In this document: one piece after another, positions 1 to 45,062 of the stretch | Position numbering within the stretch: position 1 is the stretch's first letter | Layout of the letters: each line of letters starts with the position of its first letter | Origin: Octopus bimaculoides | Taxonomy: Eukaryota | Length of the DNA stretch: 45,062 nucleotides | Assembly (NCBI RefSeq): GCF_001194135.2 | Contig: NC_068981.1 | Coordinates: forward strand, 23,937,131 to 23,982,192 | Direction: 5' to 3' | Program-made: the position numbers and the translations under genes | Notes under the pieces: model-generated | The model's database searches: none | Told to the model about the DNA's origin: nothing | What the model saw: only the letters and a program-made list of their open reading frames with translations

Positions 1-195
1 TATATATATATTTGTACACTCTACCCTGGTTCATTGTTAGTGAGGCTCCCCCATAATACAACGCAAACACCGGTATGTGTAAATTATGTTTAAGAGAATC
101 ACTAACCATCCTTCACCACCACAAACTCCTCATCACTTAATACCCCCAGTCTCCCGTCTAATACAGCTAGCTCTCCACATTTAATCATTCCCTCT

Positions 196-578
196 TCGAA
201 CCTCTCTGCATTAAGATCTGAAATGTAAGATCTTCTCTAACCTGATGACGGAGGCTCATCGCATCCATACGACCGCATATTATGATGAACTAAATCTACC
301 AACATTATTATGGATCGCCAAGCCTCCAGAAACAGCGGTTGGACTTATAACACCTTTCTTTCTCCCTTTTACTTTTCGCTGTCGTCTGCACTGTGTGTAA
401 GTTGGACCTATTAATATAAATATCTATATATTTATACTTAAAAATTCATCATCTCAGAGTTTCCACCTTTTTGCTTTCCCATGTTTTTCATGTATACATA
501 TATACATATCTTGTATTTGATATATTCAATATATTTAAATATATTTGATGTATCTAATTTGTTTATTCGCATAATTGC
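196..578 (+). mobile_element. Dispersed repeat, probable Penelope-type pLTR, with degenerate hammerhead-like motif (copy 1)
   Basis: Aligns by eye to 27760-28160 (shared gatctgaaatgtaagatcttctct..cctgatgacg and ctattaatataaatat). CTGATGA at 242-248, stem ggaggct(250-256)/agcctcc(321-327), GAAAC at 329-333. Confidence 0.55.
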
Positions 579-652
<74 letters not shown>

Positions 653-713
653 TAGTATATGTGTGCGTGTATGTGTGTGTGTGTGTGCATGTGTGTGTGT
701 GTGTGTGTGTGTG
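577..713. repeat. (CT)n followed by (GT)n microsatellites
   Basis: Direct reading. Confidence 0.95.
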
Positions 714-785
714 ATACATATGTGTATTGTGTTTGTGTCTGTGCTTGTACTCTCCTTCCATTAACAATCAGTATTGTTATGTTTA

Positions 786-1022
786 GGAGGTGCAATGGCC
801 CAGTGGTTAGGGCAGCGGACTCACGGTCGGTGGATCGCGGTTTCGATTCCCAGACCGGGCGACGTGTGTATTTATTGAGCGAAAACCCCTAAAGCTCCAC
901 GAGGCTCCAGCAAGGGGTGGTGGCGACCCCTGTTGTACTCTTTCGCCCCAACTTTCTCTCAGCTGGGGGGAACAGAAACCGGGAAACCGGGCCCATGAGC
1001 CTGGCTAGGCTTTAAAAGGGCG
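786..1022 (+). mobile_element. tRNA-derived SINE
   Basis: A-box tggcccagtggtta and B-box gtttcgattccc. A partial related head lies at ~10690-10755. Confidence 0.8.
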
Positions 1023-1034
1023 AAAAAAAACTGA

Positions 1035-1200
1035 TATGCTTACGTCTTTGTAACTTAGCGGTTTCGCATAGAAACCGGTAGCATAAATAGAAGACTTAAA
1101 ACGAAATATATGCGCTGGGCTCGATTTGTTCGATAAAAACAATTCCGGACGATGCACCAGCATGATCACAGCCCCATGACTGTAACAAGCATAAAAAAAA
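1035..1200 (+). mobile_element. 3' half of the microsatellite-containing SINE family
   Basis: tacgtc..gtaacttagcggtt...tcgatttgttcga...gatgcaccagcatg...tgactg matches the 3' parts at 12350-12505 and 30590-30745. Confidence 0.7.
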
Positions 1201-1814
1201 AAGAAGATGAAAGAACATTTATATTTAAAGAACGTGAGGATTTTAGAAAGTCGTGCCTGCTATTCCTAACACATAATGTGACGGCGTAAAGACCCTCACG
1301 TGGTTGTTAATATTGCTGCTAATCGTGTAATACTTTCTGTTCCTATTATAATTCTAGTGACTATTTTTTTCATTTCCCCGGAAGGAAAACTTTTATACTA
1401 TGACTGTTATAGAAATAATTGCATACCGTAACATAGATGAAATCAATTTCTGCTGTCATGGACGACGAAATGAAATAACTAATAACAAAAATTGTTCCTC
1501 GGTGAAAACATATATAAAATTAAGTCTTACTTCTCTTATCTGACATTATAGTAATAGATTAAATAGGACACAAGTGCTCAGCGTCACATATACAAACGTG
1601 AATGTGTGTATGTGTGTGTATGTGTGTGTATGCACCTGTGTGAGTATATATTATTTAGCACACGCGCTCGCGTGTACATACACACGCACACACGCATACA
1701 CGAACACACGCACACATATTTATATATGCATAAGTAAATGCATATATGTGTGTAGATGTACATGCATGTATGTACACGTTCAAGTATATTTATGTCTGTA
1801 CGTACGTATGTATG

Positions 1815-1819
<5 letters not shown>

Positions 1820-1879
<60 letters not shown>

Positions 1880-1958
1880 CATGGTATTTTATGCTTTATA
1901 AAACCCTCATAAGTATTATATATGCACATACACAGTTCACACACATCCCTGCACAAAC

Positions 1959-1995
<37 letters not shown>

Positions 1996-2005
1996 TACAC
2001 ACACA
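1820..2005. repeat. (TA)n and (CA)n microsatellites
   Basis: Direct reading. Confidence 0.9.
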
Positions 2006-2398
2006 GAGAAATTTCTATTGATAATATTCAAACCACATACGGTAAACAAAGTGAATAAATAATAAATGGAAAAGAATATACATACATATAAATATATATA
2101 TATATATGTGTGTGTGTGGGGGGGTGGATGTGTATGTGTGTATATACATATAACATACATAACACCTTAACTTGAACTTTTATCGACCTGTGACTATTGA
2201 ATCTATTTATAGATCGCTTAAGCAATTTCCCAGATATTAACTGTTAACGTGAGGAGAGTAATTATCTACCATCTGCCACTCAGACTATCTCTTCTCTTTC
2301 TATTTCTCTATATTTCTGTATTCCTCATGCTATTCTATTAGCACTACACCCCCTCTAACCCTCCCCATTGACTCGTCCTCTTTCTGCTTCTCTTTCTC

Positions 2399-2401
<3 letters not shown>

Positions 2402-2467
<66 letters not shown>
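2402..2467. repeat. (CT)n microsatellite
   Basis: Direct reading. Confidence 0.95.
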
Positions 2468-2470
<3 letters not shown>

Positions 2471-2992
2471 GGTATTACATTTTGTCTGTTCTCGGCTGCT
2501 TATAACATGGTTCATGCGATTTTTGTTTGACGCTAATAGCTACGTTGTTTAATATAGTCCTGTTATATATAATAGGTTGGCAGGGTAATGTAGAAGACCC
2601 TCATTCATCTTGTTTGTTTGCTTGATTTTTTGTGTGTGCGTATGCGTGCAATTGTGCGTGCCTCTGTGTGTGTGTGTGTGCGTGTGTGTGTGCGTGTGTG
2701 TGTGATAGACAACACGTCACCTGGTTTTATTACTATCATCTCCCGCTTGGCCCATGGATACCTCCTGTGTAGTTCATTCAGTTACAAGAGTTCAAACCGC
2801 GCGAACAGAGCCAGGCTATTGATTGAGGTAGTACGGAACACCAACACTTTCTATTCTGACACAAGATGTCCACTAAAATACCTCCAAACTCGCTGGAAAT
2901 TCTGTTTCATATTTTTTATTTCCAAAGAGATGATGGGATGAGTATAAGTTAAATTCATACCTTCATCATATATTTATTATTACTTTATTAAA

Positions 2993-3212
2993 GGAGGCCG
3001 TGAGCTGGCAGAAACGTTAGCACGCCGAGCGAAGTGATTAGCGGTATTTTGTCAGTCTTTACGTTCTGAGTTCAAATTCCGCCCAAGGCGACTTTGCCTT
3101 TTATCCTTTCGGGGTCGATAAATTAAGTACCAGTTGCGTACTGAGGTCGATCTAATCGACTGCCCCTCCCCTAAAATTTCGGGTCTTGTGCCTAGAGTAG
3201 AAAAGATTATTA
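2993..3212 (+). mobile_element. tRNA-derived SINE (ggggtcgataaattaagtaccagttg family)
   Basis: Head gagctggcagaaacgttagc, B-box gagttcaaattcc, central cctttcggggtcgataaattaagtaccagttg. Further copies at 8806-9335 and 16838-17115. Confidence 0.85.
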
Positions 3213-3829
3213 CTTAATAAAAACATACCAGGCGCGACGGTCCGGTAGAACCAAAGAGGAAGGAAAAAAAGAACAAAGCTCATTTTTCAATATCCTTTTA
3301 GTGAGCTGAGTTTTTTTGTTTTTTTTAAGTGATATTTTTGTGTATGGTGATGAATGTTGATATACTGAAACGGTTATGCTGAAGATGCCTGACAGTCAGG
3401 ATGTCAAAGCAGAATCAACTGAAATTATTCGTATGACAGAGGAACTTCGTTTGCAGTCATGCTTCGTCGCTCACGACTACCAGCTTTTATTGTCTTTTTG
3501 TGTCTATAGCGTCTTGTCTCTTAGATTGTCTTTTCGGCATCAGTTTGCTGCTTACTGGACGGCTCACCAGATCGAGTTTGCTTAATATCACTGATTTTTG
3601 TTTGCCAATAACAAACTTGACTGGATAGGTTTGTGTTGATTCCATCACATCTGCGAGTTGTTTTGACCAGTTACCAAGAATGTCTACATGTTTACAAGGA
3701 AAAAGCCATTGGTCAGATTTTGGCTGGCGTCATTCAAAGAATCGAAAAAAAATAAATAAATAAAAGAATCCAGATTCAACTTGACGCAGACATCTGCTAC
3801 ATAAAATATCCATTTTTTTTCTTATGCAA

Positions 3830-5140
<1,311 letters not shown>

Positions 5141-5861
5141 GCGTTGATCTCAATGATCTTGAAGGATCTGCAAAGGCCATTAAACAACGCTACATCCTTC
5201 AGACCAAACTCCGAAAGAAAACAAAAGGAAACGAGCTTACATTGTAGAAAAAATATTACAAGTCATCCTGAGATTGTTTCAAAACACAATGAGGCAGTAA
5301 CAATATTGTTTTCCGATAACAACTTTAAACCAATACCGATTTCTAATATAAGCATACAAGTCAATTAGTTTGGAAGAGGAATATACCCGATTTAATTAAA
5401 CCCAGTTCTTGACTAATATTACATTGTCTGCTGCCAAACCGATCCTCTCTTCTCCAGTGTCTCTTAAAATAATGATTTCATACAATGGTGAGTGGTTTCA
5501 ATTTTTGTATTAGGAAACATTCCTGGATGTCTATCCAGACATATTGTTCACCTGGTTCCATTATCCAGCGTGTCGTTTCTTTTCAAGACGGAAGTGTGTG
5601 GTATGAAGAAAAGTTGGTTGTTATTACAATAAGCTCGAGAGATCATGTGGAATCTTCCAGGGTGGATCAAATTTCTGGAGTTTTCAAGTTGTATAGAATG
5701 AACCGTGAAAATAGCATCTGCTGTTTTTTTTTTTTTTTCTTTAAGAAAACCGATCCATTGAACAAGACAGTGACTGTTCGAACCTAGTTGTGACAAATAA
5801 ACGAACTGTCGATTCTTTATATACCAGTCAGCAATGTATGAATATGAAAGTGGTGGTGGGG

Positions 5862-6010
5862 AGGAATCTAGTGGTTAGTGTGCTCGGCTCGAGATCATAA
5901 GGTTGTAGGTTCAATTTATAGGCTGGAATTTAATGGCGATGGATTGTGTCCTTAAATAAAGCACTTTTCTTTCGCATTGATTCAGTCTGCCACGCAGCTG
6001 TAATGAGTAC
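5862..6010 (+). mobile_element. Degenerate tRNA/CORE-like SINE
   Basis: ctagtggttagtgtgctcggctc head, ggttcaat B-box, ttgtgtccttaaataaagcactt CORE-like segment. Confidence 0.55.
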
Positions 6011-6257
6011 TAGACTAGTGCTGGTTCAGCTCTGCCCACCTCACCATCTGTCACGCCTACAATGCTCCGCTGAATCAAGTGCGAGCGGGCTGAGAATTTA
6101 TTTACGTCTGCTCGAGACATCATCATCACGAACAACACCTGGATATTACCGTCTCGAATCCTAGGACACAGAGGGTAAGTTTCCATGGCGTTTATGTAAC
6201 AAAATCACAACATCCTCCTCAACGAGAATCCAGTTCGTCACAGGGTTACTCATTTTA

Positions 6258-6370
6258 GATTGGAGTAACATGAAATTGGAGTAACATGGATTGGAGTAAC
6301 ATGAAATTGGAGTAACATGGATTGGAGTAACATGAAATTGGAGTAACATGGATTGGAGTAACATGAAATT
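6258..6370. repeat. Minisatellite, 3.5 copies of a 31-bp dimer (gattggagtaacatg + aaattggagtaacatg)
   Basis: Seven subunits alternate strictly between 15 and 16 bp with no mismatches. Confidence 0.95.
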
Positions 6371-7154
6371 AGTGTTTTGTTCCAGATCACAACATTCCTC
6401 TCGTTTCGGGAATCGAAACAGCGACACATTAGCCTGTAGGTCACGCGCCTTCGGACGACAGGAGCATCTTCAGCAGGTAGTGAAAACGTGGTTCAATACT
6501 GCTAAGCCATATTCGCTCGTGAGTGACGGCTGGCTGTACTACAGTAAATATATGAATAGTGAGTCACATCAGTTAAGTTTACTACGTATGAAATTCCTAA
6601 CTTGCCGTTGGTCGAACCTTGTAAGAGATCAGTATTATAGCTGAAAGGATAAAATGTCTCTCAACGGCTTAACGCCATAAAAAAAAAAAACGGGATAAAA
6701 CTGCTGCACACGTTGCGACGTTTCTTCGTATTGGCGATAGAGAAATAAAAGGCACGAGGGAGGATGGATGACCAGGTTGAAGCCATATAGTGATAAAAGA
6801 TACAGAATTGAAAAAAAAAAAAAAAAAAGAAATGAAAGAAAAAAAATTGATGCAAATAGGCAAAGAAAATTAGAGAGAAAAAGAAAGGGAAACGTACAAA
6901 AAAGATGTATGAAAAAGGAAAGCTATTTGGACATCCATCAAGACAGACGAACAGTTGACAAACTGAGAGACAGATAGAGACAGACAGACAGCTAGGCACA
7001 CACATATACACACAATACACACACTCATGTGTAGATATGTATGTGCACGTGTGTGTGTGTGCTTCCATATATATATATACATATATACATACAAATACAT
7101 TCACACTCACGTGTGTGTGTATGCTTCTTAGTATAGTGGTATAGTGTATATGTG

Positions 7155-7196
<42 letters not shown>

Positions 7197-8805
7197 TACG
7201 TGCGTGTATGTATGTATGTATGTATGTATATAAAGGGGAAGAGGATAAACGAAAGAGAATGAAAAGGGAAAAATAAAAAGAAATTAGCATGATAGAACCG
7301 AGTAAAAAACCAGGCACTGACAATAAAGGAGGTTCGTTTCATGTTCGTTTCCACCCACCAACATCCACTAATATCCTGCTTGTCAAAAGCTTAATCCCTC
7401 CTATTACTCACATCAACCTTCTCAGATATACTTTTCACTTCAACTTCAGCAGCAGTCAAATAAATAGAGGGACAAAATAAATAGATAAATACATAGATAA
7501 GTACATAAATTAAAGAAGAAAAAGAAAGAAGGGGAAAAATGATTTCTATGGCCCTTCCCGGCTCTCTTTAATTCCCATTCTTACACAATGTGACTACGCA
7601 ACTGCCAACAACTTTGCTCTAATTCAATTCTGTAATTTATTCCAACATTACCAATCAACAGTTTCACCTCTTTCCAATCGTAATAATGCAAACAAACACC
7701 GACATCTTCTCGGCTAGTATTTTCTGTTACTGAGACTCTTAAATGAATTCTCACTCTTTGTTATTCTTGCTTTTGTCCTGTTAATAGCTATGCCTTCTCT
7801 TCTCCTGTTTCCACCAATTTGCATTTTCTTTTTCTTTAAGCTAACTGAGCGAAATTACCAAATAGTATTGTAACACTAACACAACACTGAAACTAAACAT
7901 GTGGTGGAATGCAAAACTATATCATTCCAATATACAAATTGCATTTTCTTATTTTCTATTTAGTATTTTATTGTATCGTCTAGTTTTCTCAGAATCAAAG
8001 CTGCTTTTTTTTTTTCGTATTAAAAGTTATATTAATCTCTTTTAAGTTAAGCAACATGTTTTGTATAGTTTTAAGGTGGCGTGTCTTGGAAGAAAGATAG
8101 TATTAGACTATCTTTGACGACGATTAACTCTTTCGAAACTATAGTCACTCTTCAAAACGTATTATGTTTTAACCCAGAAATTGTGATATGTCTCCAAGAT
8201 ATATTTTATAGTAAGGTTTCAAGTATACAAATTTTCATTTCAGTCTAATGATTTGTTAAATCTTTTCAATTAAATATGTAAAAATATTTTTTTGGCAGCT
8301 ATACTTGTGTCAAATTTCATCAGTCCAAGAGTAATTTAATGAAATCAACGTTCTTTTAAGAACTTCAGATCGCAGCTCACAGCTATATAGAACATGCTTC
8401 TTATATTTCAAGTGAGCAATCTAATTTTCAAGTAAAAAAAGAAAGTATAAGATCTTGAATACGAGAAAATTAGAGACGGCGAATGTTAACTTCCGTCTAC
8501 CTCCACCCAATAAACAATAAAGTGCATAAAATAAGAAAATAACTGCGTACTGAAGTTACATGCTATTCCGTTGTACTGTGTGAGGATAATGAAAGAGTGG
8601 ATGTTCATATCTTATCAATAGCACAAAGGATCGAATTCAACAAACACAAAGTTGTGCTATCGTTGTAGTCTATTTAGTCCCAAATTGACTATGATGGAGC
8701 AGAAGAATTATGACAAATAAACAGCCCATTCGTAACATTCCTATCTTTCATTCAGACATCGTGAATGAAGGACTACATTATCTAGTGTGACCTTGCTCTA
8801 GCGTT

Positions 8806-9227
8806 TGTGGTGAGCTAGTAGAAACTTTACTAAGCCTGACAAAATGCTTAGTGTTATTTTGACCACCTTTACGTTCTGAGTCCAAATTCTGCCAAGGTCA
8901 TCTTTGCTTTTTTTATTCTTTCGGGGTCGATAAAATAAGTACCAGTTGAACACTGGGGTCGATGTAATCGACTTAGCGCCTCCTGTGAAATTTCAGTCCT
9001 TGTGCCTATAGCAGAAAGGACTATTAAGGGCGGCGAGCTGGGAGAATCGTTAGCACACCGGGCAAAATGCTTAGCGGCATTTCATCTGTCTTCATGTTCT
9101 GAGTTCAAATTCCAGTTTTCATCTCTTTTGGTGTCGATAAAATAAGTATTAGTTGATGACTACTGGGGTCGATCTAATCGACGTACCCACTTGCCTGTTC
9201 ATTACTGGCCATATGCCAAAATTTGAA

Positions 9228-9276
<49 letters not shown>

Positions 9277-9335
9277 AGGCGGCTGGCAGAATCTTTAGCA
9301 CGAAATGCTCAACGGCATTTCTTCGGCATTTCCGA
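8806..9335 (+). mobile_element. Head-to-tail array of SINE copies (8806-9027, 9028-9228, partial 9277-9335) with (ACT)n at 9229-9275
   Basis: Three successive gagct(a/g)g..agaa..ttagc heads; two ggggtcgat..aatcgac cores. Confidence 0.8.
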
Positions 9336-10089
9336 TATCAGTACACGATGCCCAATATGTCTACTTAAGATGGTGAAGTGTGATTCGAGGAAGAGATTTG
9401 CATGTTGTTTCTAAAATTTTCAGTGTTAAGTCATCCATTGGAACGCTCTTAGAAGTGCCTGAGTTGGGAACACATCAGTAAGCGAAGGTTTGTCAGCCAG
9501 ACGGAATTCTTTTCTGTTGTTGTCTACAAAGCATGTGTGTGTCTACTAACCGCACTGAATGCATGATTAGTAAACGATTATGGACACAAGGAGCTTTATA
9601 AAGGGGACACAGTTACCTTTTATTTATATATGAATTCATTGAAAGCGGTAGGGCTGTATTCATCAGTTATCACAAGGCTTCTGAGATTTGACGAATGAAA
9701 GAAAGAGGTTATCCACTGATCAAAGTCCTACCCCGAATGCTCGCAACAGAGTGAACTCTGTTAAAGGCGCACAAGGGCCACATTGTGTCGTTAAGTCGGA
9801 TATTATCTCTTCTTTCTGACTGCTTTCCACACAGTTACCCTGTATGAAATTTCAGTCATAAACAAGATCGACCCAAATCTATATCCAAGGTGGTGTACAC
9901 TGGGATTGAGCCGAAATAGTTTCGAAGTGAGATTCCAAACCACACAGCCCATTTCTACAATTATTTGTTTTTGTTGCTGTCGTACATTTTCTTGCTTGTA
10001 TCAACTTGTAACATCTTCAAGAAAATCCCGTGGAAATGATGTTACTTACTTAACACGACTGTCTTTACGATTGTTTCTCCGTATGAGGG

Positions 10090-10320
10090 AAAACTGAGTA
10101 AGGAGAGACAACAGCAAAGTGTGAGTGAATTAATAAGGGGAGAAGTAAATGAATGAATGAGCGAGTAAGGGAATGAGTTAATCATGTAATGTATGAATAG
10201 TTCAGTAAGTGAATGTGACCGTAAATGAGTTAATGAATGTATTAGTGAATATGAGTGAGTGCATAAGCGAAAGAATTAGTAAATGAATAAATAAATGTGT
10301 AAATGAATATATCAATGCGA
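10090..10320. repeat. Degenerate (GAAT/GAGT)n low-complexity tract
   Basis: Direct reading. Confidence 0.7.
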
Positions 10321-11256
10321 GACTGGGTGGACGAAAGAAAGAGTTTTTGATGATATTGTTCCAATGAATAATTACAACCTTTTTAAAGAAAGAACATTTA
10401 ACTTAAAAGTTAGTGTCTAGCAAATTCGACACTCAGTCAGTGAGTCAGCCAATCTCTCCTGTTCTGACATCCCTTTTAGCCACAATACAGTGGTGCATAG
10501 AAGTAAATTTCTGGTTAACTCATCTCTTCTTAGACACAGCATCGAAAATATTCTTCATTATGCCAAGTATTTACAGACCATTTTAAACCAACAAACAGTT
10601 GACATATTTGCATTGGTTCATATTTGTAGGAAGAGTAGCATGGAAAGCAGTTCAAGATTGTTGCAGAAAATATTGAAGCCGCATGGATTTAGGGTTACAT
10701 TTTTAGACTCACGATTGTTGCAAGGTTGTACTTTCGATTCCCAGACCGGATGACGTCTTGTTTTTTTCCTTTTTCTTTTTAATTTTCATCAAAATATTTC
10801 ATTTCCTGTTGTTCCATTTTGCTCAGCTGAAAATGAGTACACCCCCACCCCCACCCCGCCGCGATAGGTAAAAATCCTCGAAGTAGAAACAGTACTGCAC
10901 TGTATATATTTTTTTATTATGTGTATATATTTATTTTATTATAAATGCAAAACAACACCACAGAGGAATCGACGTAAGCATAAATAACACTGGTCAACAA
11001 AANNNNNNNNNNNNNNNNNNNNNNNNNNNNNNNNNNNNNNNNNNNNNNNNNNNNNNNNNNNNNNNNNNNNNNNNNNNNNNNNNNNNNNNNNNNNNNNNNN
11101 NNNNNNNNNNNNNNNNNNNNNNNNNNNNNNNNNNNNNNNNNNNNNNNNNNNNNNNNNNNNNNNNNNNNNNNNNNNNNNNNNNNNNNNNNNNNNNNNNNNN
11201 NNNNNNNNNNNNNNNNNNNNNNNNNNNNNNNNNNNNNNNNNNNNNNNNNNNNNNNN

Positions 11257-11288
<32 letters not shown>

Positions 11289-11793
11289 GTGCACCTATTT
11301 GGCTTGTATTTGATCTTTGAAGGGTAACGTTTGTTCAACATTAAAGTATTTTGGGTTGTAAAAATGTAACCTAGCTTTGAAAACAATGACATTTGAGTTG
11401 TTATGGTTTAACCATAAAGTGCGGTCATTATGTGACTGTGAGATCTAGCATGTTTTATGAATAAATAATGTGAAGCAGCGAAAGAATGCTTGTTTTATAT
11501 GTTGTGAAATATTACATGCTTCCAGTAGAAAATATTTTCAAGTAATCTGTTTTTTTTTTCTTTGTAGTCATATGATGTGGTTTAACTCCAAGTTATTCTT
11601 GATCAAGGAAACCTATGAGGAAACCCATCTTTACTTCTGCACATTGTGCTTAATTCTAAAAGATTAAATTATCTAATTTGTAATTTCTATTTTTAAAATG
11701 ATAGCGTGCTGTATGAGGTTATTTGACTGGTATTTCTAGTAGGCTGAGTGACTACAAAGAGGCTTCTGGAAGTGGTAGGTGTTCAGTCTAAAG

Positions 11794-12100
11794 CAGTGTT
11801 TCTCAACCGGGGTCCACATGACTCCTGACGGTCCACATGACCCCATTTAGTATTTTGTGGGGTTCACACAAGCAAAATACTAAATTGGGGATCCACAGTA
11901 GTATATTAAGGGTCCATGAAGGAATTCCGCTTCAGATGTATTTATTGTAAGAAGCAGCTAGGTTTCTCTCTCTAATGTGTTACATAGTTCAACTTGCGCA
12001 AAGTAATGTGCTGAAAACAAAATAGGAATTTTAAAAGAAATATTTATAAAACTAGTTTTTAAAGATCAAATGGCTATGGGGGTCCAACAAACGGTTGAGT
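11794..12100. mobile_element. hAT/Charlie-type MITE; right end degraded or overlapped by a SINE
   Basis: Left TIR cagtgtttctcaaccgggg preceded by gtctaaag (Charlie-like NTCTARAN target). Right remnant gggtcc...ggttgag at ~12080-12100. Confidence 0.65.
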
Positions 12101-12281
12101 GACTGTGTAGTAAGAAGCTTGCTTCCCAACCACATGGTTCTAGTTTCAGTCCCACTGCGTGGCACCTTGAGCAAGTGTCTTCTACTATAGCACGGGCCTA
12201 CCAAAGCCGCGAGTGGATTTGGCAGACGCGAAACTGAAAGAAGCCTGCTATGTATGTATATATTTTTTTAAGTATATATTT

Positions 12282-12313
<32 letters not shown>

Positions 12314-12505
12314 TTGTACTCCCCTCCATCACTTGACAACCGATGTTAGTGTGTTTACGTCCCCGTAACTTAGCAAAAGAGACCGACAGGATAGGTACTA
12401 GGCATACAAAGAATAAGTCCCGTGGTCGATTTGTTCGATTAAAGGCGGTGCTCCAGCATGGCCGCACTCAAATGACTGAAACAAGTTATAGAATAAAAGA
12501 ATATA
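12097..12505 (+). mobile_element. Full SINE: tRNA head, CORE-like domain, internal microsatellite, LINE-like tail
   Basis: gtgtagtaagaagcttgcttcc head, ggcaccttgagcaagtgtctt CORE-like segment, (GT)n at ~12250-12312, tail ggtgctccagcatggcc...tgactgaaac. Confidence 0.85.
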
Positions 12506-15039
12506 ATAGAATCTGGGTAGCAGAAAGCTACATGTACGCTTGCCACAACGAGGGGTTTTCACGAGTAACATGTGATCCGCAAACATGTGATCCACTAACA
12601 TGTGATCCACAGTACATCACATCAAATGTAGCAGAATAGGAATGCTCAGAGATATAACTTCCAGGGCTAGGAACAAACTACTTACATCCCTGGCCATTAT
12701 GACATGTCATAGATGATTAAGTATAAGTAAATGTGTCAGATATTTAGTGAATGTATCTATTTATTAATGCGTCTGAGGAAAAACAGTGAACGGTAGAGCA
12801 TGAATAACATTGAGCGTTTTCGTGTATGTGATGTGTATGTGTAGACATTTGCATGTGACGTATGGGTGTACATATTCGTATTTGGGTGGGTACATGATAG
12901 CATGTATGCGTATATGTGTGTGAGCATGTGTGTAAGTGTCTGTGTGAGTGTATGTGTCTGATGAATGAGTTGTGTTTGTACTTTCTTGCTGCTATAAAGC
13001 GCTTAAAGAGCTTCATAGTTGAATGGAAACCTTTTGGCGTCAAATTGGCTTGTCAGTTTGACTTCTTGAATTGGTACACAAACATTCATATACTTAAAAG
13101 CTTGCACACACACACACACGCGCACACACACACACACACACACGCACACACACACTCACACCACACACTCATGTATTTATACACGTATATAAACATTATA
13201 TGTGTGTGTGTTTGTGCATATATATGTATATATATGAGTATATATATATATATATANNNNNNNNNNNNNNNNNNNNNNNNNNNNNNNNNNNNNNNNNNNN
13301 NNNNNNNNNNNNNNNNNNNNNNNNNNNNNNNNNNNNNNNNNNNNNNNNNNNNNNNNNNNNNNNNNNNNNNNNNNNNNNNNNNNNNNNNNNNNNNNNNNNN
13401 NNNNNNNNNNNNNNNNNNNNNNNNNNNNNNNNNNNNNNNNNNNNNNNNNNNNNNNNNNNNNNNNNNNNNNNNNNNNNNNNNNNNNNNNNNNNNNNNNNNN
13501 NNNNNNNNNNNNNNNNNNNNNNNNNNNNNNNNNNNNNNNNNNNNNNNNNNNNNNNNNNNNNNNNNNNNNNNNNNNNNNNNNNNNNNNNNNNNNNNNNNNN
13601 NNNNNNNNNNNNNNNNNNNNNNNNNNNNNNNNNNNNNNNNNNNNNNNNNNNNNNNNNNNNNNNNNNNNNNNNNNNNNNNNNNNNNNNNNNNNNNNNNNNN
13701 NNNNNNNNNNNNNNNNNNNNNNNNNNNNNNNNNNNNNNNNNNNNNNNNNNNNNNNNNNNNNNNNNNNNNNTATATATATATATATATATTTATATACATA
13801 TATATATATGCGCATATATACATACATATATAAACATAGAGGGAAAAGGAGAGAAAGAAAGTAAGAAAGGGGAGATATGAATATTTTGGAGAAAGGAAAG
13901 CAAGGAAAGGGTAAATAGAGTGACGACGAAGCAGAGGAAAAACGATACAATTTGAGAAATAAATTGAGCTAAGTTTGTAATTTGCTGGTAAATGCTACGA
14001 GGATTAATGAATAGTTATCTGAACTAAATCTGGATTTTTTGTTACTTGTTTCACTATCATATTCTATTATTCTGACATTTTTGTCTTCGTTCTTTATTTT
14101 TGTTATTCTTAGATTATTTATTTTGTCTTGTTCACTTTCTCTTTTCTCTTTGCTTTCTATTAATTATTACTGCAATTATTATTTTCATTATCTTTTTTTA
14201 CCTCCTTATTTAGTTATTTCTCTTTCTTTCTCCATCTTCTTTCTCATTTCGTTAATTTTGCTTTCTCTTCATTTTATTATTAGAGTTTCTTTTTTTGCTT
14301 CTTTCCTTTTAAACATTCTAGCATTCTCTATAACTCTAACCCTCTCTTTAACACTGACTCTCTCTCTCTCTCTCTCTCTCTTATTTTCTTTTTATTTCTC
14401 TCTCTCTCTCTTTCTCCGTCTCTCCAGCTCTCTTTCCACTCAATGCTGCCTTCAAAATGGCGATTGATTTCACACTAACTGCAAAACATTTTATATTATC
14501 AGTCTTCTTCGTGTTTTGATTAATTCTTGAATAGGCCGACTCACTAATGGAAATGAAAAATACAAAATTATGAAATCGATGTCAAAATAGCAAACATGTT
14601 GTCATATTGAGAACAAGATTTAAAAAATAAATAAGAAAGTAAGAAAAAGAAATAGAATTCCAATTATTTATAGATAATTAGAAATATGATTTCTTCTTTA
14701 AAGTTCTGCATTGATTTGTAATAAATCAGTTTTAACAAAATAAAAAAAAAATTGCTTAAAATAATACTGTAATTTTTAATGTCTTCGGGATATTTATTTC
14801 TATACTGTTATTTTTATTATCATTATCATCATCATTTTATCATCCTTCTCCTCCTCCTTATCATCATCTACACCAGCATTAATATCATCATCATCATCAT
14901 CATTACCGCCACCAACAGCAACTGCAGCTGCTCTAGTAGATGTTCCAAGCGGAGTTCTTCAAATTTTGGATAAATATTTTACTTTCAATTTCTAGGAACA
15001 TGAAAACAATCTCGGGTTTTGTTTTCTTTCTAAAGAACG

Positions 15040-15130
15040 GAAGAAAATAAGATGCAAGTTGTGGTAGAGGGCAGAAAGCTCAGATGTTCTGTTTGTGAAC
15101 AAGAAAGGCATCTGAAGGCACTTTTTTGTT
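15040..15130 (+). mobile_element. Degenerate LINE ORF1 zinc-knuckle fragment
   Basis: MQVVVEGRKLRCSVCEQERHLK from 15052; similar to PVILEGRPP-CHKCLESGHLKKNC at 29170-29250. Confidence 0.5.
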
Positions 15131-15734
15131 TCCAAACACAACAGCGATTTCAAAAATAACAAGAAAAATAGCAAAAATAAAACTTCCAGTGATAACATAT
15201 AAACACAGAACAACTGGAATAGCAACATGTTGTCTAGTAGTGTTGCCTTTTAAAAACAACGGACTGTTGAGGCAGGAGAAATTATGAGTCTTTCCCCATC
15301 ATGAATTGGTGCACCCAAATATATACATATATATAAATATATATATATATATATAAATATNNNNNNNNNNNNNNNNNNNNNNNNNNNNNNNNNNNNNNNN
15401 NNNNNNNNNNNNNNNNNNNNNNNNNNNNNNNNNNNNNNNNNNNNNNNNNNNNNNNNNNNNNNNNNNNNNNNNNNNNNNNNNNNNNNNNNNNNNNNNNNNN
15501 NNNNNNNNNNNNNNNNNNNNNNNNNNNNNNNNNNNNNNNNNNNNNNNNNNNNNNNNNNNNNNNNNNNNNNNNNNNNNNNNNNNNNNNNNNNNNNNNNNNN
15601 NNNNNNNNNNNNNNNNNNNNNNNNNNNNNNNNNNNNNNNNNNNNNNNNNNNNNNNNNNNNNNNNNNNNNNNNNNNNNNNNNNNNNNNNNNNNNNNNNNNN
15701 NNNNNNNNNNNNNNNNNNNNNNNNNNNNNNNATA

Positions 15735-15778
<44 letters not shown>

Positions 15779-15789
15779 AACATATATAT

Positions 15790-15950
15790 ATATATATGAC
15801 GGGCGTCTTTCAGTTTCCATCTACCAAATCCACTCGCAAGGCTTTGATCGGCTCGAGGCTATAGTAAATGACAGTTGCCCAAGGTGCCCCGCAGTGGGAC
15901 TGAACTAGGGACCATGTGGTTGGGAAGCTTCTTACCACACAGCCATACCT
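15790..15950 (-). mobile_element. SINE 5' half (CORE-like family)
   Basis: Reverse complement matches 12100-12250 (ccttgggcaa, aaagccttgcgagtggatttggtagatggaaactgaaag). Confidence 0.85.
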
Positions 15951-16059
15951 ATATATTATGTATATACCTTAAAGATCACACCATCTAAGCCCAAGGTCAT
16001 CCAATAGACAATTTTTATTGTTTAAGTGAATAACCTGGTAGCTCTACTTTCAAAAGAGA

Positions 16060-16570
16060 GTTCAGGTAAAGGAGAAAATTGATAGTCTGAGTAATTATAC
16101 AACGTAGATAGGACTTAAACATCAATATCTTGGAAACACATGTCACAGAACACAATCGAGAATATACTCTATTAACAGAAAGCCACTAGACTGTGTAGAA
16201 GATGTGGCATGTCTAACAAGTCTTATCAGCAAAGTAGACGAAGCGCCAAAAGGATATCCAAATAAGGCGTAGTAAAAGATCTTCGAGTATTTATAAACGC
16301 TCAGTCCATCTGAAGTTCTAGACTAATGGCTAAGATGAAGATTTATAACAGCAACAGCAAATCTGTTCTAAGGTATAGCATTGAATACAGGCGAATAGTG
16401 AAATGAGGCATGAATAAGATTAATATTCTCCACATTGGATGGCTACAGTAAAACCTCATCATCTTTTGGCTCAAGAAAATATCAAATGAAGAGCTGGATA
16501 TCAAAACCGACCGCAACAGTATGGTCTTTGAAAGCTACCATTAAGATGGATACCTTGGTTACTTAAACTG
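16060..16570 (+). mobile_element. Degenerate RTE-clade LINE RT C-terminal fragment
   Basis: Translates in pieces to KMKIYNSNSKSVLRYSIE...FWLKKISNEEL, matching the RTE pattern K.KIYNS.V.SVLLYG.E.W...W...ISNEEL. Confidence 0.65.
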
Positions 16571-16837
16571 TTTCATTTGTAAGAGGCTTTCTGTCTTGTA
16601 TCTTATGAAAGTAGAAATTATTCTAGACATTCGTTGCTGTGGTTTACACAGCAAGACTCAGTCAGTAATTACTTTTGTCTGTAGCTATAACAATGGTGAG
16701 CGGCTTGATAGAAACACTGCAACTGAAATGAACACGGGCACACAATAACAGTGATGAACTGAGAAGATAATGGCATATGCGTTATTCCATTTTAATTATT
16801 GACGTAAGTTAGCACAACGTCAGTAATGTTGAGTGAA

Positions 16838-17115
16838 GAGGAAAGTCGATTACATCGACCCCAGTGCGTGACTGGTACTTTATTTTTTGAACTAAGAATG
16901 CAAAGCCTTTAATGTTTATATATAATGATTTCAAATTTTGGCAGAAGGCCAGCAATTTCGACTTCAGTGCTTAACTGGTACTTATTTTATCAACCACGAA
17001 AGGATGAAAGACAATGTTGACCTCAGCGAAATTTGAACACCAGAACGTACAAACGGACGAAATGCCGCTAAGCATTTTGCCCCGCGTGGTAACGATTTTG
17101 CCAGCTCGCTACCTT
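16838..17115 (-). mobile_element. SINE plus a partial second copy (same family as 2993-3212)
   Basis: Reverse complement contains gagctggcaaaatcgttacc, gttcaaatttc, taagtaccagtt and ggggtcgatgtaatcgac. Confidence 0.8.
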
Positions 17116-18329
17116 AATGTTTATATATTTCCGATGAAAGAAAACCGTTGGAAAACAGTTTATAGCAGAGACTCCAGCTAAGAAGATCTGAAGAAGGAAT
17201 TGTAATTCCGAAATATCATCGGACTATAGATAACCAAATTACAACAGGTATATAGTCCATTTTTTGTTTTTTGTTTTATAGTGCATTGTTGTACCATTCT
17301 AAATTTTTATTTTTTATAATGGAAGCAGTTTTAGCAGCTAGCCACAAATCATTTTCATATACAACCAGAAACTACAAAAGAATACTTTACTGTTGAAATA
17401 AATGTTTCAATATTTATGCATTTTATCAGGTGTACAAAGTAAAGATAATTCAATTTATATAGGAAAGCCAAACTTTGGTGGGGAAAATCTCAGAAGAAAA
17501 ACAGCTTGAAAATAATTATAAATTTTAATTGAGATAATGGTCGCGACTATGTCTTTCTATTAAGGAAACAAAACTGCATGAAAAAAATAGAAAAATATTA
17601 AATTTTAAATGAGATAATGGCTCTTCCTTCGAAGCTACCTTAGTTTGTAGTAAAGAGTCAGCAAAATTTAAAATGGAGGTAACAAGAAAGAAATATCTGG
17701 GAGGGGACAGTTTTAGAAGTAGAAAATATACGCCTACCTAAATACAAATATATTCCAACATAAATATACATTTATGTGCAAATACATATGTTCATGTATT
17801 TTATATCATTCATCATACAGGTACCGTCATTATGTACAGGGGTCGGTTTGCTAATATTTTACAGTTTCCTCTTTGTTGTACTGCATGAATACAATGAGCC
17901 AGGCTCTTGTTTCTAGTCATTCTTTGATGTTGTCTACAAGTCTACAAGTATCTTTTAATGGCTTCTTGTTATTTGCCTCTCGACACTTCCTGTCAGTAAC
18001 TATTTTAAATGTATACATATAAATATGGAAAAAATCAAATAGGTACACACATAAATACTTACGTACATAGCTTTAATTACACGTACACATTGTGTGCGTG
18101 TTATATATACGCAAACATACATGTAAGTGGTAATATACAAACTGACACATCAATGGTTATATACACACATCCATATAAAAGGTAAAGTGAAGTTATAATC
18201 TAAAATTCGTTTAAAAGTAACAACGGAACATTTATGATGAGCGATTCAATACCGTGGGTAGAGCCTAGTTTATTGTAAAATTTGTGCTAACCGTGGCGCC
18301 AAGTTTTGCCAAATATATTATTCAAATGT

Positions 18330-18595
18330 GGCAGTATGGTTGCGAAGCTTGCTTATCAGCCACGTAATCTTCGGTTCAGTCCCATTGCGCAAGACCTTGG
18401 TCAGATGGCGTCTACAATAGTCCCAGGTTGATTAAAGCCTTGTGAGTGGACCTGATAGGCAGACACTAAAAGAAGACTGCTGTATGTTTGTATGTATGTA
18501 TGTATGTATGCATGCATGCGTGCAGATTTGTGTTTTGTTTTACGTATTTATTCTCATGCATGTAGTTGCATATCTAGACATGCATGTATGTATGT

Positions 18596-18626
<31 letters not shown>

Positions 18627-18785
18627 CGTGTGTGTGTGTGTATGTGTGTGTGTATGTGTGCGTGTGTGTGTGTATGTGTGCGTGTGTGTGTGTGTACCTA
18701 TATGTGTGCTTATGTTTGTGTGTCTGTGTTTCTCCATCTCTCCGCCGCTTGACAAACAGTGTTGGTTTGTGTACCTCCTACTAAT
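18330..18785 (+). mobile_element. Degenerate SINE with an expanded internal microsatellite (~18480-18725)
   Basis: Head ggcagtatggttgcgaagcttgc and aaagccttgtgagtgga; after the repeat, cgcttgacaaacagtgttggtttgtgtac. Confidence 0.7.
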
Positions 18786-19089
18786 TTCGTGTATATGTAT
18801 ATATATGTATGTCTATGTATTTATATGTATTTATGCATGTATGCATATATGTGTATATATATGGATCTCTATACGCAGATCAATGTGTCTATATATGGTT
18901 GTATACTCCTATATATTTGTTTTTTATGTATCTATCTTTGTGTATCGATGTATATATAAAAAATAATTGTGTATATGTATATGTAACTTTGATAACTTTG
19001 ATAGATTTCGGCCAATATAGGCCCAGGCCATGTATAACTCAATAGCATTACCTGGTGAAGCTTTTTAGCCTTATATGGGGCACCATAGC

Positions 19090-21275
19090 CCACTCTAGCA
19101 AAGAATTATTATTGTTGGAGACACATCCGGGTGTAGGAAGTTGATCCGGGATCTTTTGAAGAAATTTGTTCAGTGAACATCTGAATTTTATGGGATCCGT
19201 TCCCGTTTTGACGTATTTTGGTATGGTATTAAAGAGAGCTGGACCGGTTGAGGTAAATTAATTGCGACGTAATGTAATGAGTTCGAGTTTTGTAGTGGTC
19301 GGATAGCATGGGGGCCAAATCTCAGATGGATTTTAAAATTGATGCCAACATCATTTGTGCGCTATTGATGGAATATTTTCCACATAACAAATGATATAGC
19401 GCTCCCGGCGGCATTGGAGAGAGTAGAGATTGAGATTTTGAGTGGACCCCAATAATCAATGCCTCTCATGCCGTTTATCTTTCTTGTCATTGACCTCTGG
19501 AGTGCTTCTACTTTCATAATGCGTTGCTTCGTATGGGGGAACCACAGTGGGCAACAGTACTCAAGGGAGAGTCGGACAAAAGTAAAGCAGAGAAGGATGA
19601 TGGTGTAGGCATCTCTAGACCGGAAAGGTCTCAGCTTCCAGGAGCACATTTTGCGGGCCAAGTAAACCTTGCTGTTTATGTGGGAACTCCAGCTTAGATT
19701 GTTATCAACAATTACTCAAAGAGCTCTGGTGTTGTTGGATGACACTAGGGAGTCGCCCGAGGGAAGAGCATATGGTAATTTCAGAGTATCCTCTTTCTCA
19801 AAGTGGATCAAATAAAACTTACCTTCATTTAAAAGCATATTGATTTTTTCCGCCCGTTGGACAATAGAAAACAGATCTGACTGAAGGTATTTTCGGTCTC
19901 TCATGCCGTTTATGGCTTTCTGAAGTTTGGAATCATCTGCAAAGATTTTCAATGTAGAATGTTTGATGACATCTACTATGTCATTGATGTAAATAATGAA
20001 ACGGAGTGGGCCCAACACAGTACCTTGTAGGACACTACTACTGACTTTGGCTGAGCTGGATCGTATTTCCTCAAATACAACAGGTTGGGTTCTGTTCGTC
20101 AAGAAACACTTTATCCACTGCAGCAGCTTTTTACGGATTCAAATGTTGGATACTTTCTTCAGCAGGATTTTGTGGTCCACTCAATCAAATGCCAGGCTGA
20201 AATCAAGGTATATGACATCAGTGTTGGAGCCCTCTCCCAACGCTTTTAAGATGTCAATAAAATGGTGCAGAAGCTGCGACAGGCAGTTCCTGCCATCACG
20301 GAAACTATGCTGGTTGGGGTTCAGTAGATTGTTGCCTTCGAGGAAGTGAGTTATTCGCGGTCTCACCACCATCTCAAATACGTTAATGATATGAAAAGTG
20401 AGTGAGATCGGACAGTAATTCCCTGCAAGAGATTTGTTACCCTTTTTGATGACTGGAACGACAGACTGGGTAAGAAAATGACCAGGAATGCAGCCTGCAT
20501 GAAGTGAGTCTCTCCAGAGATCAACTTGAGGGGGTGCAATTATTTGATGTCGACACATCTTCAGGACAGTGGTAGGGAACTTATCGGGACCTAGTGCCGA
20601 GTTGTGCTTGATCTTATCTATTTCTGTTAGGATATCAGGAGCACTAAAGTTATGTCAGATATAGTTAGTTGAGGGTTTATATCACTGATACTAGCCAGAT
20701 CAACTGCATTAGGGTTACTGAAGACAGAGCAGTATTGTCTCAGCAGTATCTCGCACATGGATTTATGTTGTTGTTGTTTTTTTCAAACGAAAACAATATT
20801 TTGGGATTGAGTTTTATTTTCTCCATGGCCCAACTCTCTTCAGCTGCTGCTCTTTGACTGTTAATGATGATCATCATGCTTTTTTGGAGATCGTGTTTTT
20901 TGATTCGAGTGAAGAAATGGCAGCCGAATGAGTGCGTTGCTGCTGACAGTATTTAAATTGGTTGATTTTTCTTGTTATTTCTTTTTATTTTTCTGATATT
21001 TACTCTGCTATTTCTTGAGATTATGCACTTAGATTTGTATACTGATCTTAATAGAGTATGTTTTGCGCATATATTTCTCACAATATCTACAAATGTCTGC
21101 CATGATCAGTTAATGTTGAAGAGGGTGTGTGCATGCATGAAGGCCCAATCAACTTGTGAAAGATCATGATTGATCGCATCCCAGTCTGCGTTATGAACAT
21201 CCATAGTTTCAAATGGATAGACTGGAGAGATATCACTGGATTTGATCTTTGGGTGGTAGAATCTCAGGTCGCAGA
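19090..21275 (-). mobile_element. 5'-truncated, disabled CR1-clade LINE (RT and C-terminal region)
   Basis: ORF pieces YCPISLT..NQHSFR..DVIYLDFSLAFD, QGTVLGPL.FIIYIND..FADDSKL, VRLSLEYCCPLW.P, GPQLFNTIP..IPDQ. Confidence 0.92.
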
Positions 21276-21278
21276 GAA

Positions 21279-21547
21279 CTAACAAAATTAGATTGTTGCA
21301 ATAAGAATACAAGCTATAAACAATACAATACTATAAGAATTATTATTGTGAATATTAAGTTTAGTTAGATATCATTCTTATTTTTATTATTATCAATTAA
21401 TTAATAAATTAAATGAATGTATTTCTAAATATAATTATTTAGTATAATGAAGATATCTTATTTGTGATTTGTAATTAATATTAAATTACTAATATAATGA
21501 TGTATTTTATAGTAAATACAAGTATTTACACTAGAAAGATTCAAAAT
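21279..21547 (+). repeat. Left arm of ~270-bp AT-rich inverted repeat
   Basis: ctaacaaaattagattgttgcaataag...ctagaaagattcaaaat is the reverse complement of 22310-22584; about 90% identical by eye, with one divergent 16-19 nt patch. Confidence 0.95.
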
Positions 21548-21977
21548 TTTTTCTTTAGATAGGACTTCCGGATAATACCTTCCTTACTAACTACTGTTCT
21601 GTCTGGTGTGGTCTTTGACTTCCTGTTCCAGGCATGGCAGTTACATAAGTAATCATCCTTGCCAAAATATGCCTCCACCTCCTCACGGGTCACTTCAATA
21701 CTGGTGATTAAGTACTTGCCACCGCTTTTCGGGTCCGTCACCTACACTTTGGACATGCTGCATAAAGGCAGCACCTGTCCACTACACTTGAATTGTACGT
21801 CAGTGGCACCCTTCACGTGTCAGCTAACCAGCGCCGGCTTGTGCCTCAGCCCATAGACAGGCCTTTTGATAAAGACAGGCACTGGCTGTGCTGATTCTAG
21901 CTCCTGTGTTGCTCCAGCTCCTGTGTTGCTGCCCCTATCTCCGCCATTGGAATGAAAACACATGAGAAGGTGGCCGC
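21541..21977 (-). pseudogene. unc-5: Disabled fragment of netrin receptor UNC-5 (N-terminus, Ig1, start of Ig2)
   Basis: Reads PVPVFIKRPVYGLRHKPALVS*HVKGATDVQFKCSGQVLP...KV*VTDPKSGGKYLITSIEVTREEVEAYFGKDDYLCNCHAWN...IRKSYLKKKF. Compare vertebrate UNC5 from memory: P.FL.EP.DAYIVKNKPV.L.C.A.PATQIYFKCNGE...IEVSRQQVEELFG.EDYWCQCVAW...RIAYLRKNF. Stops at 21820-21822 (in place of a Cys) and 21742-21744; a 17-bp tandem duplication at 21897-21930 shifts the frame. Confidence 0.85.
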
Positions 21978-22309
21978 ATGTACGTGTGTATATGTATTTG
22001 TGTATATATATATGAATATGTGAATATATGTCTATGTATATATCTATATATGTGTATGGATGATTTTTACGAGTATGAGAGTATATATTTGTATGTATAT
22101 ATATGTGTGTGTATGTATGTGTATATGTATGTAAATGCGTATATATATATATGTGTGTCTGTTTGTGTGTGTTTGTGCTTATGTGTGTTTGTGTTTGTGT
22201 TTGTGTGTATGCTTGTGTATATGTATGTATATCTTTAAGGTTTGTTATCTTAATCTATATAATAATCTAGAATTTGGAAAATTTATTTTTTAGTGGATTA
22301 ATTCAGAAT

Positions 22310-22584
22310 ATTTTGAATCTTTCTAATGCAAATACTTGTATTTACTGTAAAATACATCATTATATTAGTAATTTAATATTAACTACAAATCACAAATAAG
22401 ATATCTCCATTATACTAAATAATTATATTTAGAAAGACATCCATTTAATTTATTAATTAATAGATGATAATAATAAATGGTTTTATTTGACTTACTAACT
22501 AAACTTAATAACCACAATAATAATTCTTATAGTATTGTACAGTTTGTAGCTTGTATTCTTATTGCAACAATCTAATTTTGTTAG
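22310..22584 (-). repeat. Right arm of ~270-bp inverted repeat
   Basis: Reverse complement of 21279-21547. Confidence 0.95.
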
Positions 22585-23389
22585 GTCTGAAAGAATTAAT
22601 AAAATTTGGATATATAATATTTATAGTCCTTTATCTAAAAAACAATATTGAAAATATTTATCGCGGATCGGTTCTCAATACTTATGCTTTTGTTTATCTT
22701 ACTTTATTTTATTTACTGAGTTCTCTCTTCCATAATATACGTAAATAAGGACATTTACTTGTTAGTTACTGTGAATAACCCTTATTTAAGTAACTTCAAA
22801 TTTGGTTACTTCTGAAAAGCTCCGTAATATTTTGATATCCATTATTATAGCTTAGCTTTATATCTATGGGGTAACATAGGCTGTAATTATCGTAGCTCTA
22901 AGTTTCTCTTCCTGTTTTTACAGAATTCTCCCTCCGATACACTACGTAAATAAAGAACATTTTTGTTTTTTTGTTAGTTACTCTAAACAATCTTTATAAT
23001 ATGGAAAGATGCGAGCAAGAGAAATAATATTGTTAAGATTAAAAATCTGGAAAATTACAGGACAAGTTATTACACTTGGAAAAGTTCAGGACAACTTGTT
23101 GCATCTGGTAAAGGACAGAACAAGAAAATGTTTACTTAGAAAATTGCAGCTAAGGATAAAATTTCAAATAAAATATTCAGATTTAGAAAATATTAGCCTT
23201 TATTAAAACTAAAAGTTTTAACAAAAGTTATTACTCCTATTTGTTATTACATGTTACTTGTATTAAAAATTTAAAATAGATAGATATACATACATACATA
23301 CAACATACATACAACATACAAAATAGATAGATATACATACATACATACAACATACATACATGCATACATACATGCATACATACATATAA

Positions 23390-23712
23390 ACTAGCACTCC
23401 GATGGTTGCGACGACGAGTGCTGCAGTTGATTGGAGAAACAAAAGAGTTTGCTCGTGAAATTAACGAGCAATTGGCTGAGCGCTCCATAGGCAGGTGTAC
23501 TCTTAACGTAGTTTTCAAGGAGGTTCAGTGTGGCACTAAATGTGACAAAGCTGGCACTTTGTAATATAGGTACTACTGAATTTTTCCAGGTAAGTGGACT
23601 GCAGCAATGTAAAATAAAGTGTCTCGCTCAAGGACACAATGAATCTAGAGGTGTCGAGAGCACAACGTAAAGATCATGGGTTGAATACCACTAACCACTA
23701 AGCCACCCGCCT
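23390..23712 (-). mobile_element. tRNA/CORE-like SINE (same family as 44805-45005)
   Basis: Minus strand has head gggtggcttagtggttagtggt and ttgtgtccttgagcgagacactt; shares gctcgtgaaattaacg..ggctgagc.ctcca with 44805-45005. Confidence 0.75.
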
Positions 23713-24484
23713 TCACATTTAAATACATACATATATGCATGCATGCGTGCGTACGTACATACATAGATACATACGTACGTACATATATATATACATAAAT
23801 ATGTGTATATACATATATACGTACATATAAATACATATATACATGTGCGCGCGTGTGTGTGTGTGTGTGTGCAGCGAACCAAAACCTAAGCCAGGATTTG
23901 AAATTGAATTCACTGTTTGAAACAAGTCCTCGGCCAATTGTTCTCGCTTTTGCAGTAAGAGATTAATGGGAATAACTAACCTCTTAGAGCTTTTCGAGTT
24001 CTCTACGAACCAAATCTGATGAGAGAGGAAGAATCCTTTGTTTTTGGTTTGATCTAGTTCAGTTAGAAAGATATAAACACAGCAAAAACGTTCATGCTCT
24101 TCGGTCACTCGGCACCAACCAAGATCGCATCTTCCTTCTTTCTCCCGGTACTGATGGAAAAGCAACTCCTTTATGTAAGGGACAATACAACTCTTACCGT
24201 TTCTATCTGCCTTGACTCTTTTACTCTTACCCGTCTCTGGCAGTCACAGAGATGAAGCTAACTACAAAATATCGCACAGAACGCACTGGAGATCTACAAA
24301 TACCTTAGGTACACAAACAAGTATTAGAAGTTATATTTTCTGCATTGTAACGACATAATAGTTATATTGATAAACATCATCTTAATAATTAATTAATATT
24401 GTTCTTCAGTCATTCATTTTTCCGATGCATCTTGGCGTAAAACTTGGTTGTTATAGTTGGTGACTCCATCGTTACTTATGTGGA

Positions 24485-24730
24485 TGTAAGTATATATGTA
24501 TACACGTATGTATGTATGTATGTATGTATGTATGTATGTTATTATGTATGTGTATGTATGTATGTGTGTATGCATGTATGTATGTATGTATGTATGTGCG
24601 TATGTGTATGTATTTGTGTATATGTATGTATGTGTGTTTGTATGTGTATGTATGTGTGTATGTATGTGTGCATGTATGTGTGTATGTATGTGTGTGTATG
24701 TGTGTGTATGTATGTATATATGTATGCATG

Positions 24731-24763
<33 letters not shown>

Positions 24764-25050
24764 GTATCTATGTATGTATTATGTATGTATGTTATTATGT
24801 ATGTATGTGTGCATGTGTGTGTATGTATGTATGTATGTGTGTATGTGTATGTATGTGTGCATGTATGTACGTGTATGTATGCGTGTATGTATGTGTATGT
24901 ATGTATGTATGTATGTATGTATGTATGTGTGTGTATGTATGTATGTGTGTATGTATGTGTGTCTGTATGTTTGAATGTATGCGTGCATGTATGTGTATGT
25001 ATATGTGTTTATGTGTGTGTACGTATGTGTGTATGTGTACGCATGCATGC
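24485..25050. repeat. ~570-bp compound (GTAT)/(GT) microsatellite
   Basis: Direct reading; source of the MYVC-type ORFs. Confidence 0.95.
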
Positions 25051-25942
25051 TTATCGAACCACCTACAGCATTTGCATTTCATGCATATACACTTTACAGC
25101 TTAAACGTCACTCATGAGTGTTTCCCTCACACAATCTCATATTAAAAAAAACAATCTCAGACGCCATCATCATTCAATGACTTCAATTTCATTTCGATCT
25201 CCTAGACGCTTACTGCATACCAGATTTTAGTCACACGATTTTAGTCATTCGTTAACATAAAGCTATCACAGAAAAAAACAAATCATTTGTTAAATGTACA
25301 GGACATAAGAACTGAACCTGGAATCACAATGTTTCAAAGCGAACATTATAACCACACAGACATGCTTGTGCCATGCATATACTTACGTATGTGCGCATAT
25401 CGTTGCGCATTTACACATCCATATACATTCGCATATTAGCATTAATATCTTTCAACTTGTTCTCAAATATAGTGTGCAAAAGGTATATACGATATATTTG
25501 TTTATGTCGTTTCTTTTCCTTTAATATTTTTCGTTATTTACTTTGGTCATTCAATTTATAATATATCAATTTCCTTTTAAGTTAGAGTTACACTGCTTTA
25601 TTTCCAGGCTCTTTGTAAATATCGATTTTCGTATCTACATTATATTTTATATTTATAGCAACATCAAATGAAACAAAATTTTTCAGCTGATAGAAACTAT
25701 GAAGATTACGAATAGCTACCTCGTAGCAGGTGATTCCGTACAGAATATGTGTTGATTTTTACATAAAGGATGACGATAACTATGACAATGATGTTGATAA
25801 TAAATAAAGTTCTCTTTTATTGCCACAAGGGCGATGGATGAGAGACATTACAAGGAAACGTTACAAAACGGTGAGGGCTTTACATCGTGTTTCATAGAGA
25901 ACAATAAATGACTGCAATGAAAGAAGTTATATAGTTTTGCAG

Positions 25943-25978
<36 letters not shown>

Positions 25979-26272
25979 NNNNNNNNNNNNNNNNNNNNNN
26001 NNNNNNNNNNNNNNNNNNNNNNNNNNNNNNNNNNNNNNNNNNNNNNNNNNNNNNNNNNNNNNNNNNNNNNNNNNNNNNNNNNNNNNNNNNNNNNNNNNNN
26101 NNNNNNNNNNNNNNNNNNNNNNNNNNNNNNNNNNNNNNNNNNNNNNNNNNNNNNNNNNNNNNNNNNNNNNNNNNNNNNNNNNNNNNNNNNNNNNNNNNNN
26201 NNNNNNNNNNNNNNNNNNNNNNNNNNNNNNNNNNNNNNNNNNNNNNNNNNNNNNNNNNNNNNNNNNNNNNNN

Positions 26273-26304
<32 letters not shown>

Positions 26305-26369
26305 TAGCCTTTTTAGGTGTTTCAATCATTAGACAGTGGCCATGCTGGGGCACAGCCTCGAAGGGGTTT

Positions 26370-27378
26370 AATCGAATGAATCTATTACACCTCTGATGAT
26401 TCGCAGAAATGAAATTAGTTGAGCTTTGCTGCTGATGTCTGTACTTCCATCGATTTGTAAGGACCTCAAGTTTTCAAGTTCATCTTTTGCTTCAGTGAAA
26501 TGTTTGCGGAGCAGATCATCAATGTCTCGCGAAATGTCTTGAATTTTACGAAAGATCGTGTGGGCAGACAAAGGAGTGGTCTTAATTTGTTTGACGGCTT
26601 CATCACTAATCATTGTGCCAACGGCGATCTCCAAGGCTAATAATGTTTTCGGCATCAGAATGTAGTCTTTTTCTTCTTTACCAAAAAGCTGGCAAACTTG
26701 TAACTAGCGATTTGAGCTTTCTCGGGAATAGAGTAAAATTTCTTCAACCTTTTTCATTGAATTTTAAAATTATTTTTACCATTTCAAAGTATTCTTTTAT
26801 CTTGTGCTTATGTTGCGGATGATTTGTTATCAAATGACGTTGAAGTTTCCTGGAAACCATCGCTTCATTTGAGAGTGTTGTTAAATAAACCATACAAAAA
26901 AGAACCGAGTTGTCTTTTTCCGATAATATAAAACCATATTGGATGCAATTTTCATTATATTTTTGTTTTGTTGAGGTGGACTTTTTGTTCTGGTGTTCGT
27001 CTTGTTTGCTATGAGTCTCTTTCTCATTTTTCTGAGGTCTCAATAAATATTTGTCCTAGTTTAAATCTAAAACTAAAAATCGATTAAAATTAACATAAAA
27101 TAATTTATGTAAATTATAAATATATCAAAAATTAAAAACTATTAGGTCTACTAAACAGACAATCCCGGTTTAAATGCAAAACTGCTGTTCGTCGTGTAAT
27201 GTAATTAATTTGTATTTACCGTATTTTACGATTTATATAATTAATTTATATTTACGCTTGAACTTTGCGAATGTTCTTCGATCGTTGTTTCCCGAAGATC
27301 CCGAAAATAATTTTCGCGACACTCCAGGAATCTATCACGGCACACCTTTGTTCGCAGCACACTGTTTCACAGACACTG
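26370..27378 (-). mobile_element. hAT (Charlie/Buster, ZBED5/SCAND3/FAM200-like) transposon, 5' half
   Basis: Left TIR cagtgtctgtgaaacagtgtgctgcg at 27378. BED-finger remnant QYGF..FCMVY.TLSNEAMV.RKLQRHL, and SLQIDGSTDISSKAQL. Homologous to 34166-35100. Confidence 0.88.
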
Positions 27379-27604
27379 CTATAGATAGACATACAGACAG
27401 ATAAATGCACACACATATACACACTCACGCACAGAGAAAGAGAGAAAGAGAGAGGGGGAGGCATTTATGCGGATAAACAACTTAGATGTATGAAATATAA
27501 CAGTTTGGGTATGAAATACAAGATAAGTATATATGTAATCATGCAAAATGAGAGAAAGTGATAAATATTTAAGTATCAATATATAGATGCTTATATCGAT
27601 CGAT

Positions 27605-28160
27605 TTAGCTCACACAGAGTTCAAAGAAAATTAAACGGAAGAAAGGTGTTATAAATCCAACAGCTGTTTCTAGGTGCTCGAAAATCCATCGTATTGTTGG
27701 TATATGTAGTTCATCACAATATTGGGCCGTAATTGAAGGGATCAACATTGGATGAATCGAACCTCTGTCACTTCTCTGCATTGTGATCTGAAATGTAAGA
27801 TCTTCTCTACCCTGATGACGATTGCTCGATTTGTCCACTGGTGATTTCTACCATTAAGGCCGATTATTTGATGAACTACATCTGCCAATATTACGATGGC
27901 TCTCCGAACCCCTAGAAACAGCTGTTTGACTGATAACACCTTTCTTTTTTCTTTCTCTTTAATTTTCTCTGTCGTTTGTGCTCTGAGTAAGTTGGGTCTA
28001 TTAATATAAATATTTACATATTTATACTAAAATATTCATCGTCTGAAAGGCTCCACGTTTTGCATTCTACCGTTTTGCATGTATCCGTATATACATATCT
28101 TTTATTTCATACCCAAACTGATATATTTAATATATCTTATTTGTTTATGCGCATAATTGA
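27605..28160 (+). mobile_element. Second copy of the pLTR-like repeat, with an inverted partial duplication
   Basis: 27760-28160 matches 196-578. The reverse complement of 27605-27728 matches 27858-27990 (tgatgaactaca...cctagaaacagctgtt...ataacacctttctt). Confidence 0.65.
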
Positions 28161-28979
28161 CCTCATATCTGCTCAAATTGATCCCTCTTCTAGCCACTCT
28201 ACTCCGTGGAAATGATTCCCTCAAAAGTAATCGGATTCTAAGTGTCAATTATTTGAGCACAACTGTCTTTTATACTTCGAATCTCTCGACCTCATCTATT
28301 GAATATATATGTATACGTAAATGTCGAACGATGAAAATAAGTGCCCAACACCACACTGGTGGAAATAATATTTTTATTTGTAAATTAAGGCTGCCCTTGC
28401 TTTCATGTTAAGAAAAGTTGTGAAATATCCTAGCGCCTTAGCAATTTTTCAAGCCGATTTGATGCAGAAAAGCTTTCACCTCCATGTTGGGAAACAGTCT
28501 CGTTTAGTTCGCGGGGATTTAACTGAATTTATACGACTAAAACAATGAATCAATGAATCAAAGGAAGCTACTCCTGGGTGGCATCATTTGAATGTTAGAT
28601 TCTCTTGTATTTACCTTTTGGCAAATTGTTGTGTGGTCACTTTGTTTGCATTATTTTGTTTTTGTTCTGTGCATGATGTTCTTGTACTTGTGTGCTGAAG
28701 AAGTTCGTCATTGGGGCACATTTCTTCTGTATGTGGAGTTTGTGTGCTGTGTTCAGATTTCCCGATTAGGAAAGGGGGCTATGTTGATGGGATTACCGTC
28801 GCAGATAGAGGGTCTTCTTTGAAATATTTGAGTGTATAATATTGCATGTGTACGCAGAGAGAAGAATGTTTCATACCTAATGTTTCAGATATCTGTTGAT
28901 TGTATAATGTTTAATTCTTCAGTAATAGAGAGTTCACATTTGGTACCCCATCCCCCGTATTTTAGTGTTTAGCAATAAT

Positions 28980-29790
28980 TTTCTATTCTATCTGGGGGTT
29001 GCTTATTACACCTTCTATCCGCCGGGGTCTAGGCGGCACCGGAACCAAGCTCCGCCATATAAAAATTCTGTCAGCATTTGACTGGGAGGGGTTGAAAGCA
29101 GTTTTGACCCTCTGGTCCCAGTCAATTGCTAGTCTGGTGTTTCCAGACTTTTTGAGGATGGCTGGGTCAAGGTACCCAGTGATTCTTGAGGGACGTCCCC
29201 CCCCCAAAGTGTCACAAGTGCCTTGAATCCGGCCATTTGAAAAAGAACTGCCCCCAAGACTCAAGCAGGGTCCTAGAGCAGTTAATTAGCGAAAATGCAT
29301 CTCGGCCTCCTATGGATTAGCTGCCCAAGGAAAAAGAGGCGGCGAAAAGGAGATCGAGAAAAAGGAAAAAGGCGGGCAACAAGAGTTCCCCATCGAAAGA
29401 CCCCTCAGAGGCAGGAGAGGAGGAAAACCTTTGGATAAAAATGAAGGAGCCTCCTCCTCCTCCTGTAAAGAAGGGGACAAAAGAAAAAAAAAGGCCGGTA
29501 GCTGGTAGTGTACTGCCGGCAGAGATTGAGACTCCTTCAATGGAAATTGTGCCACTGAAAAAGGAGGAAACTCCGTCAAGGGAAAATGTGCCCACGACGG
29601 AGTGTACAGACCCCCTCAACCTGAAAGAATATATTATCTTTTGTCTGGAGGGAGGGGGTCTACAAAAAAATATATATGAGCTAGTTGGGGGAAGGATACG
29701 AACTGAGCTATTCGGATGTCCCGGTGTGGCCTTCGCACATAACTGGGGAGATCGCATCCGGAGACAGCCACAGCAGGATCTTTGAGATCT
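28980..29790 (+). mobile_element. LINE ORF1-like gene remnant (L1/Tx1-type zinc knuckle), no ORF2 downstream
   Basis: YPVILEGRPP, then a frameshift in a poly-C run, then CHKCLESGHLKKNC (CX2CX4HX4C) and a K/E/P-rich tail ending at TGA 29783-29785. Confidence 0.7.
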
Positions 29791-30109
29791 ACCCCGAAGA
29801 CTCATTTGTAAGCATGGTGTAGAACCAGAATGTGAAAGCTAGGGACTGCCTTGAAGCAGCCAAATTTTTTAGAGGGATAGTGCCTCTTTAAGATTCATAT
29901 AATGTTTTTTCTTTGTAAGAGGGGAAACCTCAAATTTACTTTAATGTAAGAGGTTTAAAACCTCAATGTGTTTTTTTTTAAAAAGAACAATGTTTTCGGG
30001 AGGCGTTTTCCCCTTCTTGTATCATTTCATAATCATTCATGTTCATTAACGTTTACGTCCAGCCTGCAGCTACTCTACCTTTCTATGTACTGCCCTTGTG
30101 GAAAATTTA

Positions 30110-30258
30110 AATGAAATAAAGTAGCTTGCTTACCAACCGCATGATTCCGGGTTCAGTCCCACTGCATGACACCTTGGGCAAGTGTTTTCTGCTGTAACTT
30201 CGAACCGACCAAAGCCTTGTAAGTGGATTTGGTAGACGGAAACTGAAAGAAATCTGTC

Positions 30259-30289
<31 letters not shown>

Positions 30290-30745
30290 TCCCCCAACAT
30301 CGCNNNNNNNNNNNNNNNNNNNNNNNNNNNNNNNNNNNNNNNNNNNNNNNNNNNNNNNNNNNNNNNNNNNNNNNNNNNNNNNNNNNNNNNNNNNNNNNNN
30401 NNNNNNNNNNNNNNNNNNNNNNNNNNNNNNNNNNNNNNNNNNNNNNNNNNNNNNNNNNNNNNNNNNNNNNNNNNNNNNNNNNNNNNNNNNNNNNNNNNNN
30501 NNNNNNNNNNNNNNNNNNNNNNNNNTGTGTGTGTGTGTGTGTGTGTGTGTGTGTCTCGTCAACATCACTTGCCAACCGTTGCTGGTGTGTTTACGTTCCC
30601 GTGACTTAGCGGTTCGGCAAAAGAGACCGATAGAATAAGTACTAGGCTTACAAAGAATAAGTCCTGGGGTCGATTTGCTCGACTAAAGGCGGTGCCCCAG
30701 CATAGCCGCAGTCAAATGACTGAAATAAGCAAAAGAATGAAAGAA
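30110..30745 (+). mobile_element. SINE (CORE-like family) spanning an N gap at its internal microsatellite
   Basis: ggttcagtccc B-box, caccttgggcaagtgtttt, aaagccttgtaagtggatttggtagacggaaactgaaag; tail ggtgccccagcatagcc..tgactgaaa. Confidence 0.88.
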
Positions 30746-31211
30746 TATAAGATTATATATATATATGAGTGTGTGTGTGTATGTGTGTGTGTGTGTATTA
30801 TTACAAATAGATATATATATATGTATACATGTATGTATGCATGTATGTATGTACGTATGTATGAATGCTAGTAGGTAGATAGGTAGGTAGGTAGGTCGGT
30901 CGGTCGGTCGGTATGTAAGTGGGTTTCTGCAATATGACTGAATGAAATTACTTTACGAGAGTATGTACTCTGAATATGATAAAATCTCGTAAATGTAACG
31001 TGATGCGTTGAAAGCATCAATCAACTGAGATTAAGCAATTGATAAACAGAAAGTCTCTTTAAGTAGGGTTAGAACATACGAACTGCACGCAAAGCTGGAA
31101 CTATTCTTTGAAACGGATGAAACACGATGCCACCGTATGCCCGCAGTTGCAGAACTGAAACAAATAAAAGATACACGCGCGCACACACACACTCACTCAC
31201 ACATGTATACG

Positions 31212-31242
<31 letters not shown>

Positions 31243-31949
31243 AGACAGACAGACAGACAGACAGACAGATACATACATACATACATACATACATACATAC
31301 ATACATACATACATACATAGAAGACAAGCAGGCAGACAGACAGACAGACAGACAGACAAATAGATGTGGGAGAGAGAGAGAGAGAGAGATTGAAAGAGGT
31401 ATACAGACAGATAAAAAGATTGATTAACGGATATGTGTGCGTATGTATAAATAATCGTTCTTAGTGAACAGAAGTTGTGCATTTATTGAATACTTTATCA
31501 AAGGAATGCTGTTTATAAATAAATGGAGCGCTGTTTATAAATATATAAAAAAAACACTGTCGCTAAAAACAGTATCAATTAAAATACTGTAAGTTGAATT
31601 AGAACACGGCTCGTTGAATCTACTGCAAAGCTTTGACTGGTCTTGGCGTTACTGGTGCATCAAAGCAGAGGGCTATAAATTCCATCACTAAAGCTGCAGA
31701 GAGGGCCAATAGGCGGGTGCCTTTGGATAAAAAGGTCAGATCAGTGGCTTGCTGCTACTGAGATGTCAGCTGAGACTTAATCAGCCTTGACTGGGTCAAA
31801 TGGACGAAGGAATCGGGTGTTGAAAGGTCCGAAACACTCGGAGATTCCAGAAACATTACGGATAGCGTATCCCAGAGCATCCGCTAGATGGCTAGATAAT
31901 TCTTAATAATGAACTGTTGCAGATTTTTCAAAATGTCACTACCTAACGT

Positions 31950-33830
31950 TTATGAATTATAGATAAGCAACGTTATTTTTTGTCTCTTTAAGCCGAGCGT
32001 GTATTTTTTAAGAGAAAATTTATAAATAATGTGTTGCTTACATTTTTTGTAATATTGTGTATCTTTCCTTGAATTTTAATTGAAATGAAAATATTCTCAA
32101 TGTTCTGTGCTCATACATTTCTATATGTTCAACCAGTAGAATTTTCTTTGTCTTCTGGCTCGTTCATAGAAATTTCTGGTCAGACCAATGTAACTTTCTT
32201 TACAATTGGGACATTTTATGTTGAGTATTAAATCCTTTGTCTTGCGCGGTTATTTTGAAAGAATTTTGTCGCTGAACTAGCTTCAAAATATGTGGAGTTT
32301 ATAGTGCATGGCTCACGCTTGCTAGCTTTTCACGTTTCAATGGAGATTTTGGAATTATTGGCTAATGTGAATTTTATCCATTTCTTTAGTTGACTCGTAA
32401 GATGTCCATTTTCTTTTTTGCTTTTCTATTAATTCTAGGAATGTTTTGTAGTTTTAGAAAACCATTCAGTTCATTCAATCGAATTTGCCACAGTTGTAGA
32501 GCATTCACTATCACATATATTGGCTTTGTCACGCAGTAGAGAATGTTTTACATATTGTGCGATGAATAACATTTTGGAGGATATCTAAAAGCGCAACGTT
32601 TTTATGATTGGCTTCTGTAGTGAATCTAATGGACGGATGAAGGGCATTTAGGAGATTATGAAGTATTTATATTTCACCTTATATATANNNNNNNNNNNNN
32701 NNNNNNNNNNNNNNNNNNNNNNNNNNNNNNNNNNNNNNNNNNNNNNNNNNNCATATATAAAGCAATGCTCGACAGGATGTATCTTCTTTTGTTAAGTTTA
32801 TTTTATACTTCAAGAACTTTTTACTTTTCCCCAGACATCCACTCTCATGGCTAACAAACAAAGGAACATATTTTGTGCCAATGGTTGTCTCGTTTATCCA
32901 TAAATTGAACTGATGTTTTACATCAGTCAAAGCTGTTTTCTTTCAATATAAAACGTAACACTTTGATGAACAGATCTGTTCTGAAACGTTCATAAACTAT
33001 GTCTCAATGTTTTCTACCTAGTATGCCTTCTGCTCCAGTTCATTAATGTGACACACGGACTAGACACATCAAATCATGTTAAAATGCTACCCTCAGCAAT
33101 AATTGATGGAATACATTTAAGGAATCTATTACATTATGTGCGTAACTCGAAATTTTTATCATAGAGGTCTAAGGAGCGTATCTATAAAGTGACTCAGACT
33201 GTGTTTGTTAGATTGTAGTTCAGTAAGTATTGGTCTGTGTTTGAGATCAGCTGGTCTTGATATAATTATTTATTTGTAATTTTGTTCATTGGCAGCTTTT
33301 TGAATAACCGAGTTTTTTATGAACCTTCAGTGAGCCACACAAATTACTTCCCCTGTCTTTGAGCTTGTATATGTAATCAATTTCTTTATCAGTAAAAGTC
33401 AGAATATTAGTTCATTGATGATTCGATTTTGTTTATAATTACTTTATCTAGAGTTTTTACATATATCTTCCCTGTAGTAATTTTCATCCCTTAAATTTTT
33501 CGATGCTTTATCTTCGTAAACATTTTATCTTCAGTAATTATAATAATGCTACCACCTTTGTCAGCTTTCTTAAAATAATTGACTTATCATTTTCAATGTT
33601 TTCAGAGCTTCTTAACTTTTTACGGAAGTTTCGTTTGCATTTATAAATATCACTGTGGAATATCACTGACGTATCGATATTAGTATCCATATGTTCAGCT
33701 CTTCCTCTATACGGAGTAAAACCTGAGGCGTCGATTAAAGTGGCATATGTCCATTTTGAATTCGGTCATATTTGATACTGATGTAAGAGGACATTTGAAT
33801 TCCTTTATTAATAATGAAATCTAATATTTA
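31950..33830 (-). mobile_element. Decayed Penelope-like retroelement (RT + GIY-YIG endonuclease)
   Basis: Minus-strand motifs in order: DICHFNRRLR, KKADKGGSII, LCGSLKVHK, LKHRPIL..LSHFIDTLLRPL, TTIGTKYVPLF, LNALHPSIRFTTE..ALLDI, KTKDLILNIKCPNCKESYIGLTRNFYER. Many stops; (TA)n and an N gap interrupt the RT near the catalytic region. Confidence 0.88.
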
Positions 33831-34165
33831 CTTCATTTTTACCCGATGAATTTCTAATTTTCGCGGGGTCAGCATTTTTTGTGGATTTGTTTTATTCCTT
33901 GTTCCATCAGATCGTCTATCAAATGGAAGTATGTTCCCCACCAAAGAATTTGGATGAGTTTTAGTAAAGCGGTGTGATATTACATTAAAGAGACAAGTTG
34001 GATAAGGACAAGTTGGATAACGCACATTACAAGAAAGAAATCAAGAACAAAACAAAACTGCAGTTTTACCATATATATATATATTTCGAGGCTGTGACTC
34101 CTTCTTCGGAACATGTGGAAAAGAGAGGAGTGGACCAGTGTGCACCACCAGTATGTTATACCTGT

Positions 34166-36260
34166 GCCTGCCAAATGTGTGCTGCAGCACAGCGGTGTGC
34201 TGTGATAGATTTCTGGACTCCCATGAAAAATATTTTCGAGTTTTTCGGGAAAAAACAATCCAAGAACATTCGCAAAGTTCGAGCGAAAATATAAATTAAT
34301 TATATAATTCTTAAAATACGGTAAATATAAATTAATTACATTACACGACGAACAGCAGTTTTGCATTTAAACCGGGATTGTCTGTAAGTAAATCGTTTAG
34401 TAGTCCTAGTAGTTTTAATTTTTGATTTATTTATAATTTACATACATTATTTTATGTTGATTTTAATCGAATTTTAGTTGGACAAATTTTTATTGAGAAC
34501 TCATCAAAACGAAAATATAGTGAAAATTACATCCAATATGGTTTTATATTATCAGAAAAAGACAACTCGGTTCCTTTTTGTATGATTTGTTAAACAACAC
34601 TCTCAAATGAAGCGATGGTTCCCAGAAAACTACAGCAGCATTTAATAACAAATCCTCTGCAACATAAGGACAAGATAAAAGAACACTTTTGAGATGCTAA
34701 AAAATAATTTTAAGATTCAATGAAAAAGGCTGAAGAAATTTCACTCAATTCTCGAGAAAGCTCAAATCGCTAGTTATAAGATTGCCCAGTTTTGGGCAAA
34801 GAAGAAAAAAAGCACTTTCTGATACCGAAAACATTATTTTACCAGCCTTGGAGATCATCGTTGGTATAATGATTAGTGACGAAGCCGTCAAACAAATTAA
34901 AGCCATGCCTTTGTCTGCCCACACGATCTTTCGTAAAATTCAAGACATTGCGTGAGACATTGGTAATCAGCTCCGCAAACATTTCACTTTAGCAAAACAT
35001 GAACTTGAAAATTTGTGGTGCTTACAAATCGATGAAAGTACAGACATTTGCAAGAAAACTCAACTAATTTCATTTCTCCGAATAGTCAGTGGTGGTAAAA
35101 TCATAAGTCAGTTTTTCTTTTGTTGTGATTTGAAGGAAAGAACGACAAGAGAAGATGTGTTTAACCTGGTAAATCAAATTGTCGTATTGAGAGGGATGCA
35201 GTGGCAAACTTGTATTAGCGTTTGCATTGATGGCGCTCCACCCATGCAGGGTCGAAAACAGGGCTTCGTGGTTAATGTATTACAAACAAAAAAAATAGTT
35301 AAAACTGTACATCGCATGATTCACCACGAAGTTTTGGTGTCAAAATCTCTAGCTGATGATCTCCTGAAGACGATGGACAACGTTGTTAAAATGGTGAATT
35401 ACATAAAATCGTATTCCCTACGGTGCAGACTTTTTGCATCCTTATAAATTCTGATTTTAAGTGTTTACTGCTTCATACAGAAGTGCGATGGCTTTCTAAA
35501 GGAAAAGTGCTCTCTGGATTTATCTCTTTGCGAACTGAAATAATAGGTTTCATCGATGCAGAAAATTCAGGATTTGAATTTCTTAACGATGATAATTGGT
35601 GTTTGGAAGTAGCATTTCTCAACGATCTGTTTATGAAGTTGAAAGTTTTAAATTTGAATCTGCAAGAAAATATTACAATTCCAGAAAAAAAATTAATGTC
35701 TTTCGCCGACAAGTTAAAACTGAGGATAAGGAAAGTTAAAAACTCGCAATTTGATTGCTTACCAGTCGTAGAAGCTTTTCCAAACAAATTTAAAATTTTG
35801 TCAGAAGTGCAGAAGACAGTAGAAAACCTCTCTGTATCATTTTCTAAGTATTTTCCATCACTTGATTATCAAATGTACGAGTGGGTCATCAATCCTGTTC
35901 GCAAGATACGACAGTACACACCTGCCATTAACATTAACAGAAGAAAAATTTAAGAGACTTGAAAAACGATCCTGAGCACAAAGCCTTATTTTCTGTTCTA
36001 GAATTGTCAGAACTTTGGATTTCGTTTTTGAACTAATATCCTCGATTAGCTACTACAAACGTTAAAACTCTGTTGGCCTTTGGATCATCGTATCTTTGCA
36101 AAGTAGGCAGCTCTGTGCTTATGAAAGTAAAATAAATAAAAGGGAACGATTACAGATGGTAGACGAGGAGCTACGTATTTGTTTATCTAATTTCGAGCCA
36201 CGCTTTCACAAAATTCTTTCTCAAAATCGATTGCATCCTTTTTACTAAAAACATTATTAT
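34166..36260 (+). mobile_element. hAT (Charlie/Buster-like) transposon with disabled transposase; right TIR not found
   Basis: LQIDESTD, CIDGAPPMQG, HRMIHHEVL and LLHTEVRWLSKG motifs; degenerate left TIR at ~34166; stops and frameshifts. Confidence 0.93.
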
Positions 36261-36278
36261 TGTATTAAATTACCTATA

Positions 36279-36790
36279 TATCTTTTATCTTTTACCGGTT
36301 TCAGCCTCAGGCTAAAGTCATGCTGGTGCATCACCTGTAGTTACTCGGTGTTGTTTCCGGGATTGTTTTTGGTGAAGCAGCGGAGCTGCTCTTCTTTGCA
36401 TTTCCTGCCGCGACATGGATTCATCTGGTATTTCAGATAGAAACCTGTCCAGACGTTCCTTGAGAACTTCCACATCAACACCATGCAGATCTCTAAAGTA
36501 ACCAGGCAGGATGTTGAACAATTGCTGGCTCTTGGAACCCAGACTATTGCAGTACTGTGTCTCTATTTTAGATGATGAAGACGGGATCTTTGGTATGATG
36601 CAGTGCCATCCAGTTCGAGGATTGGTATAACTGTCAATTCCAAAATTGGGCGCTAAGCCCTCCAAGATTATCCAAATATATAGCACCTCATATATCTCGT
36701 CTTCTCTCCAGGGAATATAGACTCTGCGCCTTTAGCCTCTCCCAGTAGCCCATCTTTTGCATCGAGTCAGTCTTCTTTTGCCTGTTGGTG
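36279..36790 (-). mobile_element. 3' end of a CR1-clade LINE, including tail
   Basis: RLKAQSLYSLERRR, IWIILEGLAPN, QQLFNILP..RLDRFLSEIPDE; tail gatgcaccagcatg...ctgaaaccgg(taaaaga)2. Confidence 0.88.
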
Positions 36791-36858
36791 CTGGACTGCT
36801 TCCAGTCCCACATTTTGTGGTGAGGGTCTATCAGAATAAAATAGTAATCAAAGAGGTC

Positions 36859-36895
<37 letters not shown>

Positions 36896-37609
36896 GTCGA
36901 GAACCCCTAATCTAAAGTCTTATGAAAATGAGAAAGGTTAATTGTTTTGTTAATATTTGCAGAACCCGTAGAACAAAAACTAAAATGTAGCTTAGTATTT
37001 AGTCATGTCACTTTATGATCTCAGATTACATTTTCCTGAGATCAACTTTGACTTTCATCTTTTGCAGATAAAGTGGTGGAAAATATTTTATCGACAATAC
37101 GTCTTCACCAAAGTTTTATTCAGGTGCCAATGTAAAGAATTAGTGTAAATGAACGGCAAATACAGATGTGAACAAGAAATCTGTTTAGCTGGAGGCAGCG
37201 ATTTAATTTTGATTCTCTCTTGTAACAGATTCATTTCAGCTTTCATAACTTTGTCAAGAAACGAATGGTACTATCTATGATATCTACGGGCTCCCCCAGA
37301 TTGGAGATATTGATACGGTGAATGTTCATTTTGAACAACAATTCGTCGGTGTCTACAGGAAGACAAAATGTTAGTTCTGTAAGAATCGCAGTACGCTGAA
37401 AATTGTGTGTGTGAAGGGTGGTGATAGAGAATTTGACCCAAAAAATGTTTTATTGCTAGCTAAAGAATATGATTAGAATGAGTAGAACCATAGAAATTTC
37501 CATGTCCCATGTTTTAACAAATCTCATCCGCGACGCTTATACGACAAAGTCTTTATTAGAATTCTATCATCTCAATCATCATTTGAATTTTCTCATATCC
37601 ATCAATATT

Positions 37610-37671
37610 TTCTTCTTCTTCTTCTTCTTCTTCTTCTTCTTCTTCTTCTTCTTCTTCTTCTTCTTCTTCTT

Positions 37672-37701
<30 letters not shown>
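37610..37701. repeat. (CTT)n, about 30 units
   Basis: Direct reading. Confidence 0.95.
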
Positions 37702-37702
<1 letters not shown>

Positions 37703-39334
37703 ATCATCATCACCACCACTACTTCATTTGAAATATTCTTCCAATTATTTATCAATCAAAAAAATACCTGTCCAATAAAATTTTTATCCCTTCTTCCATT
37801 ACATACATGTATGTGAATACATACACACACACACACACACACATACACACAAACACACACACACACACATGTATACACATATATATATACATATATATTA
37901 TATAGATACACACACATGTAAATGTAAACACGCACAAACACATATATATACAAAGCATATACATTCACAGACACACGCTATGTACATATATATGTGTGTA
38001 TATANNNNNNNNNNNNNNNNNNNNNNNNNNNNNNNNNNNNNNNNNNNNNNNNNNNNNNNNNNNNNNNNNNNNNNNNNNNNNNNNNNNNNNNNNNNNNNNN
38101 NNNNNNNNNNNNNNNNNNNNNNNNNNNNNNNNNNNNNNNNNNNNNNNNNNNNNNNTGTGTGTGCGTGTGTGTGTATGCATGTTTATCTATATATCTATAT
38201 ATGTACAACTATATATATATATCATATATATACATATATATGTGTGTGTATATGCATATAAATGCACACACACACATACAATATTGTATTTCGTCTCTTT
38301 TCATGAGTTCAATGCTTTACAGTTTATTCCCAATTTTCAATATATTTCCAATATATCAATTTCTCAGAGATTTCCAATGATATTAAATTTGCAAAGTTTT
38401 ATTACTTAATCCATTTGGTTTCAGAAAGTTGCGATTGAAATACACACAAACGCACACACACACACACATACACACACACACATGCACATATTTTGCATAT
38501 ATACACAAATCGTCATAGAAAATTACAACATATATTCAGACAGACTTGCGTACATACCTACCCACATACATACAGACACACACACGCATACACTCATATA
38601 TATATATATATACATAATATATATACATACTTATACTCCCCCACAAACACATATATATTGGCATGTAGGTAGCTACATATGTGTGAGAGTAGGCATGGGT
38701 CTGTATCATATATGCTTTCATATCTGCATTTGTATGTATGCATGCGTATATATGTGTCGGGACGTGGGCGTGGGGTGAATAAAGGTAGAATTTCAAAGAA
38801 GATCATATGTCCAATTGGCCAGGTAGTACTACGCTTTTCTAAACCTTTTATGAATTTTTAATAACAGAAAGTAGATTAAAACAGTTGGAAGCATGGCTAC
38901 GTGGTTAAAACGTTAGGTTCTAATCGCTCGGTTCGAGTTTATGTGATATTGCACTGTACTTTGGGGTATTTGTCTTCCTTGCCTTCTGTTGACCAATGAA
39001 TGCTATGTCAATGTAATTTGAAAGGCGGACAGACGGTGGCTATATGGAAGAATGGTATAACCTGACGCATGGTCGGACCGTCAGCGGTCTGACCAATGTT
39101 TTCGTTGCGGCTTATTTTAATACAATGTTTATGTGTACATTTTCATAAATGCTTGTCTGAGCACAATTCAATGCAAGCATGAAACATCTGACGAAAGTGA
39201 AATATTAGAAGCAAATCGAAATATTGCCCAATATTGACCTCAAAACTGTGCGACCCGATCTCATTTCCGAGGTTATTTTAGTGGTAAAAAAGAGTTGTTA
39301 TGCCAAAAACAAAGTTTATTTGGTAGCCTTTATA

Positions 39335-40193
39335 TTGGGTCATCCCATAAATAATGCGGATTTTTTTATACTTCTTTTATTTTTCAAAATTAAAATAAAC
39401 AAACTTCTTTTTTAATCTAAAATATAGTCTCCTTAATTTTCTACAATGCTCTTCCATTTACCTGGTAGACTTGCAAGGCCCCTCTTCAAAAATTCACTTG
39501 TCTGCAACGGAAAATACTCCTCCACTACTGTTCTGACCTCGTCTACGGAACTCATATTTTTACCGTCCAAATGATTTCGAAGACTGTGTAATAAATGATA
39601 ATCAGATGGGGCAATGACCAGCGAATACGATGAGTGTGATATCGTTTCCCATTGAAATTGTTCCAGCCTTTGGAATTTCATCCTCGCAGAATGTGGCCGA
39701 GCATTATCCTGAAGTGGGGCGGGGGTAAAAATCCAAACTTTTCTGCTAGTCCCTCAACAATTACGATGCGATTTTGTTCCACAAGTGTTTGTAGAACATC
39801 CTCGTCGAGCTCTACATATCTTCCAGGACGAGGCTTGTCTTCTAGACTGTAGTTTCCGGCTCGGAATTTCTGGAACCACAGTTGAGATTGGCTTCCGCTT
39901 ATTATCCGATCTCTATATACTGCATTAATATTCCTCGCACTCTACGTTGTTGTTGCTTGTATTGAACTCATAAAGCAAAATATGCCGAATATAGTCCTTT
40001 GTCACGTCCATTATAGTTTGGGAAAATTACTGTTGAAATTGAACCGCGCTCTTCAAAATTTGCACTAAAAATAATTACAAGGTAAAATTACGACCTACTT
40101 TTATAACAAGTTGGTGCAGGTAGTTTATCCCGTCCCCCGCCGACTTCTAGTTCATGCAATTGAAAAAACCGCATTACTTTTGGGATGACCCAG
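39335..40193 (-). mobile_element. Internally deleted mariner element with both TIRs and TA target duplication
   Basis: TIRs ttgggtcatcccataaataatgcgg and ccgcattacttttgggatgacccag, each flanked by TA. Minus-strand WFQKFRAGNYSLEDKPRPGR, QDNARPH and IAPSDYHL motifs. Confidence 0.92.
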
Positions 40194-40522
40194 TATATAT
40201 AACTAGATGATAAGTAGCTTTCTTTATTATAGAACACATGTGACTAATTCGGAGAAACATTACTTTCGTTATTCATACACCATCACTCTCGTAACGCAAC
40301 ATTTTGTAATTGAAAGTGTGAAACTATTTTCAATTTCTAATGAAATCTGGACGTTGTAGAGCAGCGTCTTTCAAATAACTGAAGCTGGTTGTTGATTGAG
40401 ATAACGTGAAAAATATGTAAATGAAAATAAAATTTATTTGGTATCCGAAAGATTACTGAGTCTTGTAACACCCCGTACATCAAAATCGGCAACTCAGTTT
40501 TCGAATGCATAAGGAACATACG

Positions 40523-40568
<46 letters not shown>

Positions 40569-40572
40569 CTCT

Positions 40573-40606
<34 letters not shown>

Positions 40607-40671
40607 TATATCCATGCATACTTACAAATGCATACATGGATATATATCTATTTTATATATACATATTCACA

Positions 40672-40790
40672 TATGGCGTTTGTTTTAGTGGTTAGCGTGT
40701 TCGGCTCACGAATGTAAGGTTCCGTGTTCGGTTCTTGACAGTGCGTAGTGTCCTTCAGCAAAACTGTTCCGTTCATTGGATTAACTTGCA
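40672..40790 (+). mobile_element. Degenerate tRNA-SINE head
   Basis: tagtggttagcgtgttcggctc...ggttcc..gtgtccttcagcaaa. Confidence 0.5.
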
Positions 40791-40862
40791 CACTCGACAT
40801 CACATCATGACGGACGGAGTGTCAGTTATTTGTTATCATACATATAAACACACACCTACATA

Positions 40863-41395
40863 TACCGGGTTATTCAAAAAGAAAGAGCAGGTTTTAAATT
40901 TATTTTAAAAATAAACGGTAAGAGATACAAGCACATTCTACATATTTCTTGATAGGGGAAGGTTTAAAGTTTATTTTAAGGTAGTAAGCACTCAACATGA
41001 GCACAATGAGCACCGGTGCTTTTTCCTTTACAAATGCAACCTTTTTCATTGGAATTTTTATGCCATTCGTAAATTTGCTTGTGACGTGGTGGATTTTCAT
41101 TGCATTGTAGGCGAAATTCACGTTGCACTTGCACAATCGATTCGCATTTCTCAAACTGCAACACACACAAAGACTTTTCTTGTGGCGTCGTTATTTTCTA
41201 AAGGATTACACAAATGAAAATTATACAACTTTAAATAAAATGAACAAAATGAAACATTAAAACATAATTAAAATATAATTTTATATACGGATTAATTCAA
41301 TTGATCATGTTCAGCTATAAACTCTAAACCTTCCCCTATCAAGAAAATAAATTTGAAATCTGCTCTTTTTTTTTTAATAACGTATATATACATAC
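40863..41395 (-). mobile_element. Tc1/mariner-superfamily deletion derivative with long TIRs and N-terminal HTH (DUF4817-like)
   Basis: Ends gttattcaaaaagaaagagcagg and ctgctctttttttttaataacg; inner inverted motif gataggggaaggttta at 40951 and 41320-41340. Minus ORF CVLQFEKCESIVQVQREFR..PPRHKQIYEWH..GCICKGK. Confidence 0.8.
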
Positions 41396-42151
41396 ATACA
41401 CACATATATATGTGTTTATACATATGTATATACATGCATAGTTATATGTGAGGGTAGAATTATATTGTATACAGTAGAATAAATAATATACTTTTGTATA
41501 GTTTTACAATTTTAAACATAAATTATATATTAAGCATTTACAAGAGTGGCCTCACACCACTGATCTGATAAGAGCTGCTCACTTCTCTTTCTGTTTTAAG
41601 ATCAGCTTGTAAATATCATGTCTATATGTTGCTCAATTGAAATCATCAAAAACATTAATTTATAGCCTGCATATTATGGCGCCTTACTTTATTTACTAAG
41701 TGTCGCGTTGGGATCTATTGACGTAATAAATGCTACTTGAGGCAAGAGTTGTGAACAGGAACTTTCCCTTGCTCTCACGATATAAAACTAAGGAAGTTCT
41801 CAGGAGAACTAAACAACATGTTGCTTATAAATTTATATCATAATAAACAGCTCATAGTTATTTACACGATATTTTAATACATTATTATAACGTAATAATC
41901 ATTAATATGTTTTTTCCGTAATATTATTTATCTCTTCACGTAAGATACCTTTTCCGTTTTGCTAATTCCGGAGTGTTTGGTATTTTTGTATTTATTTTTC
42001 CTTCTTTAAATATGTTAACAGACGCACGTATGTTTTGGTAGGCTGCGAGAGATAGTGGTGGCGAAATTTGAAAACTGTATTGTCATTGACATGTTTTCAA
42101 ATCTAAATTTGTTCTCACTGTGGAATCGCTCGAAACATCTTTCACAAAAAC

Positions 42152-42213
<62 letters not shown>
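42152..42213. repeat. (TATC)n microsatellite
   Basis: Direct reading. Confidence 0.95.
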
Positions 42214-42215
<2 letters not shown>

Positions 42216-42485
42216 GTGTTTGTATGTGCGTGCGTGTATGCCTGCGTGTACGTGTGTGTCTGTTTGTGTATGAAACAGCCTTGACCTGGCTGTCATAGAA
42301 AGAATATTATCCTTTGATTTTGGAAGCATAAAATATATATTGCATTACGCTCTCAAACGTACATTTTATTAAACTCTCAGTTTGGCTAATGGTCTGGCAG
42401 TCTTTGTCTTTCTCTCTCTCCCTCTCTCTCTCTTTCTTTCCCTCTCTCTCAGTGTATGCATATATATATATATGTGTATACACAG

Positions 42486-42534
<49 letters not shown>

Positions 42535-42958
42535 CACATGCAATACATGAATACATACATACTTACAAACATCATACAAAAGCAGTAAGAGCGAAGATGG
42601 TAAAATATAAACGATATTAAACGTACTTTTATCACAGGATATTTGAGACGGGGAAAAGAATACGCTGGCTTGGCAAGTGATAGATAAACGACATTATTCT
42701 TGTCACTACATATGTTGCTCACAAATACACACATTATCACTTGTTTGGCAAGTGACTTGATATGAAGCTATTTGTTGAGATTGAAGAACTTACATGGTTG
42801 GGGGCGCTATTTCAACAATTTAAAAGCATGCAAGACTTTACTCTGCGACCGCATATACCCGAATGTTGCATGGATTTTACTCTATCATAAACACATACAG
42901 AAGCACATATATATATATATATAACGTATGTACAAACACACACGCACGTGCGCATATA

Positions 42959-43081
<123 letters not shown>

Positions 43082-43251
43082 TTCAGTTGCAGGATTCGTT
43101 AGAATCTAGGTGTATCAAAAGCAAGTCAGCAGGGTTGGCTGGGTACGTAGTATTAAAACTACAACTTGATGAAACTTACAGTATATATACATACATACAT
43201 ACATACATACACGCACACACACATACACACATATATATATACATACACACA

Positions 43252-43290
<39 letters not shown>

Positions 43291-43293
<3 letters not shown>

Positions 43294-43644
43294 ATTGTCA
43301 GTAACTGTGATTAGGGCGTTAAGAAACTCCTACATTGCCAGAAATCAGAGCTAAACCACTCTAATGCTGTAGCTAACGCATATGAATAAAAACAGGGACC
43401 ATAGTCGTCCGAAAAGTGCCGATCGAGAATTCTTAATTCTGGCTTAACTGATGAGGCAATGGAAATTGCCGAAACTGACGTTAGTATCAACAATTCTCAA
43501 TCGGCACTTTTCGGATGGTTATGGTCCCTGTTAGTGCATATGTTTTCACTCATGTGCGTTAACTACAGCATTAGAGCCGTTTAGCTCTTATTTCTGGCAA
43601 TGTAGGTCTTTCCTTACACTCTAGTCACATTTAGTGTCAATTAT
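43291..43644. repeat. Fold-back: arms 43291-43431 and 43492-43644, 60-nt loop
   Basis: Inner ~103 bp differ at 11 positions plus a ~12-nt insertion in the right arm; outer ~40 bp are more diverged. Confidence 0.92.
43444..43490 (+). ncRNA. Minimal type I hammerhead ribozyme (Penelope-type)
   Basis: CUGAUGA 43448-54; stem II ggcaat/attgcc with GGAA tetraloop; GAAA 43471-74; near-palindromic stem III acugacguuagu; GUA cleavage triplet ending 43486; stem I uuaa/ucaa with one mismatch. Confidence 0.82.
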
Positions 43645-43714
43645 AATTCTTTTTGGTGAAATATTGCAAGCTGTTGTTTGTATTCATTATGTATATATAT
43701 ATAAGTAGGAATCT

Positions 43715-44455
43715 CTAACATACAAAGGGAAAAACGTTGCACAATACTAAAAGAAATAGACAAAGCCGTAAATTTCGCAGAATTGCCTCCTTTGAATAAA
43801 GTACACAAAGAAGAAAGAGTGACGTGGGCAAAAAAGATATATGAAGAGACACATTACAAATGTAGTTTTTACTGACTAGTGCAGAGTAACATTAGATGGA
43901 CCTGATGGATGGGCAAGGATGCGGGTGTTAAATGGAAAAAGTCAGCCAACACGATTAAGAAGACAGCAGGGTGGTGGAGGAATCATGTTTTGGGCTGGCT
44001 AGAGTTGGAGGAGACATTATAGGCACATTTAAGTTTGCTGATGGAGTCAATATAAATGCTGATAATTATTGCAAGTTTCTAGATGACAGCTTCTTCCATT
44101 GGTACAAGTCAACAGCGCGAAGTTTCCCGTTAAAGAGCATATTTAGGCATGATAATGCCCCTTCACACTCTGCCAAACTCACTAGTAACCATTTAGCTAA
44201 GAAAGGTTTCAAAGAACATAAGATAATGGAATGCTCCCACCCAATCTCCAGATCTCAATAAACAAGTTGAGGTCAGTTTTTTAAAAAGATGTATGTTTTA
44301 ATGGTAAATAATATTCAAACAAGGATTTACTATGGGAAGCAATAAAAACTGCTGCAAGTAATATTAAAAGTAAGATTGTTGAGAAATTGACAAAATCAGT
44401 TGATGAGAGAATATCTAAAGTTATAGATGGTAAAGGAGGCTATATAAAAATGTAA
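43715..44455 (+). mobile_element. Tc1/Tc3-type (DD34E-like) transposase remnant
   Basis: PPLNKVHKEERVTWAK, VVFTD*CRVTLDGPDGW, FRHDNAPSH, degenerate SPDLN and RISKVIDGKGGYI. Confidence 0.85.
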
Positions 44456-44804
44456 AATATATACATAATTGTTTGTAAATATAATTATATGGTGGAAGAT
44501 ATGCGTATATATTAATGTTCTGGTTATGTAATGTTCTATATGTAAATCACATGACATGTAGTTTATATAATACTTGTTCACATGCATAATAAAAAGCAAC
44601 ACTTTATAAACATGTTTTTCTTCATTTCCGCTTTAACTATACACCGATTTAGACGAAAAGTATTACAGATGTGGGGCCCATAATCCTACATATACCCTAA
44701 ATATTTCAAGAAAATCGGACAAGGGGTTTTGATTTTATTGAGGAATGATAGACTTACATAATAAAAGGAAACACAGTGTATGTATGTATGTATATATATT
44801 TTTT

Positions 44805-45005
44805 GCTGGCACTCCGTCGCTTACGACGTCGAGGGTTCCAGTTGATCCGATCAACGGAACAGCCTGCTCGTGAAATTAACGTGCAAGTGGCTGAGCACTC
44901 CACAGACACGTGTACCCTTAACTTAGTTCTCGGGGATATTCAGCGTGACACAGTGTGACAAAGCTGACCCTTTGAATTACAGGCACAACAGAAACAGGAA
45001 GTAAG
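44805..45005 (-). mobile_element. SINE body (same family as 23390-23712)
   Basis: Aligns by eye with 23395-23590. Confidence 0.75.
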
Positions 45006-45062
45006 AGTATATATACACGACGTTATTCTTTTATTTTTCAACTATATATATATACACGACGT

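Follow-up and report, generated by a model that had tools for sequence, protein, structure and literature searches.

How did a piece of a netrin-receptor gene come to lie between two long inverted repeats in the genome of Octopus bimaculoides? We analyzed this locus within a 45,062-nt stretch of contig NC_068981.1 (hereafter the window); positions are counted from the first nucleotide of the window. The original prediction offered two answers: a Pack-type TIR element that had captured a gene fragment, or an inverted duplication that arose only once, in the course of repair or retro-insertion. The identity of the fragment, the traces of its introns, the properties of the arms, and the sequences that adjoin them were analyzed in turn. 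The features of the locus are listed in Table 1.

Table 1. Features of the locus in the order of their window coordinates (TSD, target-site duplication).
Feature	Coordinates	Strand	Remarks
Left copy of candidate 15-bp TSD, TGTGTATATGTATAT	18968–18982	+	Adjoins LINE 3′ end
5′-truncated non-LTR (LINE) retrotransposon	18983–21282	-	RVT_1; tblastn with LINE ORF2 proteins
Left arm of inverted repeat	21275–21550	.	276 nt, 16% GC
Dead partial Octopus UNC5B-like copy	21544–21984	-	Pfam, PDB, HMMER, tblastn, codon analysis
Y codon and LKKKF	21544–21561	-	Conserved phase-1 intron position between 21561 and 21560
17-nt tandem duplication (AGCAACACAGGAGCT..)	21897–21930	-	In Gly/Ser-rich linker; one of the frame-shifting lesions
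Intron-1 acceptor-region remnant (..gcggccaccttctcaT/gt)	21962–21984	-	
TG/TA microsatellite	21985–22240	+	Starts with right copy of candidate TSD (15 nt, 21985–21999)
Unique AT-rich spacer, from microsatellite to right arm	22241–22306	.	
Right arm of inverted repeat	22307–22588	.	282 nt, 20% GC

Identity and lesions of the UNC5 fragment

The segment between the arms had been predicted to carry a disabled N-terminal/Ig1 coding fragment of UNC-5, and this identification was confirmed. The translation of 21544–21942 (minus strand) matched the Pfam family Unc5_NetrinR_N (PF25609, the UNC5 N-terminal Ig domain) with an E-value of 3e-19, and UNC5B, UNC5A, and UNC5D entries of PDB with E-values from 4e-11 to 1e-9. 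The parent type is the O. bimaculoides “netrin receptor UNC5B” (XP_052833804.1), with 89 of 102 Ig1 codons identical (87% at the amino acid level). This parent, the gene of which spans 434 kb, was found by an exhaustive HMMER search; a word-index protein search with the fragment gave no match. The copy begins with approximately 15–22 nt of the 3′ end of intron 1, runs through exon 2 (encoding the end of the signal peptide, the Gly-rich linker, and Ig1), and includes 17 nt from the start of exon 3 (..SY/LKKKF).

A full receptor gene is defined by an intact frame with Ig1–Ig2–TSP1 (and ZU5/UPA/death domain) exons. At this locus Ig1 alone was present, interrupted by two in-frame stops—TGA at 21820–21822, in place of a conserved Ig cysteine, and TAG at 21742–21744—and by at least three frame-shifting indels; the acceptor was mutated and no donor was found. 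Neither other UNC5 exons nor a YREPIST.. continuation were detected by tblastn in the window. Annotated sister copies of this exon were also missing from the protein index, which contains no protein 52–99% identical to the parent. With neither an intact reading frame nor intact splice sites, the locus is best regarded as non-functional, and the UNC5 copy as a curiosity rather than a functional element.

Intron traces and the probable template

At the 5′ side of the fragment, the acceptor-region remnant matched the “AATFS” intron read-through of an older gene model (A0A0L8HQ03). The acceptor AG of intron 1 has been mutated to AT at 21962, and homology with the parental intron could be traced no further than “AATFS”, where both sequences turn into microsatellite. 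At the other side, the fragment is continuous across the exon 2/3 junction. A phase-1 intron is located at exactly this position, SY/LKKKF, in the nematode Auanema, the gastropod Plakobranchus, and the bivalve Tegillarca. Octopus and Tegillarca agree in two other exon borders, which for octopus were deduced from three gene models. The fish UNC5D locus was uninformative for this comparison, as it has no Ig1 exon. The continuity of exons 2 and 3, together with the retained intron-1 acceptor region, makes a partly spliced RNA the likely template. The RNA origin of the cargo thus appears likely, with the octopus exon 2/3 intron itself predicted from the nematode, bivalve, and gastropod genes.

Inverted-repeat arms

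Inverted repeats had been predicted at 21279–21547 and 22310–22584 with approximately 90% identity. BLAST recovered them as a genuine inverted repeat with slightly wider limits (E-value 2e-106), collinear over its whole length. The full-arm alignment contained 255 matches, 18 mismatches, and 12 gap columns, corresponding to 93% identity over aligned bases, 89% with gaps counted, and a JC distance of 0.069. Two gapless blocks, each of 94% identity, were present: 170 nt at 21381–21550/22307–22476 and 94 nt at 21275–21368/22495–22588. The terminal 21-mer of the arms occurs in the window at these two sites only, while shuffled sequences give an expectation of 0. The enclosed segment is 756 bp rather than 762 bp long and contains the microsatellite that had been noted between the arms, of TG/TA type.

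The expected overlap between YLKKKF and the inner end of the left arm was also found: approximately 7 nt (21544–21550) are shared with the end of the UNC5 piece, arm homology extending from the TGA through the F codon into the last K codon (21541 to about 21550). At its outer end, the left arm overlaps LINE-derived sequence by 5–8 nt (21275–21282). There is no filler at either junction.

Folding of the arms as single-stranded DNA gave one long stem. The UNC5 sequence lies in the loop and the arms in the stem, so that hairpin-derived small RNAs would target the arms, not UNC5; the suggested hairpin or siRNA source against unc-5 is therefore not supported. The copy has no bearing on netrin signaling, since it is dead, has no splice sites, and its UNC5 sequence is confined to the hairpin loop.

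We failed to find a third copy of the arms in the 45-kb window. Recognizable TE features in the arms and similarity of the arms to other repeats of the window were not detected either, and two scans of JGI metagenomes with arm k-mers gave 0 matches. The possibility that the arms are tRNA-derived SINEs was rejected: ARAGORN and Rfam revealed no tRNA-like or other Pol III head (0 genes and nothing at the gathering thresholds, respectively), and at E ≤ 1 Rfam reported only sub-threshold microsatellite look-alikes (mir-297/466). Elsewhere in the window, long inverted or foldback-like repeats are common, among them an inverted pair of one repeat family at 26388–27383 and 34157–35094, and the real SINE-like families occur in 3–4 copies each. 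The labels “hAT-like” and “mariner-like” for other ORFs of the window received no support from Pfam or PDB. The window has 7 N gaps, as in a short-read style scaffold, the nearest of them more than 3 kb from the structure.

No direct repeat in register with the ends of the inverted repeat was found at a threshold of at least 4 perfect positions, or at least 6 with one mismatch; only “TA” is possible as an arm-flanking duplication, and it is uninformative. The outer strings that had been read as a possible old TSD do resemble each other at 8 of 11 positions (21268–21278 vs. 22585–22595), but this is no evidence of a TSD, since random position pairs at this spacing match equally well within ±6 nt in 14% of cases and both strings overlap the arms.

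Adjoining LINE and flanking direct repeats

The outer end of the left arm is directly adjoined by a LINE on the minus strand. Its matches to LINE ORF2 proteins in tblastn covered 21282–19087; the element starts just past the endonuclease domain and ends at the 3′ side with a tandem 9-mer, (ATCAAAGTT)x2. It contains about 5–9 stops and at least two frameshifts. The closest match in the protein index, from which octopus LINE proteins are absent, was a protein of Argonauta with 39% identity.

The UNC5 piece (sense), the left arm, and the LINE (sense) follow each other on one strand, the minus strand, and are directly joined. The identity of the inverted repeat extends over 4 of 5 nt into sequence readable as LINE ORF2 (LVLCDL vs. 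IVVCTL), and this overlap looks like a microhomology junction. Pfam gave no endonuclease match in the N-terminal stretch of the LINE joined with arm-encoded residues. Insertion of the inverted-repeat unit into a LINE was considered and rejected, because no endonuclease remnant is present beyond the right arm.

The two copies of the candidate TSD match at 14 of 15 positions and abut both ends of the segment composed of the LINE, the left arm, and the UNC5 piece (18983–21984). This repeat lies in TG/TA microsatellite, where the chance of such a match is 0.5–1.6% per position and about 5–15% once the junction placement is free. Both TG/TA tracts have equal polarity; as an alternative to a TSD, the tract beside the LINE could be the own tail of this element. 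When a TSD counterpart of the right flank was sought past the 3′ end of the LINE, the only match (9/10) lay inside the LINE ORF and was within background.

Decay has reached about the same level in the arms, the cargo, and the LINE: the JC distance between the arms corresponds to about 0.035 per arm, the codon analysis of the Ig1 block implies p of about 0.054, and the stop density of the LINE implies p of about 0.05–0.07. An earlier estimate, according to which the cargo was three times older than the arms, was dropped once the clean 102-codon block was used.

Origin of the structure

We tentatively prefer, as a reading that falls somewhat short of an even chance, a single template-switching insertion by a LINE reverse transcriptase, which also made an inverted copy of nearby sequence. 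The inverted repeats and their cargo probably do not form an element in their own right. We infer one complex retro-insertion of approximately 3.0 kb (18983–21984, minus strand) into a TG/TA microsatellite, with copying from the right arm to the left. Target-primed reverse transcription would have started from the 3′ end of the LINE RNA (18983) and aborted just past the endonuclease domain (about 21282). The nascent strand would then have jumped via 5–8 nt of microhomology (AGAAC[TAA] vs. AGACC[TAA]) to the present right arm, some 0.3 kb away from where the LINE was inserting; 276–282 nt of this stretch would have been copied inverted, giving the left arm, while the right arm would be the original local sequence. 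By a second jump, via about 7 nt of microhomology (AAAAT.TT), the strand may have landed in exon 3 of an incompletely processed UNC5B-like transcript, 17 nt from the start of this exon, and gone on to copy exon 2 together with some 20 nt of intron 1. Joining of the end to the target would have produced the 15-bp duplication, leaving 21985–22240 as the right half of the target microsatellite. Subsequent neutral decay of all parts by approximately 4–7% would correspond to the order of 10–15 My if the published TE clock for octopus is applied. For LINE reverse transcriptase, double template jumps have been documented, as have jumps onto genomic DNA (PMC2104539), and L1-mediated inverted duplications have been documented in tumors (PMC7058536).

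Of the two answers originally offered, the Pack-type element is reflected in the Pack-like architecture of the locus and not in the hallmarks of mobility: the arm ends have no TSD, and in the 45 kb the arms have neither a third copy nor a recognizable TE feature. The evidence leans toward the one-off duplication. Template switching by a LINE is favored by the RNA-like cargo, by the same-strand 5′-truncated LINE at the left arm, and by the candidate TSD around the LINE, arm, and cargo, as well as by the absence of a TSD at the arm ends and the similar decay of the parts. Several points speak against it. The UNC5 part is an internal fragment, unlike the full-length RNA copies of chimeric retrogenes; an inverted copy of nearby sequence is unusual as a middle part, and three switches are needed. 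The abundance of long inverted or foldback-like repeats in the window also makes it more probable from the outset that the arms are the ends of a transposon.

This last possibility leads to the main rival, a single-copy Pack-TIR formed without transposition, which we consider unlikely. The arms would be TIRs of an older non-autonomous DNA transposon, beside which the LINE landed independently, and an internal break would have been repaired by gap filling or template switching, copying UNC5B-derived sequence. The architecture fits animal Pack-TIRs, which are mostly single-copy with breakpoint microhomology (PMC8277862), and the arm/cargo junction has such microhomology of about 7 nt. If the element is delimited as 21281–22582, it is flanked by “TA”, as in Tc1/mariner; many TIR families, expanded at JC of about 0.09, are known in octopus (PMC13282606), and further long inverted repeats are present in the window. 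However, the arms have no third copy in 45 kb and no 8–11 bp TSD, the cargo appears intronless at exon 2/3, while the Pack-TIR definition bars retro-duplicates (PMC8277862), and two coincidences are needed: a same-strand LINE whose 5′ end falls precisely where the arm ends on its outer side, and the 14/15 repeat flanking LINE, arm, and cargo. The first of the two answers originally offered, taken as a mobile Pack-type family, is distinctly improbable; its 1.3-kb unit would transpose whole, and further copies, whether of identical or of other cargo, would exist elsewhere in the genome. Arms of approximately 276 bp around a gene fragment do resemble those of Pack-MULEs and Drosophila Ssk-FB4, yet no TSD, no other copy in the window, and no annotated sister exon was found (within 52–99% identity to the parent in the index); the cargo is probably RNA-derived, and multicopy Pack-TIRs are rare in animals. 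Equally improbable is the corresponding broader claim that octopus has a mobile long-TIR (foldback or Mutator-like) family transduplicating pieces of neuronal genes such as UNC5, with this locus as one member, and that transcription through the locus could modulate the parental netrin-receptor gene.

The arms might also be two independent copies, in opposite orientation, of a dispersed repeat of approximately 280 bp; in a variant of this explanation, the left copy was reverse-transcribed as the middle part of the chimera and the right one is an unrelated neighboring insertion. The end-to-end collinearity of the arms, typical of full-length family members, the inverted pair of another family in the window, and the known tripartite chimeras with a SINE as the middle part are consistent with it. 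We nevertheless regard it as improbable: there is no tRNA-like or other known RNA head, no more copies occur in 45 kb, whereas the SINE-like families of the window occur 3–4 times, a second copy within 0.8 kb is unlikely at such a low density, and the junctions with the LINE and the cargo fall at the arm ends. Preservation of the intron-1 acceptor region would agree with an in situ exon of a decayed UNC5 paralogue or segmental duplicate between intronic inverted repeats, which once may have favored exon circularization; octopus introns are huge, and other exons could lie outside the window. This explanation is largely refuted and very improbable, as the donor is absent and the exon truncated: the copy passes the conserved end of exon 2 into LKKKF and then stops, with no YREPIST.. 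in the window. The least credible explanation is an assembly artifact, in which a gapped draft would contain a spurious inversion or duplication. The N gaps and the style of the scaffold are compatible with it, but the arms differ at 18 positions and in an indel patch, while an artifactual duplicate would be near-identical, and all gaps are more than 3 kb away from the structure.

If template switching is true, the locus would be a clean cephalopod case of a LINE reverse transcriptase joining its own RNA, neighboring sequence, and a partly spliced host pre-mRNA. It would help to explain how octopus LINEs reshape a repeat-rich genome and would imply that no DNA transposon is needed to place a gene fragment between inverted repeats in a Pack-like manner. 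If, instead, the arms are a TIR family, animal Pack-TIRs would be extended to mollusks.

Comparison with known systems

Plant Pack-MULEs and transduplication, the latter also described for Turmoil-1 of C. elegans (PMC2572040), share with the octopus locus long (>200 bp) inverted termini and captured coding sequence. They differ in 9–11 bp TSDs, recognizable Mutator families, a frequently multicopy state, and a genomic DNA origin with introns, none of which was shown for the octopus locus.

In the Pack-TIRs of animals (Tan et al. 2021, PMC8277862), among them Drosophila Ssk-FB4 and single-copy cases of gap filling, the arms enclose a host-gene piece of 100–5000 bp with a parent elsewhere; here this identifiable parent is UNC5B (XP_052833804.1). 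Microhomology at a breakpoint and the apparently single-copy state are further likenesses. A Pack-TIR is recognized by both arms being the termini of one known or recurrent TIR family, with at least 10 bp of the consensus ends; the octopus arms are tied to no TIR transposon so far and have no flanking TSD, and the cargo looks retro-derived, which is outside the definition of those authors. Their survey covered 100 genomes, none of them of a mollusk.

In the chimeric retrocopies made by LINEs (Buzdin/Gogvadze; PMC2104539), as in the octopus structure, the 3′ part is a 5′-truncated LINE, and the parts adjoin one another directly, with short overlaps and a common transcriptional orientation. The octopus cargo is also free of an intron present in relatives. 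These retrocopies are flanked by direct repeats of 10–20 bp; the short direct repeat around the whole octopus structure is a candidate only and lies in a microsatellite. Two differences are evident: the 5′ part in octopus is an internal piece of partly spliced pre-mRNA, not a full-length RNA, and the middle part is an inverted copy from 0.3 kb away, which results in an inverted repeat.

Finally, fold-back inversions and duplications caused by L1 in human tumors (PMC7058536) likewise link LINE integration with inverted duplication of nearby host DNA. The tumor events are somatic, of megabase scale, and proceed via bridging of sister chromatids, whereas the octopus copy is 0.28 kb long, germline-fixed, and local.

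Inverted repeat and UNC5-derived cargo

The two arms formed a genuine inverted repeat (BLAST, E 2e-106) with two gapless blocks, each 94% complementary; alignment over the full arms gave 255 matches, 18 mismatches, and 12 gap columns (JC distance 0.069). The terminal 21-mer occurred at two sites only, both arm ends (0 expected in shuffles). G+C content of the arms was 16–20%; their longest open frames did not exceed 38 codons, and they matched no tRNA or Rfam model. As single-stranded DNA, they are predicted to pair into one long stem.

The interior encoded the N-terminal Ig domain of UNC5 (Pfam PF25609, E 3e-19), which also matched UNC5B, UNC5A, and UNC5D in PDB (E 4e-11 to 1e-9). An exhaustive HMMER search with this cargo recovered one close relative (86% identity over 66 residues), whose 90% cluster comprises O. 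bimaculoides "netrin receptor UNC5B" (XP_052833804.1) and the older model A0A0L8HQ03. The original prediction of an inverted repeat around a disabled UNC5 fragment is confirmed. This fragment was the single UNC5 piece detected by tblastn in the 45-kb window.

The UNC5 copy is thoroughly disabled (lesions are listed in the table), with no open frame, acceptor, or donor, and no function is expected of it. It had been proposed as a hairpin or siRNA source against unc-5; since the UNC5 sequence lies in the loop, hairpin small RNAs would target the arms instead. Rfam matches to mir-297, mir-466, and mir-1277 in the interior were sub-threshold (at most 39 bits against gathering scores of 81–90), and miRNA genes were rejected there as TG/TA microsatellite look-alikes.

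Coordinates of features in the window
Feature	Position	Strand	Remarks
Left arm	21275–21550		276 nt
Right arm	22307–22588		282 nt
UNC5 copy	21544–21984	-	Ig domain 21544–21942
TGA stop	21820–21822	-	replaces conserved Ig cysteine
TAG stop	21742–21744	-	UNC5 copy
Frame-shifting deletion		-	UNC5 copy, Gly-rich linker
17-nt tandem duplication	21897–21930	-	UNC5 copy
5-nt and 9-nt deletions		-	UNC5 copy, additional
Splice acceptor AG to AT		-	UNC5 copy
LINE	21282 to ~18983	-	RVT_1; tblastn
15-nt direct repeat	18968–18982; 21985–21999		candidate TSD
miRNA look-alikes	21974–22160		rejected
Spaced blocks, right of right arm	22712–22997		~40 and ~32 nt, ~205–212-bp spacing, 78% identity
Second inverted pair	26388–27383; 34157–35094	-; +	82–87% identical
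ORFs of second pair	26368–27043; 35013–35953
Foldback-like repeat	27458–28164		~700 bp, halves 69% complementary
~400-bp unit	200–606		matches each foldback half, 70–75%
Self-inverted stretch	43291–43644		354 bp, 74%
SINE-sized repeat	2986–3212; 8809–9185; 16933–17118	both	~170–215 bp, 3–4 copies, 70–82% identity
Separate dispersed family	12100–12506; 15768–15945; 18344–18522; 30119–30750		69–84% identity
Second LINE fragment	36318–36855	-	ORF2 tblastn 36694–36855; ORF 36318–36686
Assembly gaps	11003–11256; 13257–13770; 15361–15731; 25979–26272; 30304–30525; 32688–32751; 38005–38155

Template of the UNC5 copy

At and just ahead of the exon start, the copy has HAATFS|CVFIPMA where the older octopus model has ..IYAATFS|GVFIPMA. 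The newer model joins a different exon 1 (..IFIHS|GVFIPMA) at the same point; "AATFS" therefore represents the polypyrimidine/AG terminus of intron 1, of which the copy keeps ~15–22 nt. The copy continues uninterrupted through ..KSY LKKKF (parent ..KSY LKKRF). Directly before L/M-K/R-K/R-x-F, the aromatic or Gly codon is interrupted by a phase-1 intron in Tegillarca, a bivalve (GCC T|gtaagt..tttag|AT TTG AGA), and likewise in two further animals, the gastropod Plakobranchus and the nematode Auanema. Two more octopus exon borders, deduced from differences among three models (post-signal-peptide and "ALCP|V.G.W"), both coincide with Tegillarca borders. Judging from this shared intron and these matching borders, the octopus parent very probably carries the exon 2/3 intron; if so, the copy was spliced there but not at exon 1/2, and its template was likely a partly processed RNA.

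The gene of XP_052833804.1 (GCA_001194135.2) spans 434 kb. Its model is just 384 aa long (Ig1–Ig2–two TSP1), without transmembrane, ZU5, or death domain, and the three octopus UNC5B models disagree in two places, the 5' end and "ALCP|"; the model may be incomplete or represent a truncated secreted-type paralogue.

Neighboring LINE, candidate target site, and age

The LINE left of the left arm, a non-LTR retrotransposon on the strand of the UNC5 copy, was covered in tblastn by LINE ORF2 proteins from Argonauta and other sources. It begins directly past the endonuclease domain, and no endonuclease remnant was found beyond the right arm; therefore, it is 5'-truncated rather than split by the arms and their interior (IR unit). 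Its last recognizable codons, LVLCDL (aligned to IVVCTL of relatives), overlap the outermost 5–8 nt of the left arm, where the two arms agree at 4/5 positions, and the arm and UNC5 overlap by ~7 nt (AAAAT.TT). The left arm thus has direct short-overlap junctions on both sides.

No direct repeat in register with the arm ends was found, nor any match to the right flank beyond the LINE. Of random position pairs, 14% did at least as well as the 8/11 flank repeat originally read as a possible old TSD. A larger direct repeat (TGTGTATATGTATAT in its left copy) matched at 14/15 positions, adjoining the LINE 3' end on the left and UNC5-derived sequence on the right. Both copies lie inside TG/TA tracts of identical polarity; 14/15 was reached by 0.5% of random 15-mer pairs from such tracts, and equally good matches occurred at 4/246 positions in the right tract and 1/528 in the left. 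Lying within a microsatellite, this repeat is suggestive of a TSD but inconclusive.

Distance from the common ancestor was ~0.035 for each arm. The clean 102-codon Ig1 block had 13 changed residues, each explicable by a single-nucleotide change, implying a neutral distance of ~0.054 ± 0.015; the LINE gave ~0.05–0.07 (from ~5–9 stops per 730 codons), and the candidate TSD had one mismatch in 15. With the octopus calibration of JC 0.09 to ~25 My (PMC13282606), these decay levels are compatible with one event roughly 10–15 My ago.

Other repeats of the window

The window is AT-rich animal DNA (28–41% GC) with many TG/TA microsatellites and seven N gaps, none within 3 kb of the IR unit. Most gaps adjoin TA/TG or CA microsatellites; hence, the assembly breaks at simple repeats. 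The second inverted pair is one coding-like repeat with copies ~6.8 kb apart; its ORFs look transposase-derived, but Pfam and PDB confirmed no family for them. The foldback-like repeat suggests that long inverted structures are frequent in this genome. The self-inverted stretch adjoins (TG)n/(CA)n tracts and may be partly low-complexity. ARAGORN found no tRNA-like head in the SINE-sized family; several copies of the separate family adjoin N gaps or microsatellites. The second LINE C-terminal fragment is unrelated, and the spaced blocks look like an old local tandem duplication.

Origin of the locus

The components were observed directly, as were their arrangement, strands, junctions, and levels of decay; the course of events given here is our preferred, though tentative, inference. 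A single complex LINE insertion into a TG/TA microsatellite could well have produced the structure. LINE RNA would have been the first template of reverse transcription, followed by a jump to the nearby stretch that is now the right arm, copied in inverted orientation into the left arm, and a further jump onto a partly spliced UNC5B-like transcript, whereupon the end would have been joined to the target. LINE reverse transcriptases have been described as making double template jumps and jumps to genomic DNA (PMC2104539), and inverted duplications have been tied to L1 in tumours (PMC7058536). Weak points are the microsatellite TSD, the UNC5 part, which is not a full-length RNA copy, and the unusual middle template.

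The original prediction—a Pack-type TIR element or one-off inverted duplication—was partly supported: it was right about the cargo and the inverted repeat, but no TSD was found at the arm ends. A single-copy Pack-TIR made by gap filling seems unlikely: the architecture of the IR unit resembles that of the 370 Pack-TIRs, mostly single-copy with microhomology, reported among 100 animal genomes, none of them from molluscs (Tan et al. 2021, PMC8277862), but the arms would have to be a transposon, it would be coincidental both that the LINE abuts the arm and that the 14/15 repeat is present, and the cargo is apparently spliced, which the definition of Tan et al. excludes. That the arms are two independent copies of one dispersed repeat is improbable, and a mobile Pack family, which is unsupported, still more so. 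A UNC5 exon decayed in situ is very improbable given that the exon is truncated and lacks a donor site, and an assembly artefact is scarcely credible with arms diverging by 7%. The locus belongs to known kinds, as a chimeric retro-insertion or a Pack-like pseudogene fragment.

Follow-up and report, generated by a model that had tools for sequence, protein, structure and literature searches.

The closest described systems are the bipartite and tripartite chimeric retrogenes produced by LINE template switching, such as U6-L1 (Gogvadze, Buzdin et al., PMC2104539). In these chimeras, a full-length copy of a cellular transcript is joined directly, and in the same orientation, to the 5' side of a LINE 3' part that is itself 5'-truncated; the host part lacks poly(A), and short direct repeats flank the unit. 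The published template-switch chimeras carry no inverted copy of nearby DNA as a middle piece (PMC2104539). A second group, chimeras of mRNA 5' exons with LINE-1 attributed to 5' transduction or trans-splicing, places the 5' exons of a host gene in sense upstream of the LINE, with junctions at splice sites and the first exon included (bioRxiv 10.1101/2025.02.02.635956). Pack-TIR and Pack-MULE elements hold a fragment of a host gene between inverted arms, and in animals Pack-TIR elements arise mostly from transposition-independent gap filling (PMC8277862). Finally, a classical processed pseudogene is a decayed coding copy in which all introns have been removed and which ends in an mRNA 3' end with poly(A), bounded by a target site duplication (TSD).

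We compared these systems with a locus in Octopus bimaculoides, using a window of 45,062 nucleotides, by which we mean the whole stretch of DNA analyzed. The preliminary description of this locus had placed an unc-5 piece, an AT-rich arm, and a 5'-truncated LINE in that order on the minus strand, with no poly(A). This order proved correct, with a LINE piece of ~2.3 kb, and the arm does lie between the other two pieces, but it turned out to be one half of an inverted repeat. The features are as follows, by position in the window.

18345-18960, plus strand: left flank, with a SINE-like dispersed repeat (18345-18480), a TG/TA microsatellite, and a diverged repeat remnant (~18730-18790)
18968-18980 and 21985-21997, plus strand: candidate TSD, the 13-nt exact repeat TGTGTATATGTAT, not significant
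18985-21274, minus strand: 5'-truncated, decayed non-LTR retrotransposon (LINE), from RVT_1 matches, protein relatives, and tblastn
21275-21547, no strand assigned: arm A, an inverted copy of 22309-22588 (inverted-repeat pair I1/I2, blastn)
21544-21560, minus strand: 17 nt (AT CTA AAG AAA AAA TTT) matching the start of the next UNC5 exon, from tblastn to the octopus models P0382 and P0383
21561-21961, minus strand: pseudogenized counterpart of UNC5 exon 2, covering the end of the signal peptide, a Gly-rich linker, and the whole of Ig1, from Pfam, PDB, and UNC5B identity
21742-21744, minus strand: in-frame TAG in place of a Glu codon (parent SKVEVTD)
21820-21822, minus strand: in-frame TGA in place of the conserved Ig1 Cys codon (parent LVSCHVK)
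21896-21929, minus strand: 17-bp tandem duplication (TCTAGCTCCTGTGTTGC / TCCAGCTCCTGTGTTGC on the plus strand; repeat family D12, 94%)
21962-21977, minus strand: 16 nt (GCGGCCACCTTCTCAT) that match intron 1 of the parent at its 3' end, with the polypyrimidine tract and the acceptor (AG changed to AT)
21978-22308, plus strand: GT/TA-rich microsatellite (to ~22260) and a unique AT-rich spacer of ~50-70 nt, together filling the interval from the UNC5 piece to arm B
22309-22588, no strand assigned: arm B, the partner of arm A, within ordinary AT-rich DNA

Read on the minus strand, the unit thus consists of 16 nt of intron 1, exon 2, 17-19 nt of exon 3, the 273-bp arm A (an inverted copy of sequence found ~330 bp away), and 2.3 kb of LINE 3' sequence. 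The pieces are identified and visibly decayed, the inverted repeat is present, and the pieces abut directly, with at most about 10 nt of unattributed sequence at the LINE/arm A and arm A/UNC5 junctions. Our preferred reading, to which we give a probability of roughly 40%, is that the region is a non-functional mosaic left by one complex LINE-associated insertion that joined a LINE, an inverted local copy, and a partly spliced UNC5 cDNA. Under this reading, the target would have been microsatellite DNA of an octopod genome, and target-primed reverse transcription would have broken off early on the LINE RNA. The growing strand would then have switched to a local template, with arm A copied from arm B or its transcript, and next to an UNC5 transcript spliced in part (without intron 2, still with intron 1) or to an RNA starting just upstream of exon 2. 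Final joining to the target may have taken place where the parental intron enters a TA-rich repeat, and short overlaps would mark the junctions. Both the single event and the role of a LINE enzyme are inferred. The template-switch tripartite chimera proposed earlier fits the layout (co-orientation, direct abutment, and microsatellite on both sides), which falls short of proving it. The more specific version, in which a cephalopod non-L1 (CR1/L2-type) LINE made two template jumps, onto a neighboring transcript or DNA and then onto partly spliced UNC5 pre-mRNA, is less likely than not.

Compared with the chimeras of PMC2104539, the octopus unit shares the 5'-truncated LINE 3' part, a host part without poly(A) joined in the same orientation on the LINE 5' side, and three pieces running head to tail. 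It differs in that the host part copies an RNA incompletely (it is without exon 1 and starts in intron 1) and would be full length only if an unannotated transcript began at that point, in that an inverted copy of genomic DNA from close by takes the middle position rather than a known abundant RNA, and in that the LINE is a cephalopod non-L1 element. The shared orientation is that of the UNC5 piece and the LINE; for the middle piece, orientation would carry meaning only if its transcript were known. An inverted nearby copy as the middle piece counts against a single event insofar as it calls for DNA as the template or for an antisense transcript made locally.

The homology of the fragment to UNC5 is real, as judged from several sequence comparisons. 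About 440 bases on the minus strand (21544-21983) correspond to the start of the gene, the N-terminal Ig1 region. They match the Unc5_NetrinR_N profile (Pfam PF25609, E=1.6e-19, profile positions 3-102 of 105) and, in a PDB search, the structures of UNC5D, UNC5B, and UNC5A (E=6e-12 to 3e-11). An intact parent is present in O. bimaculoides, annotated as 'netrin receptor UNC5B' (XP_052833804.1), to which the fragment is 82% identical over 116 aa (21 of 116 residues differ). This parent was recovered only through an exhaustive HMMER search; a word-indexed protein search with the fragment alone as query gave no match. As first described, Ig1 leads in frame into YLKKKF, which is YLKKRF in the parent. 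The octopus gene takes up 434,649 bp to encode 384 aa and is therefore intron-rich. The other UNC5 exons were searched for and are absent from the whole 45-kb window, and neither an octopus UNC5 query nor an arm query found a match in the JGI metagenomes.

The LINE contains the linker that follows the endonuclease domain, the RT domain, the ORF2 C-terminus (ending at ~19045), and a short 3' UTR that ends in two copies of ATCAAAGTT with no poly(A). Such a 9-bp tandem repeat at the 3' end, together with the lack of poly(A), is compatible with CR1/L2-type elements without being diagnostic of them. Its matches to the generic RVT_1 family each lie below the Pfam cut-off, and the best of its protein relatives comes from Argonauta hians (52% identity, E=1.7e-130). 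RT homology extends from 21225 to 19087 in three frames by tblastn, and LINE coding sequence is recognizable to ~21265; the homology starts after the endonuclease region of its relatives, at aa 122 of P0183 and aa 177 of P0200. At least six in-frame stops and at least three frameshifts mark its decay, and the window holds no other copy of this LINE. That the UNC5 piece has the same orientation as the LINE and lies on its 5' side favors a single event.

Arm A has the 5' truncation of the LINE as one immediate neighbor and the UNC5 piece as the other. The arms are 89-94% alike (blastn, 89.4% over 282 columns; K2P 0.087 over 269 sites) and bracket the UNC5 piece and the microsatellite. We considered whether they were Tc1/mariner-type terminal inverted repeats with a TA duplication and did not adopt this interpretation, since the match runs past the TA; to our knowledge, the arm termini also do not resemble those of known Tc1/mariner-type elements. 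The possibility that an arm is a transposon terminus nevertheless counts against a single event.

It is quite possible, and nearly as likely as the single insertion, that the unit arose from independent events. In that case, a short piece of UNC5 cDNA or DNA would have been taken up between inverted repeats that were already there, or would have served as filler in the repair of a double-strand break, and the LINE would lie beside it by chance. This could have happened by Pack-TIR-like gap filling or by templated insertion with fold-back copying of nearby DNA, with the LINE arriving before or after. Inverted arms of ~275 bp around a gene fragment are the anatomy of a Pack-TIR element, and LINE fragments, SINE-like repeats, and microsatellites are dense across the window. 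Against independent events, the 5' truncation of the LINE coincides with the outer end of arm A within ~10 nt, the LINE does not continue beyond arm B, and no arm lies to the left of the LINE. No TSD was seen around the arms other than a possible palindromic TA, and the 45-kb window contains no third copy of the arm. We also looked to the left of the LINE for likeness to the outer flank of arm B, as expected if the LINE had split a longer palindrome, and found none. Because arm A abuts foreign sequence at both ends while arm B lies in ordinary AT-rich DNA, and because the outer flank of arm B is absent to the left of the LINE, an independent later insertion of the LINE into a pre-existing repeat requires either a coincidence or a deletion.

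The 3.0-kb unit is bordered on each side by GT/TA microsatellite, with one polarity throughout; only ~11% of the window is such sequence. In the left flank, the repeat at 18345-18480 recurs as three diverged copies in other parts of the window, close to microsatellite or N-gap runs. Published template-switch chimeras have short direct repeats around them, whereas the octopus unit shows only the 13-mer TGTGTATATGTAT, whose length is not significant (P(>=13) ~0.12 for random 46-nt microsatellite pieces); it occurs five times in the window, and its right copy lies 7 nt from the UNC5 end. This lack of significance is consistent with independent events, and the non-significant repeat likewise counts against a single insertion, as does the abundance of LINE fragments and microsatellites, which is such that adjacency means little. 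Rfam matches in the region were all microsatellite artefacts below threshold, and no tRNAs were detected there; the other ORFs of the window gave no Pfam match, and a PDB search with one of them gave chance-level matches only.

The ages of the pieces were estimated roughly, at ~0.043 per lineage for the arms, ~0.08 per nonsynonymous site for the UNC5 piece (21/116 residues), and ~0.07 for the LINE (at least six stops in ~690 codons). These estimates are of the same order and agree to within a factor of about two, no better. The divergence of the UNC5 piece looks roughly double one half of the arm distance, and the suggestion that it is somewhat older than the arm duplication would favor independent events. 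The same order of the rough ages, the shared polarity of the microsatellite on the two sides, and the passage of the UNC5 piece across a conserved phase-1 intron site are observations on the side of a single event.

At its 5' end, the UNC5 piece begins in intron sequence. The preliminary description had likened the hydrophobic stretch AATFSCVFIPMA to the end of a signal peptide; its homology to the parent holds, but the first 16 nt of the stretch (AATFS and the mutated AG) match intron 1, not exon 1. The window reads ...HAATFSCVFIPMA, in agreement with the intron read-through of an old O. bimaculoides model, P0383 (...IIYAATF/SGVFIPMA), and in disagreement with exon 1 of the RefSeq model P0382 (...WIFIH/SGVFIPMA). 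The boundary residues are AATFS/C in the window, AATFS/G in P0383, and IFIHS/G in P0382, and exon 1 (...LLILWIFIH) is missing from the fragment. Since the 16 nt match the intron just upstream of exon 2, we conclude from the alignment to these models that the exon 1/2 boundary, and hence the 5' boundary of the fragment, is unspliced. This would suit independent events and is unexpected of a plain mRNA copy, in which respect it counts against a single event. The microsatellite from 21978 onward has a polarity opposite to that of the one inferred upstream of parental exon 2.

The 3' boundary has a different character. The fragment continues 17-19 nt beyond the position of the phase-1 Ig1/Ig2 intron, with no GT donor, and this continuation matches the octopus mRNA. 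This intron occurs in vertebrate sequences, at the two invertebrate genomic loci L001 and L002, in one Pomacea-like (gastropod-like) sequence, and in dozens of other genomic-ORF matches; dozens of ENA/Logan ORFs end in ...[IV]A-C-[EK]-Y at this site, and in L001 and L002 the homology ends at the equivalent of 21561 with a GT donor next. Given this conservation in other animals, the exon 2/3 junction looks spliced, in line with the earlier statement that the fragment reads across the RIA/YL intron site. The last 4-5 nt of the exon 3 sequence overlap arm A (ATTTT microhomology), so that the F and stop codons that end the YLKKKF reading fall within the inverted-repeat arm; splicing of exon 3 into the arm was rejected because there is no GT at the junction.

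The lack of introns within Ig1, which had been taken as a sign of cDNA, does not serve as such, since Ig1 is a single exon in L001 and L002. The intron inside Ig1 of vertebrates is absent from the invertebrate sequences examined, a caution that makes vertebrate gene structure unfit for calling a cDNA origin here. An RNA origin from a partly spliced transcript remains likely because the 3' continuation crosses a conserved intron site and matches the octopus mRNA, a case built on 17-19 nt and comparison with other animals. Spliced appearance at exon 2/3 also argues against independent events of the Pack-TIR type, whose captures are typically genomic.

Improbable by comparison is a duplication purely at the DNA level, without passage through RNA, of the end of intron 1 and the leading 420 nt of a long exon; for this, the octopus gene would have to have lost the Ig1/Ig2 intron. 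The 16 nt of intron 1, retained with the mutated acceptor, speak for such a duplication, as do the single-exon Ig1 of invertebrates and the mere 17-19 nt found past the putative intron site. Speaking against it, the phase-1 intron occurs in every genomic sequence examined (vertebrates, L001, L002, the Pomacea-like ORF, and dozens of ENA/Logan ORFs), and the spread of the octopus gene over 435 kb argues against intron loss. The preliminary description had held that a parent with this region in a single exon and a matching upstream intron would point to genomic duplication; the match to intron 1 is there, but the 3' junction looks spliced.

The other described systems resemble the unit in part. 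Like the 5'-exon/LINE-1 chimeras, it involves a very large, long-intron gene whose 5' exons lie in sense upstream of a LINE, but its junction falls 17-19 nt into exon 3 and shows no splice signal, it has no exon 1, and 273 bp of unrelated sequence come in between (compare bioRxiv 10.1101/2025.02.02.635956). Like Pack-TIR and Pack-MULE elements (PMC8277862), it has a single-copy fragment of a host gene between inverted arms (21275-21547 and 22309-22588), but these arms, at most putative transposon ends, have no flanking TSD, and the fragment appears spliced at one junction. It shares with classical processed pseudogenes a decayed coding copy that crosses an intron position without the intron and differs from them in its retained intron 1 sequence, its length of only ~440 nt, and the absence of an mRNA 3' end, poly(A), and a clear TSD.

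If the two-jump version were true, UNC5 would be transcribed in the germ line or early embryo, and LINEs said to recognize only their own 3' ends could retrocopy host genes by template switching. A single event would provide an example outside mammals and fungi of a LINE-associated chimera, with an unusual intron-retaining transcript and an inverted neighbor copy, and would bear on how genomes dominated by non-L1 LINEs acquire retrocopied gene fragments. Otherwise, the unit is a dead gene fragment of an ordinary kind, in an octopus genome rich in repeats. In either case, it has no bearing on UNC5 function.

The UNC5 copy is dead and functionless, given its stops, indels, and lost splice acceptor. 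The reading frame described as running through Ig1 is actually closed by the TGA at 21822-21820, where the Cys codon is lost, and by the TAG at 21744-21742. Alignment to the parent further reveals that ~31 nt are missing from the Gly-rich tract that separates VFIPMA from GSNTG, which shifts the frame, and that a second deletion removed 9 nt (QPDDVYYVL in the parent, RP---VYGL in the fragment); the exons for Ig2, TSP1, ZU5, UPA, and the death domain are all missing. That this is instead an exon still in use by a working UNC5 gene or paralogue, its stops erased by RNA editing, which is heavy in cephalopods and for which both stops contain an A editable in principle, or produced by errors in a draft assembly with N gaps in the window, is already effectively refuted by the two stops, the two deletions, the 17-bp duplication, the change of the acceptor from AG to AT, the lack of a donor site, a frame that ends within the repeat arm, the lack of a further UNC5 exon in 45 kb, and the existence of an intact parent.

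The 17-bp tandem duplication (copies at 21896-21912 and 21913-21929) was correctly noted in the preliminary description, and its region shows a net gain of four codons relative to the parent. The accompanying claim that removing one copy extends the reading frame upstream did not stand: in the alignment to the parent, GSNTGAG and PVPVFIK share one frame with the duplication kept, and since the real frameshift is the ~31-nt deletion, the frames join on removal of a copy only by coincidence. We also considered the residues ELES as the ancestral N-terminus, by analogy with GELLES in L001, and rejected them, as they come from the second 17-bp copy read in another frame.

The minus strand at 21544-21983 carries the N-terminal Ig1 domain of the netrin receptor UNC5, which matched the Pfam profile (E=1.6e-19, profile positions 3-102 of 105) and, in the PDB, human UNC5D/B/A structures (E=6e-12 to 3e-11). 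An exhaustive HMMER search returned a single close relative, protein P0241 (82% identity), whose cluster includes the 'netrin receptor UNC5B' of Octopus bimaculoides (XP_052833804.1; the parent, below) and its older model A0A0L8HQ03. The piece and its surroundings are laid out as follows.

18345-18480, plus strand: SINE-like repeat in the left flank, followed by microsatellite to ~18960
12114-12248 (plus), 15806-15905 (minus) and 30123-30251 (plus): other copies of this repeat
18985-21274, minus strand: LINE, comprising the post-endonuclease linker, the RT domain, the ORF2 C-terminus and a short 3' UTR
21275-21547: arm A, inverted partner of arm B (22309-22588)
21544-21983, minus strand: UNC5 N-terminal Ig1 domain (Pfam PF25609, PDB structures, octopus UNC5B)
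21822-21820, minus strand: in-frame TGA in place of the conserved Ig cysteine (parent LVSCHVK)
21744-21742, minus strand: in-frame TAG in place of Glu (parent SKVEVTD)
21896-21929: 17-bp tandem duplication within the UNC5 piece
Between the arms: the UNC5 piece, a GT/TA microsatellite from 21978 to ~22260, and ~50-70 nt of unique AT-rich DNA

Judged by its sequence, the UNC5 copy is dead. Relative to the parent, it has lost ~31 nt of the Gly-rich linker, shifting the frame between VFIPMA and GSNTG, and a further 9 nt (parent QPDDVYYVL, copy RP---VYGL); no other UNC5 exon was found anywhere in the 45-kb window. The preliminary description was right about the UNC5 homology and about the order and orientation of the pieces, with the UNC5 piece and the 5'-truncated LINE both on the minus strand and an arm between them. 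Its proposal that deleting one 17-bp copy restores the frame upstream did not hold, as this join is accidental: in the parent alignment, GSNTGAG and PVPVFIK share a frame with the duplication kept.

A cDNA origin was examined at three boundaries: inside Ig1, at the 5' boundary and at the 3' boundary. Vertebrate gene fragments have an intron inside Ig1, which the proteins P0036 and P0040 read through. In two invertebrate genomic contigs, L001 (ERZ25069853) and L002 (ERZ25073254), Ig1 is one exon, with a phase 1 acceptor, (Y)nCAG|G, 12-17 codons ahead of the LPxF motif and a donor directly after (I/V)A + 1 nt. Because Ig1 is a single exon there, its lack of introns in the window, previously read as a sign of cDNA, is uninformative.

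At the exon 1/2 boundary, the octopus RefSeq protein reads ...FYLLILWIFIH|SGVFIPMAAGQ and the older model MSMCIYSRYISMNGLRVYSVVVYIIYAATF|SGVFIPMAAGQ, the N-terminus of the latter resembling microsatellite, as is usual where an initial exon has been extended into an intron. The window reads ...THVHAATFSCVFIPMAE and therefore agrees with the genomic sequence directly upstream of exon 2, not with exon 1; its DNA, ccaccttctcaT|GTGTTTTC, corresponds to a polypyrimidine tract and an acceptor, ...ttctcAG|GT, whose AG has mutated. Thus, of the supposed signal-peptide end, GVFIPMAAG is indeed the exon 2-encoded end of the parent signal peptide, but the first 16 nt of the piece are intron, so that this boundary is unspliced. 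Farther upstream of these 16 nt there is no homology to the parent, and the microsatellite there is G-rich and C-poor on the parental sense strand but C-rich in the window. On the strand opposite the UNC5 piece, 22028-22080 (plus) translates as MSMYISIYVYG*FLRV, which bears a loose likeness to the part of the O. bimaculoides UNC5 model that reads through intron 1, MSMCIYSRYISMNGLRV (tblastn E=2); this may be chance within a microsatellite, or the stretch may be an inverted scrap of parental intron.

At the 3' boundary, UNC5 homology in L001 and L002 ends precisely at ...IA, followed by GTAAGT or GTGAGT. Dozens of short genomic-ORF matches likewise terminate in ...[IV]A-C-[EK]-Y..., a translated T|GT(A/G)AGT, and one of these, P0311, is identical to P0255 of the gastropod Pomacea canaliculata up to that point. 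The window has no GT donor at this position and goes on T|AT CTA AAG AAA AAA TTT (YLKKKF), in agreement with the octopus mRNA (YLKKRF). Since the octopus UNC5 gene spends 434,649 bp on 384 residues, it is intron-rich, and it very probably has an intron at this position. The most likely source of the piece is a transcript with intron 2 removed and the end of intron 1 kept, or an RNA starting just upstream of exon 2. The preliminary interpretation is partly supported, the 3' boundary looking spliced and the 5' boundary being unspliced.

The LINE is closest to proteins of Argonauta hians (52% identity, E=1.7e-130), and together with the UNC5B match this places the window in an octopod cephalopod. 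It begins past the endonuclease domain (...ADWDAINHDLSQVDW), its ORF2 C-terminus reads ...FRCSLNKFLQKIPDQLPTPG...NNSL, and its 3' UTR terminates in two copies of ATCAAAGTT with no poly(A) at the end; at least 6 in-frame stops and at least 3 frameshifts mark its decay. Its 5' truncation lies within ~10 nt of the outer end of arm A. At its inner end, arm A shares ATTTT with the short exon-3 part of the UNC5 piece, and the F and stop codons that close 'YLKKKF*' occur in arm B too. The arms are 89.4% identical, gaps included (p-distance 0.082 and K2P 0.087 over 269 aligned sites). Foreign sequence adjoins arm A at both ends, the surroundings of arm B are ordinary AT-rich DNA, and neither the window nor the JGI metagenomes held a third arm copy.

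The three pieces therefore lie head to tail with short overlaps, the two transcribed ones co-oriented and arm A bounded by junctions on both sides. We tentatively favor one LINE-associated insertion as the origin of this mosaic (probability roughly 0.4), in which a chain of template switches, or nascent-strand end-joining, at the 5' end of the LINE insertion would have made the three-piece joint. A 13-nt direct repeat, TGTGTATATGTAT, lies on both sides of the 3.0-kb unit, but it is uninformative because such a match has a ~12% chance in these tracts and its right copy is 7 nt off the UNC5 end. Compared with published template-switch chimeras (PMC2104539), the mosaic shows most but not all of the defining features, as its host part covers less than a full-length RNA and the only candidate for flanking repeats is this 13-nt match. 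Published L1-mRNA chimeras that include 5' exons of giant genes (bioRxiv 10.1101/2025.02.02.635956) offer a broad parallel, except that their junctions fall at splice sites.

The main rival is an independent origin, which we rate as nearly as likely: the gene fragment would have been captured between the inverted repeats, or acquired by templated repair, in the manner of Pack-TIR elements (PMC8277862), with the LINE an incidental neighbor. Pure genomic duplication of the UNC5 segment is improbable and requires intron loss in octopus, and a live exon is scarcely credible in so decayed a copy. The mosaic has no function and belongs to a known kind, the chimeric or fragmentary gene copies associated with LINEs.

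The ages of the pieces are of the same order but unequal: ~0.043 per lineage for the arms, ~0.08 per nonsynonymous site for the UNC5 piece (21/116 residues changed) and ~0.07 for the LINE (stop-codon density). This spread could stem from RT errors, from gene conversion between the arms, or from the source species differing from O. bimaculoides.

The microsatellites left of the unit and right of the UNC5 piece have the same polarity, and such sequence makes up ~11% of the window. The SINE-like repeat, which contains ...aagccttgtgagtgga..., is present in four diverged copies near TG/TA microsatellite or N-gap runs; ORF 12343-12639 has the appearance of its translated conserved 3' half. A second dispersed repeat (23395-23720 and 44810-44993) is 77% alike across 186 nt, its first copy having (TACA)n tracts on either side and a tRNA-like ...ggttgaataccactaaccactaagccacccgcc end (minus-strand head), in which ARAGORN called no tRNA. 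N runs (10990-11290, 13250-13800, 15300-15760, 25990-26300, 30300-30560 and 38000-38160) are mostly microsatellite-flanked, and repeat lengths in the window are unreliable because these draft-assembly gaps fall in simple repeats.

ORF 36318-36686 (minus) closes with ...VEVLKERLDRFLSEIPDES..., similar to the FKxxLDxFL..IPDxP motif at the C-terminus of the LINE (19090-19230), and by this likeness probably represents the 3' end of a further LINE; Pfam gave it no match. ORF fragments 26368-27043 (minus), 35013-35953 (plus) and 43971-44261 (plus) resemble transposase remnants, of hAT/GTF2IRD2-like (...DESTDI..KAQLISFLRI...) and mariner-like (...HDNAPSHSAKLT...) types, for which Pfam (all three) and a PDB search (43971-44261 only) gave no support.

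Among UNC5 relatives, P0245 (645 aa) is UNC5-like with repeated Ig1/Ig2 units (two Ig1, three Ig2-like stretches) and a Cys-rich, LDL-receptor-like tail in place of TSP1/ZU5/death domains, which may reflect either faulty assembly of the model or a genuine variant architecture. Within P0242-P0250, mollusc proteins of 970-1816 aa (for example, Haliotis asinina 'hemicentin-1-like' XP_067654889.1) match the N-terminal Ig1-type domain of UNC5 at 4-6 separate places, and thus this UNC5-named domain also serves as a tandem unit in other large proteins of the extracellular kind.

What the first reader, a model, noticed from the sequence alone, without database searches (positions are those of the whole stretch)
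43291..43644. Fold-back element whose loop is a minimal hammerhead ribozyme
Seen: 141/153-bp inverted arms (inner part ~89% identical) enclose 60 nt, of which 43444-43490 is a hammerhead with an intact core: CUGAUGA, 6-bp stem II with a GNRA loop, GAAA, near-palindromic stem III and a GUA site. Its own stem I is short and has one mismatch. Established: Penelope-like elements carry minimal type I hammerheads with palindromic stem III that can act as dimers, and they often have inverted pLTR duplications. Inference: in a plus-strand transcript the long arms would act as an extension of helix I, clamping the ribozyme. Cleavage after 43486 would open the loop and leave ~140 bp of dsRNA with ribozyme-generated ends. 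This could be a self-processing hairpin RNA or a non-autonomous PLE-dependent element distinct from tandem retrozymes.
Basis: partly seen in the sequence, partly recalled or inferred. Interest (0 to 1): 0.85.

Follow-up and report, generated by a model that had tools for sequence, protein, structure and literature searches.

The report
Inverted retroelement fragments enclosing a hammerhead
A genuine minimal hammerhead ribozyme motif lies between two decayed inverted ~150-bp copies in an octopus genome, and it is most likely the ordinary head-to-head scar of a Penelope-like retroelement insertion, not a purpose-built self-cleaving hairpin.

Summary
Two inverted arms (43291-43432/37 and 43487/92-43644; 84.5% identical, one 12-nt indel) enclose a complete type I minimal hammerhead. 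It has CUGAUGA, a 6-bp helix II with a GGAA loop, GAAA, a 10-nt palindromic helix III, and GUA with cleavage after 43486. Core plus a 6-bp helix II is expected 0.0055 times per shuffled window.

The window is octopod DNA full of decayed transposons. The ribozyme matches the Penelope-like-element (PLE) minimal, dimer-dependent type. The arms do not clamp helix I. Their inner extension pairs across the cleavage site, and the catalytic fold costs about 12 kcal/mol more than the predicted fold. Arm differences show no wobble bias (6 G·U versus 7 A·C).

My best explanation (confidence 0.55) is two head-to-head, 5'-truncated retro-copies of a PLE terminus or pLTR-derived element made in one integration next to a microsatellite. 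Only the plus copy reaches past the ribozyme. This architecture is already described for PLEs.

I found no other copy in the window, in about 62 kb of other fetched DNA (about 41 kb of it Octopus sinensis), or in the public collections. Family-level tests therefore remain open. It is a new member of a known kind, of low to moderate interest.

The parts
43187..43291 (.). (ACAC/ATAC)n microsatellite that ends exactly at the left boundary of the fold-back
   Evidence: TRF rows 43187/43189-43291; sequence. PLE insertions are reported to favour microsatellites (PMC8557442).
43291..43437 (-). Left arm. I interpret it as a minus-oriented, 5'-truncated retro-copy of the segment that lies downstream of the ribozyme in the right arm. 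Its inner end is uncertain (43432-43443).
   Evidence: Alignment A1; base-by-base comparison of rc(43425-43437) = ATTAAGAATTCTC with 43486-43498 = ATCAACAATTCTC gives 11/13 matches (sequence).
43438..43443 (.). Junction zone of uncertain assignment. It is either the last bases of the inverted copy (complementary to 43480-43485 with two C/T transitions) or the first bases of the direct copy.
   Evidence: MFE pairs 43439-43443 with 43480-43484; 4 matches, 2 transitions and 1 transversion over 7 positions, read directly.
43444..43490 (+). Type I minimal hammerhead ribozyme motif. Helix I is 43444-47/43487-90; core CUGAUGA is 43448-54; helix II with the GGAA loop is 43455-70; GAAA is 43471-74; palindromic helix III is 43475-84; U16.1-A17 are 43485-86; predicted cleavage is after 43486.
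   Evidence: Sequence; descriptor scan and shuffles; helix II probability 0.97-1.0; sub-threshold Rfam Hammerhead_3 hit; dimer cofold.
43487..43644 (+). Right arm. This is the part of the direct (plus-oriented) copy from the ribozyme cleavage site to the shared outer terminus ...GTGTCAATTAT. It carries a 12-nt insertion at 43533-43544 relative to the left arm.
   Evidence: Alignment A1; substitution table.
43459..43584 (+). 41-codon ORF whose ATG lies in helix II. GAA-ACN of the core is read in the same register as in Poseidon_Ac, where the PLE ORF starts in helix II. Here it is closed by a stop that both arms share, so it is probably not functional.
   Evidence: the ORF listing; six-frame translation; Poseidon_Ac sequence and text.

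Best explanation
The 354-bp fold-back is the scar of one retrotransposition event of a hammerhead-bearing Penelope-like element (PLE) terminus, or of a short non-autonomous element derived from a PLE pseudo-LTR. Two cDNA copies that start at the same 3' terminus (...CAATTAT) were laid down head to head, next to a (CA)n microsatellite and inside or beside an old Tc1-like transposon.

The minus-oriented copy (left arm) stops at, or within 7 nt of, the ribozyme cleavage site. The plus-oriented copy runs about 45-55 nt further and so is the only one that includes the ribozyme. That is why the ribozyme ends up in the 'loop'.

The two copies were identical at insertion and have since decayed neutrally. 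They are 15.5% divergent with one 12-nt indel. That is roughly 25 My using the octopus calibration quoted in PMC13282606.

Shown: the anatomy, the PLE-type character of the ribozyme, the lack of structural support for a clamp, and the neutral-looking decay. Inferred: the integration mechanism. It could be priming on both strands of the cut target, as shown in vitro for a Poseidon PLE, or snap-back self-priming of one cDNA.

The ribozyme would need a second copy to cleave, because its helix III forms properly only in a dimer. At this single-ribozyme locus it is probably inert or at most weakly active.
For: - The ribozyme has the traits listed for PLE minimal hammerheads: type I, helix II of 6 bp, helix I of 4 bp, G10.1-C11.1 and a palindromic helix III (PMC4209133).
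- It is predicted to dimerise through a 12-bp helix III.
- PLE insertions are described as heavily 5'-truncated, often with an inverted 5'-truncated copy immediately adjacent that forms inverted repeats. They show a microsatellite insertion bias and carry the hammerhead near the 3' end (PMC8557442).
- A purified Poseidon PLE protein cleaves and extends both DNA strands. It starts reverse transcription 111-118 bp into the ORF, whose hammerhead cut lies 26 bp after the start codon, so about 85-92 nt past the cut (PMC11167929). The distance here is 158 nt, the same order of magnitude.
- Cervera and de la Peña report that most min-HHRs are single motifs, probably from truncated PLEs, and that some pairs lie 100-700 bp apart on opposite strands.
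- Both arms end at the same outer nucleotide, and the left end abuts a (CA)n array.
- Arm differences look neutral: 13 transitions, 9 transversions, and 6 G·U versus 7 A·C.
- The left copy keeps T where the right has C43488. The ancestral helix I was therefore a perfect UUAA/UUAA, and the mismatch arose after insertion.
- The catalytic fold is disfavoured by 12 kcal/mol within the fold-back.
- There are no tandem units.
- Penelope-like elements are an abundant, long-active transposon order in octopus genomes (PMC13282606 and PMC8967140).
- The window is octopod.
Against: - I found no PLE reverse transcriptase or GIY-YIG remnant in the window or in the one Octopus sinensis locus tested, L001 (tblastn with Poseidon_Ac).
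- I found no second copy of the arms or of this ribozyme anywhere I could search. Homology of the arms to a PLE terminus is therefore inferred, not shown.
- The outer ends are flanked by TA, which is also compatible with a Tc1/mariner-type MITE.
- The ORF that starts in helix II is closed by a stop shared by both arms, so the source was not a Poseidon-like coding 5' end in that frame.
- The ribozyme core is fully intact despite about 8% decay per arm. I estimate the chance of that at about 0.1 under neutrality.
Confidence: 0.55

Rival explanations
1. The fold-back itself is the mobile unit. It would be a palindromic non-autonomous element, either MITE-like and moved by a DNA transposase or hairpin-shaped and PLE-dependent, whose loop carries the hammerhead as a family feature. 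This is essentially the reader's proposal.
For: The element is compact at 354 bp, with arms reaching its very ends and a TA on each side. It forms a very stable hairpin. It lies next to a Tc1-like transposase pseudogene.
Against: No other copy was found in the window or in about 62 kb of other fetched DNA, about 41 kb of it Octopus sinensis. The arms show no similarity to the region after the neighbouring transposase gene, where its terminal repeat would lie. TA flanks are weak evidence in 34% GC DNA. Hammerheads of this type are known from retroelements, not DNA transposons (PMC4209133). The hairpin disfavours the catalytic fold.
Confidence: 0.15
2. A pre-existing palindromic MITE received a very short, 5'-truncated retro-copy of a hammerhead RNA in its centre. 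The copy would end at the ribozyme-cleaved 3' end (A17), so the arms would be unrelated to the ribozyme's source element.
For: The ribozyme ends (A43486) within 5 nt of where the right arm clearly begins. Helix I is weak at 4 positions with one mismatch, as expected if the downstream sequence were unrelated.
Against: The inverted-repeat alignment continues through 43487-43491 and probably to 43480. The left arm therefore appears to contain a copy of the helix I 3' strand and part of helix III. The ancestral helix I, reconstructed from the left arm, is a perfect UUAA/UUAA. The studied PLE initiates reverse transcription internally, not at the ribozyme-cleaved end.
Confidence: 0.08
3. A host-used or element-used self-processing hairpin RNA. 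Transcription of the plus strand would give a long hairpin whose loop is opened by the hammerhead. This would leave about 140 bp of dsRNA with 5'-OH and 2',3'-cyclic phosphate ends, for example as a small-RNA precursor.
For: The geometry would allow it if the RNA is made and the ribozyme is active. The core is intact. Long inverted repeats are known endo-siRNA sources in Drosophila (PMC5392987, listed).
Against: The catalytic fold is disfavoured by 12 kcal/mol, and the cleavage site is buried in the extended arm helix. Helix III needs a second ribozyme. The arms carry 22 mismatches and an indel with no wobble bias. The element sits in a field of dead transposons, and I have no evidence of transcription.
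Confidence: 0.04
4. The hammerhead resemblance is a chance match inside an unrelated inverted repeat.
For: Rfam models stay below their gathering scores.
Against: Core + 6-bp helix II + GAAA is expected 0.0055 times per window. That is before counting G10.1-C11.1, A15.1-U16.1, the palindromic helix III, H17 = A and helix I. A second candidate minimal hammerhead lies in the same window.
Confidence: 0.01

Closest known systems
Penelope-like element (PLE) termini / pseudo-LTR fragments with minimal type I hammerheads (Cervera & de la Peña 2014, PMC4209133; Craig et al. 2021, PMC8557442; Frangieh et al. 2024, PMC11167929)
   Same: The ribozyme is type I with a long helix II, a short helix I and a palindromic helix III that implies dimers. 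The copies are heavily 5'-truncated, with an inverted 5'-truncated copy directly adjacent. The insertion is next to a microsatellite. The ribozyme lies 100-200 nt from the copy's 3' terminus. An ATG sits in helix II in the same register as in Poseidon_Ac.
   Different: I could not retrieve an RT/GIY-YIG ORF or a pLTR homologue. [quoted passage not shown] Helix III keeps a 3-bp stem with a 4-nt loop instead of being absent. Only one of the two inverted copies includes the ribozyme.
Metazoan non-LTR retrozymes (Cervera & de la Peña 2020, PMC7229834; Li, Clavereau & Pollet 2026 preprint, 10.64898/2026.07.22.740005)
   Same: Both have a type I hammerhead, low GC and no coding capacity. The distance from ribozyme to terminus would fit a unit of about 200 nt. 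Retrozymes are proposed to derive from PLE pLTRs, and many genomic copies are dispersed monomers.
   Different: Here there is no head-to-tail tandem and only one ribozyme. Excision of a monomer and circularisation are therefore impossible from this locus. The inverted duplication is not a retrozyme feature.
Schistosoma Sm-alpha / Sj-alpha SINE-like hammerhead elements (reviewed in PMC6765202)
   Same: Both are short, dispersed, non-coding repeats that carry a type I hammerhead.
   Different: Those elements have a promoter followed by the ribozyme and are not fold-backs. ARAGORN finds no tRNA-like sequence here.
Palindromic MITEs with near-full-length inverted arms (own knowledge, e.g. zebrafish Angel)
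   Same: Both are about 350 bp, almost entirely two inverted arms with a small loop and possible TA flanks.
   Different: To my knowledge, MITEs do not carry hammerheads. Multi-copy status and target-site duplication are not established here.

Membership tests
Hammerhead ribozyme, type I minimal (PLE-type) | Conserved core C3 U4 G5 A6 N7 G8 A9 ... G12 A13 A14 | tested here: met
   CUGAUGA at 43448-54 and GAA at 43471-73.
Hammerhead ribozyme, type I minimal (PLE-type) | Helix II closed by G10.1-C11.1 | tested here: met
   GGCAAU/AUUGCC, 6 bp, loop GGAA; pair probabilities 0.97-1.0.
Hammerhead ribozyme, type I minimal (PLE-type) | A15.1-U16.1 and a cleavage-site nucleotide H17 that is not G | tested here: met
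   A43474, U43485, A43486.
Hammerhead ribozyme, type I minimal (PLE-type) | Short, palindromic helix III that allows dimer formation | tested here: met
   CUGACGUUAG at 43475-84. The cofold forms a 12-bp intermolecular helix at -36.1 versus 2 x -11.2 kcal/mol.
Hammerhead ribozyme, type I minimal (PLE-type) | Open helix I of about 4-6 bp | tested here: inconclusive
   UUAA/UCAA has 3 pairs and a C·A mismatch, with ensemble probability 0.00. The left-arm copy has T at the mismatch position, which implies an ancestral perfect 4-bp helix.
Hammerhead ribozyme, type I minimal (PLE-type) | Rfam covariance model at gathering score | tested here: not met
   Best hit is Hammerhead_3 at 22.6 bits against 48.5. 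Published surveys of minimal PLE variants relied on RNAmotif descriptors instead (PMC4209133).
Hammerhead ribozyme, type I minimal (PLE-type) | Self-cleavage | not testable with these tools
   Needs in vitro transcription of monomer, dimer and fold-back constructs.
Penelope-like element insertion | RT plus GIY-YIG endonuclease ORF | tested here: not met
   tblastn of Poseidon_Ac protein against the window gives nothing below E = 7. The locus can only be a terminal fragment or a non-autonomous derivative.
Penelope-like element insertion | 5'-truncated copy with an inverted 5'-truncated copy immediately adjacent | tested here: met
   The architecture is rc(X) - ribozyme - X with a shared outer terminus. 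The feature is described in PMC8557442.
Penelope-like element insertion | Insertion at a microsatellite | tested here: met
   The (ACAC)n array ends at 43291. It is present on one side only, so the support is modest.
Penelope-like element insertion | Sequence homology of the copy to the terminus or pLTR of an autonomous PLE of the same genome | not testable with these tools
   No octopus genome or repeat library is searchable at the DNA level; all pattern scans were empty.
Non-LTR retrozyme | Head-to-tail tandem units, each with a hammerhead | tested here: not met
   TRF finds only microsatellites. Self-BLAST finds only the inverted arm. The resemblance of the right flank to the ribozyme region is not significant, p = 0.1-0.3.
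Non-LTR retrozyme | Expression as linear and circular monomer RNA | not testable with these tools
   No transcriptome data are available.
MITE | Terminal inverted repeats | tested here: met
   The arms reach both ends.
MITE | Target-site duplication | tested here: inconclusive
   TA on both sides (43292-93, 43642-43) is palindromic and common in AT-rich DNA.
MITE | Many dispersed copies of the whole unit | tested here: inconclusive
   No copy in 45 kb of window or about 62 kb of other fetched DNA, about 41 kb of it Octopus sinensis. The genome-wide count is not testable.
Hairpin RNA (endo-siRNA precursor) locus | Selection to keep the arms paired in the transcript | tested here: not met
   Among 13 transitions, 6 give G·U and 7 give A·C in the plus transcript. 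There are also 9 transversions and a 12-nt indel. Power is low.

The most novel reading that the evidence does not exclude
Fold-backs of this kind could be a reproducible product class and not one-off scars. They would be long hairpin RNAs whose loop is a dimer-dependent hammerhead. Two transcripts would kiss through the palindromic helix III and cut each other's loops, releasing about 140-bp dsRNA with 5'-OH and 2',3'-cyclic phosphate ends that feeds small-RNA silencing of the parent PLE family. A weaker version is that the inverted copy ends exactly at the cleavage site because it is a run-off cDNA of a self-cleaved RNA. That would be fossil evidence that PLE hammerheads cleave in vivo, which RNA-seq failed to show for Poseidon_Ac (PMC11167929).
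Probability: 0.06. Interest if true: 0.7.

Novelty: new member of a known kind. Interest (0 to 1): 0.25.

Why it matters
If my reading is right, the locus is an ordinary by-product of PLE-type integration. It adds an octopod example of a minimal, dimer-type hammerhead to a motif class already known to be very widespread in animal genomes.

Its practical value is as a caution. A ribozyme sitting in the loop of a long hairpin can arise simply because one of two head-to-head truncated retro-copies runs past the ribozyme and the other does not.

One point deserves a genome-wide look. The inverted copy stops at, or within 7 nt of, the predicted cleavage site. If 5' ends of truncated copies pile up at that position across a genome, that would be indirect evidence that these weak ribozymes cleave in vivo. 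That question is still open for PLEs.

Tried and rejected
- Other copies in the window: BLASTN of the element with word size 7 found only the self and inverted matches.
- Public collections: exact-pattern scans for the ribozyme and for conserved arm blocks all returned 0. These covered IMG/VR, JGI metagenomes and GTDB genomes.
- Six-frame trick: a concatenated six-frame translation of the element searched against 5.8 billion predicted proteins, to catch spurious ORFs from other copies, gave no hit at E <= 1.
- Window ORFs as anchors: ten window ORFs are not in the protein collection. The window's own contig and its orthologues therefore could not be fetched.
- Fishing in other DNA: about 62 kb reached through LINE homologues (L001-L004; only L001 and L002, about 41 kb, are Octopus sinensis) held no copy and no hammerhead motif.
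- Tc1-like transposase search: this was meant to recover an empty site. The best homologues are at most 51% identical, so none was close enough. It did show that the pseudogene lacks codons 1-77 where the fold-back sits.
- Tandem-unit idea: I asked whether the right flank (43645-43684) is a decayed second ribozyme, which would imply a tandem retrozyme unit. The alignment score is not significant, p = 0.1-0.3, so I dropped it.
- Arms versus the neighbouring Tc1-like element: there is no similarity beyond a 25-nt, 80% match at 44463-44487. I treated that as chance.
- tRNA-like or SINE origin: ARAGORN found nothing.
- Literature supplements: none with PLE hammerhead alignments or octopus PLE consensus sequences are held. 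Lünse et al. 2017 is not held either.

Full report
**What is there**

The window is 45 kb of 34% GC eukaryotic DNA. It has seven N gaps, many microsatellites and decayed transposon ORFs. A LINE reverse-transcriptase fragment at 19.7-20.7 kb has its best named relatives in Octopus sinensis (73-75% identity) and Argonauta hians. The LINE DNA is 81-86% identical to an O. sinensis chromosome copy. The source is therefore an octopod.

At 43291-43644 the inverted repeat is real.
- The repeat finder gives 104-nt arms at 84%.
- A gapped alignment extends the arms to 43291-43432(37) and 43487(92)-43644. It shows 22 substitutions in 142 positions and one 12-nt indel.
- The RNA would fold at -193 kcal/mol, z = -23.

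- CUGAUGA lies at 43448-54.
- Helix II is GGCAAU/AUUGCC with a GGAA loop.
- GAAA lies at 43471-74.
- The palindrome CUGACGUUAG forms helix III.
- U16.1-A17 are 43485-86, so cleavage falls after 43486.
- Helix I is 4 positions long, UUAA/UCAA, with one C·A mismatch.

A descriptor of core + helix II + GAAA hits 0.03 times per dinucleotide-shuffled window. With a helix II of at least 6 bp it hits 0.0055 times. Rfam models stay below threshold: Hammerhead_3 scores 22.6 bits against 48.5. I would expect this for minimal PLE-type variants, which were discovered with descriptors and not covariance models (PMC4209133).

**What kind of hammerhead**

Cervera and de la Peña describe PLE hammerheads as type I. 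They have a longer than usual helix II (6-8 bp), a short helix I (4-5 bp), a conserved G10.1-C11.1 and a palindromic helix III region that implies action as dimers. In vitro activity is low. [quoted passage not shown]

Cofolding two copies gives -36.1 kcal/mol against 2 x -11.2. The dimer has a 12-bp intermolecular helix III and both helix II hairpins intact. As a monomer the catalytic secondary structure is 9.7 kcal/mol above the minimum free energy.

**Do the arms clamp helix I?**

No, as far as secondary-structure prediction can tell. Between the solid part of the arms (GAGAAUU 43425-31 / AAUUCUC 43492-98) and helix I lie 12 nt on the 5' side and 1 nt on the 3' side. Those 12 nt are themselves a decayed complement of 43480-43490.

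The predicted fold therefore continues the arm helix across the cleavage site. It pairs U43433-A43490, U43434-A43489, A43436-U43487, U43437-A43486 and CUGGC 43439-43 with GUUAG 43480-84. In the ensemble helix I has probability 0.00 and helix III 0.01. Enforcing the catalytic fold costs +12.0 kcal/mol in the whole fold-back or an inner 126-nt clamp. It costs +13.8 for the plus copy alone and +9.7 for the isolated ribozyme. Tertiary contacts are not modelled, so this is not proof. Still, the arms compete with the active fold and do not stabilise it.

**Is the hairpin under selection?**

The arms differ by 13 transitions and 9 transversions. Of the transitions, 6 leave a G·U and 7 an A·C in the plus-strand transcript. 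This is what neutral decay of two once-identical copies gives, although the power of the test is low.

The left arm carries T where the right arm has C43488. The common ancestor therefore had a perfect UUAA/UUAA helix I, and the mismatch arose after the duplication. The ribozyme has begun to decay at this locus.

Divergence is 15.5%, which is a Jukes-Cantor distance of 0.17 between arms and about 0.087 per arm. With the calibration quoted for octopus repeats (JC 0.09 is about 25 My; PMC13282606), the event is roughly 25 My old. This date is an inference.

**Best explanation**

PLE insertions are characteristically heavily 5'-truncated. They often have an inverted 5'-truncated copy immediately adjacent, which forms inverted repeats. 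They carry the hammerhead near the 3' end and favour microsatellites (PMC8557442).

A purified Poseidon PLE protein cleaves and extends both strands of the target. It starts reverse transcription 111-118 bp into an ORF whose hammerhead cut lies 26 bp after the start codon, so about 85-92 nt past the cut. Its ORF begins in helix II (PMC11167929).

The locus here matches this picture.
- Both arms share the same outer terminus (...CAATTAT).
- The left end abuts an (AC)n array.
- The ribozyme lies 158 nt from the terminus.
- An ATG sits in helix II in the same register relative to GAA-ACN as in Poseidon_Ac. The ORF is closed by a stop shared by both arms, however.

The ribozyme is in the 'loop' simply because the plus copy extends about 50 nt further than the minus copy. 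Snap-back self-priming of one cDNA would give the same architecture, and I cannot separate the two routes.

PLEs are abundant and long-active in octopus genomes. A second candidate minimal hammerhead at 17188-17217 has the extra nucleotide after A9, G10.1-C11.1 and a palindromic AUAU, and it lies in the same window.

**What is missing**

I could not show that the arms are homologous to a PLE terminus. The window and the one Octopus sinensis locus tested (L001) contain no PLE ORF remnant. No other copy of the element was found in the window or in about 62 kb of other fetched DNA, about 41 kb of it Octopus sinensis. It was also absent from predicted proteins and from the searchable DNA collections. 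None of these collections holds octopus genomes at the DNA level. I therefore give 0.55 to the PLE-scar reading.

**Rivals**

| Reading | Confidence | Main point against |
|---|---|---|
| A fold-back mobile family with the ribozyme as a designed loop | 0.15 | The ribozyme type belongs to retroelements, and the hairpin disfavours catalysis |
| A palindromic MITE hit centrally by a short ribozyme-ending retro-copy | 0.08 | The left arm appears to copy the helix I 3' strand and part of helix III |
| A functional self-processing hairpin RNA | 0.04 | The cleavage site is buried, a partner ribozyme is needed, and the arm decay looks neutral |
| Chance | 0.01 | The statistics above |

The TA on each side (43292-93, 43642-43) is compatible with a Tc1/mariner-type MITE but is weak evidence in AT-rich DNA. 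A tandem retrozyme reading fails here. There is no head-to-tail unit, and the faint resemblance of the right flank to the ribozyme region is not significant.

**Context**

Immediately to the right, 43675-44452 is a frameshifted Tc1-like transposase pseudogene. It corresponds to residues 78-337 of 337-aa homologues that carry DDE_3 and HTH_Tnp_Tc3_2 domains. The fold-back and the microsatellites occupy the place of the missing N-terminal 77 codons. The insertion therefore hit, or truncated, an older DNA transposon.

**Verdict**

The PLE connection is plausible. The proposed clamp and self-processing hairpin mechanism is not supported. The thing is best filed as a new octopod member of a known kind: PLE-type minimal hammerheads in truncated, inverted retro-copies.

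One detail is worth following genome-wide. The inverted copy ends at, or within 7 nt of, the predicted cleavage site.

Noticed in passing
window 17185-17220 (+): Second candidate minimal hammerhead. It reads CUGAAGA (17188-94), an unpaired A, helix II GGAAU/AUUCC with loop UGUA, GAAA (17210-13), palindromic AUAU and C17 (cleavage after 17217), with helix I GAU/AUC of only 3 bp. An 8-bp stem-loop GGACUAUA...UAUAGUCC follows. It shows no similarity to the fold-back arms, no inverted repeat nearby and no Rfam hit at E <= 10. It lies about 55 bp after a SINE-like repeat.
   Followed up: partly
window 42963-43081 and 43187-43291: A (TG)59 array and an (AC/ATAC)n array in inverted orientation flank about 105 bp of unique sequence. 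Together they give a 138-nt, 77% inverted repeat directly left of the fold-back. I do not know whether this reflects a second inverted duplication.
   Followed up: no
window 43675-44452 (+): Tc1-like transposase pseudogene with frameshifts and stops. It matches residues 78-337 of 337-aa homologues at 51% identity or less. The N-terminal 77 codons are missing, and the fold-back plus microsatellites sit in their place.
   Followed up: partly
window 43459-43584 (+): The ATG inside helix II opens a 41-codon ORF that reads GAA-ACU of the ribozyme core as Glu-Thr. This is the same register as in Poseidon_Ac, whose ORF starts in helix II. The stop is shared by both arms, and no homologue was found.
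   Followed up: partly
window 18993-20941 (-): LINE reverse-transcriptase remnant with weak Pfam RVT_1 matches. It is 81-86% identical at the DNA level to a copy on O. sinensis chromosome CM016864.1.
   Followed up: partly
window 2995-3210, 8809-9185, 16940-17119; also 12097-12504, 15778-15946, 30119-30748: Several copies of two short interspersed repeat families that also occur many times in the O. sinensis loci L001 and L002. They are probably octopus SINEs.
   Followed up: no
window 39436-39941 (-): Mariner-type transposase fragment. Pfam HTH_48 (Mos1 HTH) matches at E = 1.4e-6 on 39681-39941.
   Followed up: partly
window 26371-27055 (-) and 34426-36245 (+): Two related sets of open frames, up to 187 codons long, share peptide motifs such as ...ENCIQYGFILSEKDNSV... 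They have no Pfam match and are probably two copies of an unidentified transposon.
   Followed up: no
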